From: Candidatus Absconditabacterales bacterium
GTDB lineage: Bacteria; Patescibacteriota; Gracilibacteria; Absconditabacterales; Absconditicoccaceae
Assembly (NCBI GenBank): GCA_041908765.1
Contig: JAYREU010000039.1
Location: 7,618-71,617 of the forward strand
Direction: 5' to 3'
Length of the DNA: 64,000 nucleotides
Below are positions 1-64,000 of this stretch, one piece after another (positions within the stretch are counted from its first letter, which is position 1; every line of letters starts with the position of its first letter). The notes beneath the pieces are model-generated. The model had not been told where the DNA came from and did not search any database. It worked only from the letters and a program-made list of their open reading frames with translations. The position numbers were made by a program, and so were the translations under genes.

Positions 1-1
1 A

Positions 2-97
2 AAATCTGCCCTCTATGATCTCAAGCAAAAGTATGATGTACACGGCAAGGCCGAAGTGTATTTGTTTAGAACACAAAGAATGATAGTTGCAAAATAA
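2..97 (+). CDS. 3' end of an upstream gene (partial, hypothetical)
   Basis: Frame 2 reads ...KSALYDLKQKYDVHGKAEVYLFRTQRMIVAK, then TAA at 95-97. No family recognised. Confidence 0.25.
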   Translation, partial: KSALYDLKQKYDVHGKAEVYLFRTQRMIVAK

Positions 98-116
98 ATT
101 TATTTTTTTCGCTAAC

Positions 117-341
117 ATGAGTGAAGGTAGTTTAGATCAATTCGCAAGTTCAAGCCACAAACAAACATCTAAACACAAAGAGGATGTTATGTTTTTGATC
201 AAGGATATGTTTCTGTTGGGGATGTCCGAGTTTGCCAAAACACTCGGCACTGTTTTTTCTGCTCCCGCTCATGGGAAAAATCAAATTTCACTTGAGCTAG
301 ATAAATGGGAAGACGAACTTATTCAACAACGCCAATGATAG
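117..341 (+). CDS. small hypothetical protein
   Basis: ATG at 117 (MSEGSLDQFASS...). TGA at 336 is read as Gly and TAG at 339 is the stop. No family recognised. Confidence 0.3.
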
Positions 342-367
342 GATAGGAGTGTTTTAGATTAGTTGGT

Positions 368-1303
368 ATGATGGTAACTGTTTTGAGACAAAGAAGAACA
401 TATGTGCGAGCGATTGCTTTGGTGCTGTATGCGTGGTCAAGCGTTTGGTTGATGACTACCTCATTTCAATGAGTCGATGCAATTGCGCAAGCAGCAGTGT
501 GGATGACAATTTCATTGGTAGTACTTACCTTATTGGCAATTGAGTATCAAGAGGTGTTTGTACGTGTATTGTTGAGATATGTCTTGTGGTGACTGATGGT
601 ACAAATCTTAGCATGGAGTATCTATTATTACTTACTGAGTGGAATAGAAATTAGTGATCATAGTTTCTTGTTTAAGTTGGTGAGTCTCACTATCTTTCAT
701 GGCGGTATGGCATATGTGCTTTGGATGAAGCATCATTTTTTGCGTTATAGAGCTATGTATGGACTGGGGATATTGATCACGACAGGAGTACCTATCTATA
801 TGATTTCCTTGGCGTTGTCCGTCGCATTCGGTATTGGTTCGAGTTTTCGTCCTATTGGCATTGATTGTTCGGTGATGTCTCATGGGGTAAGCACATTTTT
901 TTCAAATGTTCTTCCTCGTCGACAAGCTTCTACTGCGAACGTGCAACCGATACAACAACCTGCACAAGCAATTGCCACATGAACTGATATACAACAACTG
1001 CGATGAGTCTTTACCCAAAGAGTGAGCCAATATAAAGCTATGATGATAGACGACCTCGTCGCACAAAAATCATTTTTGGATGAGAGTGTCTGTTCAGCAA
1101 TCGTTGAGCAACTTCGTACTTTAGCGGATATACCAGGAGTAAAGTTTTCTGTGATCTTGTTATTATTCTTGCTCTTGTGGCCGTTATTGACACTGTATGG
1201 CTGGTTTGTAAGTGGCATTGGTATCATATTGGTCTATTTCCTACTGCGTTGAGGAGTGTATAAATGGACAGACCGTCATGTACTTGGGAGAACTATCAAA
1301 TAA
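368..1303 (+). CDS. hypothetical multi-pass membrane protein
   Basis: Track ORFs 596-982 and 1022-1252 share a frame with the ATG at 368. The in-frame TGAs join them into one ORF ending at TAA 1301-1303. Several hydrophobic helices are present. Confidence 0.5.
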
Positions 1304-1336
1304 TCAAAGTAGCAAATATACAAATAATCAAATCTC
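1297..1336 (+). repeat. phased CAAAT octamer array, copy 1 (5 units, 8-nt period)
   Basis: The units are caaataat/caaagtag/caaatata/caaataat/caaatctc, starting at 1297, 1305, 1313, 1321 and 1329. The array overlaps the stop codon of the preceding gene. Confidence 0.6.
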
Positions 1337-1449
1337 CACTTTCTCTTTTGGGACCAGATATCAAAAATAGTGTTCCCCCTTTTTAGAAAGGGGGTAGCCG
1401 AACCCACGCAAGGGGGATAAAGGCGGGAGGATTATTCAAATCTCCCAAC

Positions 1450-2751
1450 CTATTTCTTCTGGAGATAGACTTCCGTATTGTATGTACCTTGTACTACTTT
1501 GTGTAACAGAAGGTCATTTTCTAGTGAATGAGTCCCCGTAGAGAGTTGCGTTTTGGTGAGATAGGGTTGCCAGCTGGCATAGTCCTGATCTGCGAGTTGC
1601 GTTTGGAGAGTAGCATAATCCGCCTGAAGGAGATGAGGCGCCCAGGTGCCAAGTCCATTTGTGTGTTGGAGGGTAAGCATACCTTTGGTTCGTTGTAGTG
1701 CACTTTTGAGATGAGGCGACTTTTTGTTGACGACAAATCCTCGTCCTTTGACTGGATAATCTTGGAGAGGAGTAGGAAAGTGGGTAATCGTATATCAACT
1801 TGCTTGTATTATACTTGCAGAATCGCTCATCCAACTAAATCACACGCCCAAATGACCGTTTGCAACTACACAACTCAAGAATGATATAACTCCTTCGCAA
1901 TTGTCTATCTCTGTCAATAGTTGTCCATAGTCTCGCCAGCTAGAGTCGATGAAAAAACTCAAAAAGTGTTCTTTTTGTGTACGTTTTGCTTGGCTAATGA
2001 AGAGGGAAAGCATATCACCAAATCCAAAGTAGGGCTCTGATGATCAGCTCAGTACTGGCCATGTCGTAGCATCAAGTCCAATACTCATGGGAACTGTCCA
2101 CTCTTTGGGTGCGGTCAAAAGTGCTGCCTGCAGCGTGCTGAGTGTCAATTGAGGTTGAGACAAGAACAACTCATTAGCATACACCGTGATGGCAGGATCA
2201 ATTCGTATGGGAAGGAAAGTAGCGTCTGTGTCATCTACCAAGGTTTGAAAAAGTGGATGATAGAGCGTAGACAGTGAATCTTGAAAGGGGATATGGTATC
2301 CTCGAGTTTCGTACAATGTTCGTAGATCTGTGGGGACAAGAGCAATATCTATACCAGATCCTTTTTTTCCGATAGTGGTGAGTGCTTTATAGTAACTTTC
2401 TAGAGAATCACTAATTCTTCGTTGCGCTTCCACCTGGTAGTCTTGCGCTATCTGAGCAAGCGTTGATGCGACTGCATCACTAGTGACGAATGGAGGAAAC
2501 AATAGCGTGATAGCTGTGTAAACTTCTGGTTGGATTGTTTTTTGTGTACTCTCAGTTCAAGTCTCGGTATCTATCTCCTGTTCTCCTTGTTCAGTTGATC
2601 CCGTCTGGGGTGCTACGGTATGTTCTTCTGCTACGGGTTGGGGTTCTTGTGTGGAATCATTTGTCCACAGCCAATATCGTCAAAATATCCCTCCTACAAA
2701 GAGAGTCACTGCACCAAGCATTCAGATGAGGATAATACGCCTACGTTCCAT
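1450..2751 (-). CDS. hypothetical N-terminally membrane-anchored protein
   Basis: ATG at 2751 (MERRRIILIGMLGAVTLFVGGIF...). Track ORFs 2044-2502 and 1450-1680 are in the same frame and are joined by TGA=Gly. TAG stop at 1450-1452. Confidence 0.55.
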
Positions 2752-2827
2752 GGGTTGGATGAGGTGAAGAAGGGCAAACAGAGAGTTCTAGGCCCATTGT
2801 ATTGTACGCAAAATGAGATGATTTGTC

Positions 2828-2855
2828 AAAAAAACCCTCTCAAAGAGAAGGTTTT
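2828..2855 (-). terminator. rho-independent terminator after rplI
   Basis: The minus strand reads aaccttctc-tttg-agagggtt followed by a T-run. Confidence 0.55.
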
Positions 2856-2885
2856 GGCAGTATCTAGAAAGTTAGTAGACCGTTA

Positions 2886-3344
2886 TTATGCTTTGGTAAC
2901 TACAATAGGGAGCTCTTGTTCGATAGTTTCAAATTTGAAAGTAGTAGTATACGTACCAAGTGCTTCAATCTTGGCAGCCAAGCTAAAGCATTTCTTGTCC
3001 ACATGGAGATGATGAGCATGCTCGATGTAGTGGACGAGCGTTTTTTCATCAATGCTATCATACAATTTGTGGGTATCTGTAGCTTGTTTTGCAAACGCAA
3101 AGCCACCTTGTGCAGCGAGTGCATCGATGACGGTCTTGATAGCAACGAGGTGCTCTTCTTTTGCTTTTGCTATTTTTTTGAGCTGAGCGCTATGTTGATT
3201 TTTGGCTTGTTTGTCAAAAAATATCCCAATTCCTTGGGGAGCGATTACTTGATTGACATAATGAATTGAGAGATCTACGACATCTCCTGCATTTCCTCTT
3301 GATCAAAGAGATTTGAGTAACAAAACAGGTGCTTTTTTCCCCAT
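2886..3344 (-). CDS. rplI: 50S ribosomal protein L9
   Basis: MGKKAPVLLLKSLGSRGNAGDVVDLSIHYVNQVIAPQGIG... matches the L9 N-terminal signature (GxxGDvv.V..GYarNfLiP). One TGA=Gly falls in the conserved 'LG' position. This gene is missing from the standard-code track. Confidence 0.8.
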
Positions 3345-3432
3345 GAGTACAACAGATAAGCAATTAAAAAACCAATGACTTGAGTCGACCCACACTATCG
3401 TTTTCATCGCTAATTGCAAGCCTTTATCCAAT

Positions 3433-3463
3433 AAAAAAATCCTGCCGAATACGACAGGATGAG
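3433..3463 (-). terminator. rho-independent terminator
   Basis: The minus strand reads atcctgtcg-tatt-cggcaggat followed by T7, just downstream of the 3487-3720 ORF. Confidence 0.55.
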
Positions 3464-3486
3464 GGTGATTTTTTCTTTTGCCGGGC

Positions 3487-3720
3487 TTATCCCGGGAATG
3501 AACGTGCGTAGTCGATAACGGAGTGACCACGCTTTTCATGATCCGCAGGCGATTCGCCAGGGAGTTTTTTGAACCCCTGAGCTTCAAGCTTCTCTGAGCT
3601 TGGGTTGACATAAGGTTGATGATAGATAGGATTGGTTGCCCAATCAATCATGATATAAGCCATGATGTAAATGCACATCCCTTGACACCAGAACTTTACT
3701 GCGCTTAAAAAATTTTTCAT
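3487..3720 (-). CDS. small hypothetical membrane protein
   Basis: 77-aa ORF with ATG start, TAA stop, one hydrophobic helix and its own terminator. Confidence 0.4.
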   Translation of the reverse strand: MKNFLSAVKFWCQGMCIYIMAYIMIDWATNPIYHQPYVNPSSEKLEAQGFKKLPGESPADHEKRGHSVIDYARSFPG

Positions 3721-3781
3721 ATATATTGCTGTTTTATGCCCTCAGAAACTATCTATTCCTCATCAAAAGTCAAGTCTTTTT

Positions 3782-5488
3782 CTACTTCCCTCTCTGCTCG
3801 TCCAAATAATGCAAAATCTGCTCTTTGGTGTTTCTCCCTGAGATATCTGTGAGGACTCGATCGAAGGCAAGGGCGAGGAGTTCTCCTACTTCACGTCCTG
3901 GAGGAATGCCATAGGTGTCCATAAGTATGGTGCCGTCGATCGCAAGGTTGGATTGCGTAAACCTCCCTTCGGAGTCATAGAGATCATGGATTTGCTGTTG
4001 CATAGCGAGCAGGCCATCTATTGCAGGTGGTTGCATAGGGTTGTATTGTCACATTCTGTCTGCTATCGCTAGATCAATGAGATTATGGACAAGCTCAATA
4101 CCCGATTCACTAATTAGTTTTCTGAGTTTTTTGACGAGATTTTCTTCTTTGCCATCGAGAAGTTCTCCGGGTCTATGATGCATGTTGATATATCGACAGA
4201 CGGTGTCTATTTCTTTTTGAGAACAGCCGAGCGCACGCAGGTCGCTGGTAGCGAGCGGAACGCCGAGAGTAGTATGATACATCTTGCCGGCTATAGGGAG
4301 TTTTTTTTCTTCTTTGGAAGGCATGAGTGAATAGTAGTGATACTGCTCAGGCTTGCCTACATCATGATAGAGCATACCCAGTTTGCACAATCGATCATCG
4401 TTGCGTGCTTGTAGAGCTTTGAGGCAAAGTAATGTATGACTATAGACATCAAAGGGATGATACCTCACCGGCTGAAGGACGTTTTTGGTGGCTGCCACTG
4501 CAGGGAAAAGTATGGGCAAAATACGTAGTTCGTCCAACAATGCTATATATCCGAACGGATCATGTGCACAAAATACTTTTTTGATTTCGATATGCAGACG
4601 TTCTTTTGGCAAAGAGGTGAGGAGATAGTAACTTTTTTTCATCGCATTTCGCGTCGCTGGGTCTATATCAAAATAGTTGTTGGTATGCAGTTTTGCAAGA
4701 TGTTGATTGAGGATATTGACGAATCTCACTCCTCTAATAATTCTCAAGGCATCTTCTCCAAATCTCAAGTGAGGATCTCCTACGGTACGAATCACGGGGT
4801 CGACCAAATCATTGAGACCACCATGGGGATCGATCAAGAAAAGTACGGGTCCATTCTGTTTCACTTCGCCGACACTGACTATATCTTGAAAAAATTGTTG
4901 AGCGTGCTCTTCATTGAATGTACCATCAGGAAAAAGTAATTCGATATGCGCATGGTTTTGGATGATGACTACGTTGTGTGTAACGAGAAAAATACTACCG
5001 TGTTGGGCGAGCAGTGCAAGGAGTTCGTGATCATCGGTCGCCGGCAGTGCGGGCTGTGTTGGCTGTAGCATAAATTGGTCAGGCGCACAGGCGAGGTAGA
5101 GGCAATTGATCGTAAAATCTCTACGTTTGCTATCTGCGAGTAGACTGGATGATCGGGTGATTTCTTCGGGATGACGAAAGTCTTCATAACCACCTTCGGT
5201 GCGAAAAGGAGTAATTTCATAGTTGAGCTCTTTATCTACGTGAGGAATGATAGTCATCGTGCCAAATTTCTCTGTTCTGAAGCGTGAACATGCATCATCG
5301 TGGATCTGTGATCGCACTTCATCGGGGTGTCATGACAAGGTGAGATCAATATCTTTGGGATCTTGGGTGATGCCGAGCAATACATCTCTAATTGCTCCAC
5401 CAACAAAAAAAACATCCTGAAACGTGAGAAACGAACTCAAGAGTTGCTTTTGTTGTGCAAATAAACGAAGTGAAGATCGAACTAACAT
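3782..5488 (-). CDS. cca: CCA-adding tRNA nucleotidyltransferase with HD domain
   Basis: The N-terminus reads ...FFVGGAIRDVLLGITQDPKDIDLTLSG..., followed by RRDFTINCLY and an HD motif (LYHDVGKP). Three track fragments are joined in frame by TGA=Gly. Confidence 0.85.
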
Positions 5489-5645
5489 GTTCTACAGTCA
5501 ATACAAAACCCTACGGAGTAGCACCGTAGTTGTTTGCTTATACCGAAATACGCACATTTTGCTAGCGGTGATTTCAAGGAAATCACCTTGTTTTCACGTA
5601 TGAAATGCATACAGTGACGCGCAACAGTATTTTTCTTATTGCCAC

Positions 5646-8057
5646 ATGCCAAAAAAAGCAACCGCCCCTGTCAAAATAGTTGAGGAAACCAGTATCTTCG
5701 GTGATGACGCTGGATTTTTGTCGTGATTGTGAATTGAAGTAGTCGCACCAACCAAGCAAAAAGAGGTAGAAGAACCCACTGAAGTAGAGAAAGTCACACC
5801 CAAGAAAACGACTAAAAAGAAAGATGACCAGCCAGATACAGATATTGTCATGGCCAAAGAGCCTTTGATGCAGGCGAGAATTATTAGCAAATGACCCCAA
5901 AAAGTCGCTGCTACTCCTATTATCACCTCACGCAAAAAAACTCCTCCCGTAGCTACACAAGCTAGCTCAACACCTCCACCTACCAAAACAAAGCAACAAG
6001 CCAACAAAGAAGTAGACGAACTTATCGAAAAGAAATCACAAGCTGACTCATCGACGTTTGCGAGACCAAGTTTTGGTCAAGGAGGTAGACCTGGAGGTGG
6101 TGGTAGACCGAGATTTGGGCAATGAGGACAGGGAGGACAAAGAAGACCTGGTGGAAGATCGTCATGACCTGCAGGCGCAGCTATTCAAATATGAGCACGT
6201 GGCCAAAACAGAGGCGCGATTCCCCAAGAAGCTGCCGTCAAAAAAGAAAAAACCTACAAAGTCTCAGATAGTCTCAAGAAAAAAGGTACTATCAGTATGG
6301 GGGACAAAATTATCGTCAAAGAGTTTTCTGAGAAAATGTGAGTCCCGTTGCCAGAAGTGATGAAAGTACTATTGTCCAACAAGATTGTCGTAGGTGCACA
6401 AGCGAGTATCGACTTCGATACTGCAACGCTCGTAGCAGCAGAATTCCAAGTAACGATCGAAAGAGAAAATGCACAGATGAATGTGAGTGATATTTTGTCA
6501 TGAAATCTCCAATCTATTTTGGATCAGGATAAAGAGCGTGAGGATTTGATTCCTAGACCACCAATTGTGACGATCATGGGACACGTCGACCATGGCAAGA
6601 CAAGATTACTTGATTACCTCAGAAAGACAAATGTCCTTGGAGGTGAAGCAGGTGGTATTACCCAGTCAATCGGTGCATCACAAATTATACACAATGACCA
6701 ACCTATTACGTTCATAGATACTCCAGGTCATGAGCTCTTCACGTCGTTGAGAGCAAGAGGAGCCAAAATTACCAATATTGTCGTGATTGTGATTGCGGCA
6801 GATGATGGTATCAAGCCACAAACAGTAGAAGCTATCAATCATGCCAAAGACGCGCATGTACCCATTATCGTAGCTATCACCAAAATTGATTTGGGTATCG
6901 GGAAGTTGGATGAGATCAAGGGACAGCTTGCAGAGCACGGTCTCCAACCCGAAGAATGGGGTGGTGATGTGATGCTCGTGCCGGTATCAGCAGTGACCTG
7001 ACAAGGTATCAATGATCTTTTGGATTCTATTCTTCTTCAATACGAATTATTGACGTTACGCTATAGCCCGAGTAGACCTGCCGTAGGTGTGGTTGTAGAA
7101 GCCAACAAAGATGCAAAACAATGAGTGACTACTACATTGTTGATTATGACGGGAACATTGCATGTTGGTGATGTCATCGTCATTCACAATACTTTTGGTA
7201 GAGTGAGAAGAATGCTCAACCGAAAAGGTGAAATGATCAAAGAAGCAACCGCTGGTGATCCTGTGGTGATTTCTGGTATTCAAGATCTTCCCGAACCAGG
7301 TAGACTAGCAGAAGTTGTTGCATCAGACAAAGAAGCAAACAAGAGAATTGAGTCACTCCAAGAGCATGCACAAATACACTCCAAAGATGTATTGATGCAA
7401 ACCATCGAAAAAATTGGCAAAGGCGACAAGGTACAACTCAAGCTTATTCTCAAGGCGGATAGTGTCGGTAGTTTGGAGGCACTCAAACATGCATCACTCA
7501 AAGTCGCTCTACCAGAGACAGTTGATCTCAAGATAATTCATTCAGATGTGGGAGCAATTACTGATTCAGACCTCATCTTTGCTCAGGCATCTCAAGCGAT
7601 TGTTATAGGTTTCAATGTAGCAGTCAGTGGAATACTCAAAAAGAAAGCAACACAAATGGGTGTGCAAGCTAAATCGTATGATATTATTTATGAGTATATT
7701 GATTTCCTAGAGTCCGTTCTCAAGTGAATGGTTGTGGTGGAGAAAGTGGAAGTAGTTATTGGTAAAATGGAAGTGCTGGGCGTCTTCTTTAGAAAAGCAA
7801 AAGATATGGTCATTGGGGGAAGAGTCCAAGAAGGGAGAGTCGTCAATGGTGCTAAATTTAGAGTCCGGAGAGCATCTGATCCTCAAGTAGATGCACAAGG
7901 TGAACCAATGCCATTCACAACCTGACAAATTACTTCACTCCAAAAGGAACAAGAAAGCGTCAAAGAAGTGAGAGAAGGACATGATTGTGGTTTGAAGATC
8001 AAGGTAAGTAAAAAAATAGAACTAGGAGATGTCCTTGAATTCTTCATCATGGAATAA
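5646..8057 (+). CDS. infB: translation initiation factor IF-2
   Basis: Contains the G-domain motif [22 protein letters not shown]-like TKID and the C-terminal domains. The Gly/Arg-rich N-terminus uses many TGA codons. The fragments 6519-7001, 7125-7727 and 7728-7925 are all in one frame. Confidence 0.95.
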
Positions 8058-8098
8058 TACTCTAGAGGAATTTGTTTCTTACTCGATTTTCTCTGCCT

Positions 8099-8656
8099 AT
8101 GAAAACGACGATACTTGCGGTAGGATTATGAAATCCAGGAGCACAATATCATTTGACAAGACACAATGCAGGTTGGTTGGCATTGGATATGCTGACGGAT
8201 TTTTTGGGTCTCACTAGTTTTTTGGAGGTCAAGAAATATGAGAGTACAATTGCGCAAGGCACCTACAAAAATGACCTTGCTGTTATGGCGGTCAAACCTC
8301 AGACTTTTATGAATAAATCTGGTAATGCTGTTGCGTCGATAGTCAATTTTTACAAAATTCCTCAGCGTCAAATCATCGTGTTGCATGATGATGTTGATTT
8401 ACCTTTTGGTACATTCAAGCTCAAACGAGCAGGGAGTGACGGAGGACACAATGGCATCAAAAGCATCACTCAACAACTCGGTACTGATCAGTATCGAAGA
8501 TACAAAATTGGCATTGGTAGACCAACTCATCCTGCAATTGATATTGCAGATTATGTGCTCGGGAAATTTTCTGAAGAAGAACATACGCAACTCAAACAAG
8601 CACAACACACCCTAGAAGTCAAACGAAAAGAATTTGTCCGTAATGCAGCACTGTAA
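8099..8656 (+). CDS. pth: peptidyl-tRNA hydrolase
   Basis: MKTTILAVGLGNPGAQYHLTRHNAGW... The canonical GLGNPG motif needs TGA 8129-8131 to be Gly. Confidence 0.9.
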
Positions 8657-8657
8657 T

Positions 8658-8696
8658 CAAATATTCAAATAGTCAAATAAACAAAATACAAATCCT
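8658..8696 (+). repeat. phased CAAAT octamer array, copy 2
   Basis: The units are caaatatt/caaatagt/caaataaa/caaaatac/aaatcc. The array starts 2 nt after the pth stop codon. Confidence 0.5.
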
Positions 8697-8741
8697 GGTT
8701 TCTGGAGTCTCAATTCTTAAATCTCAATTCTTATTTCTCGT

Positions 8742-9629
8742 TTAGTAGCCAATTTGGGGATCGACGTAATTGGGGATTTCTCCAGGATCGAAGAAAATTT
8801 TCTGGAATCTTGGGAGATCAGTAATGTCGTAGGGAAGAGCAAAGTTGAAGATTCAGCTGAATTCTTGATAGTTTACTTGATTGAGAGAATTGAGGTCCTT
8901 TTTGAGTTGATTCAATTGGTTGAGCATATCTGTTTCTAAGTATGCTTTGTGGGTCAAGAGTGCGTCAAAATTTTGTTCGAGGATATATTGTCTTTTGCGA
9001 AGAATACTTGCATGGGTACTTACTTTGTCTGCGAGATAACTGTAAGCGTTTGCATAGATTCTATTGGTAATATAACAAGGTGCTGCCTTGATAGACTGCT
9101 CAAGTCCTGCTTGTGTGTCTCCAGGAAGATTATTTTGAGCGCCAGCGAAGAAAAGTTGATCTCCGCCATTTTTTTCGGTGAGACATTCTTGAGCTATTTG
9201 TTGATGGTCGAGCGCGCGTTCTCTCAATGCTTGCGTGGTGTTCTCAATTTGTTCTAGAGTTTTGGATACATGTTTGAGATGGGTAGTGAGAGCAAGTTTG
9301 GGATCGCTACTTTCTTGGATGAGATCCAACACATCTACTTGTATCAGTGATGAACCTACGGAGTAGAGATGGAGTGCTGACTTGATACTGGGATCATTAC
9401 CAAAACTTCCTTCGCCGAGTGATATATTTGCAATAATAGATCCTACAGCAACGTCATCAACGGTAGTATGTTTGACATAGGTCTCTCAGATCTTGATATT
9501 TTGGTCAACCGTCCACACTTTGAAAAACGAAAATGAAACAGCCTGCTGAGCAGAAAGTACATATCGAAAGAGGAGTCAGATCAAGAAGGCGCCTACAAAG
9601 AGTCTCTTTTTTGTTTGTGTTCGTATCAT
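8742..9629 (-). CDS. hypothetical secreted or membrane-anchored protein
   Basis: ATG at 9629 (MIRTQTKKRLFVGAFLIGLLF...). Reads through TGAs into track ORF 8853-9332 and on to TAA at 8742-8744. Confidence 0.5.
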
Positions 9630-9793
9630 CTCGTGGATGTTACTAAAGTAATCTACGCTCTAAGCATACGCGTGGCACCCATTTTTTGCCATTCTGGCAC
9701 CTTTCAGAAGACGGAATAGATTGACTTTCAAACATTGTATGCTCTTATATATCAATATATTATACTTAAAACACCAAAATAGCCATATAAAAT

Positions 9794-9822
9794 TTGACAA
9801 ATATAGCAATTGTCAATAATAT
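9794..9822 (+). promoter_or_regulatory. sigma70-like promoter (TTGACA-17-TAATAT)
   Basis: ttgaca at 9794 and taatat at 9817, about 30 nt upstream of the ATG at 9853. The -35 hexamer lies within the inverted repeat ttgacaa...ttgtcaa. Confidence 0.5.
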
Positions 9823-9852
9823 AACTATACACATTTATGAATACAGATACGT

Positions 9853-11085
9853 ATGAAAACAAAAATCACCCTTAGCGCTCTTGTACTAGCCATTTCATGG
9901 TTTGGTTGGTCTACTTTTTCGGTGGAGGCAGGCACAGATCTTTCGGCATGTACCAAACAAACTTTCAGGATAACAGCCTATTACTCTCCCAAAGCAGATC
10001 AACGCTATTTTTTCCAAGGAGATCATACTGCCGAAACTAGACTCAATGGGAATGGTACCCATGGTGCTTCAGGAGCACCTGTTTTCAATGGCATGATCGC
10101 TGCTCCCAAAACATATGCGTTTGGTACTCAAGTAGTATTTCCTTGATTTGGTATTGGCCAGGTCGAAGATAGAGGTGGTGCAATTGTGCAAAAGGGAGAG
10201 AGAGGTGAAGAATACGACAGACTAGATATTTGGCTCGGTGAAGGTGAAGAAGGCCTCAAAAGAGCAATTTCCTTTGGTGTGTGATATATGGAGGGATATG
10301 TGTGTCCAGAGGGGACATCCAAAAAAGTAGGTTGGGATTTGAAAGCATTCCCGATCGATCAGAACTTTTTCTTCAACAGCTTGTGGATTATTCACTTGTG
10401 AGAGGGCAGAAAAGATCCTTGGGTATGGATGTTACAACGTTTGCTCCAACATCTCGAATATTATACCGAAGATGAACTCACTTCTACCTATGATGAACCT
10501 ACCAAACAAGCAGTGTGTTCATTCCAACAAGACGCATTAGGACTAGATGCAAGCAGTGTTCGGTGTGGGTATTTTGGTCCACAGACGAGAGGTGCTTTGT
10601 TGAGAGTAATCAAGAAAAAAGGTATTTATGATCTCTTTGCACAAAAAGATAACGACGAAATTGCACTTGCAGGTCAAGAAACTATTGAAATAGTTGCACC
10701 AGAGGAAATTCCTGTTGAAGAAACGGTCACAGAACCTACACAACCAGAAGTTGAGGTTGTTCCTACTCCTGTAGCGGCACCAGAGGAAACAGACCCCTCA
10801 CTCAATCAGAAAAATTCCCACTATCTCGCCATCGGAGATACGAGAGCATACCAATTCTTGGAAAACATCGCCCTAGGAACAGCTAATCGTGAGGTCAAAA
10901 TGTTGCAAAGAAAGTTGCAATGGCTTGGATTCTACACAGATCCAATTAGTGGAGTCTACGATACTACCACCGCGCAAGCAGTCTACGCATTCCAGCTCCA
11001 TCATAAACTCCTCACCGGTGATGAAAATCCCAAACTCTTCGGCTACTTCGGACCTGCTACGAGAGCAAAATTAAATAGTTTATAG
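9853..11085 (+). CDS. secreted cell-wall protein: 3D (MltA-like) domain plus peptidoglycan-binding repeats
   Basis: Signal peptide, then FRITAYYSP...NGNGTHGASG...DRGGAI (3D-domain-like), then two PG_binding_1-like repeats (YFGPQTRGAL, YFGPATRAKL). Fragments are joined by TGA=Gly. Confidence 0.7.
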
Positions 11086-11128
11086 GAAGGTTGAAAGTGG
11101 AAGGTGGAAAAGTTGAGCCCTCGCCTAT

Positions 11129-11160
11129 AAAAAAAATGAGGAGATGAGTCCTCATTTTTC
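11129..11160. terminator. bidirectional hairpin terminator
   Basis: A-run, tgagga-gatgag-tcctca, then T-run. Confidence 0.55.
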
Positions 11161-11178
11161 GTTCTTAGTTAAAATGAA

Positions 11179-11355
11179 TTAATTTTGCTCTGGAGAGTTA
11201 TTGGGGAAATGTTTGGTAAGATTATGGAAAAGTAGGGAAGCATAGATATCATGAATAACACTAGTTTGTGGTTCCAAATCTTGATTTAGTTCGTTGAGGC
11301 GATCAAAATCATCTTCATTTGTGTCATGCATCCAACTTTGTGGGACTCAAGACAT
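11179..11355 (-). CDS. small hypothetical ORF (58 aa)
   Basis: ATG at 11355 to TAA at 11179, with one TGA=Gly. No family recognised and it may not be expressed. Confidence 0.2.
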
Positions 11356-11456
11356 AGGTGTGTTGTAGCTAATAAAATAGTAATTGACTTATACTTATTC
11401 TATGATAAATTGCAAGGTGCTTTGCATTTTGTATTTTGCAACTTTGTTGATTTGTT

Positions 11457-12695
11457 TTATCGTCCTCTATCTTGCATCGCTTGCAATAATCTCTCTATAG
11501 CGACGATATAGGCAGCATCTCTTCGGCTGACGGTGTGTTGTTGGACTTTGCCATGGAGTGCATCCGTTGCATCACACATGATGAGGTGTAATCTGTCGAA
11601 AACTTCTTGTTTGCTTCGATAGTAGTTAGTGTTATTTTGGACTTGTTCGAAATAGCTGACCGTGACACCACCAGCATTAGCTAAGATGTCTGGCAGGACG
11701 ATGATATCTTTGGAGGTGAGGATTTTGTCTGCAGCGGGGGTAGTTGGACCATTCGCAAGTTCGAGGATTACTTTGGCTTGGACCATCGGTGCGTTGCTTT
11801 CGGTGATTTGAGATTCGAGGGCAGCGGGGACGAGAACATGACATGGGAGAGCAAAGAGTTCTTGTTCGGTAATGACATCTGCTCCTTCACAGGTGATGAC
11901 GGATTTATTTTGTGCCTTGATCTCCATAATTTTTTTCACATCAAGTCAGGTTGCTTTGTAGATAGCGCCTTGTGAATCAGAGATTGCGGTGACGATTGCA
12001 CCTGCTTCACATGCGAGGAGAGCAAAGTTGAGACCTGCATTTCCAGCTCACTGAATGACGATCGTTTTGCCCGCTAATGATTCTTTGGTATATCACAGGA
12101 ATTGTTCGAGGACATACATACCTCCAAGTGAAGTAGCAATATCTCTGCCTTTACTTCCTCAGATACTCAATGGTTTACCGGTGATGACACCAGGTTGCCA
12201 TTGACCGGTGCAGGTTGCGAACTCATCGACCATCCAGCCCATGATCATACCATTGGTATTTACGTCTGGTGCTGGCACATCTTTGGTGGGTCAAATGTGT
12301 TTCCGAATCTGTTGGATATAGCCTCTTGAAAGTCTTTCTAGTTCTGCTCTAGAAAGTGTTTTGGGATCGACAATAATTCAGCCTTTGCCTCAGCCAAGTG
12401 GGAGATCTACGACAGCGGTTTTGAAACTCATCCATGCAGAGAGTGATTTTACTTCGTCTAGACTAACTTGTGGATGATATCTAATACCACCTTTGAAAGG
12501 TCCTTTGACATCGACATGCTGACATCTCCACCCTTGAAACGTACGCTCCGTCCCATCATCCATATTTATTGTTACGTTGGCTTCGATGATATTGCGATGC
12601 GTCAATAAGTGCGCTAACAAACGCTCAGGAAATTTGTCTGCGAGATAGCCAGCGCTATGACGAATTTGTTCTTGGACTTGTCAGAAGAGTGACAT
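11457..12695 (-). CDS. gdh: glutamate dehydrogenase (Glu/Leu/Phe/Val dehydrogenase family)
   Basis: Contains [17 protein letters not shown] (the Gly-rich motif needs TGA=Gly) and a C-terminal NAD(P)-binding domain (GAGNAG, ANGPTTP). 413 codons in one frame. Confidence 0.9.
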
Positions 12696-12701
12696 GTATA
12701 T

Positions 12702-12741
12702 CAAATAATCAAATAAACAAATAGCCAAATTAACAAATCTG
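12702..12741 (+). repeat. phased CAAAT octamer array, copy 3
   Basis: The units are caaataat/caaataaa/caaatagc/caaattaa/caaatctg at 12702, 12710, 12718, 12726 and 12734. The array lies 7 nt from the gdh start codon. Confidence 0.6.
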
Positions 12742-12935
12742 TTCCCCGTCATTGCGAGGAGCCAAAGGCGACGTGGCAATCCACCTATTGGTTACCTGGA
12801 TTTGCTATCCCTTCAGGGACTTCCCCTGCGAGGACTATGCCTTGACACTCAGAATGACATGCATACTTCAGCTCTTTATTTTCGTACTCTATCCAAAATA
12901 TCTCCACAAACAACACCAAATCTCCCTCATTTTTT

Positions 12936-12964
12936 TTGACAGAAACAATGTTTTCATGTATACT
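12936..12964 (+). promoter_or_regulatory. consensus sigma70-like promoter (TTGACA-17-TATACT) for the DGR target gene
   Basis: ttgaca at 12936-12941 and tatact at 12959-12964. Confidence 0.6.
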
Positions 12965-13002
12965 TCATAGTGGCCTATTTCTCTCTTTATTTCCACCGTG
13001 TG

Positions 13003-16000
13003 ATGTTGAAAAAACAACCAAACGCGCCTCAGCAAGATGCCAACAAACATGACACCAATCTACGTTCTGCGATAGACACTTTCCCAAGTCGAAGAGAAGT
13101 AGCAAAGTTTTTGATTACTGAAAAAAGAAAAGAACTAGGTGATATATTGGAAAAAGGAAAAACCACCAAAAAACTTACCAATGAACAAAAAGGAAATCTC
13201 CATGAAGTACTCCAACATATCGCTACTGCACAGCTCGATGATGAACAAACACTGACTTTGTTGCAAGAGTATCTCGGATCTCTTGCGACGACTTCGACAC
13301 CAAAACAACTGCTTTCTCTTGCACAAAAACTTGAAGCACTCAAGCAAGGCACACTTGCGACAGATACCTGAGTATCTCGTCTCCAAGAACTCTTGCAAGA
13401 TCCAGAGTTTATCACTCACTATCAGGAATCGTATAAAGAACACGCTGAAGGCATCAAACATCTCTCGCATGGTGCAGAATTGTATCGTGCGCCACGTATT
13501 GATTTGCAAACTCTCACCGCGTGAAGTATCACTACCAAAGCGCCCAAGACCAAACAAGGCACGACACTTCCTCTCAAACATATCACTGATGAAGAGAGGA
13601 TGGCAAGTATTGAAAAACTCCCCGCCAAACAATCTTTATTTTCGTCTGCAGACCTTGCTTATTTGGGGCTTACCAAGACGACAATTTCACTCGAGACACT
13701 CGATACCAAAATACAACAGATCAAGAGCTATCTCGATGCGTTACAACTCCATATGTATACCTCGTGACAACTCACGAGTGACTATCCTAGTGCCATAAAC
13801 ACCGAGATACAAACGCTTCGTACCCTCATCACCAAACTTGAAATAGCTAAACAACTCCACCTCGATACACATGAAGTCGTTGCCTATGAGCGTCGACATC
13901 GTCTGCAGTGATTGAAAAAAGAACTAGATACAACATGACTTGCTTCTACCGAAACTGTCACCAAACAATACGAAGAAATGCGTCAACATATTTTCGCAGG
14001 TTGGTCGGTATTACTCACGGGTCCCGTCGGTACCGGTAAGACGGTCGGTGCGAGAAAACTTGTCGCAGAACTGATCGCAACTAAACTGGCTCGCTTGCAA
14101 AAACAACTCAAAGATTTGCCACCAGAAAACATTTCTCCCCCTGTGAAGCACCCTAAAGGGCATAAAGGGGAGTGAGAGGGGGTTTTAAAGCCATGATCAG
14201 CACAAACAGAACTCCTGTACTCTTCTTCTGAAAAAAGCTCTGAAGGACAGGATAAGGGGAAGGTCTCGAGCGCTACGAGTGACAGAGAACAAAAACAACT
14301 TACTCCACAGCAAAAACTTGAAAAAGAGATTGAAAGCCTCACCAAACTTCAAACAGATCCTCCCTTCATCAACGGTAACGCAGAGACCACCGTGAGACAG
14401 TTCGAATCAGTGGTGAGTCAGGTCAAGACCTGAAATGGCCATCTTCTTGAATATCTCCCTGGACCACTCACGCAGTGTATGAAATATGGACTTCCGCTCA
14501 TCATCGATGAAGCCAATCGTCTCAGTCCCGATGTGTTGTCAGCGCTCAAAGGCGAACTTGCCAAGCGTGCAGGTACCAGTTTCACCGACAAAAAAACAGG
14601 CGAGTCCTTCATCATCCAAAAGTTTTCAATTATCCTCACTGCCAACGAAGATCATCATCATGACACCACCAAAAAATTTCAAGATCAGATTGAAAGAGAG
14701 TTCCATAGAGTGACTATCGGCTATCTGCCTCCTGCAGAGTATGCACAAATTATTTCTGCCAAGACAGGGTGATCACTTGGAGTGTTTACAGACATCTGAA
14801 ACGACGCGTGGACAGCAAACATAGATGCTACTGATGCCAGCAAGACTATAGGCGGTATCTTGCCAAGACTCCTCGAAGCACAACAACTCATCATCGCGAG
14901 CTATGCCAAAAACGGCACCAAATACGATATTACCCTCTGATGAACTACCTCCAAACAACAGATCAGTAGTGCAATATGGGATACCAAACGTTTCTTGGAA
15001 CTGCGAAATACGGGACCAGATGATCGACATGATCGCATCAAATATCCGACACTGACCGACTATATCAAAGCCAAAGTGATTGCTTTCATCAAGACTCAGA
15101 TCAGCGACAAAGACCAAATGGTCCTGTGTGTGATTTTCAACAAACTTGGCATCCTTGACGCGAATGATACGCCTGCGCTTGCAGATCGCAATGTATGCGT
15201 CCACCTCAAATGAATCGATTTCAATCCCAATCTTTCCTTGTCTCTCCGTGATGCTCCCTCATCGCACGCACGCATGCTCACGACTCCGTACCAACGAGCG
15301 ACGGCAGATCAGTATGGTGATAGTTATCCTGATATGCCCTTCGATAATCCGCATATCGCCTATGCACAGCTCGCCAGTGAACTCATGACACGTGTACAAA
15401 ATAACTCTACCAAAACCTTACTTCGTCAGATTACCAAAGACGGAGCGTTGCGAAACGAAAAATTACCGAAGCTCGTAGAAGCACTCTGTACCGAAGGGAC
15501 TGATGCATATCTTGGCTTGTATACATACTTATCATCAACACCAGACACGCTGGAGAAGTTTGGCGAACTGCAACAACTCCTCAAAGATAAAAACTTCCTC
15601 CATACCAAAAAAGCCGAGATGCTCACGAAGATCGAGAGTGTCCTTCCCACTCTCCCTTTGGGAGAGGGTAGGGGTGAGGGCAATGACTCAACGCCTCATT
15701 CAGAACAGACCCTCCGTGATCTCCTCACCACCCTTGAAACAGACAACAGACAACTTCCCCTCGACGAACTCACGGACGCACTATTAGCAATCGATGAAGA
15801 TCTTTTTTTGTCGATAGTCACCATCGTAGGAGGAGCTGACATCCTAGACCCAAGTTGACGTCTCCTGAGCAGATATGATCTGATAGATCACTCTCGTAGA
15901 AAAGCAGCGGAGGAAGAGGCAAAAGAAAAAGCCAAGTGACTTGATCAGCAGTCAAACAAGCAACTATCTCCTTGATCGATCCTACAGCTCACCTCATGAC

Positions 16001-17433
16001 CAGAATTTAACCGTATCACCAAATACCGCCAAGACTTCCTCACGCAGATCAAAAATACAACCGAGACACCGCAGAGATTGAAGCAGATCGGTGACGCGAT
16101 GATCGCAAGTGGTGAGTTTGTCCTGTGACAAAAAGCAGGACTGGCCGTTGGCTATTTCAACATTCCTTGATTTTCAGCAGGTTTCGCGACGAGCGATCGT
16201 ATACGAAATGAAAACACTCCTGATCCAGATGACAATCTCTACGCTAGAGACTACGACAACAAAATCCTAGCACCAGATACTATCTACCAACCCAAACTCA
16301 AAGCACTCAGAAGTGATTTGAGAAAAGCCCGAAAAGACCCGATCAAAGCATCTATAAAACCTCTAGAATCACAAGGCATCATCTATGACCAGCAAGGCGA
16401 TATCAAAAAACTTATAGCGCTACTCATGACACAAAAATGATTGGACGAATCTGACGCACTCGCCTTGTATATGTATCTGACGGGACAATATGGTTACTAT
16501 TGGACTTGACAATACTCTTGAAATAGTCTTGGTGTTGTCAGACTCTTTGATGCTCTTCGTCGATTCAATTCGGACGATTACGATGATAGCAACTGCTCGT
16601 TGTTGTTCGCCGTGCCGAGCGGTAGCGAGGTTGCCTCCCCCGACGCACCTGAAATACAGGCACATCGTGCCTGGTGGAACGACAACATCACGTGAATAGG
16701 AACCGCACTTTTGGATCCCACCAAGACGAAGTGAATATTAACTTCGAAGCCCAGAAAGATGGACTTCCCCGATGAGCAATCATGCAAAACAGAACTGATA
16801 GACCGTATGGACAAGCGAGCAGCGAAGCATATCCGTCATATTTCCAACCCCTACAGTCTCGGTGGTTTCGCGACACAGATCACCCATCCAGAGTTCAACT
16901 CAGGCAACCCCCGTAACTTCTTCGAACCGCAGCTCGCAGACTTCAATCGTATCACCTGAAACACCGCTACCGATAATCTCTCTATGCAACAGTATGACTA
17001 TGCTAACCAAACGAAACTCTGAGTGAAGTTACGTAGTATCAGAGGAGATATGAATACACCTGACAAGCTCCCCGATATGATCTACGAAGATGAAACCAAC
17101 AAAACAGGTAAACAAGAAAAAAACCTCACCAAAATCTACTTGCAAGAAGTGAAGAAAAAAATCCCCACCTATAACGCACAGCCCCAGGACGAGTTGATCA
17201 AACTCATGCAGGTCATTGGCGAAGATCTTTGACTCTCTCCAGAATCATGAAAAGATCAACCCTTGCGCAAAGCAGCCCTGATGTATCTGTTCTCCGTGGC
17301 GGGACGATACTGGACTTGACAATACTCTTGAAATAGTCGCGGCGTTGTCTGGCTCATTGATGTTGTTCGCAGTTTCGATGCGTACGATTCTGATTATTTC
17401 CGCTGCTCGTTGTTGTTCGCCGGAGATGCATAG
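13003..17433 (+). CDS. DGR variable protein: large AAA+ (MoxR/AAA_5-like) ATPase with two C-type-lectin-like variable modules
   Basis: A single frame-1 ORF has no TAA or TAG from about 12712 to TAG at 17431, with many TGA=Gly. Walker A GPVGTGKT is at 14020-14043, Walker B LIIDEANR at 14497, and sensor-1-like IILTAN follows. VR1 is internal and VR2 is at the C-terminus (...CSLLFAGDA*). Alternative start: GTG at 12970. Confidence 0.8.
15647..15681 (+). repeat. GC-rich palindromic element ('GEGRGEG' family), in frame within the DGR target
   Basis: ccactctccctttgggagagggtaggggtgagggc, read as PLGEGRGEG. Confidence 0.6.
16527..16612 (+). repeat. DGR variable repeat VR1 (internal, more diverged)
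   Basis: 86 nt, colinear with the TR. By my manual alignment, 10 of the 23 TR adenines are substituted, and there are 5 non-adenine differences. Confidence 0.7.
17337..17422 (+). repeat. DGR variable repeat VR2 (C-terminal)
   Basis: 86 nt, colinear with the TR. By my manual alignment, 15 of the 23 TR adenines are substituted, with only 2 non-adenine differences. The 3' 20 nt (ctgctcgttgttgttcgccg) are identical to the TR and contain no adenine. Confidence 0.85.
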
Positions 17434-17456
17434 GAAGTTGCGTAGCGACTGACTAT

Positions 17457-17474
17457 ATTCCGCGCTAGCGGAAT
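17457..17474 (+). other. hairpin downstream of VR2 (candidate DGR target-recognition stem-loop)
   Basis: attccgc-gcta-gcggaat: a 7-bp stem with a 4-nt loop, 35 nt after the end of VR2. Confidence 0.45.
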
Positions 17475-17498
17475 GTCCCCCCCAACGCGCGAAGCGAC

Positions 17499-17533
17499 TC
17501 CCTCTACCTTTGGGAGAGGGTCGGGGTGAGGGT
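17499..17533 (+). repeat. GC-rich palindromic element ('GEGRGEG' family), intergenic copy
   Basis: ctccctctacctttgggagagggtcggggtgagggt. Confidence 0.6.
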
Positions 17534-17732
17534 TGTATTTTTTCTGCACATCAGTATCAATCTCCTTGCTAGATCTTACAAGGTCTAGCGAGTCTGGGGG
17601 GACTCAATCTGCTCCGCCACTGGTAGCTTTGTGCTGTCAGTAGTATAAGATGTGCTATGTGGATTTGTTCCAATAGTTATCTTCGCTGACCTACGGGGAG
17701 ACCTGTATCGTCATGAGTTAGTGTGGGGTGAA

Positions 17733-17818
17733 TCGCGGCGTTGTCAGACTCAATGATGATAATCGCAGATTCGATACGAACGATAACGATGATAACAACT
17801 GCTCGTTGTTGTTCGCCG
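17733..17818 (+). repeat. DGR template repeat (TR)
   Basis: An adenine-rich 86-nt copy of the VRs (23 A; reads as AAC/AAT/GAT codons), located 72 nt upstream of the RT start codon. Confidence 0.85.
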
Positions 17819-17890
17819 AGACTGATCTTCTCCTTTCTTTCACTTTCCGCCTCCTGTAGGTGGGAGTGATTTTTTGTTTTCGTTCGCATC

Positions 17891-19069
17891 ATGCAACTTG
17901 TTTATGCAGATCTTCACTACGCCTACCAGCGTGCACGCAGAGGTAAATCCAAGAAAAAAGAAATCATCGCCCGAGAAGCTGATCTGGAAAAAAATATGCA
18001 ACAATTATACAAAGATATTTGTGCATGAAACTATCAGATAGGAACTACCAAAAGATACATCGTAGCAGATCCCGTCGTCAGAGAGATCGTTGCGTTATCC
18101 TTTCGTGACCGTATCGTGCAACACCTAGTCTCGCATTATCTGATGCCGTTATTTGAATCTCAGTGGATACATGATAGCTATGCGAATAGAGTAGGGAAAG
18201 GGACGTTGTTTGGTATCCGTAGAGTAGACAAATTTATGCGTTCTTGTTCTCGCAACTATACAGTAGATGCACGAGTTTTGAAACTTGATATTCAGTCATG
18301 TTTCATGAGTATTTCGAGGACACTCGTACGACAACTTGTGACGCGCCGTCTCTTTGCTTGTAGAGTAGGCCGATCCAAGGAAATTATCTTATCATTGGTG
18401 CACAAGATATTGTTTCATGACTACGTGACTTGACGAGAGGACCATACTATCGCATCCTTGAGAAAAATCCTCCCGGTACACAAAAGTATGTTAGCCTGTC
18501 CACCAAACACCTGACTCCCTCTGGGTAATCTCACGAGTCATCTGTTTTCCAATATCATCTTGCATGAGCTAGATCTTTTTATCAAACATGAGTTGCACAT
18601 ACACTACTATGGCAGATATGTAGACGATTTCGTCTGTATGCACGCAGATCAAGGCTATTTGAAATCTTGTATTGCAAAGATCGAATATTTTTTGAGCACT
18701 CAGCTTGGACTGCATATCCATCCTCGCAAGATATACTTCCAGCATTTCACCAAATGAGTCCCATTTCTGTGAGTAGTCATTAAGCCCTACTGTAGACTGA
18801 TTGGACGCAAAACGATTCGTGCACTACAAAAGCTTCCTTCACTGATTCCGCCACGTATATCACTAGCGGACGGCGTCCATATTGGGCAATCCATCAATTC
18901 TTACTTCGGACTTGTCCGTCATCACGATAGCTTCTGCCTCAGAAAATCCTTGATTTCTGCACTCCCACCCAATCGGTATAATTACCTCCGTGTCCGTCCT
19001 GGGTATAGTTCTGTGAAGCCGAGGGTGAGGGAGGTGCAAAACACACAAAATCTCTTGCAAAAAAATTAA
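17891..19069 (+). CDS. DGR-type reverse transcriptase
   Basis: 392 codons after joining three fragments through TGA=Gly. Motifs include SFRDRIVQH, IHDSYANRVGKGTLFG (the DGR RT hallmark SYAxRxGKG) and YGRYVDDFV (YVDD at 18617-18628). Confidence 0.9.
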
Positions 19070-19278
19070 GACGTCATGAGTATATACTATTTTGTTAGTA
19101 TGTATACATGACGAATGTAGGCTATGACTTTCATAAAATCTAGTGGGTTAACTCACCAAATTCATATGAAATTAGGGTTTTTAGTCACTAAAATATACTT
19201 TTTTATAGGTTTTCCTTGTTTTTTTAGTAAATTTTCATATTATAATATTATAATTCATTTAATTTTTCGTATCATAAT

Positions 19279-20412
<1,134 letters not shown>

Positions 20413-20415
20413 TCA

Positions 20416-22791
20416 CTACACACTCGTTTCGAGATGTTCTATCAGCAACTCCTGAATATGTTGTCCTAGCTCGTGAGGGGAGTCACAGACTTCACCATAG
20501 CCGAGAGCGTTTGCCTGTGGCTCATCTTGTTTCGCGCCAAAGAGATCAAGGATAGGACTACCGCTCGAGGTGATACCGAGTCCACAGGTGATGATACCGA
20601 GGTCACGGGCTTTTTTGATCTGTTGTTGCATCTTTGTAGCATCATCACTACCTCCATCAGACATGAGGAGGAGGATTTTTTTTCGACGTCAGGATTTGAT
20701 CTGTTCGAGATAGCGGGTGTGCTCCTCAGGAGTATGGTCATGAACAGCTGCATCTTGGAGCTGTTTGGTATACGCTTTCATAGCCACGAAATCGCCCGTA
20801 GATGAGCTGGCGATCTGCAGTTTATGATTTGCGACGAGGAGTTCTTTGGTGGTAAGTTTGGAACTACGCTTTCGTAAGGTGTGTGTTGTTCATCACGAAA
20901 ATAATGATGCTGAACTGAAGATATCTATCCCAGAAATATGTGCATCATCAATCTCTTCTTGCAACCTCGAGAGTGCATAGCCGACGAGAAGGGAGTTGAC
21001 CCTTTGATCATAATTTTTGGTTCATTTGGTCATTGATCAAGACCCATCAGCAATGAGATCAAACTCGAATCCATTGAGTTCTTTTTTTTCTATTTCTCTA
21101 CGTTTATTTTGTTCTCGGATGTGCGGATCGCCGTCTTGATTATCGGTGAAAAGATTTACTATCTCATCGGTATACATAGCACCGTTACTTTTCTCTCGTT
21201 TGACGGGGCCACGATACCCAGGGAGGTGAGTGGCTTTGAGTGTTTGGAGACGACTGAGAATATCTTGCGTGATGAAGTTGAGAATATTACGTCATTCACT
21301 ATCGGTGAGTGCTTCGATAATTGATTTTATCTGTTCTCGATCGTCAAGTTGTTGGAGCAGAAACTCTTTTGTCTTGTCGAACGTTTTGTGCTTGGTGTTG
21401 AAATTTTCGTTCGCCCGATCTACGAGTTCTTCTTTTTTATGCTCGAGGAGGGGATCATCAGCTTTGAGATCAAAGGTTTGGTTGAAGGCTTGTTCGAGTT
21501 TTTGGTCTTTCTCAGTCTGCGGAGTTGCGTTGTGGGTGAGTTGAGCAAGGAGTTGTTTGAGGTCAGAAGGGGTGGGTTGAGATAAATCCCCCGGCTCGTT
21601 TCACTCGCCACCCCCTTTATCAAGGGGGAAACTCTGTGGATCGACGTTGATGCCTGCTTGTTCGAGGAGATGCGGGATGGTGCGAGGGGTGCCGGTGGGA
21701 GCTGCGCCTTCACCTTCATTCTTCGCCTTATCGCTCTCCTTATCCTTTCCTTCAGATTGCTTTCCCGAAGGAGAGGGAGGTTGTTCTGCTTGCCCTTCAT
21801 TATCCTTAGTTTTGGATTCTTGCTTTCACTCAACCGTTCATTCAGCCTTGCCTTGAGTTTGATTTCCATCTTGTGCTCACCCTCACCCCTGCCCTCTCCC
21901 AACCGTTCATTCGGCTTCGCCTCATTCACTAGGAGAGGGAGTATTAGTGGGTTCCTTATCCTTCGCCTTATCATTCTCCTGTTCTTCTAGTTCGAGGTAG
22001 ATGTCAAAGAGCTGAATCATCGCGGGATATCTCATCGGGAGCGTGTTGAGTTGTTTATGCGTTCGTACATCGCTTGCAGATCTGATGAGTAGTTCGTTGT
22101 TGTCGATATAAGATTGTACTTCTTCATCGACGAGAGGTCGTGATCCAGTAGTTTGCCCTTTCAGAATGGCTCGAGCGAACTGCTCGTGGAGAGGATTTTC
22201 TTTTTTGGTGCCGTCTTGGAGGATTGTGTATCTGAGATCTGTCTGTGGAACAGTTCGTTCGAGATAGTTGTCACGCATATAGGGTGCAAGGGTGTTGGTT
22301 TGCTTCATATCTGCTGACCATTTATCTACTCGAATATCTCTGATGATGTTTTCGAAGTGTCTCCACTTTTCACCATAGGTGCGCAGAAGATCTTCTCTTA
22401 GGTGCTGTGTTGTATTTTTGTAGTTCGTAAGTCTGACGGTACGTGGTCTTGGAGTTATTTCGCAGGATGATTGATCTGCCATCAGCTGTCCGTACTCTAC
22501 CATATGTCCGATCTCGTGGACGAGAATTTGTAGGATATGTCATTTCTCGAGAATGAAATTACTTCCTTGTTCTTTGACGAGTTGTGAAATATATTGCGAA
22601 GTGAATTTAGGATTAAAAAAAATCGTACTCTTACCGTGTTGCATTCGTGCGATGTTTTGATTGTTCGTTGCAATCTGAAAAGTGATACCCTTCATCTGGG
22701 TAATGGTGTGCAGAATACTTTGAAACTCACGTTCGAACTCTGTGGTCGTCCGCTCAGAGATATCGAGGTGAGTGGTGGGAGTATTTTTCAT
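20416..22791 (-). CDS. HExxH metallopeptidase-like N-domain plus von Willebrand A (MIDAS) C-domain protein (DUF2201-like architecture)
   Basis: One minus-strand frame is open for 791 codons. HEIGH lies within 22501-22518, followed by a Gly/Glu/Lys-rich linker. The MIDAS motif DGSGSM is at 21034-21048 and the vWA C-terminal part (LLLMSDGGSDD) follows. TAG stop at 20416. Confidence 0.8.
21877..21900 (-). repeat. GC-rich element ('GEGRGEG' family) inside the vWA-protein linker
   Basis: caccctcacccctgccctctccc is the reverse complement of the family consensus. Here it is read in a different frame, as GRGQGGGG, using two TGA codons. Confidence 0.5.
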
Positions 22792-22797
22792 GCAATA

Positions 22798-22826
22798 AGT
22801 ATACTCAAAAGAAGATATATTGTCAA
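22798..22826 (-). promoter_or_regulatory. consensus promoter (TTGACA-17-TATACT), probably giving a leaderless mRNA
   Basis: On the minus strand, ttgaca is at 22826-22821 and tatact at 22803-22798. Only 6 nt separate the -10 hexamer from the ATG at 22791. Confidence 0.6.
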
Positions 22827-22928
22827 TTTTTTTGTGCAGAAGTCAACTACAAGAACTGCCTTCTTTCCTTGCATCTCATTTTATTTTCCCTATTATGAAG
22901 CACGTGAAGAGTTTAGGTGATACTTGTA

Positions 22929-23078
22929 CACCTCTGCAAAAGTCCCAAAAGTGCATATGTACTTTTGAGGACGCCTAAAGAGGTTTCTCAAGAAAGCGTT
23001 GTTAGCTGATCTTCCAGGGCTGTAATACACCTTGTAACGCTAGGAATGTAAAGCAAAGTTTTAATTTTGCAGAGCTTA
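22929..23078 (-). ncRNA. roughly 150-nt structured repeat, copy 1 (candidate ncRNA or MITE)
   Basis: The reverse complement aligns along its whole length with 31133-31283. The terminal inverted repeat is ctctgcaaaa/ttttgcagag and there is an internal hairpin. Confidence 0.5.
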
Positions 23079-23110
23079 CTTACTTTTAATTTGCTAGTTA
23101 CTATTTATCT

Positions 23111-23311
23111 ATGGGACAAACTGAAAAGTCATTGAATAAACGAATTATAGGAGCCATTATTGGATCAGCCCTGATCGGCGTGAGCGGATTGTCGATGACT
23201 CCAAAAGGCCAAAGCTTCTGGAAACGTCTCTTGTTGAGAGTGCGCGGTATATTCCGTTTTTTTAGTGGAGGAGTACAAGAGATGAAAAAACAGATAGAAA
23301 AAGAGAAATAG
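23111..23311 (+). CDS. small hypothetical membrane protein
   Basis: 66 aa with ATG start, TAG stop and one hydrophobic helix. Confidence 0.35.
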   Translation: MGQTEKSLNKRIIGAIIGSALIGVSGLSMTPKGQSFWKRLLLRVRGIFRFFSGGVQEMKKQIEKEK

Positions 23312-23452
23312 AAAGAAAATTATTTCGAAAACTAATACACATACGGATAGCTTTCTGTAAAGCAAAAGACAAAGATAAATGCTCTGGAAATTGTTATTTT
23401 GGAAACTATCACTAGACTCAATGATGCGATACACATATCTTTAATTGTATGT

Positions 23453-26050
23453 ATGGGAGTTATGACAAACAAAAGTTTCACCTTTACCAAGGACTACCTC
23501 GATAGCATTGCGCAAGCAGGCTTGTTTACCTATCAAGCAGATCAGCAAGTGATCCAGGCTGATGATGTCGTGTTGTGAGTATATATGTACTCCAAAAACT
23601 ACATTTTCTTCAATTTGTTTTGGTCGTTTTTGGGATGCAAAAACCCTGAATTGCTCCAAAAATATATTAATACTACCTTCAAGACTATCAAGAAAGTGCC
23701 CGTGAGAGCTCGCATGAAATTTCAACTTACTGGCTTATTCAAGGATAAATTCCAATATTATAGAAAACAAGGAGTCAGCAAAGTAAACTTTCTTACCTTA
23801 CTCCTGATTGCGCTAGATGGTATTTCTCCCCAACTCATTCATTTTCTCAAACAAAATGAAGTTGAGGTAGAATACATGAAAGAAAAACTCAGAAAAATTC
23901 TTGAGATGACCTACAAAGCAGATCTCTCTCCGATTGATTTTTTCAAGATGCTCGACAATATGGTCAAGCAGCTCGGTTTGGATGTCAATCAAGTTGATAT
24001 GTTTGTAGATATGAAAAATTTTTCTGCGGACACACTTGCACAAGAGCTCATGATGGCAAACCCAGGAACTATTGATGGAAGCGAGGATGCTACCGTTGAT
24101 ACTATTGCAAACTCAACTGATGAAACCAAAAAATTAACCATAGAGTACTTTGGGACAGATCTCACAGATGAAGCTAAAAAAGGATTCTTGGATCCCGTGA
24201 TTGGGAGACAAATGGAAATTGAACAAATCGTCTATACCCTGTTGCGTAAGACCAAAAATAATCCGCTCTTGATCGGTGAAGCGGGTGTCGGTAAAACAGC
24301 CATAGTAGAGGGTTTGGCGCAAGCAGTGGTTGCAAAACGTGTCCCTGATAGATTACTCAACAAACGTATTTTCATGCTCGATATGGGATCTCTTTTGGCA
24401 GGCACCAAGTACAGAGGTGAATTTGAAGCAAGACTCAAAACTATTTTGGAAGAAGCAGCAGATCCTCTCAACAATATCATTTTGTTTATTGATGAAATCC
24501 ATACCATCATCGGTGCGTGAAATGCTGAAGGAAGTGCGGATGCAGCCAACATGCTCAAACCACTGCTCTCAAGAGGCAAAGTACAATTGATAGGAGCAAC
24601 TACCTTTGATGAATATCAAAAACATATCGAAAAAGATCCAGCACTCAAAAGAAGATTCCAAGAAATATCAGTTTCAGAGCCAAGTAGAGATGATGCGGTG
24701 ACTATCCTCACCGGACTCAAAGAAATGTTCGAAGAATTCCATGGAGTGCGTATCGAGCAAGAAGCAATCGAAAAAGCGGTAGACTACAGTATCAGATATC
24801 AGATGAATAAGCACTTGCCTGATAAGGCAATTGATCTCATCGATGAGGCATGTGCAAGAGTTTCTACCATTGCCAAAAAACTCGAGGCAAATGTGGAGTA
24901 CCAACAAATCGAAGAAGCGATCACGACTACCAAGAAAAAAATTGAACAAGCGATCGACAAACAAGATTATTTCGTAGCAGCAGAGCTCAAAGAAAAAGAA
25001 GAAGAACTCAAAAAGAAACTCAAGTCTTTGAGACAATCACAAGCATTGCCCAAGCATTTGAGACCGGTTGTTACGTTACTTGATATCGGACGTGTCTTGG
25101 CAGACAAAATGTGAATTCCTTTGGATAAGATTACTGACTCAGAGATCAAGAAACTCGCTGCTATGGATGCACATCTCAAGACCTTTATCCATGGACAAGA
25201 TGAGGCAGTAGATGCTGTGGTCAAAGCGATTAGAAGAAATAGAATCTCTCTTGTACAACGCAACAAACCTATTGCTTCTTTCTTGTTTCTCGGGCCATCA
25301 GGTGTGGGTAAGACATACCTTGCGAAACTCTTAGCCAAAGAATATTTCGGAGACGAGAAGGCAATGATTAGAGTTGATATGTCTGAGTTTATGGAAAAAT
25401 ATTCGGTTTCCAAATTGATTGGTTCAGCACCTGGATATGTAGGGTATGAAGAAGGTGGCGTACTCACTGAACAAGTGAGGAGAAAGCCTTATAGCGTAGT
25501 ACTGTTTGATGAAATTGAAAAAGCTTCTCCAGATGTACTCAACGTACTGCTTCAACTTTTGGACGAAGGACATCTCAAAGACAACAAAGGTAGATGGATC
25601 GACTTCAAACATACGATTATTATCCTGACCTCCAATATGTGATCAGATAAATTTGGCAAAAAACTTGCAAGCATCTGATTCGTTGGTGGTGATACTAAGA
25701 CCTATGACAACAAACAATTTGATCTCGTCAAAGAAAGAGTGATTGAAGATGTCAAAGCAAGACTAGCTCCTGAACTCGTCAATAGACTCAATGCCATGCT
25801 TGTCTTCAAACCATTGACCAAAGATGAATTAGGAGAAATTTTCAAAACCAAGCTAGACCTCTTCTATGATCAATGGAAACTCAGACCAGGTATTAGACTT
25901 CCCAAGTTTGACAAGAAACGTATCGCACAAGTGATCGACAAGATCTACGATCCTCAATACGGTGCGCGTCCTGTCGAAAGATATTTACATGACGAGCTCG
26001 AACCAGAATTGATTGAGCAAGTGATGAGTGAAGAGTTGAAGAAAGCATAG
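23453..26050 (+). CDS. clpC: ATP-dependent Clp protease ATP-binding subunit ClpC-like (class I AAA+)
   Basis: Two AAA+ modules (GEAGVGKTA; GPSGVGKT) with a short middle domain. TGA 24518-24520 restores the conserved GAG (IIGAGNAEG). KLASIGFVGG gives an IGF ClpP-binding loop only if TGA is Gly. Confidence 0.9.
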
Positions 26051-26066
26051 TGAATGAAGACGTTTT

Positions 26067-26099
26067 CAAAAGGGGCCCCGCTGCGCGGGGCCCCTTTTT
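26067..26099. terminator. bidirectional terminator (10-bp GC stem)
   Basis: A-run, ggggccccgc-tgc-gcggggcccc, then T-run, between two convergent genes. Confidence 0.75.
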
Positions 26100-26128
26100 G
26101 TATTATTTTTTTATATGCACGTCATTGT

Positions 26129-27385
26129 TTACTCGTACACTACTGGTCACTCAATCGTATTCTCCTCTATATTGAGTTGTGCGATTGCATCACTTCCAGG
26201 TTCATCACTACTGAAACTGATAGCTCATGATAAGAAATCTTCAAACAAAAGTTGTGCAGACTCTGGTGATCATGGAGTGAGTTGTGGAGTGGTAGTAATC
26301 AATCGGTATGTAGTAGTTGCAGATTGTAGTTGTCCATAACTTCCTTGGCTACTGAGATCAAAGACGACACTATCTCCATCAATACTTCCTGCAATGGCAC
26401 TCATTGCTGTTCAGAGACGTTTGAGCATGAGCGTAGGTTTGATTTGTTGTGTTACGGTACCATCATTGACCCCTAGACGTAGTGTTTGGAGTTTGAGATT
26501 ACTCTTGATAGAAGTAGTCTCTCGGGTGTTGTTTCGTGCGGGAGTTGTCAGAGCAAGAATGCCTAGATTGATCGTACCATCGATGAGATGTGTATCACGT
26601 TTGCGTTGCAACGCCTCATCTACAAATGTGATACTTTCTAGCAAGACTGGGCTGATGGTCAGGAGATCGCTCGTATGTCTTTGTGAAGATGCGTAGGCAG
26701 TTTTATTCGTAGAGGAAATGAGACGAGTTGGCGAGAAAGTGAGTGATATATTGCTTACTTGGTGAGCAGTGCTGTCGTTGTTGATTGCTTTGGGAAGTAC
26801 GGTTACCCAAAAAGTGTTTTGCCCTTGAGGTAGTCTTCGTGCAAGATCATTGAGTTCTACGCTTTCGGTAGTCGTTGGGATAGTATGAATGCGTTTTCCT
26901 TGGGCATCATAGATATAGATTGCCTCGAAATAGTCCCCCAAAGAACGTGTCCCCGTGATCACGAAGGTATCGATCAAAATTGCCTCGTTTTGAGCTATAT
27001 AGCTTAGTTTAGCGATAATTGGAGACTCTACACCCGCTAAGAGTGTTTTTGGTCCAGTTTCATAAGTAGTGGTATCTTGCGAGAGATAATGGTTAGTTTC
27101 AGGAACAGTAACTGGTGGATCTCGTTCACCGACCAAGGTTATGAGATGCATAAGCGCAGCCTTGAGCATACTGTCCTGGGTAGTTTGGAGATAGATGTTT
27201 GCTTTGGTAAGGACAAGACCCTTTTTTTCAGTGGTCCAGTCGTCCTGATGAAGTGATTGATAGCTGGTAAATGCAACATCCACGAGAGCATTGAGTTGAG
27301 TTTGTGATGTAACAGGCAAAACTACCGCCAAAGCAACGGATATATGGCTTATCATAGCCAATACGAAAATCATGAGATGTTTCAT
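26129..27385 (-). CDS. hypothetical secreted protein
   Basis: Signal peptide MKHLMIFVLAMISHISVALA. Track ORF 26411-27475 extends through TGA=Gly to TAA at 26129. Confidence 0.55.
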
Positions 27386-27530
27386 TTTAGAGGTTGAGAC
27401 AAATAAAGTTTGTTCTTTACCGTATATTCGACTAAGCAAGCATTCTGTGACAAAAAAGTCACCAAATATTTGCATATTTTTTCATTTTTTCCTACAATTG
27501 AGTATTGTTATTTTACTTTGCACCTTGGCC

Positions 27531-27998
27531 ATGGAAATTACTGCTCGCGCATTCTTGTTTGATGAAGACGAACGTATCTTGTTGGTAAAACATGCTGCTG
27601 GACAGCCATGGGTGCTTCCTGGTGGGCATCTCGACGAGGATGACGAGGGTGATATCTATACATGTCTCAAAAGAGAGATTGCAGAAGAAGTAGGCCTCGA
27701 AGTGACTATCATTGGTTCTGAAACGAAGTTCTCAGACCGCAATGTGAGCGCTTTGCCTTTGCCGGTCAGTATTCACAGAGTCAAATACGAGCATAGAAAT
27801 AGAGGCGAGATTGAAAGAATTGAATACTGGTTTTTCGGTCGCGTATTTGGTGATATCGATGAGATCGATACCGCAGAACTCTATGACTTTACCTGGGCAA
27901 CAGAGGCAGAGATTATGGATATGGAAGAAAATGTAGAAATCTACAAATCCATCCAAGAAGTCCTCGAACAAAACATCGACCTCCTCGAACTTTTATAG
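27531..27998 (+). CDS. Nudix hydrolase
   Basis: Nudix box GGHLDEDDEGDIYTCLKREIAEEVGL. Confidence 0.8.
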   Translation: MEITARAFLFDEDERILLVKHAAGQPWVLPGGHLDEDDEGDIYTCLKREIAEEVGLEVTIIGSETKFSDRNVSALPLPVSIHRVKYEHRNRGEIERIEYWFFGRVFGDIDEIDTAELYDFTWATEAEIMDMEENVEIYKSIQEVLEQNIDLLELL

Positions 27999-28010
27999 TT
28001 CATCTTAGTG

Positions 28011-28038
28011 TTGACATTTCCTCATAAATAAATATAAA
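28011..28038 (+). promoter_or_regulatory. candidate promoter (TTGACA-16-TATAAA) upstream of icd
   Basis: ttgaca at 28011 and tataaa at 28033. A hairpin (gacgccctccgaggcgt) follows. Confidence 0.35.
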
Positions 28039-28088
28039 ACAGACGCCCTCCGAGGCGTTTTCGTTAACAATCAAAAAAAATTAGTAAT

Positions 28089-29357
28089 ATGATAAGAAAA
28101 TTGGATAAACCAACAGTCATTCCTTATTTGGTAGGGATGGGTATTGGTAAGGATTTTGTGGATCCTGTGGTGAAGCTCATCAATCGTCTTCATGCATACT
28201 ATTATGGTGATGAACCGATTTGGGAGATCAATCACTTCACAACAGATGAGATGACCGCTGAGAACTACCGTGATAAGATGTCTTCAGTCATTCATTTCGT
28301 CCGTGATCACGGTTATGCTATCAAAGGTCCCTTTGAGATAGCTCCGGAGTTGCCGTCTATCAATGTCTACTTACGCAAACAATTAGACTTGTATGCCTGC
28401 GTACGCCCGGTGGAATACTTCCCAGGAGCACCTTCTCCGATGAAACACCCTGAGAACGTCAATGTGACGATCTTCAGAGAGAATACCGAGGATATTTATG
28501 CTGGGATCGGTTTCTTGCCAGGAAGTGATGAGGCTATTAAATTTGAATCATTCCTGGTCAATGAACTTGGTCTGCGGGAAAAATTCAGAGCCAAAGATGC
28601 AGGATTTGCGATTAAATTCGCCTCGCCCAAAGCGACGCAACGCATAACCAAAGCAGCCATCGATTATGCTATTAAAAATGGTAACAAACATGTCACCATA
28701 ATTGCGAAGCACAACATAGACAAAGCAGTCGAAGCGTTCTTTCGTACATGGGCATTTGAGTATGCTGATCGTGAGTATGTGGGTAAAGTTTTCACCACCT
28801 CCACCTACGAAGCGATCAAAAAGCTTACCGGCAAAGAAGACGCTGATGAAGCTTTGGAAGAAGCTAAAAAAGCTGGCAAAATCATTGTCGATAGTTTAAT
28901 TACTGACAATGCTTTTCAGCAATTATTGCTACATCCTGAACGCTACGAAGTGTTGGTTTCCACCAACATGACCGGTGATTACTTGTCAGACTTCATGGCT
29001 GCACAGGTTGGTGGCTTAGGTATAGCTCCTGGAGCTAATATCAACTACGAGAGTGGCGTTGCTATATTTGAGGCAACCCATGGTACAGCACCTGATATTG
29101 CTGGCATGGGGAACGCAAATCCCTCATCAGTGTTGTTATCATTTGAGATGCTGTTCGATTATCTTGGTCTGCATGAATTGGCAGAGGCATTGCGTAGAGG
29201 TATTTCTATCTCGATCGCCAACAACTTCACCACAGGTGATCTGTATCGAGCTGATGAAGGAGGTGTTGGTCCATTGAACACAGCGCAATACTGTGCAACA
29301 GTAGGAGAGATGGCCATCCATGGAATTCGTGGGAAAGTGTTCTTTTCTGCGAAATAA
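28089..29357 (+). CDS. icd: isocitrate dehydrogenase (isocitrate/isopropylmalate dehydrogenase family)
   Basis: 422 aa with FRENTEDIYAGI, MTGDYLSD and EATHGTAPDIAG. Confidence 0.85.
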   Translation: MIRKLDKPTVIPYLVGMGIGKDFVDPVVKLINRLHAYYYGDEPIWEINHFTTDEMTAENYRDKMSSVIHFVRDHGYAIKGPFEIAPELPSINVYLRKQLDLYACVRPVEYFPGAPSPMKHPENVNVTIFRENTEDIYAGIGFLPGSDEAIKFESFLVNELGLREKFRAKDAGFAIKFASPKATQRITKAAIDYAIKNGNKHVTIIAKHNIDKAVEAFFRTWAFEYADREYVGKVFTTSTYEAIKKLTGKEDADEALEEAKKAGKIIVDSLITDNAFQQLLLHPERYEVLVSTNMTGDYLSDFMAAQVGGLGIAPGANINYESGVAIFEATHGTAPDIAGMGNANPSSVLLSFEMLFDYLGLHELAEALRRGISISIANNFTTGDLYRADEGGVGPLNTAQYCATVGEMAIHGIRGKVFFSAK

Positions 29358-29376
29358 TAAGATAACGTTTTTCAAC

Positions 29377-29406
29377 GGGCTGGGGATTCCCCAGCCCTTT
29401 TTTTTA
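29377..29406 (+). terminator. rho-independent terminator after icd
   Basis: gggctgggg-att-ccccagccc followed by a T-run. Confidence 0.75.
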
Positions 29407-29579
29407 ATTTCGCCCTCTAAAAAAATCTCGTTAGAGAATTTTTTTAGAAGTAAGAATTATCCCGCACGTCTGGTGCGGGATTCGTGTATAATAATAAATG
29501 CCTCGTTAAAGAATCTTTTTGTTGCAAAACTTTCGATTTTCCCTATAGAGAAGCCAGCGTTTAGCATCTATTTTTCACT

Positions 29580-31130
29580 ATGCACAATTTGGAAAGTATC
29601 GTGGCACGAGCCAAGAGAAGAGGATTTGTCTATCCAGGATCAGATATCTATGGTGGCTTGGCGAATGCACGAGATTATGGTCCGTACGGCAGCCAACTCA
29701 AAAAGAATATAGCCGATCTGCGGTGGAAGACCTTTGTGCAAAGCAGACAGGATATGGTGTGACTCGATGCACAGATTCTCATGCATCCGAGAGTGTGGGA
29801 GACCAGTGGACACGTAGGTGGATTCAATGATCCATTGATTGATTGCAAAAGATGCAAAACGAGAATGAGAGCAGACAAACTTATCGATACACTTATTTTC
29901 CATCATCTCACCAATGAGAAGTGACGAGCAGAGAGAGCAAAAGAAATTGGTAAAGAATCTTTGTCTACCAAGGAACGCGAAAGTATTATCTTACAAATTT
30001 TACATGCGAGAGGTATTCATGTGAACAACCTCATTGCTGATTCACGACCACTCGAACAACAAGAACAGTTTATCAAAACCTATCATATCGAAGACTGGCT
30101 CAAAGACGGCAACCTCAAACACAAAGTCATTGTCTGTCCCAACTGTGGCGCAACTGATTGGTCCGAGGTACGTACGTTTTCTCTCATGTTCTCTACCCAT
30201 CAAGGCGTTATTCAAGATGATGCTAACAAGATCTGGCTCAGACCGGAGACGGCGCAGGGCATGTTTGTCAACTTCAAAAATATTATAGATACGATGAGGG
30301 TGCGTCTCCCATTTGGTATTGGACAGATCGGGAAGGCATTCCGCAATGAGATCACCCCAGGTAATTTCTTATATAGAACGAGAGAATTCGAACAAATGGA
30401 GATTGAATATTTCGTAGCACCTGAAGAGGAGGTTGCCCTCGCATCTATAGAAAAATGGAAACAGGACTCTCGACACTGGTGGACAGAAGTAGTCAAGATC
30501 TCGACAGAAAATTTGAGACGAAGAACACATGAAGCTGATGAGTTATCGCACTATAGTAGAGGTACTTGGGATGTAGAATTTTTATATCCGTGGTGATGGG
30601 GAGAGTTGCAGGGACTAGCCTACAGGACCGACTTTGATCTCAAAGCGCATCAGACAGCATCAGGTAAAGATTTCCAATATCATGATCCAATCTCTGGCAA
30701 AAGATTTGTACCGCATGTCATTGAGCCCTCATTTGGTCTGAGTAGAATGGTTTTGGCGATCATGCTCAACTGCTATGCCGAAGAGACGTACACCGATGGT
30801 CAAGGTAACGAACAAACCAGGACGGTAGTCAAATTCCCCAAGGAAATAGCTCCCGTAAGATGCGCGATCATCCCATTGATCAAAAAAGATCAAGGCATGC
30901 TCGACCTAGCAAGCAAGCTCTATACCGACCTGTCTCAACACTTCCCGTGTGAATACGACGACTCAGGCAATATCGGTAAGTGCTATCGTAGACAAGATGA
31001 GATTGGTACGCCCTTTTGCATCACTATCGACCACCAGTCACTTGCAGATGGTACGGTGACGCTGAGACTGAGAGATGATATGAGTCAGTCGAGAGTTGCA
31101 GGTGAAAATATTATGTCATTGATCTCATAA
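29580..31130 (+). CDS. glyQS: glycine--tRNA ligase (dimeric class II type)
   Basis: [30 protein letters not shown] and FEQMEIEYF. Three track fragments in one frame are joined by TGA=Gly. Confidence 0.9.
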
Positions 31131-31132
31131 GG

Positions 31133-31283
31133 AAGCTCTGAAAAATTGAATTTTTACGTATTTTTCTAGCGTAACTTGTTTTGTCAAACGCCCCGAAAAG
31201 CCAGTTCATAACGCTTCCTTGACGAACCTCTTCAGTCGTCTCTAAAAGTACGCAAGCGAACTTTTAGGACTTTTTCAGAGGTT
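31133..31283 (+). ncRNA. roughly 150-nt structured repeat, copy 2 (candidate ncRNA or MITE)
   Basis: Starts 3 nt after the glyQS stop codon. The closing stem is ctctgaaaaa/tttttcagag and the internal hairpin is ctaaaagt...acttttag. Homologous to the reverse complement of 22929-23078. Confidence 0.5.
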
Positions 31284-31304
31284 CCATAAATTTTATACGC
31301 TTCT

Positions 31305-31330
31305 ACCCAACCTAAAACGTCCTTCAGCAG
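31305..31330 (+). terminator. rho-independent terminator
   Basis: aacgtcc-ttcagca-gggcgtt followed by a T-run. Confidence 0.55.
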
Positions 31331-31437
31331 GGCGTTTTTTGTGCAAAAAAAAGTAGCAGATTCATGCGAAAAAATTTGCATTATACTCTATAAAGACTAT
31401 ACAGTCAGGGACGAACTTTATTTTTTCTGTTTTCGCC

Positions 31438-32580
31438 ATGCAAAAAAGTTTTTTTGTTCTCACGATGTTACTTTTGGGTAGTCGGGGAGTAGCATTTGCT
31501 GATCCACAAACTATTATTGCTGCTCGTGAACAACAGTTGGGAATTGCGAATACAGACATGTATACTTTTATTCAATGAAGAGATATACTAGCAACAATTG
31601 AAGAACAATGCGCTTTTGAGGCCATTGAATTAGCATTGCAGTACGAAGATACCATTCAAGATAAGCTTACTGATTATTATAATGCACGATCATCTGCTGA
31701 CGTTCTCGCTCACTCATGGGATATTTATGAGCACATCAATCGTGTGCAGGATGATATCCGCAACTATTCTCCCAAAAACTACTGTGCATTGAAGCATATT
31801 TTCTATAGAACACAAGATTTTTTGAGAGATAAACATATGGCGGTGTTGGAAGATACAGGTATCATGAAAGATTTCGAAGGATTCAGCGATCTAATTTATG
31901 GCTACCAGACCAAGCTTGAGTACTTAGATGCATTGATAGAACGTAATCAAAAATATCCCGGACTTTTGGGTACCAAATTAGTCTTTACCTATCTCAATGG
32001 TGACTTCAAGCAAGACCTCTCTAATGGGGAGCGCGAACTGTTGGATCGTATACAGGCACTGATGGAAGTGATGGTCGCCGAAGCATTGTATAGTCTCTTG
32101 CAGGAGTGAGTCTTTACACAGGCTGATATTGATATTCTCAAAAACAAAGTAACATTCCAATTTGTAGAAAGTTGTGATGTATTTCATGGCAAATATGAAA
32201 TCAAAGAGACACTTACTTCCCAGTGAGAGCACGTCAAGTATGATACGGAACAACTCTTACTCAAAATCAACTATTGTACCAATTTCTTTGTGTTGAGAGA
32301 TCTAGAACATATCTTCCAAAAGATCATTACGCATGAATTAGCACATCACTTTTATTACTATCATGACATGGATGTGGATGCGTTCCACGATATATGTTGG
32401 GTTGATGAAGATACCAAAAATGGTCAATGTAAATCAAGTGACTATGTATCAGAATATGCACAAACGCTAGCGGTAGAAGACTATGCTGAGCAATTTATGC
32501 ATCGATTCTTGGGCATTATCCCTGTCAAGAATACAATCATCAATCAGAAAACCGCCCACTTTTCACAAATGATAAAATAA
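31438..32580 (+). CDS. secreted protein with HExxH zinc-metallopeptidase motif
   Basis: Signal peptide MQKSFFVLTMLLLGSRGVAFA and ITHELAHHFYYYHD near the C-terminus. Three fragments are joined by TGA=Gly. Confidence 0.55.
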
Positions 32581-32617
32581 GATTCCTTATTCACTTTATT
32601 CATCCCAACTCCTCTCT

Positions 32618-35600
32618 ATGAAAAACTTTGTACTTACCATCAAGTCTTATTGCTTGCATTACCGCTATATAGTGGTGAGTTTTTTTGTTCTAAGTATACT
32701 TGGCCGAAGTAGTTGACTACCTTATAGAGAGGTAGTGTTTGCACAAGCACCCAATCAATGCATCCAGGATGTTGCCAAGTTTCAAGAGTGTATTGCATCG
32801 GGTATGAGTAAAAGATACTGTACCTATCTCCACACAGACAAATCATGCCTAGCTACACAACCAGAGGCAGCTGCACTTTCTACAGAAGCAAGTCCCTATG
32901 TGGAGCAGTTAGTCGATCAAGGATTTGATCCGTATTGGATTGAAGTGGAACTCAAGGAGAAAGATAAAAGAATTCTCCAAGACTTTGATCACCAAACACA
33001 AGATGTAGCAACCTATGCAGACAAACTAGCGAGAGTTGCGGATGCTGCAGAGACGAGTATTCTATGAGTCACTTTTCGTAATTCTACCTCCAGAGTAAAT
33101 ACTTATTTCGCAGATGCTGCCAAACTCTATCAGCTTGATCACGTCGAAAATATTACCGCCTACTGGAAAAAATATAGCGACAATATAAATGCTAACGTCT
33201 ATCAAATTCGTGTCGATGACCCAGCGGATATCGAGGCTATCAAGCAAGACCTGGAGGCACTGGATGATGTAGCTGAGGTGCGTGTGCTTCCGCAGTATGA
33301 AACCTTTGTCGTTCCCAATGATCCGCATTTTTCTTCGAAGTTACGACATTTGAAATGAGGTGCATGAGTCAATGCAGTCGAGGCATGGGATCAACTCCAA
33401 GGACAGACTATTACCCCGGTGGTATGTTCAGCTTCTGATAGCGAATTTACCAAAGGCCACGAAGATCTAGTAGGGAATATTGATTATGCAGATGCAGGTC
33501 AGGATGGTCCTACGCATGGGACGCATGTAGCTGGTATTATGCTCGGCGTGACCGACAATACCAAAGGTATTTCTGCAGTTTCGTACAACGCATGTAGAGG
33601 TAAATTGTATGTTGGCTTGTGAACATGGCCTTCCAACCTTCAAAAAGCGCATGCGGCATGAGCAAAGGTATTCAATATGTCTCTGGGTATTCCCAACAAA
33701 TGATGTGGCGTCCCTTATGCAACCTACAAGAGCAAATATTTCAGCGCAAACGAACAAGCAATTATCGATGCAGCTACAGCTGCAGGTGTCACGGTGGTAG
33801 CAGCAGCAGGCAATGATGGTTGCAGCTTTTCATCTTATCCAGCGCTTTATGAAAATGTTATTTCTGTAGTTGCTTTGGACCAAGGCGGTAACAAAGCAAG
33901 TTTTTCAAACTATGGACAAGGTACCGACGTAGGTGCACCGGGAGTAAATATATATTCTACGTGGCCAGGAGGATACAAAGATGCAAGTGGTACGTCTATG
34001 GCAACTCCATTGGTTGCTTCGTTAGTTGGTTTGCTCAAAGCACTCAAGCCAACATTAACTACTGCTGAAGTACTCAAGATTTTGCAAGAAACGGCTGGCG
34101 CGCAATTCAAAGTCGATGCATGTAAAGCAGTCGCCAAAGTATTGGGTAAGTGATATCAGTGTACCTGATCAGGAGGTGGAGGTGGTGGAAACACCATTGG
34201 GGGAAGTACTACTGCGTGAAGTACGAGTGCATGAAGTACAAGTGCATGAAGTACGAGCGCATGAAGTACGAGCGCATGAAGTACAAGCGCATGAAGTACA
34301 AGCGCATGAAGTACAAGTGCATGAAGTACAAGTGCATGAAGTACAAGTGCAGGATCAACCAGTGCTGGTAGCAATGGCGGATCAAATGGTGGAGGTATTA
34401 GTTGTTCAAATGGTATTAGAGATACCAATGAAACAGATGTAGACTGTGGAGGAACCTATTGCCCACTTTGTCAGGAGTGACAAAGATGTAATGTTGGCTG
34501 GGATTGTGATACACAGTATTGTGATATTTGACAACAGGGTTGAAATAATGGTGGAAATAATTGAAATACGAATTGAAACACAAATTGAAGCACCAACGGA
34601 GGAGGTAGTTTGCCTCCAAGCAAGGATCTAACCTTTTCGTATGCAAATGGATCTACACAAAAACTGAGCACACTCTTCAACTGACATCCCTATATTTTTG
34701 TAGATTTCTCAGCATCACGATGTGGGTATTGTGTGCAAGGAGCTAAGACGCACAATGCATTGTTCCAATGACGAAATGATAATGGGAGTTGTGCCTTTGC
34801 TGCAATAGTTGCAGACGGAGATCTTTGAGCACGACAGGGAAGTATAGCATGAGCACCATTTGTAAGCGCAAACTCAGTATTTGCAAAATGAGATGGCTTG
34901 GCGAAGGTAATTGCGAAACTCTGAGGTAGTTCTGGCGGTATTCCATATTACGTTATATTTGATCAAAACGGAAATATTATCCAACAGCAACATGGGTATT
35001 CTTCATCGATGCCGCAATTTGATAGCATTTGTGGTCAAAAAAATAACGGAGGTACTAATTGAGGTACCAATGCTTGAAATAATAATAGTGGAAACAATAA
35101 TTGAGGTACCAATTGAACCAATAACGGCTGAAATAGTGCCTGAGGAAATTCTTTGTCTGATGCAGCAAAAAAAATCAAACTTACCTTCAATGGTGGTGTC
35201 ACTAAAACTTTAGACGATGTGCATCAGAATCAATATCTACTTCTTGATATAGGAGATTCAAACTGTGGTCAATGTGTAGTTGGTGCAGAAAAACATAATG
35301 AACTCTTTCAAAAGCGAACTAATGATGGGAATTGTCAGTTGTTAACTGTCACTAAAGATGGCGATCTGCCTGCTTGGGTTGGCAAAATTTGAGCTGCTCC
35401 TTTTGTACAAAAATGGTCTGCTTACGTGACAGATGGTTTATACAAACTTATGTGAGCACTCAATATTCCTTGAACGGTTTTGCCGTATTATGCACTTGTT
35501 GATAGTAAATGACAAATTGTTATCGACCAGCAAGGGTGGTCTGATCTTGAAAAGAATTTTGCATCATACTGTGATGCACAGTGAGGGACTAATGGAGGAA

Positions 35601-38600
35601 ATACAAATGCTTGATCCAATAATGACGGAGCATGTGGCCCAGCAAATGGACAATCATTTCCAGATGCAGCTGCCGTAAATGCAGCAGGGTTATGTGCTAA
35701 GTGATCGGCAGTCCCATCCACAATATCAGGCAAAAGCCCATGGACTCGACAATGTCAGTGATCACAATGATGAACCCAAGTCTCATGTAGTGCACAAGAG
35801 GAGGTTAAGCAATACCCCATAGTTGATTTAGCTAATGTGAAGGTGATGTGAATACAACCTGGAGAAAAACGATTCACAGATCTTTATGAAAATAATTACC
35901 TCTTACTCAATCTTTCAAGTTTTGTATGTGGTGCATGTAAGACTGCTGCGATAGCGAATGACAAAACCTTAGAAGATCGACACAACAACGGCCAGTGTGC
36001 ATATGCAGCATTAATAAGTAGTGACAAACAATCTGGCTTTCCTGGTTGGATTGCAGATCCACAGATTAATAAAGCACCATTTATCAAAAGTAGATCATTC
36101 TACCCATCGAATTACAATATCTATCAAGTGATGGAGAAGCTAGGTCTGCCTGCAAATACCGCTTTCCCGTATTACTTCCTTTTGGATGGTCAAGGCAACG
36201 TGATCATGAGTAAGCAATGAACTGCGTGAGGACTAGATATGTTCAAAGCACTCTGTGCTCCTGCGTGAAATGGAGGTGCTTCCCCTGAATGTGGAGTTGC
36301 GAAGGGTAAGGAATTTGCAACCGCTGCAGATCTAAACAAAGCTGTTGTGGATTTATGTGAAGTAGGAACTCCTGATCCTGCTACTTTTTCAGGACCATGA
36401 GATTGGCGATGGAAATGTAAGGAGTGATCAGCTTCGGTTGATTGTGTTGCCAAACAAAAAGCAAACTGACCATCTTGTCCTACCTATGGAAAGGCATGTA
36501 TGATTTCAGCTACTGATTGGTGAGTACATGATGAAAATTGTACTTGTACCTGTGATGGTGACTATCCACAATTTGATTACAATGATGACTGAGTTTTGGA
36601 TCTCACAGATAAAGCTTATATTCAAGAGCATATTTTATGAAAGAAAGTACTTCCAGCTGGAAAAAATGGCGATATAAATAATAATGGTTTCGTGACAGCT
36701 GCTGATTCAGCAGCCTATTCAAAATTACTTCATTGTATTTGAGGAGACCAATCTCAGGGTACCTATGGTGTAGTTAAATGACGATCAGGTAGTCCAGATG
36801 GAAAATCTATCAATTATCCAGGTGGACTTGGATATGATGCTACCATTGATCATAGTTGTACTACAGACGGATGACCGTATTGTGATGGAGTAAAATGAAT
36901 ATGTTATCCAAGTGGTGCCAAATGTTATTATTTCTGTCAAGATAGTAAAGGTCTGGAAAATTATACTACCTCATGTGCACAAGGTACTGCAACAAGTATC
37001 GTCCAACCCAAAACATGTACGTCTTTGATGCAAGATGACAAAGCATGATGCGGTACTCATAAATCATCTGGACTCAAGGGAGAACAAAGTGACCCACAAG
37101 TTTGATCGGCTTTCCTGAATGGATTGTATGCTATGTGACCTATTGCAAGATCACCTATATTCCAAACCGTTTCAATTACTGACTCAGAAATTGAGCGTTT
37201 GGTAGCAGAAGCGTTGCGTGGTAAAATTGCTCCGCTTGAGCCAGAGTTTATACCTGGAGCATATTTTGTCAAAGTTGCTTACTCTGCAGAATCACCTGAT
37301 CGTGTACAAGCGTATTTGCAACCTTTCGATAGCAAGAAATCAAAACCAGAAGTCTATACCAAGCAGCTCACTACAGCACTACAGACTATGGAAGTAGACG
37401 CACGTCAATTTGCACATCGTCAAGTCAAAGATAGTATCACTACGTTGTTGGAAGATACTCCATTAGTCAGTATCACACCATTGTTTGATGCTACCAAAGT
37501 ACAGTCTGATGATGGTGCACAAGATCCTTTGTACAATACCTATGCAATCAACTTTGATACGAGTGATGAACGTTATTCAGTTGCGTCAGTGACAGACTAT
37601 CTCAACACACTCAAAGGAGATGGCGAAGATTCGTATGTTGAGAAACAACCACTCTATAGAGTATTGCAGACCAATGATCCTATGATCAATCAACAATGGT
37701 ATATCTCCAAAACTGAAGCACCAGCCGCACGGACAGCAGGTGCAGTTGGCAAAAAGAGTACTATCCTCGCAGTGGTTGATGATGGATTTGATGTGGATCA
37801 TCCAGAGATCAAAGCCAACTTGGTCAAACAATACAATGCAATGAATGGTTCAAATAATGCTGATAATAATTGTCTCCATGGGACACATACTGCGACGACT
37901 GCAGCGTGAGGCACCAATAATAGTATCGGTATAGCATCAATTTCAAACAATGTAGGACTGATGGTGGTGACTGCATCTGCTAGTTGTAAAACACTACCTG
38001 CTGCCTTTCAAGGTATGCAATATGCAGCACAAAATGGGGCAAATGTAGTTAGTATGTCCTTCGGTGGAGGAGGGTTTAGTCAAACACGACAAAACTTAAT
38101 CTCGAGTAATCCACAAGTTAAATTTGTAGCAGCAGCAGGAAATACACCTTCTACTACCAAAAATTATCCAGCAGCATACCAAGGAGTATTGTCTGTATGT
38201 GCTTCAACAGAAAGTGATACTATGGCATCCTTTTCAACGTATGGAGACTGGGTAAGTGTGTGTGCTCCGGGGACGAATATTATTGCATGAGAACCAAATA
38301 ACTCATATGGTCCATTACAAGGCACTTCAATGGCTACACCCAATGTAGCTGCTTTGGTAGCATTATTATTGTCAAACGGAGACTCAAACCCATTCCAAAC
38401 GATTGTGAATAGTGCCGACAAAGTAGTTAATAAACCACCATATTTACGTATCAATGTCTGTAGAGCAATTGATCAAAGTACAAGCCTCACCTGTACAGCA
38501 ACAGGTAAATGAGGTGGAGGAAGTTGGTGAGGGGGAAGTAATTGAGGCAATAATGGTACTACCAATGGTGGTTGATCTACCAATGGTTGAGGAAGTAATA

Positions 38601-41434
38601 ATGGTGGTGGTAATAACAACTGATGATGAAGTGTTGGCTGAGGAAATAACGGGGGATGATTTGGTTATGGCGTCTGTGCAGTATATAATGGTAATTCAGT
38701 TAATTCCGTCACTACAGAGTTTGTGAGTCTCATTGATGAGATTACTCCAAGTGGTCCCGTTGCACAGTGTAGTTATGTATGTGCTGATTCTGCTTCAATC
38801 ATAGGGCAGATGGTGCCTTGTACTTCCTTAGCAAACACGAGCACAGAATGCAATGGAAATGCTTGTATGGGATTATGTTCTCAGACGGTGATGAAATGTA
38901 CTGATACCGCACAGTGTCCCAAAGGTGAATTCTGTGATACCATAGCATTGGCAAGTAATTTGGTGCAATTGCAATCATGTACGCAAGCATGAGGTGGTGG
39001 AACAACCACCTCTGGCTCACCGACCGCTTGATGAACTACTGGTTGACCTACTACTCCTGTACCTACACCAACGGGTGGATGAACAACCGCTTGATGAACT
39101 ACAACTGGATTGCCTCCGGCTACTACTGCTGGGTGAACTACAGCTTGATCTACGACAGCTTGAGGATGAGCAACTACCTGTTCATACCGATGCGCAAACG
39201 GACAAACATTTGGCACCACCTGTACAACTCCAGAACAAAATAGTGCTACTTGTGGAGGGACTCCTTGTTTTGGAATGTGTTCCAATGGATTACAAAAATG
39301 TCTTTCCAATGCTGATTGCACATCTGTCGGTGGAGTGTGTGAAAAAATTAGTGTGAACCCATCTCAACCCAATACACCACCTACGCCATGTGGAATTGGG
39401 GGAGGTGCAACTGCATGATGAACTACCGCAGGGTGAACAGTTGGATGAAATACTACTGCATGATGAACTACCTCTGCGGGAGGTACTACAGCAGGTGGCA
39501 CCAATGGAGGAAATAGTTGATCTTGAACCACGGGTACACTTTATACGTATCCATTGATTGATGTGAACAAGCAAGCACATACTTCTACTATTACACCAAA
39601 TCAAAAAGTGAAATGGCAATTAGAAATTACCTTTAGATCACCAGCACCACATTATCCAGTAGGTAGCTTGCTCGTGATGGATGCAATGCCTCAGTGATTG
39701 CAGTTTATCAAATGAGAAGAAAAAGTGCAGTTCGCTGGTAAATATGAGTGAGTACAATATGACACGGGCAAACAGTATGTAAATTTTATGCTCAAGATTG
39801 ATGCAACAACCAAACCATATAAAGAAGATGCGCAATTCAAATGGTACAAGGCGACCATCACGTATTATACCTTAGTGGCTGCAAATGCTACACCAGGTAC
39901 CTACGTCAATGGCGCATTGGTAGGCTGTTATGCTATGAGTTCTACGGTAGATAAGTCTAAGTATGCAGGTGTGCCTACTTGTGCATTTGATCTTGAACCA
40001 GGTAAATCAGTAGTTGGTTTGAAAAAAACGTTTCCTCTTACTTTGTGATGAACATGATCTGCTTGCCTTCCAAAAGGTAATGAAGCAGATTACTGTAATG
40101 ACAAGGCAGACAATGACTGTGATGGCCAAGTGGATTGTAAAGACAGCGATTGTAGTGCGAAGGCTCAATGTCAGAAGAATAATGGCGATCATGGTAGTCC
40201 AGATGATTGTGGTGATGGCATTAGAGATGTAGGACAAGGTGAGGAATGTGATGATGGAAACACCAAGGGAGATGATGGATGTTCAGTAGGATGTAAAGTA
40301 GAAAAAGGACGACAATGTACTGTGGATTCACCGAGTATATGCGGAAGTCTGGATTGTTCTACGCATGGCGAGTCATTCGGCAAGGCAAATCTCAATGGAC
40401 AATGCTGTAGTGGATTAGAACCACTTGTGTTCTCTCTCCCTAGCAAACTCATCTGAGTAACTGAGCAAGTTACGTTGTGTTATGATCCTACTATCGATGA
40501 GCCAATGTGCTACCAGAATAAGAAGCCGATGTGATGGTATCTCAAACCCAAGGCAACTGCAGAAACTAAGCTCGTCTATGAAACTGATTGTAGCGTAGCG
40601 TACAATGATTATTATACCAAACTCCAGGATACTCTTGCGCAAAAACAGTCCTACTGTCAATTTACTGATGAAGCATATGAGCGTGTTGATTTCAAAGATA
40701 TTACCAAATCACGCGAAAGAGCAGCAATCTTAGCACTCAGACATTTCTGTGTCGTCAAGGGAAGAGGCAGTTCATTGAGTAATTATGCACCTGAGGGGAG
40801 GGTAAGTAGAGCAGAGTTTATCAAGATGCTTTACAAGACGTATGCTATTCAAAAGGATATTATTATTGCTCCTGAAAGCGATGCATTTGACGGAGACACC
40901 TACTTCAAGGATGTTGCACAAACACATTGGGCTGCACAATATATAGCTTCTGCACATGAGCTTGGATGGTTGACACCACTCGAGAAATGAGCTATTTTGA
41001 GTAGTTTCTTCTCGCCCAATAAATCAATTACCACCAAAGAGATCAAACAGATCTTCGATTGGGTAGAGGATGGACAGGATATACCTGCGGAAACTATAGA
41101 TGAGATCTTGTGAACCAGTACTTATCCCACAAGAGCAGCAGTTGCTAATTTATTGACCAAGAAGTTCTTGCCGAAGTTTGTTGATTATTTCTACCTCCAA
41201 GATGCAAATCAAGGCTACTACAAAGAGTTGTTGAATCAACTCAAAGGCAAGAAGTATACCGAACAATACGATATCATTGTGCAACAGATAGAGAAGCTTG
41301 GTCAAAAAGAACATGGATCTGCATTGCAGGAGTGATTGGATCCCTTTTGGATTATGAGTTTCCTCAAGAAACTTGCCTCATGAAGAGCAGGAGTTAAATG
41401 ACCTGTGCCATCACCAGAAAATCCTAGTTCATAA
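32618..41434 (+). CDS. giant (about 2938 aa) cell-surface multidomain protein: 2 subtilisin S8 domains, 3 thioredoxin-like CxxC domains, dockerin-like and Cys-rich repeats, DUF11-like domain, SLH domains
   Basis: Checked line by line, frame 2 has no TAA or TAG for 8.8 kb, and at least 11 track ORFs share this frame. S8 triads: [15 protein letters not shown] near 33.5-34.0 kb, and DDGFD/HGTHTA/GTSMATP at 37.7-38.35 kb. The CxxC redoxin-like modules are [17 protein letters not shown] and SSFVCGAC. Dockerin-like DYNDDGVLDLTD...[12 protein letters not shown] lies near 36.56-36.72 kb. Also present are [17 protein letters not shown] Cys-rich repeats and SLH-like FKDITKS.../[14 protein letters not shown] at 40.69-41.0 kb. 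Confidence 0.75.
34217..34351 (+). repeat. 15-nt tandem repeat x9 encoding (G-S-T-S-A)n, with the Gly encoded by TGA
   Basis: The unit is tgaagtac(a/g)ag(t/c)gca, nine head-to-tail copies, in frame within the giant ORF. Confidence 0.9.
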
Positions 41435-41590
41435 GATTATTTCATAAGTACACTTTCTGTAGAAAGTAAATAGTATATATACACAAAAACTCACAAAGAC
41501 AACTTGAATGATGTTGTTTTTGTGGATTTCGTTTAGACAATTACGAGGAGAGTGGTATAGTGAACATACTTTATGTATCTTGAGTATCGT

Positions 41591-43873
41591 ATGAGACAGC
41601 AATTTTCACTTCGTATATCTTTGCTTATTTGAGCACTCGTATGAAGTTTGAGCTTCTATATGATAGCTATCCAATTTTTGGGTGATTATTATGTAGCAAT
41701 AGTGTATGCACAGAGCTGTTGAATTGTATGAGATACGGATGGGGATGGTATTTGCGATAATGTGGACAATTGTGTAAATGTGGTGAATCCAACGCAGGCT
41801 GACGTAGATAACGACGGAAGAGGTGATCTTTGTGATAATTGTCCTATTGTGTACAACCCTACACAAACAGATAGTGATGGAGACGGAAATGGGGATGCAT
41901 GTGATAGTGTCTTTGGTACAGGCATGTGTACTGGTGCTACTGTGTACAATTTTGATGTCTTTTATTCTTCCACGGGCAACGGAATCACGAGTTGTGATGA
42001 ATGATACGCACTATTCAAACAAGAGTTAGCAAATATGTGTCAGGATATTTCTTCACTCAACCTGTCTGTATCTTGTGTGGTCTCATGAAGCACCGTCACC
42101 TGATCAATTACAACAACTAGTGTTTTGTATAATGCAACTTGATACCTCAATCCCTCACTTTCTGGAGCATTTATGTGTTGTTACTATCCTACGAGTCCAA
42201 TATATCATGGTTTGCCTTGTGCTACAGCACTGACGTGTGGTGGAGGACAATGTCTATCTTCTCCATATCCCTGTGGACAGGGATACACTACGGGAGTGAG
42301 TGTACATATTTCTGGATCAGCGACCTGTTGTGAAAACCCTCCCATCAATGGCGTATGTGGATGAGCGAATAACTGAACATATGATAATTCTACTGGCGTA
42401 AACACGGCAGGTTTATGTGCAACTGGTGTTGCTACTCCTCTCACCGTCACGGGTGCTGGTCCTTGGTCTTGGAGTTGTGCGGGGCTTAGTGGAGGAAGTG
42501 CTGTGTCCTGTATGGCCTATTCCAACTGAAATGGTATGTGTGGTGGTGCAAGCTGAGGAGTATATCAGAATGCAACGTGAGTAAACCTCAGTGGACTGTG
42601 TGCAACTTGAGTAGCAGTACCAGCTGCGGTTACTTGAGCAGGTCCTCGGACTTGGATGTGTCAATCTCAATCGGGTGGTACTACCTCGACCTGTAATGCA
42701 TACAATCGAATAAACGGTATTTGTGGAGCTGCTAGCTGAGGTACGTATACATGAGCTGCGGGAGTCAATTGAGCAGGATTGTGTTTGACTTGAATTGCAG
42801 TACCCGCTGCAGTGACCGGTACAGGCCCATGGTCTTGGACGTGTCAATGAGCAAGTGGTTGAACCTCTATGAACTGTATAGCCAACTACACCACCTGATG
42901 AGGCGGATGAACCAACGGGGGAGGTGGAGGATGAGGAGGAACCAAATGAGGATCACTCAAATGACGATGTGGAGATGGTATTTTGCAGTCTAGACATGGT
43001 GAAGAATGTGATGATGGCAACTACAAAGATGATGATGGGTGTAGTGACACGTGTCGTTGGGAGGATTGGACCGAAGATGATGATGATACCACAGAAGAAA
43101 AATTTGAGAGTGGTATCATCAAAGCTATTAGAAAGCTTAAAGATGCTTGTGTGTATGATGATTTGATTTATGAAAATATTTTCTTTAGAGATGTGCATTG
43201 GAGTCCCTACCGATCAGCTATCAGCGTGCTCAAATCTGCATGTATTATCAATGGCTATGGGTATGGAAAGAGATCTTCTGCAGATTTCCATGCGGATGCA
43301 GCAGTAGGAATTGGTGAGGCGATCAAAGTAGTGAGCAAAATTTATGCCCTCGAAGAAGGGGTGATGTTCGATGAGACAGAGACGCATCTAGGTCGCTTAC
43401 CCTATGCCGATATGAAAGCAAATGCTCGGTATACCACCTATGTGATCTATGCATATACACACGGACTACTTGATGGTATTGGGGTAAGTAAATTATGAAG
43501 TACGTATCTCAAGGCGTTCACTCCTATTTCACCAGATATGTTGCAGCAACTGCTCTACAATGCAGGTATCAAAGAAGACTATCGTGATGAAATGGGGTGG
43601 TGAAAATATGTTTCTAGAGATCGTTTTGCGATGATCGTCACCGATGCGTTTGCGGACAAACTTATTGATTATAAATATATGAATGGTAACAATATCACCA
43701 TATATGATATGATCTTGGTAAATCTCAAATGAAAATCTGAATCCGCACAAAAAGCATATATTAGAAATCTCATTTCTCATCTCCAAGAACAAGATGCTGA
43801 AGAGATGGCGAAGACCTATGGTATTGATCTGGAGTGACTCTTGTTGTTCTTGAGAAAAATAACACCGTACTAG
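41591..43873 (+). CDS. secreted surface protein with thrombospondin type-3 Ca-binding repeats, Cys-rich repeat modules and an SLH-like C-terminal region
   Basis: Frame 2 is open for 760 codons. Contains [39 protein letters not shown], then tandem roughly 50-aa NG.CG...GLC...GPWSW.C..GG..C modules (three clear copies plus a more diverged one), then [17 protein letters not shown] (SLH-like). Confidence 0.7.
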
Positions 43874-43875
43874 GA

Positions 43876-44286
43876 CTATATATTTTCTTTGCGCCAGGGA
43901 GCTCGTTCAATAGTTCTTCAGTTTTCTGCTGGTGAGAAAACTACGCTAAGCCAGGCAGGAGTTGCATAGTGTTCTGTTCGTTTGGGTCGTTCAATAGCCA
44001 CATAAGGGTAATTTTGTATGGGTGATATGAGGTCTAGCGAGAGAAAATCTGCCTCGGTTGCAATTCTCCACATATCAATATGCAGTAATTTTTCGCCGTA
44101 GATGGCGAGATAGGTGTAGGTAGGACTTTGTATATCTTCACGAGGAATATCTAAAAATGTGGCAATACCTTTGACGAAAGTGGTTTTTCCCATACCAAGG
44201 TCACCATTGAGGAGAAAGTGAGTATGGTTTTGTACTAACAGTGATCATAGCTCCTGTACTGAGTTGGCATCGATGAAATGTGGCAT
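43876..44286 (-). CDS. tsaE: tRNA t6A37 biosynthesis ATPase TsaE
   Basis: LNGDLGMGKTTFVKGIA is the P-loop typical of TsaE/YjeE. TGA at 43918 is read through to TAG at 43876. Confidence 0.8.
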
Positions 44287-44403
44287 ATATGAGAAAAAAA
44301 GTGAAAATAGCTTACTCTGTATACATAAATAGAATGAGGATGCAACGCTTGCAAAAGAGCTCAAAAAAGACATAATAATCATCGTTTTATTGTAACCAAG
44401 GGC

Positions 44404-45300
44404 ATGAGAGAGTTTCGACTCATTGATGGGTCAAATATGATTTTCAGAGCATATTACGGGCTACCTGAACTACACAATGATGAATGAGAAAACATCAATG
44501 CTGTATACGGATTTTTTCGTATGTTATTGAGAATGCTCCAAGCGAAACCTGAATATCTTATGATAGCACGAGATAGTCCTGTCAGAACAGTCAGAGCAGA
44601 AATATTTACCGATTACAAAGCCCAAAGAATTTCTATGCCTGACAATTTCTTCTGGCAGATGAATATGATCAAAGAACTTACCGCACAGTTGCACATACCT
44701 GCCGAGGAGATACCTGGGTTTGAGGCTGACGATATTATTTTTTCCTTGGTGCAGCATGCCAAACATCATCAGCATAGCCTGTTATTCAAGATAATTTCCA
44801 GCGACAAAGATCTCAAGCAAATGCTCAGTGATAATGTCATAGCTTTCGATGCTATGAAGCAGAAAATTACCACGTATGAGAGTTTCAAACAAGAGTTTGG
44901 TTTTGTGCCAGAGCGTATAGTTGATTATTTAGCAATAGTGGGAGATGTTTCTGACAATGTCCCAGGTATACAAGGTATTGGCGAGAAATGAGCAAAAGAA
45001 CTAGTCTCTACCCATCAAACGTTAGAGAATATCTATGCGAACTTGGAAGCTATTGCTCCACGTTATCAGCAGAAATTACGTGATGGCAAAGAAGTTGCTT
45101 TTGCAAGTAGGGAATTGATTAGGTTGATTGATATCCCCGCATTGGCACACAAATGAGTAGATGCATTTTTGTACGCACTTGATGGTGCGCATTGGAAGAA
45201 TGTGTTGGTAGAAGGACAATGATTTGCTTCATTGGAGCAGTTGTGTGGAGACTTCAAAATCCATCCGCATGTTGGACAACAGCACTCTTTGTTTTGATAG
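44404..45300 (+). CDS. 5'-3' exonuclease (FEN / Pol I N-terminal domain family)
   Basis: LIDGSNMIFRAYY, GFEADDII, and VGDVSDNVPGIQGIGEKGA (the H3TH motif needs TGA=Gly). Confidence 0.85.
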
Positions 45301-45309
45301 CAACCATGT

Positions 45310-46161
45310 ATGATGATGAAACGTCTTTTCATTTCTAGTCTCTTGTCTTTGTCTTTGGTATCTCAAGCAGTTGCTTTTGTTGTCCCTTCAAATAGTGGCT
45401 GGGTGACTGATTTAGCAGATATTTTTACACCTCAGCAGGAGGTAGATATTACTACCAAATTAACCGCTATAGCAAGTTGATATGATGCAGAGATAGCGGT
45501 TTTGACGTTGCCTAGTCTCGAAGGTGAGGAGATAGATATGGTAGGTACGCAAATCGCACAAGAACGATGAATTGGCAACGAAGTACGTGATACCTGAGTA
45601 CTTGTACTGATAGCACCCAACGAAAGAAAATGGAGAATAGATGTGGGATATGGCTTAGAATGAAACTTACCAGATGCCTATGCCTATCGTTATGGAGAAA
45701 ATTATCTCGTTCCTGCATTTAGAGAGGAACGCTATGCAGACGGTGTGATGGCATTACTTGCTAAGTTGGAGGCTCATTTGGATGGCAAGCCTCAGGTGGA
45801 AAGTGCGCCCCTCATCAATGACTTTCACATTATGTTATTTTTTGTGTGAGGTATGATTATGCTTTTCATCCTTTCCCTCTACAAAAGTAAAAAATCACTC
45901 TCTCAAAAAAAGGCAATTGGTTCTTTGTGAATACGGAGTGGTGTATTGGCTATTTTGACTTCGCCGTTTGTTGCTTACCTGGCTCTTATCTTTTTTGTTC
46001 TTTGGTTTCTCGGTTCTGTGATGCTCTATGTTGCACCTACAGTACAGGTCAATTCTCATGGATCAAGAACTTCACGAGGAGGAGGTGGTACATTTAGTGG
46101 AGGCTTCGGTGGCTTTGGATGAGGCTCATTCGGAGGAGGCGGTGCAAGTGGCGGACGATAG
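45310..46161 (+). CDS. TPM-domain (YgcG-like) membrane protein
   Basis: Signal peptide, then VTDLADIF...EIAVLTLPSL, TM helices and a Gly-rich tail (GGGGTFSGGFGGFGGG). Confidence 0.75.
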
Positions 46162-46184
46162 TTTTATATTTTGTTCTTATTTAG

Positions 46185-46796
46185 ATGATGCAAAAAGAGT
46201 TATTGCCGTTTACCAAGATGCAACAAATACAGTCTGTGTATACATACATGTTGCCGCATACCACAGTTCCTTTGTTGATAGTGAAGTCATGAGCTGATTT
46301 GCCTCATTTGATGGCTCACCAACATGCTCTACAAGGCATAGTAGTGCTGACACCAAATGATATCCAACATGGTGTAGATGCATTTGCCTTGACCTATGTC
46401 CATATGCATGCACGTAGTAGCTTAGAATATTGAGATGAAGTGTTTGCAAATCTCATCTATCAACGCGACCAAGTAATTAACCATATGGAACTTTTGTTAC
46501 GTAGTACGTTGATTGATCTGAGAGAGATGATGGTATTGGATCGTGCTACAACGCCCTTGTTTACCCAACAACTGATTTTGTGTTTGGATCGTCTCTTGTG
46601 TGGATGGCGATATGTACAAACTATGGCTATTGAGCCTATGGATCTACTTGCTTTGACGGATCTTATTGATGGTCAACGGGGAATTGATACCAAATGACTG
46701 ATTACCCTTCTACGTACACAAGTGAGCAAGCATCAGCTTCCTAGGATCTATGACAATCTTCTAGCATTGTTGGACAAAATAGATACACTCAAATAA
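46185..46796 (+). CDS. hypothetical protein
   Basis: 203 codons in frame 3, ATG at 46185 to TAA at 46794, with TGA read-through. No family recognised. Confidence 0.4.
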
Positions 46797-46833
46797 ACAA
46801 GTATCGTGTTTTATATTATCTTACTTTTCTTAC

Positions 46834-47412
46834 ATGAAAAAGCGAATTATAGGTGTAGTGATTGTAGCAGTAGTCGCATTGTGGTTTATGGGTAAGTACA
46901 ATAATCTCGTACGTTTGGACGAAGAGGTGAAAACTGCTTGGTCACAAGTAGAAAATCAGTACCAAAGAAGAGTTGACTTGATTCCCAACTTAGTCAATAC
47001 TGTCAAATGATTTGCAGAACAAGAACAAAGTGTTTTCATAGGTGTCACCGAAGCAAGAGCTAAAGCTAGCCAAACCAAGGTTGATTTTGATGATCCAGCA
47101 TCATTCGAACGTTTTCAAGCTGCTCAAGGTGAATTGTCTAGTGCTTTGTCTAGATTGCTGGTCACGGTTGAAAACTATCCTGAACTCAAATCTGACAAAA
47201 ATTTCTTGGAGTTGCAGGCACAGCTTGAAGGTACTGAGAATCGTATTAGCACCGAAAGGATGAGATACAATGAGGTTGTCAAAGGGTACAATGTAACGGT
47301 TCGTTCATTCCCTACTAATATTATTGCAGGCTTCTTCTCATTTGGACAAAAAGAACTTTTTGAAGCACAAGAGTGAGCAGAACAGGCTCCTGTAGTAGAT
47401 TTTACGAAATAG
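46834..47412 (+). CDS. lemA: LemA family protein
   Basis: N-terminal TM helix, then [33 protein letters not shown] and ENYPELKSD, which are typical of LemA. Confidence 0.85.
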
Positions 47413-47433
47413 GTATTTAACTTTCTCTTGCAG

Positions 47434-47676
47434 ATGACTATTATTGGATGAATTTATGAACACTACAAAGGTGGACTCTATAAAGTAATTGGCCACGGTA
47501 GAATGGAGAAGAATCTTGAAGAAGTTATCATATACAAGCCATTGGAAATTGATGGCAAGTTTCCTGCTGATTTGTTTTGGGTAAGACCACGCAAAGAATG
47601 GGAGAAAGGAGTAGAAATAAACGGTTTGATGGTACCGAGGTATGTTTTGGTCAAAACTGCTTCTCAAGTGGAGTAA
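47434..47676 (+). CDS. DUF1653 family protein
   Basis: IYEHYKGGLYKVIGHGRMEKNLEEVIIYKPL...LFWVRPRKEW matches the DUF1653 pattern. Confidence 0.6.
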
Positions 47677-47720
47677 CATTGTAGCGAAGAATTTCTCACT
47701 TTTTAATGTAGCCTATTGCA

Positions 47721-48650
47721 ATGGTTCGTATTGGAACACATACCAGCATTGCTGGTGGAATTGAACTTGCTTTCCAAAGATCTGCTGAGATAGGAGGTAC
47801 CACCTTACAAATTTTTGCAAAATCACCGAGAGGGCGATCATATCCCACTTACCAACAAGAACAATATCAGCTTGGTCGTGCTGCAAGAAAGCAATACAAA
47901 CAGGTGTGAGGTATTATCCATAGCAATTACTTGGTTAATCTCGCAAAGCCACATGATGAAGCAAAGGCTGAAATTGCCTCTGTCTTGCATGATTTTGAAG
48001 TGGCACACGCGCTTGGGTATGAGGCAGTCAATGTGCATATTGGTAAAGAAAAATGAAGAGCTTCAAAACAAGAAGCCATGCAATTGATGATCAAGAACGT
48101 TGGGTATATACTTGATGTTGCACATAAAAAATGACGAGGAGATGTGACATTTTTGTTTGAAAATACTGCAGGTCAGGGGAGTGAAATAGGATCAAACTTC
48201 GAAGAGTTGCGTATGTTTACCAAAGACTATCTCCATGACTTACCGGTTAAATTTTGCATTGATACTGCGCATTGTCGATGAGGTGGTATTGATTTAACAA
48301 AATGGGATGATTGTGTCGCTCAATTTAGCGATAGTATTTGACTTGATCGCTTGTATGCGATCCATCTCAACGATGCCAAAGTACCTTTGTGAGCACATCT
48401 GGATCGTCATGCAAGTTTGGGACAAGGATTTATAGGTTGGCCAGTGTTGAGTAAGGTGGTTACATGGGCTACCAAAAACGATATACCTCTTTTCATAGAA
48501 ACACCAGAACCAGATCTGCGACCAAATGAAATTGCTGCAGTCAAATGCATAGCTGCAGGCGACTGCGATTGGATTGCAAAGGAACACCAAAAAGTATTTC
48601 AACAACAATCACTCAAAAAATTTGCTGCGCAAGCGGGATTATTTTCTTAA
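47721..48650 (+). CDS. nfo: endonuclease IV
   Basis: IGTHTSIAGG, FLFENTAGQG, IDTAHC and IHLNDAK. Fragments are joined by TGA=Gly. Confidence 0.9.
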
Positions 48651-48659
48651 TTTTATAAC

Positions 48660-49136
48660 ATGTTTTTGTGAGTAGATCCAGGAGTCAGAAAGCTGTGATA
48701 TGCGCTAGTAGATGGCAATAAAAAAGTCATCGATGCGGGTATTTTGCTGTCTGATGAAAGTTCTCCAACGAGAATGGATCAGTTTGCAAGAATGCATGAG
48801 ATATATGAGTTCTTTGTAGAGTTGGTTGCAAAGTATCCTATTCGTGCAGTTGCTATGGAGAAATTGTTTTTCACGACTTCCAACCAAAATAACGCTGAGT
48901 ATGTGTATGGGGTGAGAGGATCACTCGGTATGCTGTTTCGCAAACATACCATACCTCTCTATGAGTATACGCCACCGCAACTCAAAAAAGCAATTACGGG
49001 CACGGGATTAGCGAGCAAACGTGCAATGCAGTTGATGACGCAGAAGCTCTTTGCGCTCGAGCAAGCGCCGACACGACATGACACAGCAGATGCCTTGGGA
49101 CTCGCTTGGCTAGCATTACAAAGAACCAAAAAGTAG
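48660..49136 (+). CDS. ruvC: crossover junction endodeoxyribonuclease RuvC
   Basis: MFLGVDPGVRKLGYALV (two TGA=Gly in the conserved GxDPG...GY motif) and a C-terminal DTADALGLA. Confidence 0.9.
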
Positions 49137-49268
49137 TTGCAATGTGCATACGATTATGTATGAGTAGGTGCAGATGTGCTAGTTTTTGTTGCTTTATGCA
49201 ACCCCTCCCCACTGGGTGATGTGGACAGGATTATTTCAAAGGCGGCGAGGATTCCTCCCGTCTTTTTT

Positions 49269-51707
49269 TTATGAGTTCTCTAGTTCATTTTTATAGATAT
49301 GTTTGTAGATTTCGATGAAAATAAACATGATGACCGCAACAGCTAATGCATCCAACCAATACCAACCAATTGGTACAATCGCCAAGAATTTTCATAATCC
49401 AGGTAGCATATAGGGAGCTGCTAAAAGCGCAAACCCTCATAGTACAGAAATGAGCAACCAAACGTTGTTGAAGGGATTCTCTTTCCATACCGGATCACTG
49501 AGCGTCCTCACGGAGAATACATAAATGAGCGAGGCAATACCGAATGATGCAAAAGCCACTGAACGAGCGAAAATAATATCTTTGGTATCTAGGTATACTC
49601 GTACAAACAACACGAAACTACTAATTGCTCCAATAGTAGATACCAATCAAATTAATTGTTTCATCCAAGGCGCGACGAGATATTCTTTGGGTGATCTGGG
49701 TTTTTTCTGCATGATTCATTTTCTGATAGGGTCTACGGTGAGGGCAATATTGGGGAAACCGTCAGAGACGAGATTAATCCACAAAATTTGTGATGCTGAA
49801 ATAGGCAGCGGATACCCTGTGAGGATTGCAATCAAGATAGCTATAATTTGCACGAATGCATCACAGAGAAGATACAGAATAATCTTTCTGATATTATCAA
49901 ACATTCAACGTCCTTCTTCGACTGCAGATACAATAGTAGAGAAACTCGAGTTCATGAGGATAAGATCAGCGGATTCTTTTGCTACTTCTGTGGCTTCAGC
50001 AACGACGATACCTATATCTGCTTTCTTGAGGGCTGGTGCATCGTTGACACCGTCTCCCATCATAGCGACTATTTCTCCATCATCTTTGAGTGCTTGTACG
50101 ATACGCATTTTTTGGGCTGGTTGCGTCCTTGCGAAGAGTTTGACATGACTATCTTTCTCTAGCCACGCATCAAGCTCAGCATCACTCATGGCAGCCAACA
50201 TATCGCCAGTCATCATCGAGTCATCTCTTACCGCTACACCTAATTTTTCCATGATAGCGCGAGCTGTACCAGGGTAATCTCCCGTGATGACGATGAGTTT
50301 GATACCTGCTTCATGCGTCTTTTGTAGTGCTTCTTTGACATCCTCTCTGACGGGATCTGCCAAACAGATGATGCCTTCCCAAGTCAGTCAGCTAGTTACT
50401 CACTCATGCGATATTTTAGTGATCGCATCTGAGATCTCTTTCTTCGCACAGGCGATGAGTCTATATCCTTGGTCTGTTAACTTATCTATGATAGCCTTGG
50501 TATCTGCTATTTCTTTTGCAGAGAGTGTAGACCATTGTATAAGATAGTCTGGGGCTCATGTTACATAGAGTGTCTTTTGATTATTGGTGGTATACAGACT
50601 CGCTGCATATTTGCGTTCGGAGGCAAAGGGTACTTTATCAAGCAACTGAGCATCATCGGTCACCGGAGATTGTTGCTGTGCTCGCGTGATAATCGCTTTG
50701 GAAACCGCATTATCATCATCGGTAGTATACATAATTTCCTTGGCAATCGATATTTTGTCGCCAATAATATCAACGACTTCCATCACTCCATGCGTGAGAG
50801 TCCCTGTTTTGCCTGAACAAATCACGGTGACTCAACCGAGCGTTTCTGCAGAGACGAGGTTTTTGACGAGACCTTTTCTCTTGAGAATTCTTTGCATACC
50901 AATAGTGAGTACTATCGTCAACGCCACCAATAGCCCTTCGGGAATAGCTCCAACAGCCAATGCTACTGCAGTAGTGAAGATATCCACAGGAGATTGTCCA
51001 CGAATGAGTCCTATCACGAAAACGACAAGTACAATTCCTACTACTACCCGTGTGAGTTGCTTGCTGAAATATTGTAATTGCTTTTGGAGTGGCGTGACGG
51101 TTTCACCTCATTGGAGACTACTGGCAATTTTACCGAGCTCTGTGGTGGCTCATGTTTTTTGAATTTCTACATACGCTGATCCAGAAAGGACGACGGTGCC
51201 CATAAATGCCCCATCGGCTATATTTTTTTCCACGGGTAGTGATTCTCAGGTGAGCATGGCTTCGGAGACAGTGAGTTTGGTATTTTCTCTCACGATACCA
51301 TCTGCGGGAATTTTGCAACCACTTTTACACAAGATAATATCTCCTGGTACGAGTTCTTTGGTAGGAAGGTCTATGAGTTTTCCATCTCTCAGGGTGGGGA
51401 TAGTGGGTTGGAGGAGGTCTTTGAGTGCTTGTAAGGCTTTGCCCGCTTTACTTTCCTGATACCAGCCAAGTACGGTATTGAGCACTACAGAAAATCAAAT
51501 AATAACGGTGTCTTCATAATCACCCAAAAAGAACGTAACTCCTGCCGCTACGAGGAGAATATAGACGAGCGGACTTTTGAGTTGCTCTAAGACTATCTCG
51601 AGCTGGGTAGGCGGTCTTTTTTCAGGGAGCATATTGAGTCCGAAGCGCTGTTGGAGGTCATGGACTTGAGATGTGGTTAGCCCGCTTAGTGTAGTGGTTG
51701 TTCCCAT
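49269..51707 (-). CDS. P-type cation-transporting ATPase (type II-like) with an aberrant phosphorylation motif
   Basis: TGES (Gly from TGA), ICSGKTGTLT in place of ICSDKTGTLT, VITGD and GDGVNDAPAL. Eight track fragments share one frame. TAA stop at 49269. Confidence 0.85.
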
Positions 51708-51850
51708 GGAGAGTGCAAAAAAATAAGTAGCATAATAGTAGTCCAAAATAGAGGAAATTGCAAAATAATTTGTGGAAAAGAATATGCGACAATTGCCTAG
51801 AAATTCATTTGAAATTGGCTATACAAAGACAATTTATCATTTCTTTGCCC

Positions 51851-54800
51851 ATGAGTGATGCACGTTTCTCACCTAATTTGCTTTCCGCTACCCAGGATAA
51901 TGCATATTACGCATTGACAATGTTTCCCTACCCATCTGGAATAGGCCTGCATTGCGGGCATGCAAGTATTTTTACGATAAATGACGTCGTGGCGAGATTT
52001 CAACGTATGCAAGGTAAAGTTGTCTTCAATCCCTTTGGTTTCGATGCATTTGGTTTGCCGACCGAGAACTATGCGATGGAACGTGGAATTCCTGCCTACG
52101 AAGTGACCCAAGAGAACAAAGCATTCTTTATCAAACAAGTGCAGGCGTTAGAGATTAGCTTTGACTATGAAAAGGTGATTGATACCTCAGATCCTGTCTA
52201 CTACAAACGAACGCAATGGATATTCGCTGAGCTTTTCAAGGCAGGACTTGTCTATCGCGACACGCTCCGAGTCAATCGATGTCCGAGCTGTCAAACGGTA
52301 TTAGCAAATGACCAAGTAGTAGAAGGCAAATGTGAGCGTTGCAAGACGCCCATTATTCAAAAAAAGCACCCGCAATGGTTTATCAAAATAACCGCTTATG
52401 CGGATAAGTTACTGGCAGATCTCGATCTTATCGATCGACCAGAAGAAACCAAAACAGCGCAGAGAAATTGGATTGGGCGTTCTGAGGGCGCAGAGATAGA
52501 TTTTGTGATTGAAGGACACGATGACAACAAAATTACCGTCTTCACCACACGTCCAGACACGATCTATGGTGTGACCGCTCTGGTAGTAGCACCAGAAGTA
52601 ACTTCACTGGATGAGTACGTCCCAGCAGATCATCTCGATGCGCTCCATGCGTATAGAAAAACCACGCTTGCCAAAACTGCTGTCCAAAGACAGCAGGGTC
52701 TCGAAGAAAAGTCGGGAGTCTTTTCGGGCATCTATGCATTACATCCACTTACAGGTGAACGTATCCCTGTTTGGTTTGCAGACTATGTCTTGCCCGATTA
52801 TGCAACGGGTGCAGTGATGTTTGTGCCAGCTCATGATGAGAGGGATCGGGAGTTTGCAAAGAAATACGGGATGCAGGTAAGGCAGGTTATTGAACAAAAA
52901 GACACAGATACACCCCCTTTCTTTTCGGGAGAGGGCAAGAAGATGGAAACTGAAAACTCCCCTCTCCTTTCGGAGAAGGAACAGGTCACCACTAAAGAAT
53001 TCCCTCTCCTTTTGGGAGAGGGTCAGGGTGAGGGTGTTCTGCATAAAAACAATATCTACCATACCGTTGAAGAAAAAGAAAAACTTATTACCTACGCAAA
53101 GGAACTCAGAAAAGCCTGAACAAATGGTGAAAAATTTGTATGGGAGTTTTTGAGAAATAGATGATATAGTAATCTCAAACGAAGAAGACAGCATCCATTA
53201 GGTAATTATATAGCTGATTTTTATTGTCACGAATACAAGCTTGTACTTGAATTAGATGGCCCACAACATGAATGACAAACATGATATGATGCCAAAAGAG
53301 ATGCATATATGGAAGATCTATGACTTACTATTGTTAGAATTAGCACGGATAAATTGTATGAAGAGCCTGGTTTGTTGTTTCAGTATATCGAGGAACATTT
53401 ACCCTCACCCCATCCCTCTCCCAAAGGAGAGGGGGATCGTGCATATACCTGATCATGAAAACTTATTAACTCATGACCCTTTGACGGACTCGATAATCAA
53501 GAAGCCAAGAAGAAAATCATCGCACACCTCGAGACGCTAGGTGTCGGTCGTGCTAAAGTGAGTTATAAATTGCGTGATTGGTCGGTAAGTCGCCAAAGAT
53601 ATTGGGGGAGTCCTATACCTGTCTATTATGATGTACCTGATGACCAGGTCGCATTTTATGCCTACCAAGATGCAGCGAAAAAACACAAAGATGGTGAGCC
53701 TACGCTTACCAGGCAAGTCATACAGGTGATTGTCAAAGATAAAAATTCAGATCAGTATGCTTGGATTGAGTGGAAAAGCGATGGTGATACCAGCGGATTT
53801 TTCGGGGGTATTGAAGAAGGGGAAGACATGCATGAAGCTATCAAACGTGAATTGCGTGAAGAAGGAGGAATAATCGATGTAGCTATCAAACAAGAGATTA
53901 TGGAGTATCACTGTAAGTTCTTTCATCCTACCAAACAAAGAAATCAGTATAGCATTTGCCATGCTTGGTATGTAGAAGTAGATCGCACTAGTTGTCAGGA
54001 GATAAGTAATGAAGAAAAAATGAAACATGAGATAGTCCGATTGACTGCTGATGAATTCTTACGCATTTCCAAGAATGATACCAGCATCTATGTCGTCAAT
54101 CAGCTCTTGGGTAACTCACAAAAGGCATGGCCACAAGCCAATAGATACAACGACCACAATCCTGTTCCTGAAGATAAAAAAATCCCTCACCTGATCCCTG
54201 ATGCAGAACTTCCCGTAGTACTTCCATTGGATCTCGAAAATTATAAACCAAGTGGTAAGTCACCTCTTGAAGATCATCCGACCTTTCCGGAGTATCACAA
54301 GGACGGTAAGGTTTACCGTCGTGAATGTGACACCTTGGACACCTTCATGTGCAGTTCGTTTTATTTCTTGAGATTCTTGGATCCGACCAATCCTGATCAA
54401 TTAGTCCGCAAGGAGGTCGCTGATGCACGGTTGCCTATTGAGTTGTATACAGGTGGCAAGGAACATACGGTGGGGCATTTGCTGTATGCGCGCTTTATTC
54501 ACAAATTTTTGTATGATCAATGATATCTCTCCTGTCCTGAACCTTTCCAAAAATTGGTACATCAGGGAATGGTACTGTGATTTGATGGGCGCAAAATGGG
54601 GAAGAGATATAACAATGGTATCGATCCTATTGAAATGGTGGAACTCCACGGTGCAGACGCACTCAGGACCTATCTGATGTTTATGGGACCGGTGGATCAG
54701 GATAAGACGCGAAATGATAATGCACTCCATGGTGTCAAAAAGTTCCTCGAAAGAATAGAAAGAATTTTGCAACAACCTCGATTTGGGCAAGGGAAACAGG

Positions 54801-55261
54801 CGGTTACCTCGGCAGTGCATCAAACTATCCAAGGTGTTACTGATGATTTTCATGCGCTCAAGCTCAATACTGTCGTGAGTAAATTGATGATATTGACCAA
54901 TACAATCTATGATCAACAGGCAGCAACTAGCGATGATATGTGTATCATGACTCGTTTACTCGCACCGCTTGCGCCTAGTTTGGCAGACCGTTTGTGGGAA
55001 GCACTGGGACAAACAAATGATGTGCAATATGCGCCTCGACCTCTTGTAGACTCAACCAAAATTATCATCGAACAGATTAACCTCCCTGTACAAATAAATG
55101 GTAAAATGAGAGGAACCTTGCCTGTAGCTCCTGGACTGTGAGAGCAGGAGATATTGGGATTACTTCACACACATGAACATTTCGCATGATATCTAGTGGA
55201 TAAAACGATACAAAAGTCTATCTTTGTACCAGATAAGATAATTAATATTATCGTTAACTAA
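51851..55261 (+). CDS. leuS: leucine--tRNA ligase with two large in-frame insertions (1136 codons)
   Basis: MFPYPSG..LHCGH (HIGH class), [21 protein letters not shown] (KMSKS) and a C-terminal [11 protein letters not shown]. All fragments (51758-53119, 53558-54523, 54596-55141) are in frame 2, and no TAA or TAG occurs in between. Confidence 0.9.
53000..53436 (+). mobile_element. DUF559 (Vsr-like endonuclease) cassette bounded by 36-nt inverted repeats, inserted in frame in leuS
   Basis: Left repeat: ttccctctccttttgggagagggtcagggtgagggtg (53000-53036). Right repeat: accctcaccccatccctctcccaaaggagaggggga (53401-53436). The interior encodes [58 protein letters not shown]... Confidence 0.65.
53633..54181 (+). 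other. Nudix hydrolase domain inserted within LeuS
   Basis: A perfect Nudix box [23 protein letters not shown] lies at 53804-53872, between the conserved LeuS blocks SPIPVYY and [11 protein letters not shown]. Confidence 0.75.
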
Positions 55262-55285
55262 TCTTTTACCTTATTCTTTTCTTAT

Positions 55286-56050
55286 ATGATTACATTTCTT
55301 CTCGCAAATCTGTGGATTCTGATTGTAGTCGCTTTATTGATGGGCATCAAAATTATCAATGAATATCAAAGAGGTATTGTTTTCACACTTGGTAGATTTA
55401 CTAAGGTTTTGTGACCTGGTCTCAAGGTAGTTATACCAATCATTCAAAGAGTAGTAATTACTGATATCAGAGAAAAAGCGGTCGATGTTCCTTCACAGGA
55501 AGCAATGACAAAAGATAATGTATCTTGTAGTATCAATGCAGTGATCTACTATAAAGTCAAAGCTCTTGAAGTGGAAAAATCTCTTATTAATGTCAAAAAT
55601 ATCGACTATGCAATGAGTCAGTTTGCTCAAACTTCTATGAGAAATATTGTAGGACAATTTGAGCTTGATCAATTGCTCAGTGATAGAGAAGCCGCAAGTG
55701 CGAAAATCAAAGAAGTAATTGATGAAAAATCCAATAGTCGATGAGTCGATGTCTTGGCAGTAGAGATCAAAGATATCAACCTTCCTGAGAATCTCAAAAG
55801 AACTATCGGTAAACAAGCAGAAGCAGAAAGAGAAAAGAGAGCTAAAATTATTACTTCTGAAGGAGAATTGGCATCTGCTGATAACCTCAAAAGAGCTGCA
55901 GAACTCCTAGGAACTGCGCCAGGTGCGCTCCACTTGAGAACGCTACAAGCTATCAATGATATTAGTTCTGATCAATCAAATACCACAGTTTGGATGGTGC
56001 CTCTAGATGTGCTCAAAGCAATTGAATGATTTGGTAAACAAATGAAATAG
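55286..56050 (+). CDS. SPFH/band-7 (stomatin-like) membrane protein
   Basis: N-terminal TM helix, then INEYQRGIVFTLGRF, TKDNVSCSINAVIYYKV and EAEREKRAKII. Confidence 0.85.
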
Positions 56051-56072
56051 ATTTTTTAGATCTTCACATTGT

Positions 56073-57437
56073 ATGAAAAAACTTTTCTTTGCAGTCATCA
56101 ATTGATTGGCAAGATTGTACCTCAATATACATAAACCCTATATTATAGGTATCACTGGTAGTGTATGAAAAACGTCTTGTAGAATGGTGATAGCGCAGAC
56201 ACTCACTACCTTGTTACCAGGTCTTCGTATTGCTACCTCTCAGAAAAATTTCAATTCTATAGATGCGTGATTTGCCTTAGCAATTTTTGATGTCAATGAG
56301 TTTACACCTTCACTTGTTGGATCGTGTAAAGCATTAGCTCATGTGCTGGGGCGTTTCTTTCAAAGGAAAAGATATGATATTCTCGTCCTTGAGTATGGAA
56401 TTGATCAGCCCGGAGACATGACAGGACTGATCGCTATAGCACGTCCAGATATAGCGATATTTACTGCCTTGGATAAAGTCCATGCTATGAATTTTGCAAA
56501 CAAAGATGATATCTTATTCGAGAAAACAAGGTTGCTCGTAGCTGCGCGTGATGTGGTGTTCTACCCAAGCGATGGAGAATATATTCTTCCCTTTCTCGCC
56601 CATATTGATGTTGAGAAACTCTCGTACAGCATGCAAGAAGATGTGTCACACGAGGCAGATATCGGTTACAAAGATTATTTGTTGACCTACATAAATGACA
56701 GTGTTCAAGCTGTTTTCTCGTTGATGCAAGGGAGGGAGAAAATCGGTACAGCATGTATCCCTGTCTTGGGTAAAGAGCAGGCCGCATATACAAGTATAGC
56801 AGTTGCTATTCAACTTATTTTGGCTAGGAGATTTCAGCAGGCATGAGTGACGAATATCAGCAATGAGGAGGATGTGTGAACATTGTTGCTCCCTCTCTCT
56901 TTGCAAGAAGGTAGAGCAACAGTATTGCATTGAATACATAATAGTATGATAATTGATTCATCATACAATGCTGCACCAGAGAGTATGAAAATCATGATTG
57001 ATACCAGTATTTTGTTGCGTGATCAAGTGTTTCCTGCGAGCGAACTCATTTTGTGTTTGGGGGATATGAGGGAGCTATGAATCTATACTGAATCTGAACA
57101 TAGAGCGCTCGCACAGTATGTTGCACACCGCACAGATAGATTATACTTGGTAGGTGAGTGTATGCAGCGTTATTTGCTTGACGAACTGAAGTTACTATGA
57201 TTTTCTTCACATCGTGTGAGCTGGTTTGCAAATAGTCATCTTTTGTGAAATGCACTACGTGAACACTTGATGCAAAGTCCAACACCAGCTGTAGTCTTGT
57301 GTAAATGAAGTCAAAACACTATCTTCCTTGAAGAGTCGGTCAAAGCAATACTCCATGATCCTCGTGACGCTAGCAGACTTTGTAGACAGTCTACACGACG
57401 GATGCAAAGGAAAGAAGCATATTTTACTACACAATAA
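56073..57437 (+). CDS. murF: UDP-N-acetylmuramoyl-tripeptide--D-alanyl-D-alanine ligase-like Mur ligase
   Basis: IIGITGSVGKTS (needs TGA=Gly), IDSSYNAAPESM and GDMRELG. Confidence 0.75.
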
Positions 57438-57974
57438 ATGAACTTGATGCGCATATACTTACTCTTGTTAGTTTTCTTTTTGGTATCTTGATGTACATCT
57501 CTTCAACCTCGTACACAGGTTAGTGAAGAGCAAAAGCAAGTAGAGAAAACACAGGTGAAAAATGAGCAGACGACAGAAGTTGCGCTACCTAACATTCAGA
57601 GTTCTTGATCACAGGTGTGTGTCAAGGATATTTGTTTCGTTGTAGAAATTGCTGATGATGCTGCTGAAAGAGCACAAGGGTTGATGCGAAGAGCTAATAT
57701 GGATATAGATAAGGGGATGCGATTTATTTTTGATGAACCAACTGCGCATGCTGCATTCTGGATGAAGAATACCCTTATTCCGTTAGATATGATATGGGTA
57801 AATAATGACATGCAAATTATTGCTCTTGTACACAATGCAACGCCGTGTAAAGAAATGCCTTGTCCTTCCTATGATCCTTGATCATGATATGCTAGATACG
57901 TACTTGAAATCAATGCTTGATTAGCACAACAATATGGATTGAGTACATGAGATAGTGTGGTGTTTGAGGAGTAG
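57438..57974 (+). CDS. DUF192 family lipoprotein
   Basis: Lipobox LVSGC (Gly from TGA), then VVEIADDAAERAQGLMRR...GMRFIF...FWMKNTLIPLDMIW. Confidence 0.7.
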
Positions 57975-57991
57975 TTTTATTTTTATTGTGT

Positions 57992-58543
57992 ATGATGATA
58001 ACTGTAGGTGGGAAGCCTGGATCAGGCAAAAGTACCGTCACCAAGATACTTGCAGAAATGCTTGCGTATGAGAGAATTGCTATCGGTGATATGAAAAGAA
58101 AATTAGCTGAAGAGATGTGATTGAGTATTAGTGAATTTAATAAGCTGGGTGAAGAACCAGGTAATGCAGAAAAATTTGATGTTGCCTACGAGAAATATCA
58201 GCAATCGCTTGCTCCAGATGGACCTATAATTTTGGAGTCGAGAATGAGCTATTATAATCAACCTCATGCATTCAAAGTGTTTTTGGATGTAGATGATCGA
58301 GAAGCAGCAAAGAGGATTTTCGTTGCACAGAGAACGACCGACCCAAACACCAGTCTCGATGAAGTCCATACAATTACTACTACCAGAAACAAAGAAGATC
58401 AGATAAGACGGTCTGCGTTGTATGGATCAGACTTTATGGATCTCACTCAGTACGACTTGGTCATAGATACTACTCACTTGACACCTCAAGAAGTAGTCGA
58501 TCGTATTGCTACTGGATATCAAGACTGGAAAAAGAAAGAATAA
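57992..58543 (+). CDS. cmk: cytidylate kinase-like nucleotide kinase (archaeal-type CMP kinase family)
   Basis: ITVGGKPGSGKSTVTKILA P-loop; about 183 aa. Confidence 0.6.
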
Positions 58544-58585
58544 ACGGTACACTGCCACAGATATTTTATTATTTATAGATCACCT

Positions 58586-59995
58586 ATGAAAAAATGGATG
58601 TTACCAATAATCGTATTATGAATCCTGGCTATTGGTGTCTGGTTTTTGTGGGGAGATAAATCAACTTTGCATAGTCCATCTACCGGTTTTTTGGATGAGG
58701 TTCCTGGCGAGATTGATCAGGTAATGTATATCAAAGTTGACAACTCACTTATTGAGTTAATGGAAAAGATTGAAAGCCAGACAGGATATACTTGACAACC
58801 ATTAGCAGCTCATCTCAAAGGAGTACAGTCTCTCCTTGTTGGACAGTTTTTGACACAAGGAGACCCAGTAAATATATTGTTTGTAAAAGCAGATGATGAG
58901 TTATCCATCAATGAACTTCAACAAGTAGGCGTGATAGCAGTTGAGGAAACATATACCAGTCAAAAAATTTGATCTAACACCTGGGCATATGGTGATCCAA
59001 TAGCATTAGAATATCTCGATACATACAAGGGTGATATGCTGAATGAACTCACAGGAGCACAACTTTGGAGTGAAGGCATGCAGTGAGGCACCTATAATGT
59101 TTGATTCCTTTCTCGTGGTAAAGGTGGGTGAGCAAATCCACTTGTCGCACAATTTGGCAAGAAATTGGAGTATACTATGGCACTCTCTCATTTAGCATTG
59201 CAACAAAGTGAGGGCAATATCATTATGCAGTTTTCTCCATGAACTCTGCATCCTTGAGCTAGTAACTATGAACCAAAACTTGCAACTCTCGTCAAAAGTG
59301 ATCCATTAGTATATGTTGAATTTCAGGACATATTAGGAGTACTTTGACTATCTGATGCGCAGGTTATTACTTTATTGCCAATCATTATGGCACAACTTCA
59401 TCCTACATTTGTGAATCTGCTCGCTAAAGATGATTACTATGATATTGTTTCCGTACTGCATGATAATGTAGCGCTCTCGCTAGATGTAACTAGCGGTGGA
59501 GGTATTTGATTGTGAGCTGCAGTAATTTTCAATAGTCCCAAAGCAGGTATATTAGCAGGTGTTTTGAAACCGGTACTTAGTGAACTCGTTGATAAATTCT
59601 TGTGAAGCTGAGCAATTGAGGAAAGAATCACTGATGAATGATTCACGTTGTCAGTTGCAATACCATGACTTGAGGCTGTACTGTGACAATCTCCTTTGGT
59701 AAGCTTTGAGAAACTCTCTTGAGATTCATCATGATCGATACTGAGTATCCTTATTGATCCTACGATGATTCTTGGTAAGTGAGTTCAATGACTGGTACAT
59801 GTACCTGAGAGTATTGCAAGCTTCTCTATTGATACCAAAGCAATGGAACGTTTACAGAAATCTGCTCCAGAAGCCTCACTTGATGGGCTTGCAGCAGGGC
59901 AATATCTGACACAAGGAGTGATTAAGTGACATATTGTATTGGATGAAGCGACACAACAAGTACGTCTCATTTACAAAGTCGTGGACGGAGAATAA
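58586..59995 (+). CDS. hypothetical membrane-anchored protein
   Basis: Checked line by line, frame 2 is open for 469 codons with many TGA=Gly. N-terminal TM helix. No family recognised. Confidence 0.5.
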
Positions 59996-60034
59996 AATTC
60001 TCTGTGTAGATATTCATTATTTATATTATAGACT

Positions 60035-60307
60035 ATGCAGTATCTTTCTCTCTTGGTGAAACCACATGCGAAAGCAACTGCGTGGACATGAGCATATACT
60101 GATCTCATGTGAAGTAAAGTATACACTTGTTCCCTCAAAGCAGTAGCGCAAGATGGTGAAGCAAATGCGGCGCTTATCGCATTGCTCAGTGAGACGTTGG
60201 ATTTGCCTAAGTCATGGATACGTATCGTCCAAGGGCAAAGATGACGCCACAAAGTAGTCGCGATTGATTCTACGAACGATTTGGATTTTAGTTTATTGTG
60301 TGTGTAA
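60035..60307 (+). CDS. DUF167 (YggU-like) protein
   Basis: LLVKPHAKAT...AQDGEANAALIALLSETLDLPKSWIRIVQGQRGRHKVV. Confidence 0.65.
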
Positions 60308-60308
60308 T

Positions 60309-61415
60309 ATGCGATTTGTTCGGTGAATATTGATTTTGGTGGTGATTGTCACCATATTTTACGTTCTCTATCAAAAGGACATACATGAAAAGCAGAAGGT
60401 AACCACTTTGATGAACGCGACTATGGATGTGTTATCCAAAGAAGTGAGATATACATGGCAACACGCACTAGCACACCTCTCTATCAAACAGGAATGATTT
60501 CATCGTTTGCAAACACATCTCAAAGAAGAAATTGTTGGCATGGATGCCTATCTGCATGGATTATTTATTACTCTTTTGGTGAGCTGACACGCGTTAGTAG
60601 AAGGCGTACCAGGCCTTGCGAAAACCAAAACTATTACCTTGCTTTCTCGTTATTTGGATTTAAGTTTCCAGAGAATTCAATTCACGCCAGATATGTTGCC
60701 CAGTGATATCATTTGAGCAGAAATATTTGATACCAAGAGCCAGCAATTTACTGTCCTCAAGTGACCTATCTTTGCACATTGTATCTTAGCTGATGAAATC
60801 AATAGAACTACCCCCAAGGTACAGTCCGCACTACTTGAAGCAATGCAAGAAGGGCAAGTGACTATCTCTGGAAAGACTTTTCCTTTGCCTAAGCCTTTCT
60901 TTGTGCTCGCCACACAAAATCCTTTGGAACATGAAGGCACCTATCCTTTACCAGAAGCACAGGTGGATAGGTTTTTGTTGCATATAGTAGTAGATTATCC
61001 AAGCTATGAACAAGAGCAAGATATCGTCAAGAAACATCAAGGAGTGAAGGAACATACACATTCTTCTCCAGTATTTTCCCTCGCGCAACTTACTGTATTT
61101 CAACAGGAAGTACAAAAAGTAATGATCAGTGATGCCTTGCTTGCCTATGCAGTGCGTCTCGTTCAAGCGACAAGAACTGCACAATCTCCTTTTAGCATCT
61201 GAGCTTCTCCGAGAGCTTCTTTGGCGTTGGTACAATCTGCTAAAGCAGTTGCATGGTTGAAAGCTAGCGCAGAAGTATCACTTGAGGATTTACAAATGAT
61301 GGCTGTGCCAGTATTGCGTCATAGAGTTGCCTTGGCATATGATCGCAAGAGACAATGAATTTCTTTGGACGATCAACTCGTTGAACTCTTGGTACATGTG
61401 CCTATTATCACATAG
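60309..61415 (+). CDS. moxR: MoxR-family AAA+ ATPase
   Basis: [53 protein letters not shown] and [22 protein letters not shown]. An alternative start at ATG 60412 would remove a predicted N-terminal TM helix. Confidence 0.85.
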
Positions 61416-61441
61416 TACTTTTCCTTACTTTGCCTTTTCTC

Positions 61442-63295
61442 ATGGATCTCGACGCATATATACAACGTATTATTGAACTGCACCCTGAGTTTACCGCTGA
61501 TGAAATTTTGGAAATCTGTCAGGATCGTCTTGCACAAATGGGCTCCAAAACCAAGGAATCCAATAAACTTCCCATACTGCTAAAGTATCTCAGCGCCACG
61601 TTTGGTGTTGATTTTGATGCAACTGGTATGAAAAAAAGCACCTCTCGTTTTAAATCAATCCCCAAGCGATTGTTGCAAGGGTCTAGTGAGAGAGTCTGAC
61701 TTCCGGTTGTCCAAATAAAAAACCTTTCCAAACAGCTGTGATCAACTATCCTTTTCGAGGATGCGTCCTTACAAATTCTAACAGGGAGTAAGGTAGCAGT
61801 AATTGGTAGAAACGGTGCGTGAAAGTCAACTTTATTGAAACTCATCCTGTGACGTGAGGAGGCGGACGCAGGAGAAATCATGTTACCCAAATGAATCAAG
61901 ATCGGCTTTCTCTCCCAAGATATGTTTCGAGAAAACAAAGAGCGTACCGTAGCTGAAGAAATGCTCACTACCTTGCCTGACGTCACGGCTCATATGCAGG
62001 AGCGACTTGAACTGCAACAACGTATTGCGCAGAATGATCCCGAGAGCTTACTCTTGCTCGAACGTCAGACAGAACTGAGCGACCGATTGATACAGCATGA
62101 TGGCTTTGTCTTGTATGATTTACAGACGACTATTTTGCAAGCATTTGGGTTCAGTGATGCACAATTACAATTTCCTCTCCGGCAACTGAGTGGAGGAGAG
62201 CAAACCAAAGTGCAGATAGCAAAATTTTTATTACAACAGGTGGATCTGTTGATTTTTGATGAACCAACTAACCATCTCGATATCGAAGGTATTACCTTCC
62301 TCGAGCAGTTTTGTAGTGCTTGGGGAAAGACCTTACTGTGTATTTCTCATGACAAAAGATTTCTCAATACTGTTTTCGATCAAGTGGTGGAAATTGCAGA
62401 TCATCAGCTCAATCGATACAAAGGAAACTATGACAGCTATCTTGATCAGAAAATTGCAAAATACGAACAACAACTCAAGGAGTTTAAAAATCAACAAAAA
62501 TATATGGAGCAACAAGAAGAGTTTATCAACAGGTTTAGATACAAAGCCAGCAAGGCTGCGCAAGTGCAAAGTAGAATTAAAATGCTCGATAAAGTAGAAC
62601 AGCTCGACGCTCCAGAAGATATGCATACAGCCAAGGGTATTCATCTCAAGCGCAGTGAAAGAAGGCTTCCTGCTACTATTTTGACGATACATGAAGGAGT
62701 AGTTTGATACGAGAACCCCTTGGTGCACTTACCCAAAAAATTGGAAGTGACTAAAGATATGCAAATTGGTATCATGGGCAAAAATGGTGTGTGAAAAACG
62801 ACACTTATCAATTCGCTCCTTGGAGAGAACACGCTTTTGCAATGATCATGTAAGATCTATCCAACGTTGACGATTGGCTCGTATGGCCAGATTGTAGAAG
62901 CCATGGACGGCACCAAAACGGTCCTTGATGAACTGCTCGGACCCGGAGCAAGTATGAAGGAAATATTAGGTATTTTGGGAGCACTCTCTGTTGCTGCTGA
63001 AAAAGTCCATCAAAAAATAGGTAGTCTTTCGGGTGGTGAAAAAGCAAAAGTAGCACTTACCAAAATGCTCCTCACCAAACCAGATGTCATCATCATGGAT
63101 GAACCAACGAATCACTTAGATATTTTATCCAAGGAGAGTATTATTATGATGTTGCAACAATTCACGGGCGTGAGTCTGATTATTTCTCATGATAGAGACT
63201 TCCTCAGCCAAGTAGCTAATCATCTGTGGTTGATTGAAGACCAACAACTCACGGTCTACCACGATGTAGAGAAGGGGTTTGAGGCGATTGGATAA
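61442..63295 (+). CDS. ABC-F family ATPase (two ABC domains) with an N-terminal extension
   Basis: GRNGAGKST (TGA 61820-61822 read as Gly), LSGGEQTK, GKNGVGKTT and LSGGEKAK. Three fragments lie in one frame. Confidence 0.85.
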
Positions 63296-63424
63296 CAAAA
63301 ATAGCAGTGCTCAATAGTGATTTTCTTATATTGACAATTTATTTGCATTATATATAAACGCATCATCAGGGAAAATCCTGAATGTGTTCATTACCAGTAA
63401 TAAAAAAATCTAAACAATAAACGT

Positions 63425-63676
63425 ATGAAAAAAAAACTTTCCGACAGGGACTTGAAAAAACAGATAGAGAAGTCTGACCAAAACTTTTATAAAGGAGCAG
63501 CAATTTTATTGTTGTTTATCTTTGTATGCAATGTATTATTCTTAGTCTTTACCGCACCAAAGTTGGTGGAAGCACATCCAGAGCTACTCTTTGTCAATCT
63601 CCTGTTGCTCCCTTTTGCTGATGAAGTGTGGGAGTTTAGTAAACTATTTGATCACACTTCGCAAGAAAACAATTAA
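63425..63676 (+). CDS. small hypothetical membrane protein
   Basis: 83 aa with hydrophobic helices, ATG start and TAA stop. Confidence 0.35.
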   Translation: MKKKLSDRDLKKQIEKSDQNFYKGAAILLLFIFVCNVLFLVFTAPKLVEAHPELLFVNLLLLPFADEVWEFSKLFDHTSQENN

Positions 63677-63685
63677 ATCAAAATT

Positions 63686-64000
63686 ATGAATACGTACAAA
63701 AAAATTGTGCACATCCTCGGGGGTGGCACGTTCAGTCATGTGAGAAATCACTTGTCGTTGGCAATGCCAGCTTTTGGTGAAACTGCCAGAGCGCTGGAGT
63801 TGCATTGTAAGGAGCGATTCAAGGATATGGATGTTTGGTTACAGTTGACCAAAATGGCAGACCATAAGTCATTTTTAGTGACCAACCATAATGTAGCCGA
63901 GTATGTAGCTCAGATCAAAGAGGACTTCCGGACAAAAGTCATTTTCTTCAATGTAGGTATGTGTGATTATACTGGCAAAATTGATGGAGTACTCTCGCAC
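63686..64000 (+). CDS. hypothetical protein, 5' partial at window edge
   Basis: MNTYKKIVHILGGGTFSHVRNH... is open to the end of the window. It has only a weak Rossmann-like, DFP/CoaB-type resemblance. Confidence 0.3.
   Translation, partial: MNTYKKIVHILGGGTFSHVRNHLSLAMPAFGETARALELHCKERFKDMDVWLQLTKMADHKSFLVTNHNVAEYVAQIKEDFRTKVIFFNVGMCDYTGKIDGVLSH

Follow-up and report, generated by a model that had tools for sequence, protein, structure and literature searches.

Organization of the locus

The window, that is, the whole 64-kb stretch of DNA analyzed, carries a long ATPase gene with two variable repeats (VR1 and VR2), a template repeat (TR), a reverse transcriptase (RT) gene and two further genes beyond it. 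The main features are listed below, with labels that anticipate the interpretation as a diversity-generating retroelement (DGR).

13003-17433, + strand: DGR target gene, 1476 aa under genetic code 25; frame open from 12859
14020-14511, + strand: Walker A and then Walker B of the target's ATPase core, with a low-complexity insert between them
16525-16612, + strand: VR1, at the end of VR module 1; fossil variable repeat
17335-17422, + strand: VR2, actively diversified; a TAG stop codon (17431-17433) begins after 8 nt
17731-17818, + strand: TR, non-coding, 25 A over 88 nt (ungapped realignment)
17891-19069, + strand: DGR RT, 392 aa under code 25, pI 10.0; RVT_1 match at E = 1e-15
19279-20412, + strand: AAA_14/DUF4143 ATPase, candidate defence gene (Pfam; PADLOC PDC-S01, E = 1e-130)
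20416-22791, − strand: ORF13, zincin-motif/VWA partner, about 791 aa; frame open to 22956

A 72-nt spacer separates the TR from the RT start. VR1 lies 5′ of VR2 in the same frame, at a distance of 810 nt (270 codons). The identification of the two VRs as variable repeats in the preliminary description of this DNA stands, and both lie within one code-25 gene rather than in two targets.

Genetic code

The window is cellular genome DNA, and the host genome, as judged from protein alignments, reads TGA as glycine (code 25, the Gracilibacteria/Absconditabacteria type). TGA was aligned to glycine at 4/4 RT positions in the match to the BPP-1 RT (bRT) and at all three confidently aligned ClpC positions. 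A coding density of 94% was reached only when TGA was treated as a sense codon. The target gene has 31 in-frame TGA codons in a single stop-free frame, and five were counted in the profile-matched stretch of the RT (17891-19024). The RT had been placed at 17891-19069 with motifs SYANRVGKG and YVDD in the preliminary description; we obtained the same, although the earlier reading did not mention that this frame is open only with TGA as sense. All sampled members of the RT subclade likewise read TGA as sense. A tRNA search of the 64-kb window returned no tRNA.

Reverse transcriptase

The RT contains the catalytic YVDD motif, SYANRVGKG and LGNLTSH, the last at a site where the consensus of relatives has SQ. 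Its best PDB match was BPP-1 bRT (8ub7, E = 5.5e-29), with group II and retron RTs reaching only about 1e-6. We found 2927 homologues at E ≤ 1e-10, and relatives are annotated as Candidatus Gracilibacteria. A-biased TR/VR pairs were present at 97 related RT loci, the window's own included, and a bAvd gene adjoins most of them. Two paralogous cassettes occur on the 1.66-Mb JGI contig Ga0558118_00024. Placement of the RT within the DGR clade, which had been put forward as a check, is supported both by the closest solved structure and by the repeat pairs of its relatives.

Template and variable repeats

Computational realignment, proposed earlier as a test, demonstrated strong adenine enrichment among TR/VR differences. 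In the 88-nt ungapped alignment, VR2 differed from the TR at 16/25 adenines and 2/63 other positions (Fisher's test, p = 1.7e-9). For VR1 the values were 11/25 and 5/63 (same alignment, Fisher's test, p = 2.4e-4). TR thymines were changed in neither VR (0/23 T), and C or G sites at 1-3 of about 20. The three colinear repeats were found where they had been described, with the common block placed 2 nt further 5′ here; on the original 86-nt frame, the manual counts of 15 adenines plus 2 other positions for VR2 and 10 plus 5 for VR1 were reproduced exactly. The TR adenines fall mainly at codon positions 1 and 2, in AAT, AAC, GAT and AGA codons.

The adenine-free 3′ block noted earlier is a 20-nt sequence, CTGCTCGTTGTTGTTCGCCG, identical in TR, VR1 and VR2; the distinction between IMH and IMH* is therefore not visible. 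Position 17732 is A in the TR and G in all VR alleles, so that the effective tract is probably 17733-17818. The TR is flanked by an upstream motif, GTGYGGRGTGAA, and by a downstream GAGACTRA, both kept in the window and in the related loci L007, L008 and L010.

Such repeats could also be read as an ordinary domain duplication accompanied by a non-coding pseudo-copy, next to an unrelated group II intron RT or retron/defence RT. VR1 and VR2 do lie in duplicated module ends of about 70 aa, VR1-VR2 homology reaches upstream of TR homology, and the RT gave sub-threshold matches to group II, retron and DRT models. However, the mismatches are adenine-specific (11-16/25 A against the T, C and G counts above), and between-sample variation is limited to A sites of one repeat, as described below. 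Furthermore, bRT is far closer to this RT than group II or retron RTs are, and neither intron RNA nor an msr/msd family was found by Rfam, which detected no known RNA family over 12000-23500. We regard the probability of this explanation as negligible.

Variation among assemblies

Independent assemblies of the locus were identical over 7-10 kb save for VR2, with a single difference outside it. Five VR2 alleles were found, four at the DNA level and one (P0128) as protein only. Among the four DNA alleles, 20/22 polymorphic sites were TR adenines. Pooled, these alleles were changed relative to the TR at 60/92 A sites and 2/252 non-A sites (p = 1e-40), a comparison of consensus assemblies from different samples rather than of read heterogeneity within a sample. 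Non-A mismatches were absent from three of the four; the window's own allele has two such differences, at 17391 and 17395. The preliminary description had suggested examining polymorphism at TR adenines in mapped reads. In the assembly-level comparison that stands in for reads here, polymorphism was restricted to VR2 and almost exclusively to TR-adenine sites. The five alleles and this distribution of sites show that VR2 is being rewritten now, and the lack of non-A mismatches in three of the four DNA alleles indicates fresh rewriting from the present TR.

VR1 was the same in 5/5 DNA assemblies and in P0128. It has CGT..AAT TCG as in the TRs of L007, L008 and L010, unlike the TR of the present window. 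Because it is invariant and retains ancestral TR bases, VR1 is a fossil derived from an older TR version, whose rewriting has ended. The sister lineage L001 retains VR1, VR2 and about 90 nt at the 3′ end of the RT gene, but has no TR and is missing RT codons 1 to ~362; a deletion has thus removed its template and the bulk of its RT.

A dead relic, in which the repeats record past activity and nothing is diversified today, describes VR1 well (invariance, five non-A mismatches, ancestral TR bases) and likewise L001 with its lost TR and RT. For the locus as a whole this is highly improbable given five VR2 alleles in otherwise identical genomes, three of the four DNA alleles being free of non-A mismatches, and given that both the TR (invariant across five assemblies) and the RT are intact and identical in every assembly.

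The alleles might instead be assembly or consensus artefacts, arising where reads from VR1, VR2 and the TR were collapsed together or where strains were mixed. Repeats of 86-115 nt with 70-80% identity within 1.3 kb are able to confuse short-read assemblers, and the target cluster contains several database sequences that are short fragments. The alleles, however, are no mosaics of VR1 and TR: they contain bases absent from both, such as TGT, TGG, CTC and GGC at A-codons, and non-A positions always show the TR/VR2 state and never the VR1-specific one. Flanks are unique and identical. The same allele was obtained from two runs of one project, and different alleles came from other projects. We give an artefactual origin the same very low probability as a dead relic.

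The DGR interpretation of the preliminary description is thus supported by adenine enrichment, by the affinity of the RT and by variation confined to VR2. We assign a probability of about 0.93 to the reading that the locus is a chromosomal DGR with the layout target-TR-RT in a bacterium that translates TGA as glycine.

Stem-loops and spacer elements

The following elements accompany the repeats; the two hairpins past VR2 were identified by DNA folding.

16615-16630, + strand: degenerate hairpin past VR1, CCGAGC-GGTA-GCGAGG, its stem having two mismatches in the middle
17436-17450, + strand: stem-loop 1 3′ of VR2, AGTTGC-GTA-GCGACT
17457-17474, + strand: stem-loop 2 3′ of VR2, ATTCCGC-GCTA-GCGGAAT
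17500-17532, + strand: G-rich inverted-repeat element of 33 nt between VR2 and the TR, with a T-run after it
17844-17876, + strand: stem-loop and T-run in the 72-nt TR-RT spacer, terminator-like

The two VR2 stem-loops, at +14 and +35 nt past the repeat, are candidate target-recognition hairpins. Comparable hairpins of the stem-G(N)TA-stem form occur 3′ of VRs in L008, L010, L001 and L007. At the position orthologous to the VR1 stem-loop, L001 has a perfect CCTGGC-GATA-GCCAGG.

The 33-nt element is present in five copies in the 64-kb window versus 0 expected, and may be the terminator of the target gene or a small mobile repeat. The spacer at 17478-17625 is 90.7% identical to that of L007, compared with 79% for the stretch comprising the TR and RT gene (17720-19105). 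The TR-RT spacer of L007 also has a hairpin and T-run at the equivalent site, with a different stem sequence.

Target ATPase and variable modules

The target gene encodes a conserved N-terminal region, an AAA_5-type ATPase and two C-terminal VR modules, which are held in the C-terminal third; VR2 encodes the last ~29 residues. Database orthologues begin at MLKKQ. The AAA_5 match was above the gathering threshold (E = 1e-7, 32.5 bits) once the low-complexity insert was removed, and the best PDB matches were midasin AAA modules (E = 3e-11). Both Walker A (GPVGTGKT, 14020-14043, aa 340) and Walker B (LIIDE, 14497-14511, aa 499) are intact, and the insert between them varies in length among the orthologues P0001, P0002 and P0003. 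A crude scan for TM segments detected none in the target, with no hydrophobic run of at least 16 residues. According to these features, the N-terminal part of the target is a MoxR/midasin-type AAA+ ATPase, and the protein is predicted to be cytoplasmic.

Scanning the target alignment against genome contigs revealed no relative. Searches with the variable part gave negative results. A word-index search for homologues of the 273-aa VR2 module yielded nothing. The VR-module alignment had no PDB profile match at E ≤ 10, and only noise was obtained against Pfam at the same threshold. By eye, the segment 'YYWTGQ...CSLLFA' had been read as a DUF1566-like CLec; this reading was dropped because the VR module, when compared by hhalign with 78 related DGR targets through their Lcl_C-type VR domains, gave a probability of 0.5%. 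In these searches the module thus resembled neither a C-type lectin nor another VR fold described so far. With lower confidence, we consider the variable module a putative ligand sensor.

Neighboring genes

ORF13 combines a zincin motif, HEIGH, with a VWA domain at its C terminus that includes a DGSGS MIDAS motif; the VWA match (E = 4e-4) is below the Pfam threshold. The DxSxS and HExxH motifs are kept in the homologues of L001, L010, L171 and L173, and ORF13 homologues adjoin AAA-type DGR targets in four differently arranged neighborhoods. Judged by motifs and gene order, the zincin-motif/VWA protein is a conserved neighbor of AAA-type targets. An HExxH/VWA partner of DGR targets is not described in the literature compared here. 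If the observation holds, AAA-fused CPR targets would act with a conserved VWA/zincin partner. From domains and neighborhood we predict, with lower confidence, that the target ATPase and ORF13 transduce ligand binding.

The AAA_14/DUF4143 gene recurs beside related RTs and was considered as a replacement accessory factor. Its identity to the AAA_14 genes found next to those RTs is just 23-25%, the RTs themselves being about 60% identical. The slot is also variable: it holds AbiEii in L007, a different and inverted AAA_14 gene in the syntenic L001, and other genes in L172, L173 and L174. The accessory role was rejected on both grounds, and the gene is probably cargo in a variable slot, outside the DGR.

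Absence of Avd

Avd is present in about 74% of DGRs and is not strictly defining. An Avd HMM, validated as Pfam bAvd, gave no match over 9001-25000 of the window or at L007, L008, L010, L103 and L171-L174; the same model was positive in 122/149 standard-code loci and 9/15 recoded loci. Nine of the ten ORFs of ≤205 aa in the 64-kb window had no Avd-type Pfam match, and the remaining one is a peptidyl-tRNA hydrolase by sequence motifs. The cassette has no Avd, and the same is true of the whole recoded RT subclade as sampled (0/9 loci). If this observation holds, Avd-independent homing would be characteristic of the entire recoded subclade.

Proposed mechanism and implications

By analogy with characterized DGRs, the TR region would be transcribed, and the RT would copy this RNA into cDNA with misincorporation opposite template adenines. 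The cDNA would then replace the homologous VR, guided at its 3′ end by the A-free block and probably also by the stem-loops past VR2. The outcome is seen directly: genomes that otherwise match carry different VR2 sequences, with nearly all of the differences at TR adenines. VR1 in the first module is no longer rewritten and retains an earlier TR version and a degraded 3′ hairpin. The variable module may sense a ligand, and the ATPase with its zincin-motif/VWA neighbor may transduce the signal, as proposed for DGR-armed NTPase conflict systems.

At this locus the work of a DGR is recorded in nature with unusual clarity, change being seen only at adenine-templated sites of one 88-nt repeat. The active VR2, the fossil VR1 and the loss in L001 together document, with no experiment needed, how DGR targets arise, operate and decay. 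TRs carry AGA codons, and some carry TGA itself; code 25 alone makes these codons safe, a twist that is unreported. Standard-code pipelines would fragment both the RT and the target and could miss DGRs in code-25 lineages.

As a tentative proposal, which we rate at somewhat below even odds, the locus represents a distinct TGA-recoded, Avd-independent DGR lineage. If so, the lineage would supply hypervariable sensor modules to a machine encoded by two genes, one for a MoxR/midasin-like AAA+ protein and one for a zincin-VWA protein. Such a machine would be the CPR equivalent of NTPase conflict systems diversified by DGRs, which until now have been linked to multicellular bacteria. The TRs of the lineage would also exploit stop reassignment. 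Adenine mutagenesis would turn TR AGA into TGA, and TR TGA would mutate to Cys or Trp codons, TGA being nonsense-prone under the standard code in either case. Codon reassignment would thereby enlarge the codon repertoire that is safe for DGR templates.

Comparison with known systems

The prototype is the DGR of Bordetella phage BPP-1 (mtd-avd-TR-brt), whose RT belongs to the same clade according to the best PDB match. In both systems information passes from TR to VR and the changes are specific to adenines. Both also have an A-free 3′ block common to the two repeats, a VR located C-terminally in the target and stem-loops just 3′ of the VR. In contrast to BPP-1, which is phage-borne and requires Avd, the cassette described here is chromosomal and has no Avd gene. 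Its target is a 1476-aa cytoplasmic AAA+ protein rather than a tail-fibre tip, with no recognizable C-type lectin in the VR module, two VRs in one gene and genetic code 25.

Like the DGRs of CPR/Patescibacteria, the locus is a cellular element in a lineage with reduced genomes. The target architecture reported most often for CPR is an AAA ATPase with a variable domain fused at its C terminus (PMC10907252, citing Paul et al. 2017), and CPR DGR targets often have no recognizable domains (Roux et al. 2021, 'clade 2', PMC8144416). However, avd was present in 90% of the CPR set, with architecture B3 (Wu et al. 2018, PMC5758913), compared with none of the nine loci of the recoded subclade, in which TGA is sense throughout the sample. 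The conserved HExxH/VWA partner gene is a further difference from CPR/Patescibacteria DGRs as described.

DGR-diversified MoxR-vWA 'VMAP ternary' and STAND NTPase conflict systems are known from multicellular bacteria (Kaur et al. 2020, PMC7159879; Dore et al. 2024, PMC10907252). They share with this locus a MoxR-class AAA+ ATPase, a vWA protein and a DGR-diversified sensor, whose role here is presumed. They are also similar in tandem VR modules of unequal activity within a single target, in predicted cytoplasmic location and in a defence-gene neighborhood (PDC-S01; AbiE in a relative). In VMAP ternary systems the variable modules are fused to the vWA protein, whereas here they are fused to the ATPase; the host is a member of CPR/Patescibacteria and the RT is of a different clade. 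Among the annotated ORFs at 11457-26050 there was no VMAP protein, TIR, EAD, trypsin/caspase or other peptidase effector, and PADLOC matched neither the target nor ORF13. The only candidate effector at the locus is the HExxH motif on the ORF13 vWA protein.

The Avd-less 'Architecture A' DGRs and Lineage 3 of Wu et al. 2018 likewise have a TR-RT core with the target directly upstream and no accessory gene, and an Avd-independent homing mechanism was inferred for Avd-less DGRs (Wu et al. 2018, PMC5758913). The DGR described here belongs to an already known kind, and its traits all have precedents in the literature.

Genetic code and host

Table-11 ORF calling broke up the region and fragmented nearly every gene. 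With TGA treated as a sense codon, the window's longest open frame grew from 455 to 2952 codons and coding density was 94%. In the stretches of the reverse transcriptase (RT) that align to the RT of the Bordetella phage prototype BPP-1, all four TGA codons match Gly. In the Clp ATPase (23453-26050), the three TGA codons with a confident alignment likewise correspond to Gly in ClpC. With seven matches to Gly and none to Trp, the region uses code 25, not code 4. The database proteins P0001 and P0004, as deposited, have TGA rendered as Trp.

The window contains housekeeping genes and is therefore cellular DNA: aminoacyl-tRNA synthetases and peptidyl-tRNA hydrolase were recognized by sequence motifs, and the Clp ATPase was confirmed. 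RT relatives with 41-42% identity are annotated as Candidatus Gracilibacteria. TGA use far above that of the housekeeping genes (0-14 per gene) was observed in a 2938-aa ORF (32618-41434; 107 in-frame TGA) and the following 766-aa ORF (41573-43873; 31), which may encode giant surface or repeat proteins.

Organization of the retroelement cassette

The diversity-generating retroelement (DGR) cassette and its neighbors are listed below.

Features of the cassette (repeat boundaries from ungapped realignment)
13003-17433 (+): target gene, AAA_5-type ATPase carrying both variable repeats
16525-16612: variable repeat VR1
17335-17422: variable repeat VR2
17731-17818: template repeat (TR), 88 nt with 25 adenines
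17891-19069: RT, 392 aa, pI 10.0, with YVDD and SYANRVGKG
19279-20412: AAA_14/DUF4143 gene
20416-22791 (-): ORF13, ~791-aa HEIGH zincin-motif/VWA protein

The target stop codon is followed by a 297-nt spacer, the TR, 72 nt and the RT. The preliminary description of a DGR-type RT was borne out: both motifs are present, and among solved structures the RT of the Bordetella phage DGR is nearest (8ub7, E = 5.5e-29), compared with ~1e-6 for group II and retron RTs. Homologues of the RT number in the thousands.

Three copies of a direct repeat were returned by the repeat search, at 16498, 17308 and 17704; successive copies are spaced 810 and 396 nt apart. Realignment reproduced the three repeats and the mismatch counts obtained earlier by hand, apart from one additional adenine at 17732, which is G in all VR alleles and is probably not part of the homing tract. 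The adenine enrichment held: of the 25 TR adenines, 16 are changed in VR2 and 11 in VR1, compared with 2 and 5, respectively, of the 63 other bases (Fisher's test, p = 1.7e-9 for VR2 and 2.4e-4 for VR1). In the ungapped realignment, every TR thymine is retained in both VRs. The adenine-free block reported at the 3' end comprises the final 20 nt (CTGCTCGTTGTTGTTCGCCG) and is identical across all three copies.

Part of the non-coding spacer between target stop and TR (17478-17625) is 90.7% identical to that of the related locus L007, compared with 79% for the stretch containing TR and RT (17720-19105). Besides a G-rich element and a T-run, it holds a CTAGATCTT-ACA-AGGTCTAG hairpin, which L007 has in altered form, and it could contain the TR promoter or part of the functional DGR RNA. 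Downstream of the TR, a terminator-like stem-loop with a T-run (17844-17876) precedes the RT start codon; L007 has a hairpin and T-run of different stem sequence at the matching position. Attenuation and an RNA structure for cDNA priming are candidate roles.

The G-rich element is a ~33-nt inverted repeat (CCCTCTCCTTT GGGAGAGGG T NGGGGTGAGGG) present in five copies, with none expected.

Copies of the G-rich element
15648-15680
17500-17532
21880-21900 (-)
53002-53034
53402-53422 (-)

Four copies lie in frame within coding sequence and read ...LGEGRGEG... in one orientation and another peptide when reversed, resembling the in-frame palindromic elements of Rickettsia. The target orthologue P0002 carries the element at the matching site in opposite orientation. 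Two inverted copies flank a ~390-nt in-frame insert (53014-53422) in a large aminoacyl-tRNA-synthetase-like ORF (51851-55261). By eye, the insert looks like a DUF559/Vsr-like endonuclease domain, and could be a mobile insertion that an essential gene tolerates.

Current activity of VR2

Five independent assemblies (L002 to L006) encode an identical RT protein and match the window at 99.8% over 7-10 kb. L002 and L005 derive from two SRA runs that, with their neighboring accessions, probably belong to one project; the other assemblies have separate SRA/DRA/ENA accessions. A single difference from the window falls outside VR2 and all remaining ones fall within it. Four VR2 DNA alleles were aligned in register, and a fifth is known at the protein level only (P0128). 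The population test proposed beforehand, whether VR polymorphism is limited to TR adenines, was run at the level of assemblies rather than reads: in VR2, 20 of 22 polymorphic columns are at TR adenines, and VR1 is invariant. The two exceptional columns are private to the window allele. The three other DNA alleles have no non-adenine mismatches to the TR, as expected for a fresh copy from it, and the TR is the same in all compared assemblies. In the pooled VR2 alleles, changes were found at 60 of 92 adenine sites and at 2 of 252 non-adenine sites (p = 1e-40).

Alongside the affinity of the RT to 8ub7, this comparison of assemblies is the decisive support for the DGR interpretation, and the cassette is a real DGR that is active at present. 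The interpretation is refined in four points: TGA is read by code 25, both VRs belong to one target gene, VR1 is a fossil, and the accessory protein Avd is absent.

VR1 as a fossil and loss of the element in L001

No VR1 variation was found among the compared assemblies or in P0128. VR1 reads CGT...AAT TCG, while the present TR reads CGC...GAT ACG, which all VR2 alleles follow at those positions. The TRs of the related cassettes L007, L008 and L010 are all of the form CGY...AAT TCG, and VR1 was therefore last rewritten before the TR substitutions occurred. Hairpins 3' of the VRs in this group have the form stem-G(N)TA-stem. The hairpin after VR2 is ATTCCGC-GCTA-GCGGAAT and that after VR1 of L001 is perfect (CCTGGC-GATA-GCCAGG); the one after window VR1 (CCGAGC-GGTA-GCGAGG) has two central mismatches. 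Judging from its sequence, this degraded hairpin is a possible cause of VR1 silencing.

The syntenic locus L001, from a sister lineage, encodes a 66% identical target orthologue and has no RT gene. Directly past the target stop, it is collinear with window 18983-19090, that is, the last ~90 nt of the RT and its 3' flank. A deletion of ~1.5 kb took out the TR along with codons 1 to ~362 of the RT (L001 14338-14510 versus window 17445-19090). L001 is thus a natural case of DGR loss with both VRs frozen.

The target protein

VR1 and VR2 lie in one ORF and one reading frame, separated by exactly 270 codons, and 8 nt separate the end of VR2 from the stop codon. Database orthologues set the start at MLKKQ (13003), giving a 1476-aa product. 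Walker A (GPVGTGKT) and Walker B (LIIDE) are separated by a charged low-complexity insert (14044-14496; aa 348-498), whose length varies among orthologues and is reduced by ~45 aa in P0002 and P0003. The AAA_5 score passes the threshold once this insert is taken out, and among PDB entries midasin AAA modules match the target best (E = 3e-11). No transmembrane segment emerged when the sequence was roughly scanned for extended hydrophobic stretches.

Among orthologues, the N-terminal ~800 residues are almost unchanged and the C-terminal third is divergent. Each of the two modules that make up the final ~480 residues ends in a VR, and their likeness is limited to the last ~70 residues of each. 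Only three homologous clusters occur among 5.8 billion, the target itself and two orthologues. Searches of Pfam and PDB and profile-profile comparisons matched the VR module to no known VR scaffold, in contrast to the main target type of related DGRs, which is a recognizable Lcl_C/DUF1566 domain. Targets in CPR bacteria usually lack recognizable domains and may conceal new C-type-lectin variants (Roux et al., PMC8144416).

AGA and TGA codons in template repeats

Under adenine mutagenesis, a single A-to-T step can convert AGA to TGA. The window TR contains two AGA codons (17746-17748 and 17767-17769); across the four VR2 DNA alleles, T replaces the first A of these codons in 5 of 8 cases. Counts were limited to the mutagenized tract, with expectations from own-gene usage. 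AGA was observed 9 times in recoded TRs (6.9 expected) and 8 times in standard-code TRs (16.2 expected, ~2-fold depletion); it was mutated in the VR in 9/9 and 1/8 cases, respectively (p = 4e-4). TGA itself occurs within five recoded TRs, with TGC, TGG or TGT in the VR. Besides the window, recoded TRs listed for these codons are those of L050, L103, L158, L171 and L174; in L171, TGA occupies the exact place of a window AGA. An AGA or TGA codon was found at 10 of 15 recoded and 8 of 85 standard loci (p = 5e-6). These statistics, which ignore kinship, suggest that codon reassignment broadens the range of codons that are 'safe' in a TR. Because the window groups with L007, L008 and L010 in one clade, the census holds perhaps seven independent lineages. 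The pattern may be new.

Accessory and neighboring genes

In total, 174 loci were gathered, screened for RT genes and passed through our own TR/VR/Avd pipeline. A validated bAvd profile detected Avd adjoining the RT at 122 of 149 standard-code and 9 of 15 recoded loci, but not in the window, L007, L008, L010, L103 or L171-L174. These are all the sampled loci with RTs 46-82% identical to that of the window; all read TGA as sense and share a compact target-TR-RT layout.

Long AAA-type targets also occur in L010, L171 and L173, with two clear VRs in the first two and a duplicated module end in L173. At all three, a homologue of ORF13 adjoins the target and retains HExxH and DxSxS (MIDAS); the differing gene order argues for a functional link between the two proteins.

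The AAA_14/DUF4143 gene past the RT matches the defence candidate PDC-S01 (PADLOC, E = 1e-130). The same slot holds an inverted, 23% identical AAA_14 gene in L001 (14589-15752), an AbiEii pair in L007 (1745-2981) and a Fic gene in L173. Because it is non-orthologous between loci and replaced by AbiEii, Fic and others, this gene was rejected as a DGR component and treated as cargo in a variable slot. The slot behaves like a small defence-gene hotspot.

Comparison with known systems

DGRs are enriched in CPR bacteria (PMC8144416), where, according to Paul et al. 2017 as cited in PMC10907252, the commonest target is a fusion of an AAA ATPase with a variable C-terminal domain. The Avd-less 'Architecture A' is already known from 29% of DGRs, while 90% of a CPR set carries avd (PMC5758913), and tandem VRs of unequal activity in single targets have been described in Thiohalocapsa. 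MoxR-vWA ternary conflict systems with DGR-diversified sensors are known from cyanobacteria and Chromatiales (PMC7159879, PMC10907252). A VMAP ternary system was not adopted for the window, since its ATPase is itself fused to the VR modules, it has neither a VMAP protein nor a classical effector, and its host belongs to the CPR/Patescibacteria, whereas those systems were described in multicellular groups. With precedent for every main trait, the cassette belongs to an already known kind of system, of which it provides a natural, textbook-quality example with a few twists specific to its lineage.

Follow-up and report, generated by a model that had tools for sequence, protein, structure and literature searches.

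Do two variable regions (VRs) carried by a single open reading frame (ORF) both serve as targets of one diversity-generating retroelement (DGR), or has one of them ceased to vary? This question is raised by a stretch of 64,000 nucleotides from a Candidatus Absconditabacterales bacterium (contig JAYREU010000039.1, hereafter the window), in which the gene of a predicted AAA+ protein contains one internal VR (VR1) and one VR at its 3′ end (VR2), and is followed by the template repeat (TR) and by a reverse transcriptase (RT) gene. The initial annotation, made from the sequence alone, had left the choice between a protein displaying two independently diversified binding surfaces and a protein in which VR1 is a retired copy. 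The interpretation that we favor, and that we consider likely, is that of a chromosomal DGR of a code-25 bacterium, with an AAA+ target containing two old modules, of which VR2 is rewritten and VR1 is fixed. The features on which this interpretation is built are listed in table 1.

Table 1. Features of the DGR locus and of its neighborhood, in window coordinates (position 1 is the first nucleotide of the window).
Feature	Coordinates	Strand	Details
DGR target gene	13003..17433	+	1476 codons (code 25), 30 in-frame TGA (Gly), TAG stop
AAA+ ATPase region of target	13945..14682	+	Pfam AAA_5 8.6e-6, 26.2 bits (cut-off 22)
Module M1 (aa ~1000-1204), VR1 at its end	16000..16614	+	Scaffold 57% identical to L013 orthologue
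28-nt VR1 5′ flank (encodes WTGQYSGNS)	16501..16528	+	Identical to VR2 flank
VR1 (aa 1175-1204), putative fossil variable region	16525..16612	+	Differs from TR at 11 adenines and 5 other positions
VR1 3′ flank, related to that of VR2 (GTAGCGA ... TCCCCCGACGC)	16615..16646	+	Without VR2-type 7-bp hairpin
Perfect 7-bp hairpin, 3-nt loop (CAGGCAC-ATC-GTGCCTG)	16657..16673	+	44 nt after VR1, in coding sequence
Module M2 (aa ~1290-1476), VR2 and stop at its end	16870..17433	+	Scaffold 61% identical to L013 orthologue
28-nt VR2 5′ flank, identical to that of VR1	17311..17338	+	Exact repeat
VR2 (aa 1445-1474), putatively active variable region	17335..17422	+	5 alleles in 9 copies
7-bp GC-rich hairpin, 4-nt loop (ATTCCGC-GCTA-GCGGAAT), then C-run	17457..17474	+	34 nt after VR2; candidate target-recognition hairpin/cruciform
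Template repeat (TR), rich in AAY codons	17731..17818	+	25 adenines; identical in all contigs
Terminator-like stem and T-run, between TR and RT start	17844..17866	+	Sequence
Putative DGR-type reverse transcriptase, 392 aa from ATG 17890	17890..19069	+	Pfam RVT_1 1.1e-15
AAA_14/DUF4143 ATPase	19279..20412	+	Same gene kind adjoins RT in three related loci (four in all)
Protein with HExxH (zincin-like) N-terminus, G/E-rich middle, and vWA C-terminus (DGSGS MIDAS motif)	20416..22791	-	Conserved neighbor of two-VR target

The target frame contains neither TAA nor TAG ahead of its final TAG, and the two VRs do share one unbroken frame, as had been claimed. The gene callers of the source database also report a 1476-aa product on two other contigs (L002 and L005). 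Read with translation table 11, the same region splits into ORFs that are all ≤206 aa. On this reading, TGA would be a stop codon and the long ORF an illusion: the region would hold several short ORFs in a row or be a pseudogene, or else its repeats would be an assembly artefact. However, TGA is found at invariant glycines of housekeeping proteins: in a glutamate dehydrogenase, in GG@GKG@ and PLG@GKG@ (where @ stands for TGA) and in Q@AGNAG, and in a ClpB-like protein, at the conserved glycines of GA@NAEG and SNM@S. Long TGA-containing ORFs tile the 64-kb window throughout, and among the relatives of the target TGA interchanges with GGN at homologous positions. Furthermore, the two-VR layout was assembled independently in six more contigs (seven copies including the window) and is also present in relatives that are only 36-50% identical. 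The evidence for code 25, together with these independently assembled copies, refutes the stop-codon, pseudogene, and assembly-artefact reading, to which we give practically no credence. Judging from the positions that it occupies, TGA encodes glycine in this genome, which uses genetic code 25, and since it falls on invariant glycines, the target frame is uninterrupted. Code 25 is the code used by Gracilibacteria and Absconditabacteria. A tRNA scan of the 64-kb window detected zero tRNA genes, hence no tRNA-Gly(UCA).

Three in-register copies of the repeat extend over positions 16498-16612, 17308-17422, and 17704-17818, and the repeat proper is 88 nt long. The window contains exactly three copies of the 20-nt adenine-free 3′ end CTGCTCGTTGTTGTTCGCCG, in VR1, VR2, and TR, for an expectation of 0. 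Differences from the TR are concentrated at its adenines, as expected for a DGR: 11 of the 16 differences in VR1 (hypergeometric P = 2e-4) and 16 of the 18 in VR2 (P = 2e-9). The non-adenine differences of VR1 had been placed at its 5′ end in the initial annotation. Three of the five are indeed located there, and the two others are C17766T and G17773A. An arginine that is kept in 12 of 14 family modules has become a leucine in VR1, through a non-adenine change from CGC to CTT. The adenines of the TR are distributed over 16 variable codons, which corresponds to ~10^14 possible peptides with zero stop codons under code 25.

Both modules end in a 29-codon variable region, and the two VRs are also related by their flanks. 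The 28-nt 5′ flank TGGACTTGACAATACTCTTGAAATAGTC is found at exactly two positions, for 0 expected. It had been described as about 30 nearly identical nucleotides absent from the TR; 28 nt are identical, and the TR shares only the final bases, where the flank runs into the repeat. We considered whether the TR extends unnoticed into such a flank and ruled this out, as the sequence upstream of the TR is unrelated. The relationship first noted between the sequences downstream of VR1 and VR2 was also recovered. In the family, the 5′ flank is the same at both VRs within a genome and differs between genomes, except in locus L014, where the two flanks are not identical. This pattern suggests gene conversion between the modules. 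Two paralogous VR modules in one ORF both match a single TR.

The RT encoded downstream of the TR has 2927 relatives at E≤1e-10, and several of the closest named ones are annotated as "Candidatus Gracilibacteria." It contains the motifs LGNLTSH and YVDD. Its relatives mostly carry the DGR-type LGNLTSQ, with SQ instead of SH in 106 of ~120. No free ORF that could encode an Avd-like or HRDC accessory protein was found between the target, TR, and RT, the neighboring genes being those of the DUF4143 ATPase and of the vWA protein. The latter, a zincin-vWA protein, has a weak match to Pfam VWA in the window and a BLASTP match at 7e-18 to its homologue L016_up, and two of its homologues exceed the Pfam VWA/VWA_2 cut-offs. 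In L013, L014, and L016, the two-VR target likewise has a homologue of this protein as its neighbor, in an arrangement that varies, so that target-vWA linkage is observed in four loci, including the window. Pfam detected no VMAP or effector domain in the neighboring proteins. Likewise, a PADLOC search with the N-terminus of the target and the vWA protein gave nothing significant, the only match being mad8, at E 0.023, over the P-loop.

We compared the window with nine other contigs encoding the RT protein of the same strain in other samples (L002-L009 and L017). As some of them derive from related run sets, they represent ~4-5 independent sample groups and not nine. Over 3.4-12 kb, all of them match the window perfectly outside VR2, except for 0-2 stray single nucleotide polymorphisms. 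Inside VR2, the spanning contigs with another allele show 14-16 differences from the window. The nine copies of VR2 represent five alleles, with 21 of the 23 variable columns located at TR adenines; VR2 therefore receives template sequence with mutated adenines in natural populations, as expected for a DGR target. The TR is unchanged across all contigs. VR1 is represented by one allele in the seven copies that span it, all five non-adenine changes included and in several sample sets; as these are assembly consensus sequences, from which low-frequency within-sample variants would escape, this count shows that there is no VR1 turnover between populations. Several contigs break at the repeats, as produced by heterogeneous reads: the start of L006 coincides with the invariant end of VR2, and, in relatives, L001 ends within its own TR and L010 begins within its own VR.

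The five alleles of VR2, set against an invariant VR1 with five fixed non-adenine changes, indicate that VR2 is being diversified now and that VR1, a fossil, was diversified in the past. For this strain, the suggestion that VR1 is a retired copy agrees with the data, whereas that of two independently diversified surfaces is unsupported. The latter, according to which both VRs are diversified and the protein shows two hypervariable surfaces at once, could draw on the 20-nt 3′ end and the 28-nt 5′ flank being identical in both VRs, on the non-random hairpin downstream of VR1, and on the homologue in L013, in which both VRs differ from the TR almost only at adenines. But VR1 is the same in seven of seven copies when VR2 has five alleles in the same contigs, and the five fixed non-adenine changes of VR1 add to this discrepancy. 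We consider simultaneous diversification of the two VRs very unlikely. It is also conceivable, but in our judgment unlikely, that VR1 merely looks frozen: it would still be targetable, with strong selection removing the variants or with homing being rare or conditional. The scaffold of M1 is conserved like that of M2, which makes M1 a functional module on which selection could be tight, and unequal activity of the VRs of one target is known elsewhere (PMC10907252). Homing spanning the five non-adenine changes, including the loss of the family-conserved arginine, would nevertheless overwrite them, and their fixation in all samples argues against recent homing.

With VR1 taken as fixed and VR2 as live, the sequences downstream of the two VRs can be examined for a cause. 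In phage BPP-1, the target hairpin/cruciform follows a rule: a GC-rich stem of 7-10 bp with a 4-nt loop, which follows the VR at a distance of ~4-34 bp (PMC3240598). The hairpin following VR2 agrees with this rule (7-bp stem, GCTA loop, 34 nt), and VR1 does not at the homologous place, where only a 4-bp GAGG/CCTC stem is left and where folding is no better than that of shuffled sequence. The claim that only VR2 keeps the hairpin is therefore correct for a VR2-type structure at the homologous place, but it overlooked a different 7-bp hairpin farther downstream of VR1 (table 1), one of just 28 perfect hairpins of this kind in 64 kb. The VR1 of L013, which is apparently active, likewise has weak hairpins only. 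These two observations weaken the hypothesis that loss of the hairpin alone silenced VR1.

We propose the following mechanism. The RT would copy the TR into cDNA, misreading adenines, and this cDNA would replace the homologous VR in the target gene. Only the C-terminal VR2 would still be rewritten in this strain. VR1, whose differences are adenine-biased, would have been diversified in the past and would now be fixed, with five ordinary point changes accumulated since. The targeting of VR1 might have been lost in connection with the missing VR2-type hairpin, the different bases at its 3′ junction, and the three mismatches at its 5′ end, a tentative explanation given that VR1 has its own 7-bp hairpin and that the VR1 of L013 folds weakly.

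The distribution of the family bears on the age of this organization. A 544-aa two-module query of a word-indexed protein database gave P0001 (C-terminal half) as the only match, a query with a five-module alignment gave zero matches, and a search for related loci in genome contigs and metagenome contigs found nothing. Scanned exhaustively with a profile, 1.84 billion representative proteins yielded only seven real family members. All those long enough to be judged have two modules (P0122, P0123, P0124, P0125, and P0126), and the two-module layout is also kept in L013 and L014. P0001 is encoded on contig L001, which belongs to a 1.66-Mb JGI contig from which the stretch L013 was also taken. 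L013 encodes a 1250-aa AAA+ protein with two VRs 798 nt apart and a TR 360 nt beyond. This target (L013/L001) is 50% identical to that of the window. Over the 60 nt of TR compared, 12 of 13 differences in VR1 and 12 of 12 in VR2 are at adenines. Because both VRs of a 50%-identical homologue differ almost only at adenines, diversification of both VRs is probably the ancestral state. A second DGR of the same JGI genome, L011, has a 721-aa target with a single M1-type module that ends right after the VR; this provides the one-module version whose existence in related loci the initial annotation had thought worth checking. On these comparisons, we regard the two-module layout as ancient and as the usual one in a very rare family.

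The modules themselves are the best-conserved parts of the target between the window and L013, as the first 995 aa are only ~24% identical, against 57% for M1 and 61% for M2. For this reason M1 is not a decaying domain: its scaffold remains under purifying selection, and only its variable patch has ceased to vary. The two VRs recur at an interval of 270 codons, counted from VR to VR, and the paralogy of M1 and M2 is detectable over ~115-180 aa (38% identity, E = 4e-16). The proposal that a module of roughly 270 aa was duplicated is borne out as regards a duplication within one ORF with a 270-codon period, but the detectable paralogy is restricted to the shorter segment.

The target protein, which looks cytoplasmic, contains a Walker A motif GPVGTGKT (aa 340-347) followed by a low-complexity insert and then by an AAA_5-type core (aa 457-551), and its top PDB sequence matches are AAA modules of midasin (4e-6). 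According to Pfam, the whole target contains AAA-type domains only, without FGE-sulfatase, Lectin_C, or DUF1566, and 15 module sequences match no relevant family even at E≤10. PDB sequence searches with module profiles likewise gave no relevant match, solved DGR variable proteins included. Structure models were built on the modules of the homologue P0001, with tryptophan written at the TGA-coded glycines. For M1, the model obtained from a shallow alignment of 15 rows reached a pLDDT of 74.5 and a pTM of 0.74, with merely 47-61 in the VR part; the M2 model, with a pLDDT of 39.7, was unusable. A Foldseek search of PDB and BFVD with the M1 model, of medium confidence, returned nothing significant (best E = 0.39). 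The C-type-lectin (CLec) or FGE-like folds that the initial annotation had suggested looking for in the modules are thus matched neither by Pfam and PDB sequence searches nor by Foldseek with this model. As the alignment was shallow and tryptophan stood at the TGA-coded glycines, the modules may still hold a CLec core.

The initial annotation stated that a DGR target usually has just one VR, at its C-terminus, and this is true. Tandem VR modules of unequal activity in one target gene have however been published (PMC3521204, PMC10907252); tandem VRs are rare but already known, and the members of this tiny family normally have two modules. DGR-diversified pairs of AAA+ (MoxR/midasin) and vWA proteins have been described in multicellular cyanobacteria and in gammaproteobacteria (PMC7159879, PMC10907252; Marichromatium, PMC3521204), and some of these targets have three tandem CLec-VR domains with unequal VR activity (PMC7159879, PMC10907252). 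The nearest known systems include the MoxR-vWA (VMAP) ternary conflict systems whose DGR targets have tandem VR-bearing CLec domains, such as DGR 4/5 of Thiohalocapsa PB-PSB1 and the system of Marichromatium purpuratum 984 (PMC10907252, PMC3521204, PMC7159879). Like them, the locus combines paralogous VR modules in one ORF with one TR and unequal VR activity, and a MoxR-type AAA+ ATPase with a vWA protein in the neighborhood, the targets being cytoplasmic-looking in both cases. Unlike in these systems, it is the AAA+ ATPase and not the vWA protein that carries the variable modules as a fusion, they number two and not three, and no CLec/FGE signature was detected in them. The vWA partner has an HExxH N-terminal region, and we identified neither a third component with a VMAP domain nor a protease/TIR effector. 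Whereas those systems belong to multicellular cyanobacteria or gammaproteobacteria, the present host is a small bacterium using code 25.

The nearest published description is that of the VR class UVR4 among CPR DGR targets, in which a midasin-like AAA/P-loop domain is located upstream of a VR whose fold was unassigned (Wu et al. 2018, PMC5758913). As described in the part of that paper used for the comparison, UVR4 targets and the present one are alike in belonging to CPR-type DGRs and in having no obvious phage context, and two VRs per target are not mentioned there (PMC5758913). Compared with BPP-1 (Mtd, TR, bRT, and Avd; PMC3240598), the locus shares the adenine-specific transfer from TR to VR, a VR at the 3′ end of the ORF, and, no more than 34 nt beyond the active VR, a hairpin made of a GC-rich 7-bp stem and a 4-nt loop. 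It differs by the lack of an Avd gene, by a loop of sequence GCTA instead of GRNA, and by having no clear IMH/IMH* pair. Moreover, its target is a large AAA+ protein with a second, internal VR and not a CLec protein of a phage tail fibre.

From its domain content and its linkage, the target would be a hypervariable ligand or "antigen" sensor working with the zincin-vWA protein, and it may have a sensor or conflict role like that of the MoxR-vWA conflict systems. One could go further and view the modules as a non-CLec, non-Ig DGR scaffold placed in tandem on a midasin/MoxR-like AAA+ motor with a zincin-vWA partner. The whole would be an intracellular, retroelement-programmed recognition machine of code-25 CPR bacteria, in which one module is "locked" and the other exploring; we regard this as speculative and rather doubtful.

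The locus provides a natural within-protein control, with two sister VRs that depend on one TR and one RT, one apparently live and the other apparently dead, and with a relative in which both are apparently live. Comparison of live and dead VRs can reveal the cis elements that define DGR targets, which would be useful for DGR-based directed evolution. The modules possibly represent a scaffold of variable proteins that is missed by the profiles and structure libraries now available. Finally, with this locus the association of DGRs with AAA+/vWA "sensor" systems, known from multicellular bacteria, reaches tiny recoded bacteria.

The two-VR target has a two-module homologue, P0125 (1187 aa), at the related locus L014, which likewise carries two VR-like repeats. 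No TR was found within ~1.4 kb downstream of the P0125 gene, an interval partly filled by the beginning of the gene for the vWA partner. The L014 template may be located farther off or may have been lost.

The target ORF, the spacer separating the VR2 hairpin from the TR and, in inverted orientation, the gene of the HExxH-vWA partner share a 31-nt repeat, CTCT(C/A)CCTTTGGGAGAGGGT(A/C)GGGGTGAGGG, which contains a short hairpin. The vWA partner genes also harbor perfect 15-nt tandem repeats encoding GGETE or GEGEK runs, and at the equivalent position the protein of the window has a G/E-rich stretch. Two very large ORFs, read with code 25, lie elsewhere in the window.

Downstream of the TR and ahead of the RT start codon, we identified a terminator-like stem followed by a T-run. 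Comparable stems with T-runs are also present 3' of the TR at the related loci L010 and L013. The stem of the window could be the terminator of the TR transcript or a structural piece of the DGR RNA. In independent assemblies, contig ends coincide exactly with VR or TR repeats, including those of L006, a contig of the same strain, and of L001, a piece of the contig holding L013. Such breaks would fit heterogeneity among the reads covering the variable region.

Coordinates of features in the window and at related loci
Feature	Locus	Position	Remark
31-nt repeat, target ORF	window	15650-15680	codes PLGEGRGEG
31-nt repeat, VR2 hairpin-TR spacer	window	17502-17532	
31-nt repeat, vWA gene	window	21879-21902	inverted
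Stem + T-run	window	17844-17866	
AAA_14/DUF4143 ATPase gene	window	19279-20412	directly adjoins RT
AAA_14/DUF4143 ATPase gene	L011	9188-10324	directly adjoins RT
AAA_14/DUF4143 ATPase gene	L012	1275-2411	directly adjoins RT
AAA_14/DUF4143 ATPase gene	L013	9284-10471	directly adjoins RT
Contig break	L006	start	window 17403
Contig break	L001	end	
Contig break	L010	start	
VR-like repeats of P0125	L014	8687-8788 and 9473-9571	
Very large ORF	window	32576-41434	2953 codons, 107 TGA
Very large ORF	window	41561-43873	771 codons, 32 TGA
15-nt tandem repeats	L013	2167-2481	15 copies
15-nt tandem repeats	L014	10803-10937	
G/E-rich stretch	window	~21700-22000	

The RT of the window carries the motif LGNLTSH, the DGR-typical version, ending in SQ, being found in 106 of ~120 relatives. 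Despite this motif, the adenine specificity of VR2 diversification is normal. At four related loci, an AAA_14/DUF4143 ATPase gene, in either orientation, is the immediate neighbor of the RT gene, and no Avd gene is present where the two adjoin. This ATPase may be an accessory factor, or merely a common neighbor of the RT.

Follow-up and report, generated by a model that had tools for sequence, protein, structure and literature searches.

The roughly 150-nt repeat that occurs twice in the window (the whole 64,000-nt stretch of DNA that was analysed here) is very probably a non-autonomous DNA transposon (MITE). The first-pass annotation of this DNA had left two possibilities, a family of small structured RNAs or a MITE whose terminal inverted repeats (TIRs) are conserved, and the second of these is borne out by copy number, TIRs, target-site duplications (TSDs) and empty orthologous sites. 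The element is small and encodes no ORF of its own, it carries TIRs, it is flanked by a duplication of fixed length, and its copies are dispersed and missing from orthologous sites in a sister species; among the hallmarks of a MITE, only a parent IS is excepted. As a primary identity, the structured RNA has fared poorly: there is no Rfam match, neither orientation nor position is fixed, and the covariation proposed for its closing stem fails.

A repeat family in a TGA-recoded genome

The window's own genome (G000) comprises 1.26 Mb on 78 contigs, is 95% complete and belongs to the Absconditabacterales (SR1-type). Long ORFs appear in the window only when TGA is read as sense. Since TGA is not a stop in this host, every stop codon is TAA or TAG, and gene ends would thereby become natural, harmless targets for TA-centred insertion.

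The reverse complement of copy 1 (about 22926-23080) aligns with 31131-31285 over the full length, with 109 of 148 element positions identical (~74%). This upholds the end-to-end correspondence described at first reading, with refined ends, and every one of the shared blocks listed at that time is found in both window copies. A profile built from the pair and run with nhmmer against the host genome recovered both copies together with ten others, the further copies that had been proposed as a check, at E-values of 1e-21 to 1e-53, so that the similarity of the repeat copies lies far beyond chance. In total, the family has 12 copies on 9 contigs. Ordinary duplicated DNA, produced by segmental duplication or gene conversion and having neither mobility nor function, would explain the existence of two similar stretches and nothing more. 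That explanation is refuted by the dispersal of twelve copies over nine contigs and by their sharp common ends, TIRs, TSDs and empty sites, and we give it practically no weight.

The two copies, their parts and their context in the window are as follows.

22926..23076, minus strand: copy 1 of the MITE, a 151-nt divergent subfamily member (nhmmer E = 7.5e-38)
22921..22925, no strand: left TACTT direct repeat of copy 1 (one TACTT at the unoccupied G001 site, a pair in G000)
23077..23081, no strand: right TACTT direct repeat of copy 1 (from sequence and G001 comparison)
22992..23076, minus strand: copy 1 module A, the 5' hairpin module on that strand (from alignment and RNAalifold)
22988-22991, minus strand: copy 1 inter-module junction, TTGA (from alignment and RNAalifold)
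22926..22987, minus strand: copy 1 module B, the 3' hairpin module on that strand (from alignment, RNAalifold and fold)
31131..31285, plus strand: copy 2 of the MITE, a canonical 155-bp unit, GGAAGCTCTGAAAAA...TTTTTCAGAGGTTCC (E = 3.7e-52)
31127..31130, no strand: left TSD of copy 2, ATAA, containing the TAA stop (31128-31130) of the upstream GlyRS-like gene
31286..31289, no strand: right TSD of copy 2, ATAA (from sequence and G001 comparison)
31131..31218, plus strand: copy 2 module A, an 88-nt GGAAGC...GCTTCC hairpin module
31219..31222, plus strand: copy 2 inter-module junction, TTGA (TTGA or TCGA in all two-module relatives)
31223..31285, plus strand: copy 2 module B, 63 nt, a long hairpin, cGAACCTCT...AGAGGTTCC
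29580..31130, plus strand: context, class II aminoacyl-tRNA synthetase (GlyRS-like) gene with HGTP_anticodon and tRNA-synt_2b domains, TGA being read as sense
22798..22826, minus strand: context outside the element, promoter-like TTGACA-17-TATACT with 11/12 consensus matches

The termini of copy 1 read AAGCTCTGCAAAA... and ...TTTTGCAGAGGTGTAC. Its 5-nt TACTT direct repeat is a target-site duplication, with a true length of 2-5 nt because the boundary can slide. The promoter-like site, ~100 nt downstream from copy 1 in the minus-strand direction, would serve a 791-aa ORF (20416-22791, minus strand). On the other side, an ORF of 66 aa whose N-terminal half is hydrophobic (23111-23311) starts 30 nt from copy 1; several stops follow it before a ClpB-like gene, and its start region is conserved in G001.

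Ends, target duplications and placement

The canonical unit of the family is 155 bp, a length held exactly by four copies in the host genome. Once copies were aligned with their flanks, common sharp ends were apparent, of the form GGAAGCTCTG(N)AAAA ... TTTT(N)CAGAGGTTCC. The TIRs extend over ~15 nt (GGAAGCTCTGAAAAA / GGAACCTCTGAAAAA) and include a fixed mismatch at position 5 (position 5/6 in the curated parse). In that curated parse, every element has 10-11 complementary positions among its outermost 12 nt, and the first 6 nt of each end also match the junction-proximal partner without a mismatch, so the two signals are present together. Across genera, it is the outer TIR that has been conserved, the interiors having diverged.

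Target-site duplications, another check that had been proposed, were found at both window copies, and across the family the TSD is 4 bp, TA-centred and mostly TTAA. Identical 4-nt flanks were present in 23 of 26 elements under a strict parse of six genomes (TTAA 16, TTTA 2, TTAT 2, and one each of ATAA, CTAA and TTAG), the remaining three being one base off. Seven of those 23 are non-palindromic, and because such flanks (ATAA/ATAA, TTAT/TTAT, CTAA/CTAA) repeat directly rather than in inverted form, they represent duplication of the target site.

These duplications weigh on another conceivable origin, in which a hairpin-ended ssDNA element is moved by a Y1/HUH transposase, either as an IS200/IS605-derived PATE or as a REPIN with its RAYT. 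The single hairpin at each end, formed through an internal inverted copy, does superficially resemble the left and right ends of IS200/IS605, and Y1_Tnp (PF01797) matches occur in G121, which is the genome richest in two-module copies. Those matches are the only ones found, with none in G000, G001, G021 or G096. Moreover, IS200/IS605 and REPINs make no target-site duplication, whereas the identical flanks of the 23 elements are single-copy in empty sites; the targets vary (TTAA, ATAA, TTAT, CTAA) instead of being one fixed left-side tetranucleotide; and the outer ends are good inverted repeats (10-11/12). The target duplications largely refute a Y1/HUH origin, and we regard it as very improbable.

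With true start and stop codons taken into account, all 12 copies in the host genome lie between genes. Where a copy seems to run into a long ORF (C48, C33b, C49 and copy 1), the overlap is an upstream extension or a stop-codon target, and in-frame intragenic insertion of the RPE kind, considered for C48, C33b and C49, was rejected on viewing the empty sites. Copies occur in either orientation, among convergent, divergent and tandem gene pairs; 7 of the 12 are no more than 30 nt from a stop codon, and 4 of the 12 have a stop inside the TSD.

No solo modules were found in the host genome. A 91-nt mini-element, GGAACCTCTGCAAAATATCC...GACGAGGTTCC, is located at G000:C6:4707-4797; it has the same terminal core, lacks clean 4-nt duplications and is possibly a decayed single-module relative. 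Separately, two other short repeat families adjoin the copy on contig C68, within its left flank (G000:C68, ~3000-3280). Positions 136-243 and 286-421 of the joined-flank query for this site match many contigs in both G000 and G001, and one of these neighbouring families holds tandem 'GAGTCTGGAATCT'-like units.

Empty sites in a sister species

A sister species of the same genus (G001), whose flanking sequences are about 85-90% identical to those of the host genome, provided the most direct view of mobility. The copy 2 locus reads '...ctcATAA/GGAAGC...GGTTCC/ATAAatttta...' in the host genome (slashes marking the element's boundaries), and at the corresponding site on contig C63 of G001 the flanks are contiguous ('...gatatcATAAattttatt...') with a single copy of the duplicated bases. 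This insertion hit the ATAA in which the GlyRS-like gene has its stop, and that stop is kept intact by the duplication. For copy 1, which targeted a divergent intergenic region, the flanks in G001 (contig C77) are likewise contiguous ('ggtgaTACTTactttt'), and the host genome has 156 extra bases, namely the 151-nt element and a second TACTT. Both window copies are lineage-specific insertions.

Joined-flank queries showed that the C2, C48, C49, C33b, C68 and C33a sites are also without an element in G001. At least 8 of the 12 host copies are missing there, three sites are not scorable and one copy is orthologous in both species. In the other direction, the sites of two G001 copies (L021 and L022) are empty in the host genome. 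Since empty and occupied sites are seen both ways, the element has inserted repeatedly since the two species diverged. An absence in G001 could formally reflect precise excision instead of insertion in the host lineage; the element is mobile either way.

Predicted fold and covariation

At first reading, both window copies were held to fold in the same way, with a closing stem between the termini and a small internal hairpin. A terminal stem and small hairpin are indeed seen in the minimum-energy fold of copy 1 and in the centroid of copy 2 (z = -2.64 and -1.93 against shuffles), but RNAalifold applied to the 12 copies leaves the termini unpaired with one another. Two compensatory changes had also been put forward. 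The one in the closing stem, C/G versus A/T, is real in the two copies but does not extend to the family, where that pair is AU in 4 copies, CG in 1 and unpaired in 7; one position of the stem is G.G in 12/12. The one in the small hairpin, C/G versus T/A, held up and is seen family-wide as UA in 10 copies, CG in 1 and AU in 1. Taken whole, the originally proposed structure is 88.5% paired with 2 double-changed pairs, a number reached by 53/500 shuffles. With its pair open in 7/12 copies and a performance no better than shuffles on robust measures, covariation of the closing stem was rejected as a property of the family.

A different arrangement emerges from RNAalifold on the 12 full-length copies, in which each terminus pairs with an internal inverted copy of itself and two adjacent hairpins result. 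The element accordingly parses into two palindromic modules, GGAAxx...x'x'TTCC - TTGA - GGAAyy...y'y'TTCC, each a hairpin. This fold is 93.8% paired and has 8 double-changed pairs, a U-A / U-G / C-G series included, as compared with a shuffle mean of 2.4 (0/500 shuffles reach 8) and 0-4 in slid controls; the structure was derived from the alignment on which it was tested, that alignment includes a pair of orthologues, and the outermost stems consist of inverted copies of transposon termini. As modelled, the two-hairpin, two-module fold fits the family better than a terminus-to-terminus stem.

Possible constraint on inserted copies

Apart from mobility, there are hints that some copies are under selection. 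The only MITE copy common to the host genome and G001 (G000:C21:46334-46488, locus L006/L047, outside the window) is identical between the species at 151/155 positions (97.4%). Identity falls to 90% in the surrounding 2.4 kb and to 80.7% at the third codon positions of the neighbouring gene. This copy forms the entire spacer between two co-directional genes, with the upstream stop in its left TSD, the downstream ATG 4 nt past its right end and its terminal AAAGG in Shine-Dalgarno position. From this layout and its conservation, the copy appears to be under constraint and to supply a Shine-Dalgarno-like AAAGG. The compensatory changes and the conserved shared copy together suggest that some copies became constrained after insertion; the shared copy is one locus, and recombination could mimic constraint there. 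Some copies are probably co-transcribed with their neighbours, and a constraint at the level of RNA or of a DNA hairpin, acting on top of mobility, is possible.

It might be argued from the same data that the repeats are first of all RNA, either small structured RNA genes or cis-acting RNA elements, conserved for a fold that would work, for instance, as a 3'-UTR stabiliser, a processing site or an sRNA, and present in many copies because several operons use it. The window copies fold somewhat better than shuffles by the z-scores above, the two-hairpin consensus (94% paired) has its double-changed pairs, and the shared copy exceeds neighbouring third codon positions in conservation. Copy 2 sits between a stop codon and a possible terminator and would thus be co-transcribed, and the analogous bcr1 repeat is transcribed (PMC3184786). 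Against this, no promoter or terminator belonging to the element was called, with no forward-strand promoter within it, and copies lie in both orientations and in convergent, divergent and tandem contexts. The absence of at least 8 of 12 copies from the sister species, at sites marked by target duplications, is unlike a gene family, and the fold was tested on the alignment from which it came. Much of the apparent structure is explained by origin, since the hairpins are largely inverted copies of transposon ends. Searches of the whole window against Rfam gave no match at gathering thresholds and only noise (E >= 1) at permissive ones, and a tRNA/tmRNA scan found nothing. An RNA as the primary identity of these repeats is accordingly unlikely, and we continue to treat them as a MITE.

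Relatives in other genomes

A covariance model built from the 12 copies was run against 140 genomes belonging to the host's own GTDB family and recovered the element in G000, G001 and four genomes of three other genera (G121; G021; G096 with G005). A pattern scan of all GTDB species representatives returned the same genomes and two evident chance matches. Two of the matching genomes, G001 (CAZWFZ01) and G096 (CAYLWY01), carry the public label 'uncultured Candidatus Peribacteria'. These labels are probably wrong, because the GTDB family is that of Absconditabacterales/SR1 genomes (for G001, the same genus) and because the MITE is shared.

Copy numbers are 5-7 in G001 and about 22 in G121. The interiors of relatives from other genera cannot be aligned with the window element, and what is held in common is the plan: TSD, GGAAxx...x'x'TTCC, TTGA or TCGA, GGAAyy...y'y'TTCC, TSD. 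The dinucleotides xx/yy are GC/CC, CC/GG or AC/CC and are complementary within each module. In G121 (CALGNI01; L066, L069, L070, L072, L077, L097 etc.), the same 'B' module is found linked through TCGA to two or more alternative partner modules. One of those partners carries an extra insert of about 43 nt, so that variants of 160 nt and 203 nt occur, each flanked by TTAA-type duplications.

In the wider class, the covariance model gave one match, in G172, a genome of another family. The matching element is a single module of ~101 nt with the same termini and TTAA/TTAA flanks. In this closed genome (1,006,762 bp), the terminal consensus occurs 154 times, versus 0-4 for the control, and at least 50 complete single-module elements were parsed, with a mode of 99 nt and the consensus GGAAgCTCTGAaAAAc...gTTTCTCAGAGcTTCC. 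Flanks are identical in 28 of 50 elements, in 25 of them as TTAA/TTAA, and the median pairwise identity of 71% among the elements indicates that they are old. Given that a single-module form exists with the same termini and the same TTAA duplication, the window element looks like a head-to-tail dimer of such units. A tandem array at G172:C1:492000-503600 consists of six units of about 1.8 kb, each having a 460-600-aa ORF and a decayed MITE in the spacer; the MITEs of this array are amplified passively along with the gene family.

The search for a transposase

As for how the element moves, a DDE transposase acting in trans would make 4-bp staggered cuts at the target and transfer the element by cut-and-paste, with the two-module element travelling as one through its outer ends. 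An enzyme of the IS5 group would be the most likely, because IS5 has GGAAGG...CCTTCC ends and duplicates Py-T-A-Pu, including TTAA, CTAA and TTAG (PMC5493358). The IS5A copy of E. coli K-12 opens with GGAAGGTGCGAA... and closes with ...TTCGCACCTTCC; the MITE termini, GGAA(G/C/A)(G/C) and complement, follow IS5A in the outermost bases and are unrelated to E. coli IS5 beyond the first 4-6. Both elements make a 4-bp, TA-centred duplication, and the large majority of MITE targets (TTAA, CTAA, TTAG) fit Py-T-A-Pu. Counting against an IS5 relationship, TSDs of ATAA, TTAT and TTTA are off Py-T-A-Pu by one base. The unusual termini of copy 1 and its flanking repeat of 5 nt count against the MITE reading as a whole. 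Were the transposase of the IS5-group type, it would act on GGAANCTCTGAAAAA ends. Since no partner was found, the assignment to the IS5 group stands at about an even chance.

Transposase profiles (PF01609, PF13586, PF05598, PF13359, PF13546 and PF01797) were run across the host genome and its relatives. The host genome has no match to DDE_Tnp_1, DUF772, DDE_Tnp_1_2, DDE_Tnp_4, DDE_5 or Y1_Tnp (Pfam), and G172 has no match to DDE_Tnp_1 despite at least 50 copies in a closed genome. In G000, G021, G096 and G172, no IS5-type transposase gene (DUF772 + DDE_Tnp_1) bounded by such ends turned up. When an autonomous partner was sought in the host genome through its termini, the search returned the one 91-nt mini-element on C6 and no IS, and a metagenome scan with the left-end 21-mer gave five chance matches only.

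Several candidates were set aside. The IS5-type or IS1182-type genes of G001, G005 and G121 sit on short contigs, and the transposases at G001:C181, G005:C216, G121:C41 and G121:C13 have ends that do not match or are not traceable; the TIR of the G121:C41 transposase, for example, is GAGGCTGTCTCAAAA, unlike the MITE ends. G121:C4 looks like a GC-rich contaminant. The 1708-bp contig G005:C216 (L060) encodes a 335-aa IS5-group-type transposase (DUF772 + DDE_Tnp_1) with no in-frame TGA codon in a host genome where TGA is sense, and this gene may be a recent arrival or the contig mis-binned. In G172, pairs of termini at IS-like distances enclose ordinary ORFs, including a 322-aa ORF without a transposase domain, and the 1.8-kb repeat proved to be the family of tandem genes whose spacers carry decayed MITEs. 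The only true IS found in that genome is IS256-like, has an 8-bp TSD and is unrelated to the MITE. It is present as three 100%-identical 1302-bp copies (G172:C1:23477-24778, 43935-45237 and 474178-475480) with an 8-bp duplication, CTCAGAGT, and its mutator-type transposase is frameshifted.

MAGs are often without IS copies, and orphan MITEs are common; the partner gene probably lies outside the assemblies. A more far-reaching proposal begins from the closed 1-Mb genome, in which no transposase is detectable even with at least 50 copies present, so that the enzyme might be one that current profiles do not recognise. On that proposal, the repeats would form an orphan MITE superfamily with GGAANCTCTGARAAA ends and a TTAA-type 4-bp duplication, spread over several TGA-recoded families of the Absconditabacteria type and moved by a transposase missed by current profiles. 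The superfamily would prefer the tetranucleotides of stop codons (TTAA, CTAA, TTAG), its hairpins would be selected as RNA elements (3'-UTR hairpins and RBS-supplying intercistronic spacers), and it would be routinely domesticated at the gene ends of minimal genomes. We consider this proposal speculative and rather doubtful as a whole.

Comparison with known mobile elements

The element described here adds a new family to a kind that is already well known, and nothing in it is conceptually new. Prokaryotic MITEs are about 100-200 bp in length, have a short TSD, occur in tens of intergenic copies and differ in presence or absence among close relatives; their transcripts form hairpins, and they have occasional effects on neighbouring genes. 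Like Correia/NEMIS of Neisseria, RUP of Streptococcus pneumoniae and ERIC/YPAL of enterobacteria, the window element is small, non-coding and bounded by TIRs. It differs from Correia and RUP, whose TSD is the TA dinucleotide, in its 4-bp TSD around TA (TTAA), and from such MITEs in general in its two modules and in its TGA-recoded SR1-type host of about 1.2 Mb. Rickettsia palindromic elements (RPEs) are also palindromic mobile repeats that proliferate in a reduced genome; RPEs are often found in frame inside genes, whereas all 12 copies of the window family are intergenic. No sequence similarity was found in Rfam or in plasmid or phage collections, and our literature search found no report of a MITE in Absconditabacteria, Gracilibacteria or CPR genomes.

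Recognition of the repeat as mobile DNA and not an RNA gene avoids its annotation as a novel sRNA. It also documents miniature transposons that have been active since a split between sister species in an ultra-small, TGA-recoded genome of the episymbiont type. The two-module architecture and the stop-codon-friendly target are minor points of interest, the latter in that a TA-centred 4-bp target lets insertions sit on TAA and TAG stops without destroying them. In practical terms, the presence or absence of insertions can be used for strain typing in metagenomes, and the defined terminal sequence can serve as bait for the missing transposase. The hints of constraint make the family a reasonable candidate for studying the domestication of MITEs.

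The closest functional analogue is bcr1 (group A repeats) of the Bacillus cereus group, which is also about 155 bp, non-autonomous, flanked by short direct repeats and variable among close strains (PMC3184786). Two independent stem-loops kept by compensatory changes are predicted for bcr1, its transposase has not been identified and it is transcribed (PMC3184786). The direct repeats of bcr1 are 5 bp, as against the 4-bp TSD of the MITE, and the likeness between the two is one of architecture only.

Follow-up and report, generated by a model that had tools for sequence, protein, structure and literature searches.

The open reading frame at 32618-41434 of the analysed window (the whole 64,000-nt stretch of DNA) is a real, single, intact and continuous gene for a giant, predicted surface protein. 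It encodes two predicted thermitase-like subtilases with a cassette of three TlpA/ResA-like thioredoxin (Trx) modules between them, a fusion that we found in only a few relatives. The protein probably attacks or feeds on the proteins of other cells.

Reading frame and genetic code

The stop-to-stop frame begins at position 32576 and its ATG lies at 32618. Under table 11 this frame would contain 108 stops, 107 of them TGA and the remaining one the terminal TAA/TAG. As the original prediction had it, there is no internal TAA or TAG in the whole length of the frame. Since these two triplets make up 2.96% of the codons in the other five frames, a run of 2,938 codons would lack both by chance with a probability of about 1e-38. 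In the whole window, the longest ORF measures 456 aa under table 11 and 2,953 aa when only TAA and TAG are taken as stops, so TGA must be a sense codon throughout. As to contiguity, for which a check had been proposed, the segment 34304-37392 was recovered from three other samples at 99.97-100% identity and with zero gaps, and the frame stays open across all repeats. The contigs of these three samples stop at or near the (GSTSA)n repeat, whose copy number is uncertain; its unit is a multiple of three, so the frame is unaffected.

We compared the codons of the gene with those of an ortholog from a GTDB metagenome-assembled genome (L005). TGA stood opposite TGA 28 times and opposite GGN 15 and 17 times in the two directions of the comparison, never opposite TGG, and glycine is also the residue at the TGA positions in ClpC and P-type ATPase motifs. 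CGA and CGG, in turn, exchanged with TGG 20 times and with Arg codons almost never, and the conserved Trp of the LeuRS motif VNWCP is encoded by CGA. In the source organism UGA is thus Gly and CGA/CGG are Trp, a code for which a precedent has already been published (PMC8629427). The table-25 translation suggested earlier was right for TGA and wrong for CGA/CGG, which it reads as Arg; the correction alters 15 residues of the giant protein and restores WCGYC in the first Trx-like module. The attribution to a recoded CPR bacterium was likewise right in kind, and the Trp reading of CGA/CGG points to an organism of the Absconditabacteria (SR1) type.

Domains of the predicted protein

The features of the gene and its two neighbours are collected in Table 1. 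The hydrophobic segment of the predicted signal peptide or anchor is the sole signal-type segment of the giant protein (Kyte-Doolittle >1.8). Both S8 domains were confirmed by sequence comparison as thermitase-like subtilases with a full set of predicted catalytic residues: they matched Pfam with E=9e-36 (S8-1) and E=7e-39 (S8-2), and thermitase 1THM with E=1e-30 and E=1.4e-40, in both cases with the catalytic D, H, N and S aligned. In S8-1 the catalytic Asp stands in an unusual context, D-S-E in place of D-[TS]-G, which makes its activity uncertain; the atypical motif SASDSE[FY] is also kept in L006, a second related locus. Each S8 domain is preceded by a region that had been called propeptide-like. 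The position agrees with that description, as region 1 ends right before VPNDPHF, aligned to residue 3 of mature thermitase, and region 2 ends at TNDPMINQQ, aligned to the mature start, but neither region matched a Pfam family or a PDB structure. They show homology with one another and with the two copies in P0001, a relative from an unrelated sample.

Table 1. Features of the giant gene and its neighbours (positions in the window)
Feature	Position	Strand	Residues and remarks
Upstream secreted protein, 380 aa	31438..32580	+	HELAHH motif; 37 nt before the start of the giant gene
Whole gene	32618..41434	+	2,938 codons + stop; 107 TGA (Gly), 15 CGA/CGG (Trp)
Signal peptide or signal anchor (predicted)	32618..32713	+	aa 1-32; hydrophobic core aa 17-32
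Pre-S8 region 1, propeptide position	32903..33313	+	aa 96-232
Subtilase 1 (S8A, thermitase-like)	33314..34105	+	aa 233-496; D274, H300, N399, S460
(GSTSA)n linker	34203..34351	+	TRF: 15-nt unit x 9.9 copies
Cys 'knot'	34403..34522	+	aa 596-635, 7 Cys; motif [ED][TS]D[VI]DCGG..C..C
Trx-like module 1, WCGYC	34607..35041	+	aa 664-808; Redoxin above cut-off
Trx-like module 2, CGQC	35153..35581	+	aa 846-988; Thioredoxin_8 19.7 bits, below threshold
4-Cys module 1	35630..35791	+	aa 1005-1058; CG..G..AGLC..GPW.W.C..GG..C
Trx-like module 3, CGAC	35813..36265	+	aa 1066-1216; HMM of sister modules
4-Cys module 2	36290..36463	+	aa 1225-1282; sequence pattern
Type I dockerin	36572..36724	+	aa 1319-1369; two Ca-loop motifs, one DYNDDGVLDLTD
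Cys-rich region	36728..37117	+	aa 1371-1500, 9 Cys; no known family
Pre-S8 region 2, internal-propeptide position	37181..37669	+	aa 1522-1684
Subtilase 2 (S8A, thermitase-like)	37670..38446	+	aa 1685-1943; D1721, H1754, N1842, S1904
Two related 10-Cys modules	38684..39403	+	aa 2023-2135, 2187-2262; Thr/Gly linkers between
Beta-rich region	39554..40063	+	aa 2313-2482; sub-threshold DUF11
Acidic Cys-rich repeats	40094..40318	+	one Myxococcus-type repeat, aa 2529-2567
SLH-like anchoring repeats + conserved C-terminal tail	40691..41431	+	repeats aa 2692 to ~2800
Adjacent paralogous surface protein, 766 aa	41573..43873	+	TSP_3, three 4-Cys modules, DUF4215/Myxococcus-type repeat, SLH-like C-terminus

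The three TlpA/ResA-like Trx modules were also confirmed at the level of sequence profiles. With the corrected code, module 1 scored 29.4 bits against the Redoxin cut-off of 26.6; taken singly, modules 2 and 3 stayed below the Pfam thresholds, module 3 having no Pfam hit at all. An HMM made from four other modules gave module 3 a score of 87 bits (E=5e-29), compared with at most 8 bits over 1000 shuffles, and a six-module profile that includes module 1 found the TlpA-like oxidoreductase 2LJA (E=4e-6, positions 14-134), aligning the CxxC of the modules to WCGPC and keeping the cis-Pro strand in register. The CxxC, two further Cys, a PF and the cis-Pro do not vary across any of the aligned modules. 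With the AF2 model of module 3 at a pLDDT of 39, only these sequence profiles speak for the predicted Trx fold. Reducing Trx and TlpA enzymes typically carry a Pro-containing dipeptide (CGPC, CxPC), whereas none of the modules of this family has one; their CGYC, CGQC, CGAC, CAGC and CSAC are similar to CGHC, the motif of PDI, so an isomerase or an oxidase would fit as well as a reductase. Neither an electron donor (CcdA/DsbD) nor an oxidant partner (DsbB/VKOR) is encoded in the 64-kb window.

Most of the remaining modules announced in the original prediction were found where it placed them, including the (GSTSA)9 linker with the Cys-rich knot and the two Cys-rich modules of about 50 aa, which are the 4-Cys modules. 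The Cys knot and 4-Cys module 1 matched no known family; the motif of the former is kept after both S8 units of P0001, and the latter type of module is present three times in the downstream gene. Profile scores exceeded the cut-offs for Dockerin_1 (29.8 bits vs 22.9), for one Myxococcus-type repeat (TIGR02232, 35.5 vs 20.8) and, in two stretches, for SLH (28.3 vs 20.8). In contrast, the DUF11-like domain fell short at 18.4 bits against 24.6, as did NF033662 in the acidic Cys-rich repeats (19.4 against 41). The 10-Cys modules, without a family match, are 34% identical to each other (self-BLAST, E=1e-5). In total the giant protein contains 101 Cys over at least 10 Cys-rich modules.

Relatives and conservation

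Relative to L005, about 33% of the codons of the giant gene differ synonymously and about 10% with an amino-acid change. Relative to L006, where synonymous sites are saturated, pN is 0.03-0.18 in every domain. This substitution pattern indicates that all domains of the protein are under purifying selection. Toward L006, S8-2 is the most conserved domain (93% amino-acid identity, pN=0.03) and 4-Cys module 2 the least (59%), with pre-S8 region 2 (80%, pN=0.086), the dockerin (82%) and the beta-rich region (80%) between them. Trx module 2 has a pN of 0.087 against L006 and is 82% identical to its L005 ortholog; the SLH repeats and the C-terminal tail are 93-98% identical in L005.

The unit of pre-S8 region, S8 domain, knot and Trx also occurs in P0001 at 30% identity. 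Altogether the fusion of protease and thioredoxin was found in four loci, with one to four Trx modules each; L005 lacks both module 3 and the dockerin, so no fixed stoichiometry seems to be required. No redoxin or thioredoxin Pfam domain was present in any of the 120 S8-containing matches listed, and an exhaustive search of 1.84 billion representatives with the Trx-module profile returned only 34 weak matches, zero of them with a protease. By these searches the module is very rare, in keeping with the earlier remark that Trx-fold domains between two subtilases are unusual.

Possible roles of the giant protein

Our best explanation, which we hold tentatively, is that of a wall-anchored feeding or attack enzyme that would break disulfides and then cleave. 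The N-terminal signal or anchor would direct the protein to Sec export, and the C-terminal SLH repeats would tether it to the wall; the lone N-terminal hydrophobic segment and the above-threshold SLH and dockerin matches support a surface location. Long Gly/Ser/Thr/Asn linkers would space the two subtilases and the oxidoreductase cassette ([W]CxxC plus cis-Pro), whose modules may open or reshuffle the disulfides of Cys-rich targets, whether these sit on the surface of a host or prey cell or occur unattached in the surroundings. The neighbouring subtilases could then cut the opened targets into peptides for a cell dependent on external amino acids, while the dockerin, the 4-Cys modules and the acidic Cys repeats may serve as binding or assembly contacts. 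The degradation of Cys-rich keratin, in which S8 endoproteases synergise with disulfide reductases, offers an analogy for this pairing (PMC4756042), and those Absconditabacteria that are in culture live as predators and have giant surface proteins (PMC8080830). We infer the extracellular location, the wall anchoring, the redox activity and its direction, the cooperation of Trx modules with proteases, and the target, and would likewise infer the degradative and redox platform of an epibiotic or predatory lifestyle put forward originally. Counting against a role in feeding or attack are the Pro-less CxxC dipeptides, the lack of electron-donor, oxidant-partner and cohesin genes in the window, the D-S-E context in S8-1, the varying number of Trx modules among relatives, the low pLDDT of the module 3 model and the 101 Cys of the protein itself; the modules would also lie far from the membrane.

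With so many Cys in the giant protein, the modules may instead help it to fold. They would then be a built-in or shared PDI- or DsbA/DsbC-like catalyst that makes and proof-reads the ~45 disulfides of the giant, and those in further surface proteins rich in Cys (the 766-aa paralog, for example), working outside a cell without a periplasm. The proteases would act separately, in nutrition or processing. The Pro-less CxxC dipeptides agree with this, as do the PDI chains found weakly among the profile hits (E ~0.01), the Cys-rich paralog that has no Trx module of its own, and the lack of a dedicated Dsb-type gene in the window. We nevertheless regard it as rather unlikely, since the top profile match is of the TlpA/ResA type and not DsbA or PDI, and since the Trx modules follow the pre-S8, S8 and knot unit in every member of the family, a hint that they and the protease are functionally linked. 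Moreover, we know of no folding catalyst fused in one to four variable copies to one substrate.

A somewhat less probable alternative concerns maturation and is compatible with either function: the pre-S8 regions would be propeptides, and autoprocessing at two junctions would split the precursor into an N-terminal product (S8-1, Trx cassette and dockerin), released or docked, and a wall-anchored C-terminal one (S8-2, Cys repeats and SLH). The exact coincidence of both region ends with the mature thermitase start, the homology of the four copies, the good conservation of region 2 and the location of the dockerin in the part that would be released all argue for self-cleavage. Against it, the regions are unlike Inhibitor_I9 or any solved propeptide and about twice the usual I9 length, and no cohesin partner for the dockerin was found in the window.

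That the protein is mainly an adhesin appears quite improbable. Its Cys-rich, dockerin and beta-rich modules would bind host or prey, the CxxC would trap targets by mixed disulfides, and S8-1 would be a non-catalytic binder, as its D-S-E motif might suggest; the lineage typically has giant proteins of the adhesion type (PMC8080830), and module content varies among close relatives, as expected of host-interaction proteins. However, the catalytic residues are complete in both S8 domains, the strongest conservation falls on S8-2, and both Cys are invariant in every CxxC, as would be expected of turnover chemistry more than of trapping by a single Cys.

An artefact, be it a chimeric or misassembled ORF, a collapsed repeat that fuses two genes, or a pseudogene in decay, is scarcely credible: short-read contigs do break at the (GSTSA)n repeat and L006 has three single-base insertions within ~350 nt of the S8-1 region, but these insertions restore the frame and the flanking protein is 85-96% identical, every repeat unit in the open frame is a multiple of three, the layout of two S8 domains in one ORF recurs in P0001, in L005 and L006 the same frame runs unbroken from the Trx modules as far as the C-terminus, and all domains are under purifying selection.

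As to the neighbouring genes, no family matched the upstream HELAHH protein significantly, and its possible role as a metalloprotease is therefore just a lead; the protein is kept in L006, and the 766-aa paralog adjoins the giant gene in both L005 and L006.

Reading frame, integrity and genetic code of the giant gene

The giant gene (32618–41434, forward strand) had been predicted to stay free of TAA and TAG for 2,938 codons from an ATG at 32618, and a scan of all the frames bore this out. Its stop-to-stop frame opens at 32576, with the first ATG at 32618, and of the 2,939 codons counted from there 108 are stops under table 11 (TGA read as stop), 107 being TGA and one the terminal stop. TAA and TAG account for 2.96% of the codons in the remaining five frames, a background from which the chance of a 2,938-codon run free of both is about 1e-38, and no second open frame was found across the region in any of the other frames. 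The longest ORF of the window measures 456 aa with TGA as a stop versus 2,953 aa with only TAA and TAG as stops, and TGA is a sense codon across the whole window.

Four independent lines establish that this is one real gene. The orthologous locus of a metagenome-assembled genome (L005, CAZWFZ010000025.1) holds a continuous frame of 2,189 codons, truncated at 5′ where the contig stops, which shares 85% identity with residues 1381–2934 of the giant, with about one third of the codons synonymously different and about one tenth amino-acid-changing. A syntenic relative (L006, an 86.7-kb JGI contig; JGI 3300056827, Ga0558118_01967) shares with the window the gene order ClpC, hypothetical, Icd, GlyRS, 380-aa gene, giant, 766-aa gene, and 5′-3′ exonuclease, and carries a 2,246-codon frame collinear with the giant from residue 727 to the end at 69% amino acid identity. 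Between these two genes the non-synonymous difference is 0.03–0.18 in every domain and synonymous sites are saturated; judging from this comparison, all the domains of the giant are under purifying selection. Contigs from three other samples (DRR784962, ERZ27258492, and SRR26835459) match 34304–37392 at 99.97–100% identity. Finally, the distant relative P0001, a protein of 2,396 aa and about 30% identity from Logan assemblies, is likewise encoded by a single ORF with two subtilases.

Contiguity over the repeats, for which the original prediction had asked for confirmation from reads, is settled in part: the alignments to the three short contigs are gapless throughout 34304–37392, but all three contigs stop at or near the (GSTSA)n array, so the copy number of the array is uncertain. 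As the repeat unit is 15 nt long, the copy number does not affect the frame. In L006, three single-base (+1) insertions occur within about 350 nt of the region of the first subtilase (L006:8280–8800) and jointly restore the frame, and the protein around them stays 85–96% identical to the giant; from the sequence, our reading is that they reflect errors in the L006 assembly or a decay of its gene that is very recent. A split gene structure is an unlikely explanation of the L006 frame breaks, since the +1 indels restore the frame within conserved coding sequence. Further frame changes lie near the first two thioredoxin-like (Trx) modules of L006, and its neighboring housekeeping genes are intact.

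Scans for tRNA genes and Rfam families returned nothing in the window, and alignments were therefore used to deduce the code. The ClpC alignment places TGA at the Gly of GAGGAEG, TGIPL, and SNVG, and that of the P-type ATPase at the Gly of LTGES and KGGPD; neither ever places it at a Trp. Opposite the TGA codons of the window, the L005 ortholog has TGA 28 times, GGN 15 times, and Asn/Asp/Cys codons five times, the latter in low-complexity linkers; opposite the TGA codons of L005, the window has TGA 28 times and GGN 17 times. By these alignments TGA is glycine in the window, and tryptophan (table 4) is ruled out, as TGA neither aligns nor exchanges with Trp or TGG. Trp/Arg swaps are frequent at conserved positions of the orthologs, and a codon tally accounts for them: CGA–TGG exchanges occur 14 times, CGG–TGG six times, and CGA–CGG three times, compared with one exchange in total of CGA or CGG for CGT, CGC, AGA, or AGG, while CGT, CGC, and AGA interchange freely. 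Moreover, the Trp of the LeuRS motif VNWCP, which we take to be universally conserved, is encoded by CGA, and invariant Arg positions by CGT, CGC, or AGA. On this evidence CGA and CGG are tryptophan in the window. The combination of UGA=Gly with CGA/CGG=Trp is the code described by Shulgina and Eddy for Absconditabacteria (PMC8629427), which makes a CPR bacterium of the Absconditabacteria (SR1) type the most likely source of the window.

The proposed table-25 translation is consequently right for TGA and wrong at 15 residues of the giant, where CGA or CGG must be read as Trp (codons 30, 243, 701, 719, 739, 900, 1044, 1085, 1121, 1264, 1389, 1705, 1824, 2191, and 2565). The corrected code gives the second subtilase back the Trp that is conserved in the “AW” motif of subtilases and turns the active site of Trx module 1 into WCGYC. 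The Redoxin score of this module goes from 26.6 to 29.4 bits, now over the cut-off of 26.6. The giant uses CGA 14 times in 2,938 codons (about 48 per 10,000) against 24 TGG, and the GC content of the window is 41.8%; both the CGA frequency and the GC content exceed the ranges of the reassigned clades (CGA <37 per 10,000, GC 0.26–0.38; PMC8629427). The genome that carries L005, the closest ortholog, is labeled “Candidatus Peribacteria” (Peregrinibacteriota), yet it has 67 in-frame TGA=Gly codons and the CGA/CGG–TGG exchanges, which makes the label doubtful.

Domain architecture of the giant protein

The giant is a real finding and the architecture first proposed for it is essentially right, the domain order being confirmed except for the DUF11 and propeptide labels.

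Features of the giant protein (residue numbers under the corrected code) and of its surroundings (window positions unless stated otherwise)
Feature	Position	Evidence or remark
Signal or anchor	aa 1–32	Sole such hydrophobic segment of the giant
Pre-S8 region 1, family-specific	aa 96–232	Propeptide position; ends at start of mature thermitase
S8-1, first subtilase	aa 233–496	PF00082 124.1 bits, over gathering score, E=9e-36; D274, H300, N399 (oxyanion), S460 aligned to thermitase 1THM
Gly/Ser/Thr linker with (GSTSA)n array	nt 34203–34351	Repeat detection
7-Cys “knot”	aa 596–635	Recurs behind both S8 units of P0001
Trx-like modules 1, 2, 3	aa 664–808, 846–988, 1066–1216	Pfam/profile evidence
Two 4-Cys modules, interleaved with Trx modules	aa 1005–1058, 1225–1282 (nt 35630–35791, 36290–36463)	Sequence pattern
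Type I dockerin	aa 1319–1369	PF00404 29.8 bits vs. 22.9
9-Cys region	aa 1371–1500	
Pre-S8 region 2	aa 1522–1684	
S8-2, second subtilase	aa 1685–1943	PF00082 134.3 bits vs. 21.8, E=7e-39; canonical D1721 (VVDDG), H1754 (HGTH), N1842 (AAAGN), S1904 (GTSMATP) aligned to 1THM
Two related 10-Cys modules between Thr/Gly linkers	aa 2023–2135, 2187–2262	
Beta-rich region	aa 2313–2482	Sub-threshold DUF11 (PF01345), 18.4 bits vs. 24.6
Acidic Cys repeats, including one TIGR02232	aa 2493–2567 (TIGR02232, 2529–2567)	TIGR02232 35.5 bits vs. 20.8
SLH repeats	aa 2692 to ~2800	PF00395 28.3 bits vs. 20.8
Conserved C-terminal tail	aa 2801–2938	
380-aa secreted protein	31438–32580	Upstream, ends 37 nt before the giant; HELAHH motif
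766-aa paralogous surface protein	41573–43873	Downstream; TSP_3, three 4-Cys modules (42356–43000), DUF4215/Myxococcus-type repeat, SLH-like C-terminus (SLH 21.7 bits)
Public table-11 fragments of the giant family	35153–35389 (P0122); L006:10001–10342 (P0121)	
ClpC	23453–26050; L001:10257–12914 in the P0001 contig	
Diversity-generating retroelement-like region	12859–19069	
Reverse transcriptase (RT) ORF	17657–19069	RVT_1 57.8 bits
VR candidates	16519–16615, 17329–17425	
TR candidate	~17725–17825	
P-type (Ca-ATPase-like) ATPase	49269–51707 (−)	GKTGT in place of DKTGT
LeuRS	51851–55261 (+)	In-frame inserts: DUF559/Vsr-like endonuclease (aa 412–515, 95.7 bits), NUDIX (aa 652–713, 28.8 bits)
~35-nt repeat	53001–53035, 53401–53433 (inverted), 15650–15680, 17499–17533	~91–94% identity

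To characterize the Trx-like modules, we aligned six of them from three proteins and later added two from L006. The CxxC motif, a third Cys in the next strand, PF, the Pro of the cis-Pro position, and a C-terminal Cys are common to all six. Of these features, CxxC, third Cys, and Pro were also seen in the modules added later (2 and 3 of L006). Under the corrected code, a Trp following the first helix is conserved as well. Within the giant the modules are just 24–35% identical to one another, so their triplication must be old and is not an assembly artefact. Three redoxin-like CxxC modules had been predicted, and they all have the CxxC and the cis-Pro in register, but only module 1 passes a Pfam cut-off: the best Pfam score of module 2 is 19.7 bits, below 27, and module 3, which has no Pfam match of its own, reaches 87 bits (E=5e-29) against an HMM of four other modules, where the best of 1,000 shuffles reaches 8 bits. 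When the six-module profile was run against the PDB, the best genuine match was the TlpA-like 2LJA (E=4e-6, positions 14–134), with the CxxC on WCGPC and [IL]P[YR] on IPRF, the cis-Pro strand being in register, followed by weaker matches to ResA, thioredoxins, and PDI. The nominal top match, 8h2i “P22,” was dismissed as a sum of sub-threshold repeat matches. An AF2 model of module 3, made from a two-sequence alignment, had a pLDDT of 39 and was unusable, so the fold is assigned from sequence profiles alone; we infer that the modules have a TlpA/ResA-like thioredoxin fold. Reducing thioredoxins and TlpA-like proteins usually have a Pro in the CxxC dipeptide. The dipeptides found here (GY, GQ, GA, AG, and SA) are all without Pro.

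Both S8 proteases of the original prediction stand, with scores over the PF00082 gathering score and all four catalytic and oxyanion residues placed on thermitase. S8-1 lacks the canonical D-[TS]-G at the catalytic Asp and reads SASDSEF (SASDSEY in L006), and from their sequences both subtilases are apparently competent. The segments preceding them had been described as propeptide-like, a label we were unable to confirm: neither matched any Pfam family, Inhibitor_I9 included, at E≤1, a profile of six copies found nothing in the PDB at E≤10, and they fit a propeptide solely by their position relative to the N-terminus of the mature subtilase. A metagenome scan with the alignment of the pre-S8 region and S8-2 returned three unrelated S8 loci, all without a Trx module.

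The dockerin, for which two EF-hand-like loops had been proposed, does have two calcium-binding loops, DYNDDGVLDLTD and a second of 12 residues, and no cohesin domain was found in any gene of the 64-kb window. The SLH anchoring repeats were recovered in two stretches, with two repeats detected and a third unrecognizable, and the Myxococcus-type Cys-rich repeat is present as one copy. The DUF11-like domain, on the other hand, remained under its gathering score. The 4-Cys module, about 55 aa long with the signature CG..G..AGLC..G.GPW.W.C.G..GG..C, has no Pfam or NCBIfam match; its copy number differs among relatives, and it is the fastest-evolving part of the giant (59–64% amino acid identity to L006). 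In total, the giant has 101 Cys.

Distribution and possible function

The placement of thioredoxin-fold modules between two subtilases had been called unusual, and our searches agree. When 1.84 billion cluster representatives were searched exhaustively by HMMER, with a Trx profile made from TGA-free stretches of the window, 34 matches at E≤1e-3 were obtained, of which the sole strong one is P0122, the window's own table-11 fragment. The majority of the others are proteins of 140–440 aa, TlpA-like where scanned; P0151 is a six-fold tandem redoxin without a protease, and P0130 and P0132 are spurious matches to Ig/CARDB repeat proteins. A word-index search with a Trx profile returned a single fragment, and none of the 120 full-protein S8 matches listed combined an S8 with a redoxin/thioredoxin Pfam domain. 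With the HMM built here, the module was detected in four loci only, with three copies in the window, four in L006, at least three in the 5′-truncated L005, and one in P0001. Composition varies in the central cassette, which is modular: a further Trx module (CAGC type) and a third 4-Cys module are present in L006, and L005 is without module 3 and the dockerin, with two copies of another Cys-rich module instead. Public gene calls split the gene at TGA into fragments of about 80–110 aa (P0122 and P0121), and the public translation of P0001 reads TGA as Trp. The protein search of the collection returned no full-length copy of the giant. With these genes broken up or wrongly translated in the public protein sets, their true distribution is probably wider than it seems.

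We compared the giant with the known systems that it resembles. Both subtilases are of the thermitase type (S8A), and S8 is paired with SLH also in large surface subtilases of Gram-positive bacteria and in several large proteins among the database matches (for example P0035, P0062, P0080, and P0090). Unlike these, the giant has two subtilase units per chain with Trx modules between them, family-specific pre-S8 regions of about 150 aa without similarity to I9, and D-S-E in S8-1. The modules match TlpA/ResA/CcmG-like proteins (2LJA, 4NMU; Redoxin/AhpC-TSA clan) over nearly their full length and are likewise predicted to be extracytoplasmic. Known members of that group are small proteins of one domain that are tethered to the membrane and supplied by CcdA/DsbD, whereas the giant family embeds one to four copies in a protease that is predicted to be wall-anchored. 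Its modules also have a Pro-less dipeptide, and they are set apart as a subfamily by two additional Cys and two Trp that are invariant. Cellulosome-like enzymes also have a type I dockerin with two calcium-binding loop motifs; in contrast to them, the window has no scaffoldin or glycoside hydrolases besides having no cohesin, and the dockerin of the giant is internal rather than terminal.

Giants of Absconditabacteria and Gracilibacteria (Vampirococcus lugosii, BD1-5) resemble this protein in lineage type, code, size, predicted surface location, and adhesion-type and repeat modules. Those described have WD40, PKD, DUF11, integrin, and alpha-2-macroglobulin domains, and we found no mention of a subtilase-thioredoxin architecture in these descriptions (PMC8080830; PMC6851277). 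The arrangement was absent, too, from the large S8 proteins listed from a 5.8-billion-protein collection and from the literature searched. By sequence comparison, the giant represents a new domain architecture and a small new family, built of known parts. Since its building blocks are all known domain types and giant surface proteins are already recognized in the lineage, the gain is specific rather than categorical: a small conserved family that fuses subtilases to thioredoxin-type modules, predicted to be extracellular. The double recoding hides such genes, as public calls fragment the giant and table 25 mistranslates it, including the Trp of WCxxC.

It is well supported by the sequence that the giant is an exported, multi-domain protein with two subtilases and three CxxC modules, and it is probably tethered to the wall. 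We think it most likely that the two activities cooperate, the Trx modules opening or shuffling the disulfides of Cys-rich targets and so giving access to the adjacent subtilases. This reading is suggested by the fact that in all the family members the Trx modules come behind a unit of pre-S8 region, S8, and knot. It also draws on the analogy with keratinolysis, in which S8 proteases synergize with disulfide reductases or sulfite on Cys-rich substrates (PMC4756042); there the two activities belong to separate proteins or small molecules, whereas in the giant both are fused in one chain. Moreover, the lineage relies on amino acids from outside, and those of its members that have been cultured are predatory and have giant surface proteins (PMC8080830; PMC6851277), which would suit such a role.

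The main rival is that the modules act as a PDI would, folding the approximately 45 disulfides of the giant or those of neighboring surface proteins. The Pro-less CxxC motifs leave ample room for it, as does the lack of an electron-donor gene in the window, where neither CcdA/DsbD nor DsbB/VKOR was found among about 35 genes. PDI likewise has multiple thioredoxin-type CxxC modules per chain, CG[YQA]C resembles CGHC, and there are the weak profile matches; on the other side, the giant lacks the b/b′ substrate-binding architecture, its modules are nearer to TlpA than to the PDI a-domains, and it is a bacterial, predicted extracellular protein fused to proteases and a surface anchor. The sequence also suggests that the giant may mature as a polyprotein by cleavage, given that the internal pre-S8 region ends exactly at the start of the mature subtilase; this would be compatible with either cooperation or a PDI-like role.

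The cooperation of Trx modules and subtilases could be extended to the proposal, which we consider unlikely, that the giant serves a predatory SR1 bacterium as an extracellular “reduce-and-cleave” weapon complete in itself. Sulfidic, anoxic surroundings, instead of a membrane donor, would keep the Trx cassette in its reduced state, and the cassette would unlock disulfide-stabilized surface proteins of the prey, which the two subtilases would then breach. A self-cut at the internal pre-S8 junction would yield a wall-anchored part and a dockerin-held part, and close relatives would differ in their numbers of Trx and Cys modules because they are adapted to the surfaces of different prey. Few CPR bacteria have predatory representatives in culture, and the Absconditabacteria belong to these few. 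The combination of disulfide chemistry and proteolysis on one surface enzyme offers a testable candidate for opening or digesting prey or for processing environmental proteins, and the differences in module number among close relatives are a natural experiment on which parts may be dispensable.

Neighboring genes and other features of the window

The genes around the giant are ordinary ones (ClpC, Icd, GlyRS, 5′-3′ exonuclease, TPM, LemA, RuvC, LeuRS, IF-2, Pth, GDH, and others), and promoter and terminator scans gave background level only. The 766-aa gene adjoins the giant in L005 and L006 also. The 380-aa protein, which has no significant family match, is kept in L006; the L005 contig stops short of this position. 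The window, L006, and the P0001 contig all have a ClpC gene close to the giant, which hints at an old synteny.

We also noted a region that looks like a diversity-generating retroelement. It contains three copies of a repeat of about 100 nt, 80–84% identical, which differ mostly at adenines of the RT-adjacent copy, and the two variable copies occupy the 3′ end of an AAA_5-containing gene of 1,524 aa. As all the copies are in or next to that gene, targeting of the giant is ruled out. The P-type ATPase has the substitution in its phosphorylation motif encoded by GGC, and the remainder of the protein aligns well to the Listeria Ca-ATPase (E=7e-121); inactivity of this paralog or an error in the sequence may account for the substitution. 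Lastly, the repeat of about 35 nt encodes a peptide like P-L-G-E-G-x-G-E-G; two inverted copies flank the DUF559 insert of LeuRS and the others are inside the 1,524-aa gene and beside the RT, and the repeat may represent a small mobile element with in-frame insertion.

What the first reader, a model, noticed from the sequence alone, without database searches (positions are those of the whole stretch)
52905..53440. Complete DUF559 (Vsr-like) endonuclease cassette with 36-nt inverted repeats, inserted in frame within leuS
Seen in sequence: a segment of about 170 codons lies between the conserved LeuS blocks [16 protein letters not shown] and AYTGSGKLINSGPFDGL, and it stays in the leuS frame using TGA=Gly. 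It encodes a full-length DUF559-type protein ([58 protein letters not shown]...[15 protein letters not shown]). The segment is bracketed by inverted copies of the GC-rich palindromic element (53000-53036 and 53401-53436). Two further short hairpins lie upstream (52913-52935 and 52958-52980). There are no intein splice motifs: no N-terminal Cys/Ser block and no terminal HN. Inference: a small mobile cassette has colonised a permissive loop of the CP1/editing region of an essential synthetase and persists as a translated insertion. That is an unusual way for a selfish nuclease to persist.
Basis: partly seen in the sequence, partly recalled or inferred. Interest (0 to 1): 0.8.

Follow-up and report, generated by a model that had tools for sequence, protein, structure and literature searches.

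The report
Mobile nuclease cassette inside leuS gene
An essential gene (leucyl-tRNA synthetase) of a recoded, uncultivated bacterium carries, in frame and without any splicing signals, a small nuclease gene bracketed by inverted GC-rich hairpin repeats. The same nuclease-plus-hairpin cassette turns up inside other genes in unrelated bacteria, so it looks like a widespread mobile element that I could not find described in the literature available here.

Summary
leuS (51851-55261, +) is open only if TGA is read as Gly. A 549-nt (183-codon) segment sits in a loop of the CP1 editing domain. It contains a full-length DUF559 domain (Pfam E=2e-27) flanked by inverted copies of a ~39-nt hairpin-plus-G-tract element, which I call HT.

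- Three other leuS genes from recoded relatives carry DUF559+HT cassettes, two at the same loop and one at a different loop.
- leuS alleles 85-98% identical in DNA to one carrier have an empty 24-nt loop or a Nudix domain at that position.
- The same HT element flanks free-standing DUF559 genes, and DUF559 inserted in frame in hsdS and DNA-methyltransferase genes, in unrelated standard-code bacteria.
- Two solo HT copies lie elsewhere in the window.
- HT is stop-free in 5 of 6 frames and encodes Pro/Gly linkers.
- The insert is neither an intein nor a known intron.

Most likely this is a mobile cassette that is tolerated as a translated insertion and spreads by recombination, possibly stimulated by its own nuclease. 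Nuclease activity, its target and translation itself are inferred, not shown. I found no prior description. I rate it a new variant of known kinds (Rickettsia palindromic elements (RPE), REPIN/RAYT, homing endonucleases).

The parts
51851..55261 (+). leuS (leucyl-tRNA synthetase), 1136 codons plus stop. Read with TGA=Gly and probably CGA/CGG=Trp.
   Evidence: Pfam finds tRNA-synt_1, the LeuRS editing domain and Anticodon_1. There are 12 in-frame TGA and no TAA/TAG.
52892..53440 (+). The whole in-frame insertion at 'site A', a loop in the C-terminal part of the CP1 editing domain. It is 549 nt (183 codons) and replaces a loop of 8-11 aa.
53084..53395 (+). DUF559 (PF04480) nuclease-fold domain with all 14 family-invariant residues kept. 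Five Gly codons are TGA.
   Evidence: Pfam, invariant residues, PDB 3HRL at E=4e-16, AF2 model and Foldseek for the P0018 orthologue.
52999..53037 (+). Left HT element: hairpin CCCTCTCC-TTTT-GGGAGAGG plus tail GTCAGGGTGAGGGT. It is translated as [11 protein letters not shown].
   Evidence: (55 bits; DNA hairpin, -8.9 kcal/mol).
53399..53437 (-). Right HT element in inverted orientation. It is translated as [11 protein letters not shown].
   Evidence: (51 bits).
52912..52980 (+). Two degenerate tandem HT copies (52912-52949 and 52960-52980) upstream of the left HT, spaced by multiples of 3.
   Evidence: family D1, spacing 45 and 42 nt; 14.8 and 9.4 bits.
15645..15683 (+). Solo HT element, in frame (LPLGEGRGEG) inside a 1575-codon ORF (12709-17433).
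   Evidence: and (50.9 bits).
17497..17535 (+). Solo HT element, 75 nt downstream of the second variable repeat of a diversity-generating retroelement.
   Evidence: and (52.4 bits).

Best explanation
The segment is a copy of a mobile cassette. The cassette is a DUF559 nuclease-fold ORF bracketed by inverted copies of a conserved ~39-nt GC-rich element that I call HT. HT consists of a 9-bp hairpin, CCCTCTCCC-nnn-GGGAGAGGG, followed by GGGGTGAGGG.

The cassette has replaced the short native loop in the CP1 editing domain of LeuS. It is read through as part of the protein. HT has no stop codon in 5 of 6 frames (6 of 6 in this genetic code), and in the frames used here it encodes Pro/Gly-rich peptides that act as flexible linkers. 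The folded nuclease domain therefore hangs off a surface loop, and the synthetase stays intact without RNA or protein splicing.

Spread between related leuS alleles most likely goes by homologous recombination across the highly conserved flanks, possibly triggered by a break made by the encoded nuclease (homing-like). Solo HT copies elsewhere in the genome suggest the repeats are also mobilised on their own, as REPINs are by RAYT.

Shown here:
- domain identity;
- the inverted repeats;
- the open frame;
- presence, absence and replacement alleles;
- the same cassette in other genes and other bacteria;
- adaptation of the ORF to the recoded genome.

Inferred:
- translation;
- LeuS function with the insert;
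- nuclease activity and its target;
- the mobilisation mechanism.
For: (1) The DUF559 domain is full length. All 14 family-invariant residues are kept. A family-conserved Gly is encoded by TGA in the window and in L081, which means the ORF is read with this host's code.

(2) The frame is open only in the leuS phase.

(3) Other leuS genes carry the cassette. L081-L083 (three metagenomes) and L090 have DUF559+HT at the same loop. L092 has it at another loop, at the start of CP1.

(4) L081 (DUF559), L088 (Nudix) and L086 (empty, 24-nt loop) share 85-98% nt identity up to GTGATT|...|GCATATAC. Their protein cores are 90-93% identical.

(5) The HT consensus is nearly identical in unrelated standard-code bacteria. 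There it flanks free-standing DUF559 genes (L084, L085) and DUF559 inserted in hsdS (L095) and in an Eco57I-type methylase gene (L096).

(6) Controls: there were 0 HT hits in about 880 kb from 80 unrelated loci, and none in L086 or L088. HT-coded peptides occur in 50 of 167 DUF559 proteins but in only 3 of 119 LeuS controls.

(7) Two solo HT copies lie in the window.

(8) The DUF559 core is more AT-rich than the host leuS in all four genomes (GC3 0.18-0.28 against 0.32-0.41). In the window 5 of 9 Gly codons in the core are TGA, against 5 of 59 elsewhere in leuS (p=0.002).

(9) The closest characterised fold is the catalytic domain of homing endonuclease I-Bth0305I (3R3P, TM 0.69), after the uncharacterised DUF559 structure 3HRL.

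(10) In the AF2 model of the orthologous P0018 insert, the core has pLDDT 84-92 and the HT-coded flanks are below 50.
Against: - No activity, target site or transposition/homing intermediate is known for any DUF559 protein.
- No target-site duplication is visible at the leuS junctions.
- The three site-A DUF559 copies are 62-66% identical, about as diverged as the LeuS cores (57-66%). This also fits old vertical inheritance with losses.
- The same loop holds hairpin-less Nudix and other domains, so an insertion there does not require this cassette's machinery.
- Only one DUF559 copy and four full HT copies are seen in 64 kb, and the rest of the genome is unseen.
- Detection of in-frame cases through protein databases is biased towards open frames.
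Confidence: 0.7

Rival explanations
1. Domesticated accessory domain. LeuS of this clade routinely gains extra domains in permissive loops. On this view the DUF559 domain is now kept for a host function, such as nucleic-acid or tRNA binding or DNA repair tethered to LeuS. The hairpins would be relics of how it arrived.
For: - The site-A DUF559 copies are as conserved as the LeuS core or more so (62-66% against 57-66%).
- All invariant residues are kept in four lineages.
- The same loops carry Nudix, nucleotidyltransferase-like, hydrolase-like and PDDEXK_3 domains in relatives.
- DUF559-like folds serve as RNA-binding proteins in apicomplexan mitoribosomes (Foldseek hits 9i05 and 9g6k).
Against: - Distribution is patchy among backbones that are 90-93% identical: DUF559, Nudix or empty.
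- The HT inverted repeats remain close to the cross-phylum consensus in three leuS copies, which is unexpected for relics.
- The core is compositionally foreign.
Confidence: 0.2
2. Transposon-like element in the style of REPIN/RAYT. DUF559 would bind the HT hairpins and excise or copy the unit bounded by them, inserting it more or less at random. Only insertions in tolerant loops or dispensable genes would survive.
For: - The nuclease gene is flanked by inverted copies of a repeat that also occurs as solo and dimer copies.
- leuS is hit at two different sites.
- Hosts elsewhere are mostly dispensable restriction-modification genes.
- DUF559 genes are enriched among predicted inversion targets (PMC9881135).
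Against: - There is no target-site duplication at the leuS junctions, and the native loop is replaced rather than split.
- PD-(D/E)XK/Vsr-fold enzymes are not known to act alone as transposases (own knowledge; TnsA needs TnsB).
- Three of four leuS cases share exactly the same site.
Confidence: 0.2
3. RNA- or protein-level removal. The segment would be an unrecognised intron or intein-like element that is spliced out, so that mature LeuS lacks it.
For: The inverted HT copies could pair in the transcript and bring the two junctions together.
Against: - There is no Hint/intein family and no Cys/Ser/Thr...HN junctions.
- No intron family was found in Rfam at E<=1.
- The length is a multiple of 3 and the frame is stop-free only in the leuS phase, in four independent leuS inserts. 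A spliced element would not need either property.
Confidence: 0.04
4. Artefact or decay. The region would be an assembly chimera at the repeats, or leuS would be a pseudogene.
For: GC drops from about 0.45 to about 0.33 inside the insert. The repeats could in principle mislead an assembler.
Against: - The same architecture appears in independent assemblies from different samples (L081, L082, L083, L090, L092).
- All LeuS motifs are intact and the frame is open.
Confidence: 0.02

Closest known systems
Rickettsia palindromic elements (RPE) and other intragenic MITEs
   Same: Both are short palindromic repeats that insert in frame into unrelated protein-coding genes, including essential ones, and are translated as extra peptides in surface regions (review PMC10969869). 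The solo HT at 15645-15683 and the HT-coded linkers behave in this way.
   Different: RPEs carry no protein-coding cargo and are restricted to Rickettsia. Here the repeats bracket a 120-aa nuclease domain, and the same repeat consensus is shared across unrelated bacteria.
REPIN/RAYT (REPtron) systems
   Same: Both have a single nuclease/transposase gene flanked by inverted copies of a GC-rich hairpin repeat that also occurs dispersed as solo copies and head-to-head dimers (PMC3116915, PMC3337134).
   Different: RAYT is an HUH Y1 transposase, whereas this protein has a Vsr/PD-(D/E)XK-like fold. REPs are extragenic, whereas HT is stop-free and sits inside ORFs. The repeat sequences are different.
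Homing endonuclease genes, in particular I-Bth0305I (PDB 3R3P)
   Same: The catalytic fold is related (Foldseek TM 0.69; grouped with DUF559 in PMC3424549). The cassette occupies a conserved site of an essential gene, and occupied and empty alleles coexist in close relatives.
   Different: There is no intron or intein to remove it, so the nuclease is simply translated within the host protein. The same site is also occupied by non-nuclease domains. Cleavage of the empty site is untested.
Inteins carrying a homing endonuclease
   Same: Both are in-frame insertions of a nuclease in an essential housekeeping protein.
   Different: There is no Hint splicing domain and there are no splice-junction residues. 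The insert is presumably retained in the mature protein.
Rfam whalefall-1 RNA motif (RF01762)
   Same: Both share the CUCUCC-loop-GGAGAG hairpin and a 3' GGGUGAGG tail. The motif is listed as a metagenome-only candidate ncRNA of unknown function (PMC2864571).
   Different: Scores of 17-25 bits fall below the gathering score of 37. HT lacks the 24-nt spacer of the Rfam model. HT occurs in both orientations and inside ORFs, which points to a DNA element rather than an RNA gene.

Membership tests
DUF559 (Pfam PF04480) | Profile match above the gathering score over most of the model | tested here: met
   95.7 bits against a cut-off of 20.6, E=2e-27, profile positions 3-106 of 109.
DUF559 (Pfam PF04480) | Family-invariant residues (E, RQ, Y-ADF, E-DG, H, D..R, R) | tested here: met
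   There are 14 invariant columns in an alignment of 18 family members. All are present in the window sequence.
DUF559 (Pfam PF04480) | Restriction-endonuclease-like alpha/beta core | tested here: met
   The AF2 model of the orthologous P0018 insert has core pLDDT 84-92. The best PDB matches are 3HRL (TM 0.74) and 3R3P (TM 0.69). The window's own sequence could not be submitted because of its TGA codons.
DUF559 (Pfam PF04480) | Nuclease activity | not testable with these tools
   No biochemical data exist for the family apart from related Vsr and I-Bth0305I.
Vsr very-short-patch repair endonuclease (PF03852) | Match to the Vsr profile or fold | tested here: not met
   No PF03852 hit at E<=0.01. 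Foldseek against 1VSR/1CW0 gives TM 0.35-0.38 at E about 0.5.
Intein | Hint domain, N-terminal Cys/Ser, C-terminal His-Asn followed by Cys/Ser/Thr | tested here: not met
   No Hint/intein Pfam family was found. The junctions read ...DTDT|PPFF and ...GEGDR|AYTG.
Group I / group II intron with an endonuclease ORF | Ribozyme core detectable by a covariance model | tested here: not met
   Rfam over 51500-55500 at E<=1 returns only sub-threshold whalefall-1 and one snoRNA noise hit.
Homing endonuclease gene (functional class) | Occupied and empty alleles of the same conserved site in close relatives | tested here: met
   L081 against L086 and L088. Site-A table.
Homing endonuclease gene (functional class) | The nuclease cleaves the empty target site | not testable with these tools
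   This needs biochemistry.
Homing endonuclease gene (functional class) | One specific target site | tested here: inconclusive
   Three leuS copies sit at site A, but L092 has the cassette at a different leuS site. Elsewhere the cassette sits in hsdS and methylase genes.
REPIN/RAYT-type system | Nuclease gene flanked by inverted copies of a repeat that is also dispersed in the genome | tested here: met
   (four full copies in 64 kb, two of them solo). Dimers in L096.
REPIN/RAYT-type system | HUH Y1 (IS200/IS605-like) transposase | tested here: not met
   The protein is DUF559, and no Y1_Tnp family was found.
RPE-like in-frame palindromic element | Stop-free palindromic repeat inserted in frame in ORFs | tested here: met
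   The HT consensus is open in 5 of 6 frames, or 6 of 6 with TGA=Gly. In-frame copies lie at 15645-15683, 52999-53037 and 53399-53437.
Rfam whalefall-1 (RF01762) | Score at or above the gathering threshold (37 bits) | tested here: not met
   21.1 and 21.6 bits in the window, and up to 24.8 bits in L084.

The most novel reading that the evidence does not exclude
DUF559 together with the HT repeat would be an undescribed, cross-phylum class of mobile element that colonises open reading frames without any splicing. Its terminal repeats would do double duty. As DNA they are hairpin/G-tract structures recognised or exploited by the nuclease. As translated sequence they are stop-free Pro/Gly linkers that let host proteins tolerate the cargo domain. 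On this reading the cassette explains three things: many 'fusions' of DUF559 to restriction-modification proteins, the enrichment of DUF559 among predicted inversion targets, and probably the orphan whalefall-1 'RNA' motif. In recoded Absconditabacteria it has moved into an essential synthetase, whose expression it borrows.
Probability: 0.4. Interest if true: 0.85.

Novelty: new variant of a known kind. Interest (0 to 1): 0.72.

Why it matters
If this reading is right, it gives DUF559, a very large orphan family, a concrete biological context: a nuclease tied to a specific, conserved DNA repeat. It also provides an experimentally tractable substrate, namely HT DNA and empty-site leuS.

It shows a third way, besides introns and inteins, for a nuclease gene to live inside an essential gene. 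That way is to be translated in place, cushioned by linkers encoded by its own terminal repeats.

It warns annotators that many multi-domain 'DUF559 fusions' in restriction-modification enzymes and synthetases may be insertions.

It also shows that LeuS of Absconditabacteria-like bacteria is a hot spot of rapid domain gain and loss, which may be useful as a strain marker and as a natural guide to permissive sites for protein engineering.

Tried and rejected
- The genome-contig scan with the LeuS N-terminus returned only Bacillota and other distant leuS loci. The patterns were too generic. Those loci later served as negative controls for HT.
- The first protein search with the insert missed the leuS-embedded relatives and gave only free-standing homologues about 45% identical.
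- The metagenome scan with protein patterns found nothing. The DNA-pattern scan gave only 4 loci.
- The Gly-substituted insert could not be submitted to the representative search or to structure prediction. A 36-aa TGA-free core and the P0018 orthologue were used instead.
- L081, L082, L083 and P0289 are identical or differ by one residue outside the insert, so no dN/dS could be computed.
- Intein, intron, chimera and pseudogene readings were considered and rejected (see the rival explanations).
- Literature searches for DUF559, COG2852/PF04480, HT-coded peptide strings, whalefall-1 and Absconditabacteria plus leucyl-tRNA found no description of the cassette.
- Cluster look-up gave no useful taxonomy.
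Full report
**1. What is in the sequence**

The region 51851-55261 (+) is one long reading frame with no TAA/TAG and 12 TGA codons. Read with TGA=Gly it is a complete LeuS of 1136 aa. Pfam finds the class I catalytic domain, the LeuRS editing domain and the anticodon-binding domain.

TGA falls on columns that are invariant Gly in standard-code LeuS. Six of the eight alignable CGA/CGG codons fall on invariant Trp columns. This is the code inferred for Absconditabacteria by Shulgina and Eddy (PMC8629427). The closest database homologues include a protein named as Candidatus Absconditabacterales.

**2. The insert**

Against homologues with a short loop, the window's LeuS has 175 extra residues between [11 protein letters not shown] and AYTGSGKLINS. 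This is nt 52892-53440, 549 nt or 183 codons.

- The segment has no TAA/TAG in the leuS frame, but 3-9 in each of the other five frames. Only 0.03% of shuffles of the 120-codon core are stop-free.
- Residues 412-515 match Pfam DUF559 at E=2e-27 over positions 3-106 of 109.
- All 14 residues that are invariant in an alignment of 18 family members are present.
- The only solved structure found by sequence is the uncharacterised 3HRL.
- An AF2 model of the orthologous insert of P0018 has a confident core (pLDDT 84-92) and low-confidence flanks.
- Its best structural neighbours are 3HRL and the catalytic domain of the group I intron homing endonuclease I-Bth0305I. E. coli Vsr is only a weak match.

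**3. The repeats**

The domain is bracketed by inverted copies of an element I call HT. HT is a hairpin, CCCTCTCC(C)-loop-(G)GGAGAGG, followed by a G-rich tail, GGGGTGAGGG.

- The left copy is at 52999-53037 (+) and the right copy at 53399-53437 (-).
- Two degenerate tandem copies lie upstream, at 52912-52949 and 52960-52980.
- The hairpins fold as 8-bp DNA stems.
- The HT consensus is open in five of six frames, and in all six if TGA is sense. In the frames used here it encodes PLPLGEGxGEG and PxPxPLPKGEG.
- The G-rich strand has four G-tracts. This is a sequence observation only.
- Rfam's closest family is the whalefall-1 motif, below threshold. It was published as a metagenome-only candidate ncRNA of unknown function.

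**4. Not an intein, intron, chimera or pseudogene**

No Hint domain or splice-junction residues are present. No intron family is found. The same architecture occurs in independent assemblies (see section 5).

**5. Comparative evidence in leuS**

A protein search with LeuS found P0018, which is 965 aa, has PF04480, and comes from three metagenomes with identical DNA (L081-L083). A search with the 36-aa core found P0140 (1120 aa, L090).

Both carry DUF559 at exactly the same loop. Each has an HT on the left and an inverted HT on the right. In L090 the right hairpin's loop is enlarged.

A DNA-pattern scan of metagenomes found L092. This is a far more distant recoded LeuS (42-43% core identity) with a DUF559 flanked by degenerate inverted HTs at a different place, the start of the editing domain. 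It also has a Nudix domain at site A.

The three site-A DUF559 domains are 62-66% identical to one another, about 45% identical to free-standing family members, and 43-45% identical to the L092 copy. The LeuS cores of the three carriers are 57-66% identical. This means at least two independent insertions into leuS. The site-A lineage is either old and conserved or has spread between lineages.

**6. Empty and alternative alleles**

In a neighbour-joining tree of LeuS cores, P0018 (DUF559) clusters tightly with:
- P0029 and P0025 (one Nudix type);
- P0033 (another Nudix type);
- P0022 (a 40-aa insert);
- P0027 (no insert).

Core identity within this cluster is 90-93%.

At the DNA level L081, L088 and L086 are 85-98% identical up to GTGATT on the left and from GCATATAC on the right. 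Between those points lie 570 nt (cassette), about 490 nt (Nudix) or 24 nt (native loop). No target-site duplication is visible, and the native loop is replaced.

The window's own nearest backbones (P0019, P0020, P0021) have the empty loop.

The loop maps to T. thermophilus LeuRS residues about 364-374. It lies within the region contained in isolated editing-domain crystal constructs.

**7. The cassette outside leuS**

Free-standing DUF559 genes from unrelated standard-code contigs are surrounded by arrays of HT whose consensus is almost identical to the window's copies. These are L084, which lies next to a TonB-dependent receptor gene, and L085, which lies between hsdM and hsdS.

- The stem and G-tracts are invariant, with no covariation. 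This argues for constraint on the sequence itself rather than on pairing alone.
- HT was absent from about 880 kb of 80 unrelated loci and from L086 and L088. It was present only in DUF559 loci.
- Thirty percent (50 of 167) of DUF559 proteins contain HT-coded peptides, against 3 of 119 much longer LeuS controls.
- Of the 20 long DUF559-containing proteins scanned, 17 also match restriction-modification families: HsdS (7 cases), Eco57I/MmeI/N6 methylases, N6_N4 methylases, a Type ISP enzyme and HsdR. In several of these the host domain model is split by the insert.
- At the DNA level, HT pairs flank the DUF559 inside hsdS (L095) and inside a methylase gene (L096, with head-to-head HT dimers).
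- A published screen found 'DUF559 domain-containing protein' enriched 14-fold among predicted programmed-inversion targets (PMC9881135). This fits genes bracketed by inverted repeats.

**8. Within the window**

Only one DUF559 is present. There are two further full-length HT copies. One is in frame inside a 1575-codon ORF (15645-15683). The other lies just downstream of a DGR variable repeat (17497-17535).

**9. Signs of foreign origin and of residence**

The DUF559 core is more AT-rich than the host leuS in all four genomes (GC3 0.18-0.28 against 0.32-0.41).

In the window 5 of 9 Gly codons of the core are TGA, against 5 of 59 in the rest of leuS (p=0.002) and about 24% in long ORFs of the window. 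TGA at a family-conserved Gly, and CGA at the aromatic position of K(W/F)RRQ (which is TGG in L090), show the ORF has evolved under this genetic code.

**10. Interpretation**

The best-supported reading is a mobile DUF559-HT cassette that is tolerated as a translated insertion in a surface loop of the editing domain. The HT-coded peptides serve as linkers.

Transfer between leuS alleles by homologous recombination across the conserved flanks fits two observations: the clean replacement of the loop and the lack of a target duplication.

Whether the nuclease triggers this transfer (homing) or acts on HT ends (REPIN/RAYT-like) is open. The second leuS site and the restriction-modification hosts argue against a single strict target.

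A domesticated function cannot be excluded, because the domain is as conserved as LeuS itself and the loop also hosts non-nuclease domains.

**11. Novelty**

In-frame palindromic elements (RPE; PMC10969869), nuclease genes flanked by their own dispersed hairpin repeats (REPIN/RAYT; PMC3116915) and nucleases parked in essential genes (inteins, intron homing endonucleases) are each known. The combination seen here was not found in the searchable literature. That combination is a Vsr-fold nuclease with conserved, translatable terminal repeats, resident unspliced in an essential synthetase and in restriction-modification genes across bacteria. I therefore rate it a new variant of known kinds, with a fair chance that it is a distinct element class.

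Noticed in passing
window 53633-54181 (+), inside leuS: There is a second in-frame insertion in the same LeuS, just after PIPVYY. It is a NUDIX domain of about 183 aa (PF00293, E=9e-8) with no HT repeats. The same insert occurs in P0020, P0030, P0037, P0042 and P0140.
   Followed up: partly
LeuS homologues P0018-P0066, L092: LeuS of this recoded clade has four insertion hot spots. Site A holds DUF559, at least four Nudix types, a nucleotidyltransferase-like domain, an unknown domain, or short inserts. Site B holds Nudix or the nucleotidyltransferase-like domain. Site C holds an alpha/beta-hydrolase-like domain. Site D holds PDDEXK_3 (P0058), DUF559 (L092) or a solo HT (P0024: PSPLSPLPTASLGEG). 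Content differs between backbones that are 90-93% identical.
   Followed up: partly
window leuS, e.g. CGA at 52208, 52277, 52436, 54710, 55037; CGG at 54428: CGA/CGG codons sit on columns that are invariant Trp in standard-code LeuS (6 of 8 alignable). This fits the CGA/CGG-to-Trp reassignment proposed for Absconditabacteria, on top of TGA=Gly.
   Followed up: partly
window 16498-19069: A diversity-generating retroelement is present. It has two variable repeats (16498-16612 and 17308-17422) at the end of a 1575-codon ORF, a template repeat (17704-17818), and a reverse transcriptase ORF (PF00078, E=9e-16) ending at 19069.
   Followed up: partly
window 17497-17535 and 15645-15683: Two solo HT elements are present. 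One lies 75 nt downstream of the DGR variable repeat VR2, where DGRs of other organisms have a hairpin. The other is in frame inside the DGR target ORF. Whether the DGR uses the HT hairpin is unknown.
   Followed up: no
window 21885-21939 (-), in ORF 20416-22974: A weak HT-like match (18 bits) lies in a Gly/Glu/Pro-rich low-complexity stretch of a large ORF. It may be a decayed copy or chance.
   Followed up: no
L085 2780-2825 and 3586-3630: An imperfect direct repeat of about 33 nt, matching the 3' end of hsdM, brackets the whole DUF559+HT array between hsdM and hsdS. Both the hsdM end and the overlapping hsdS start are therefore preserved. This looks like a footprint of how the cassette inserted.
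   Followed up: partly
L084, L085, L095, L096 and window: The polarity of the inverted HT pair relative to the DUF559 ORF is not fixed. It is (+)ORF(-) in the window and L085, and (-)ORF(+) in L084 and L095. L096 has head-to-head (-)(+) dimers on both sides, which resembles REPIN doublets.
   Followed up: partly
HT consensus; Rfam RF01762: The G-rich strand of HT has four G-tracts (G3-N3-G3-N2-G4-N3-G3), which is a potential G-quadruplex competing with the hairpin. The tail could also pair with the C-arm, leaving a single T:T mismatch. The orphan whalefall-1 'RNA' motif shares both the hairpin and the tail.
   Followed up: no
P0018 aa 216-232 and P0140 aa ~197-213: Another short insert (SSLSKEGNPQGGGF in P0018, SLIKEGDPQGGGF in P0140) sits at site D in two different leuS backbones. 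It may be a different small intragenic element.
   Followed up: no
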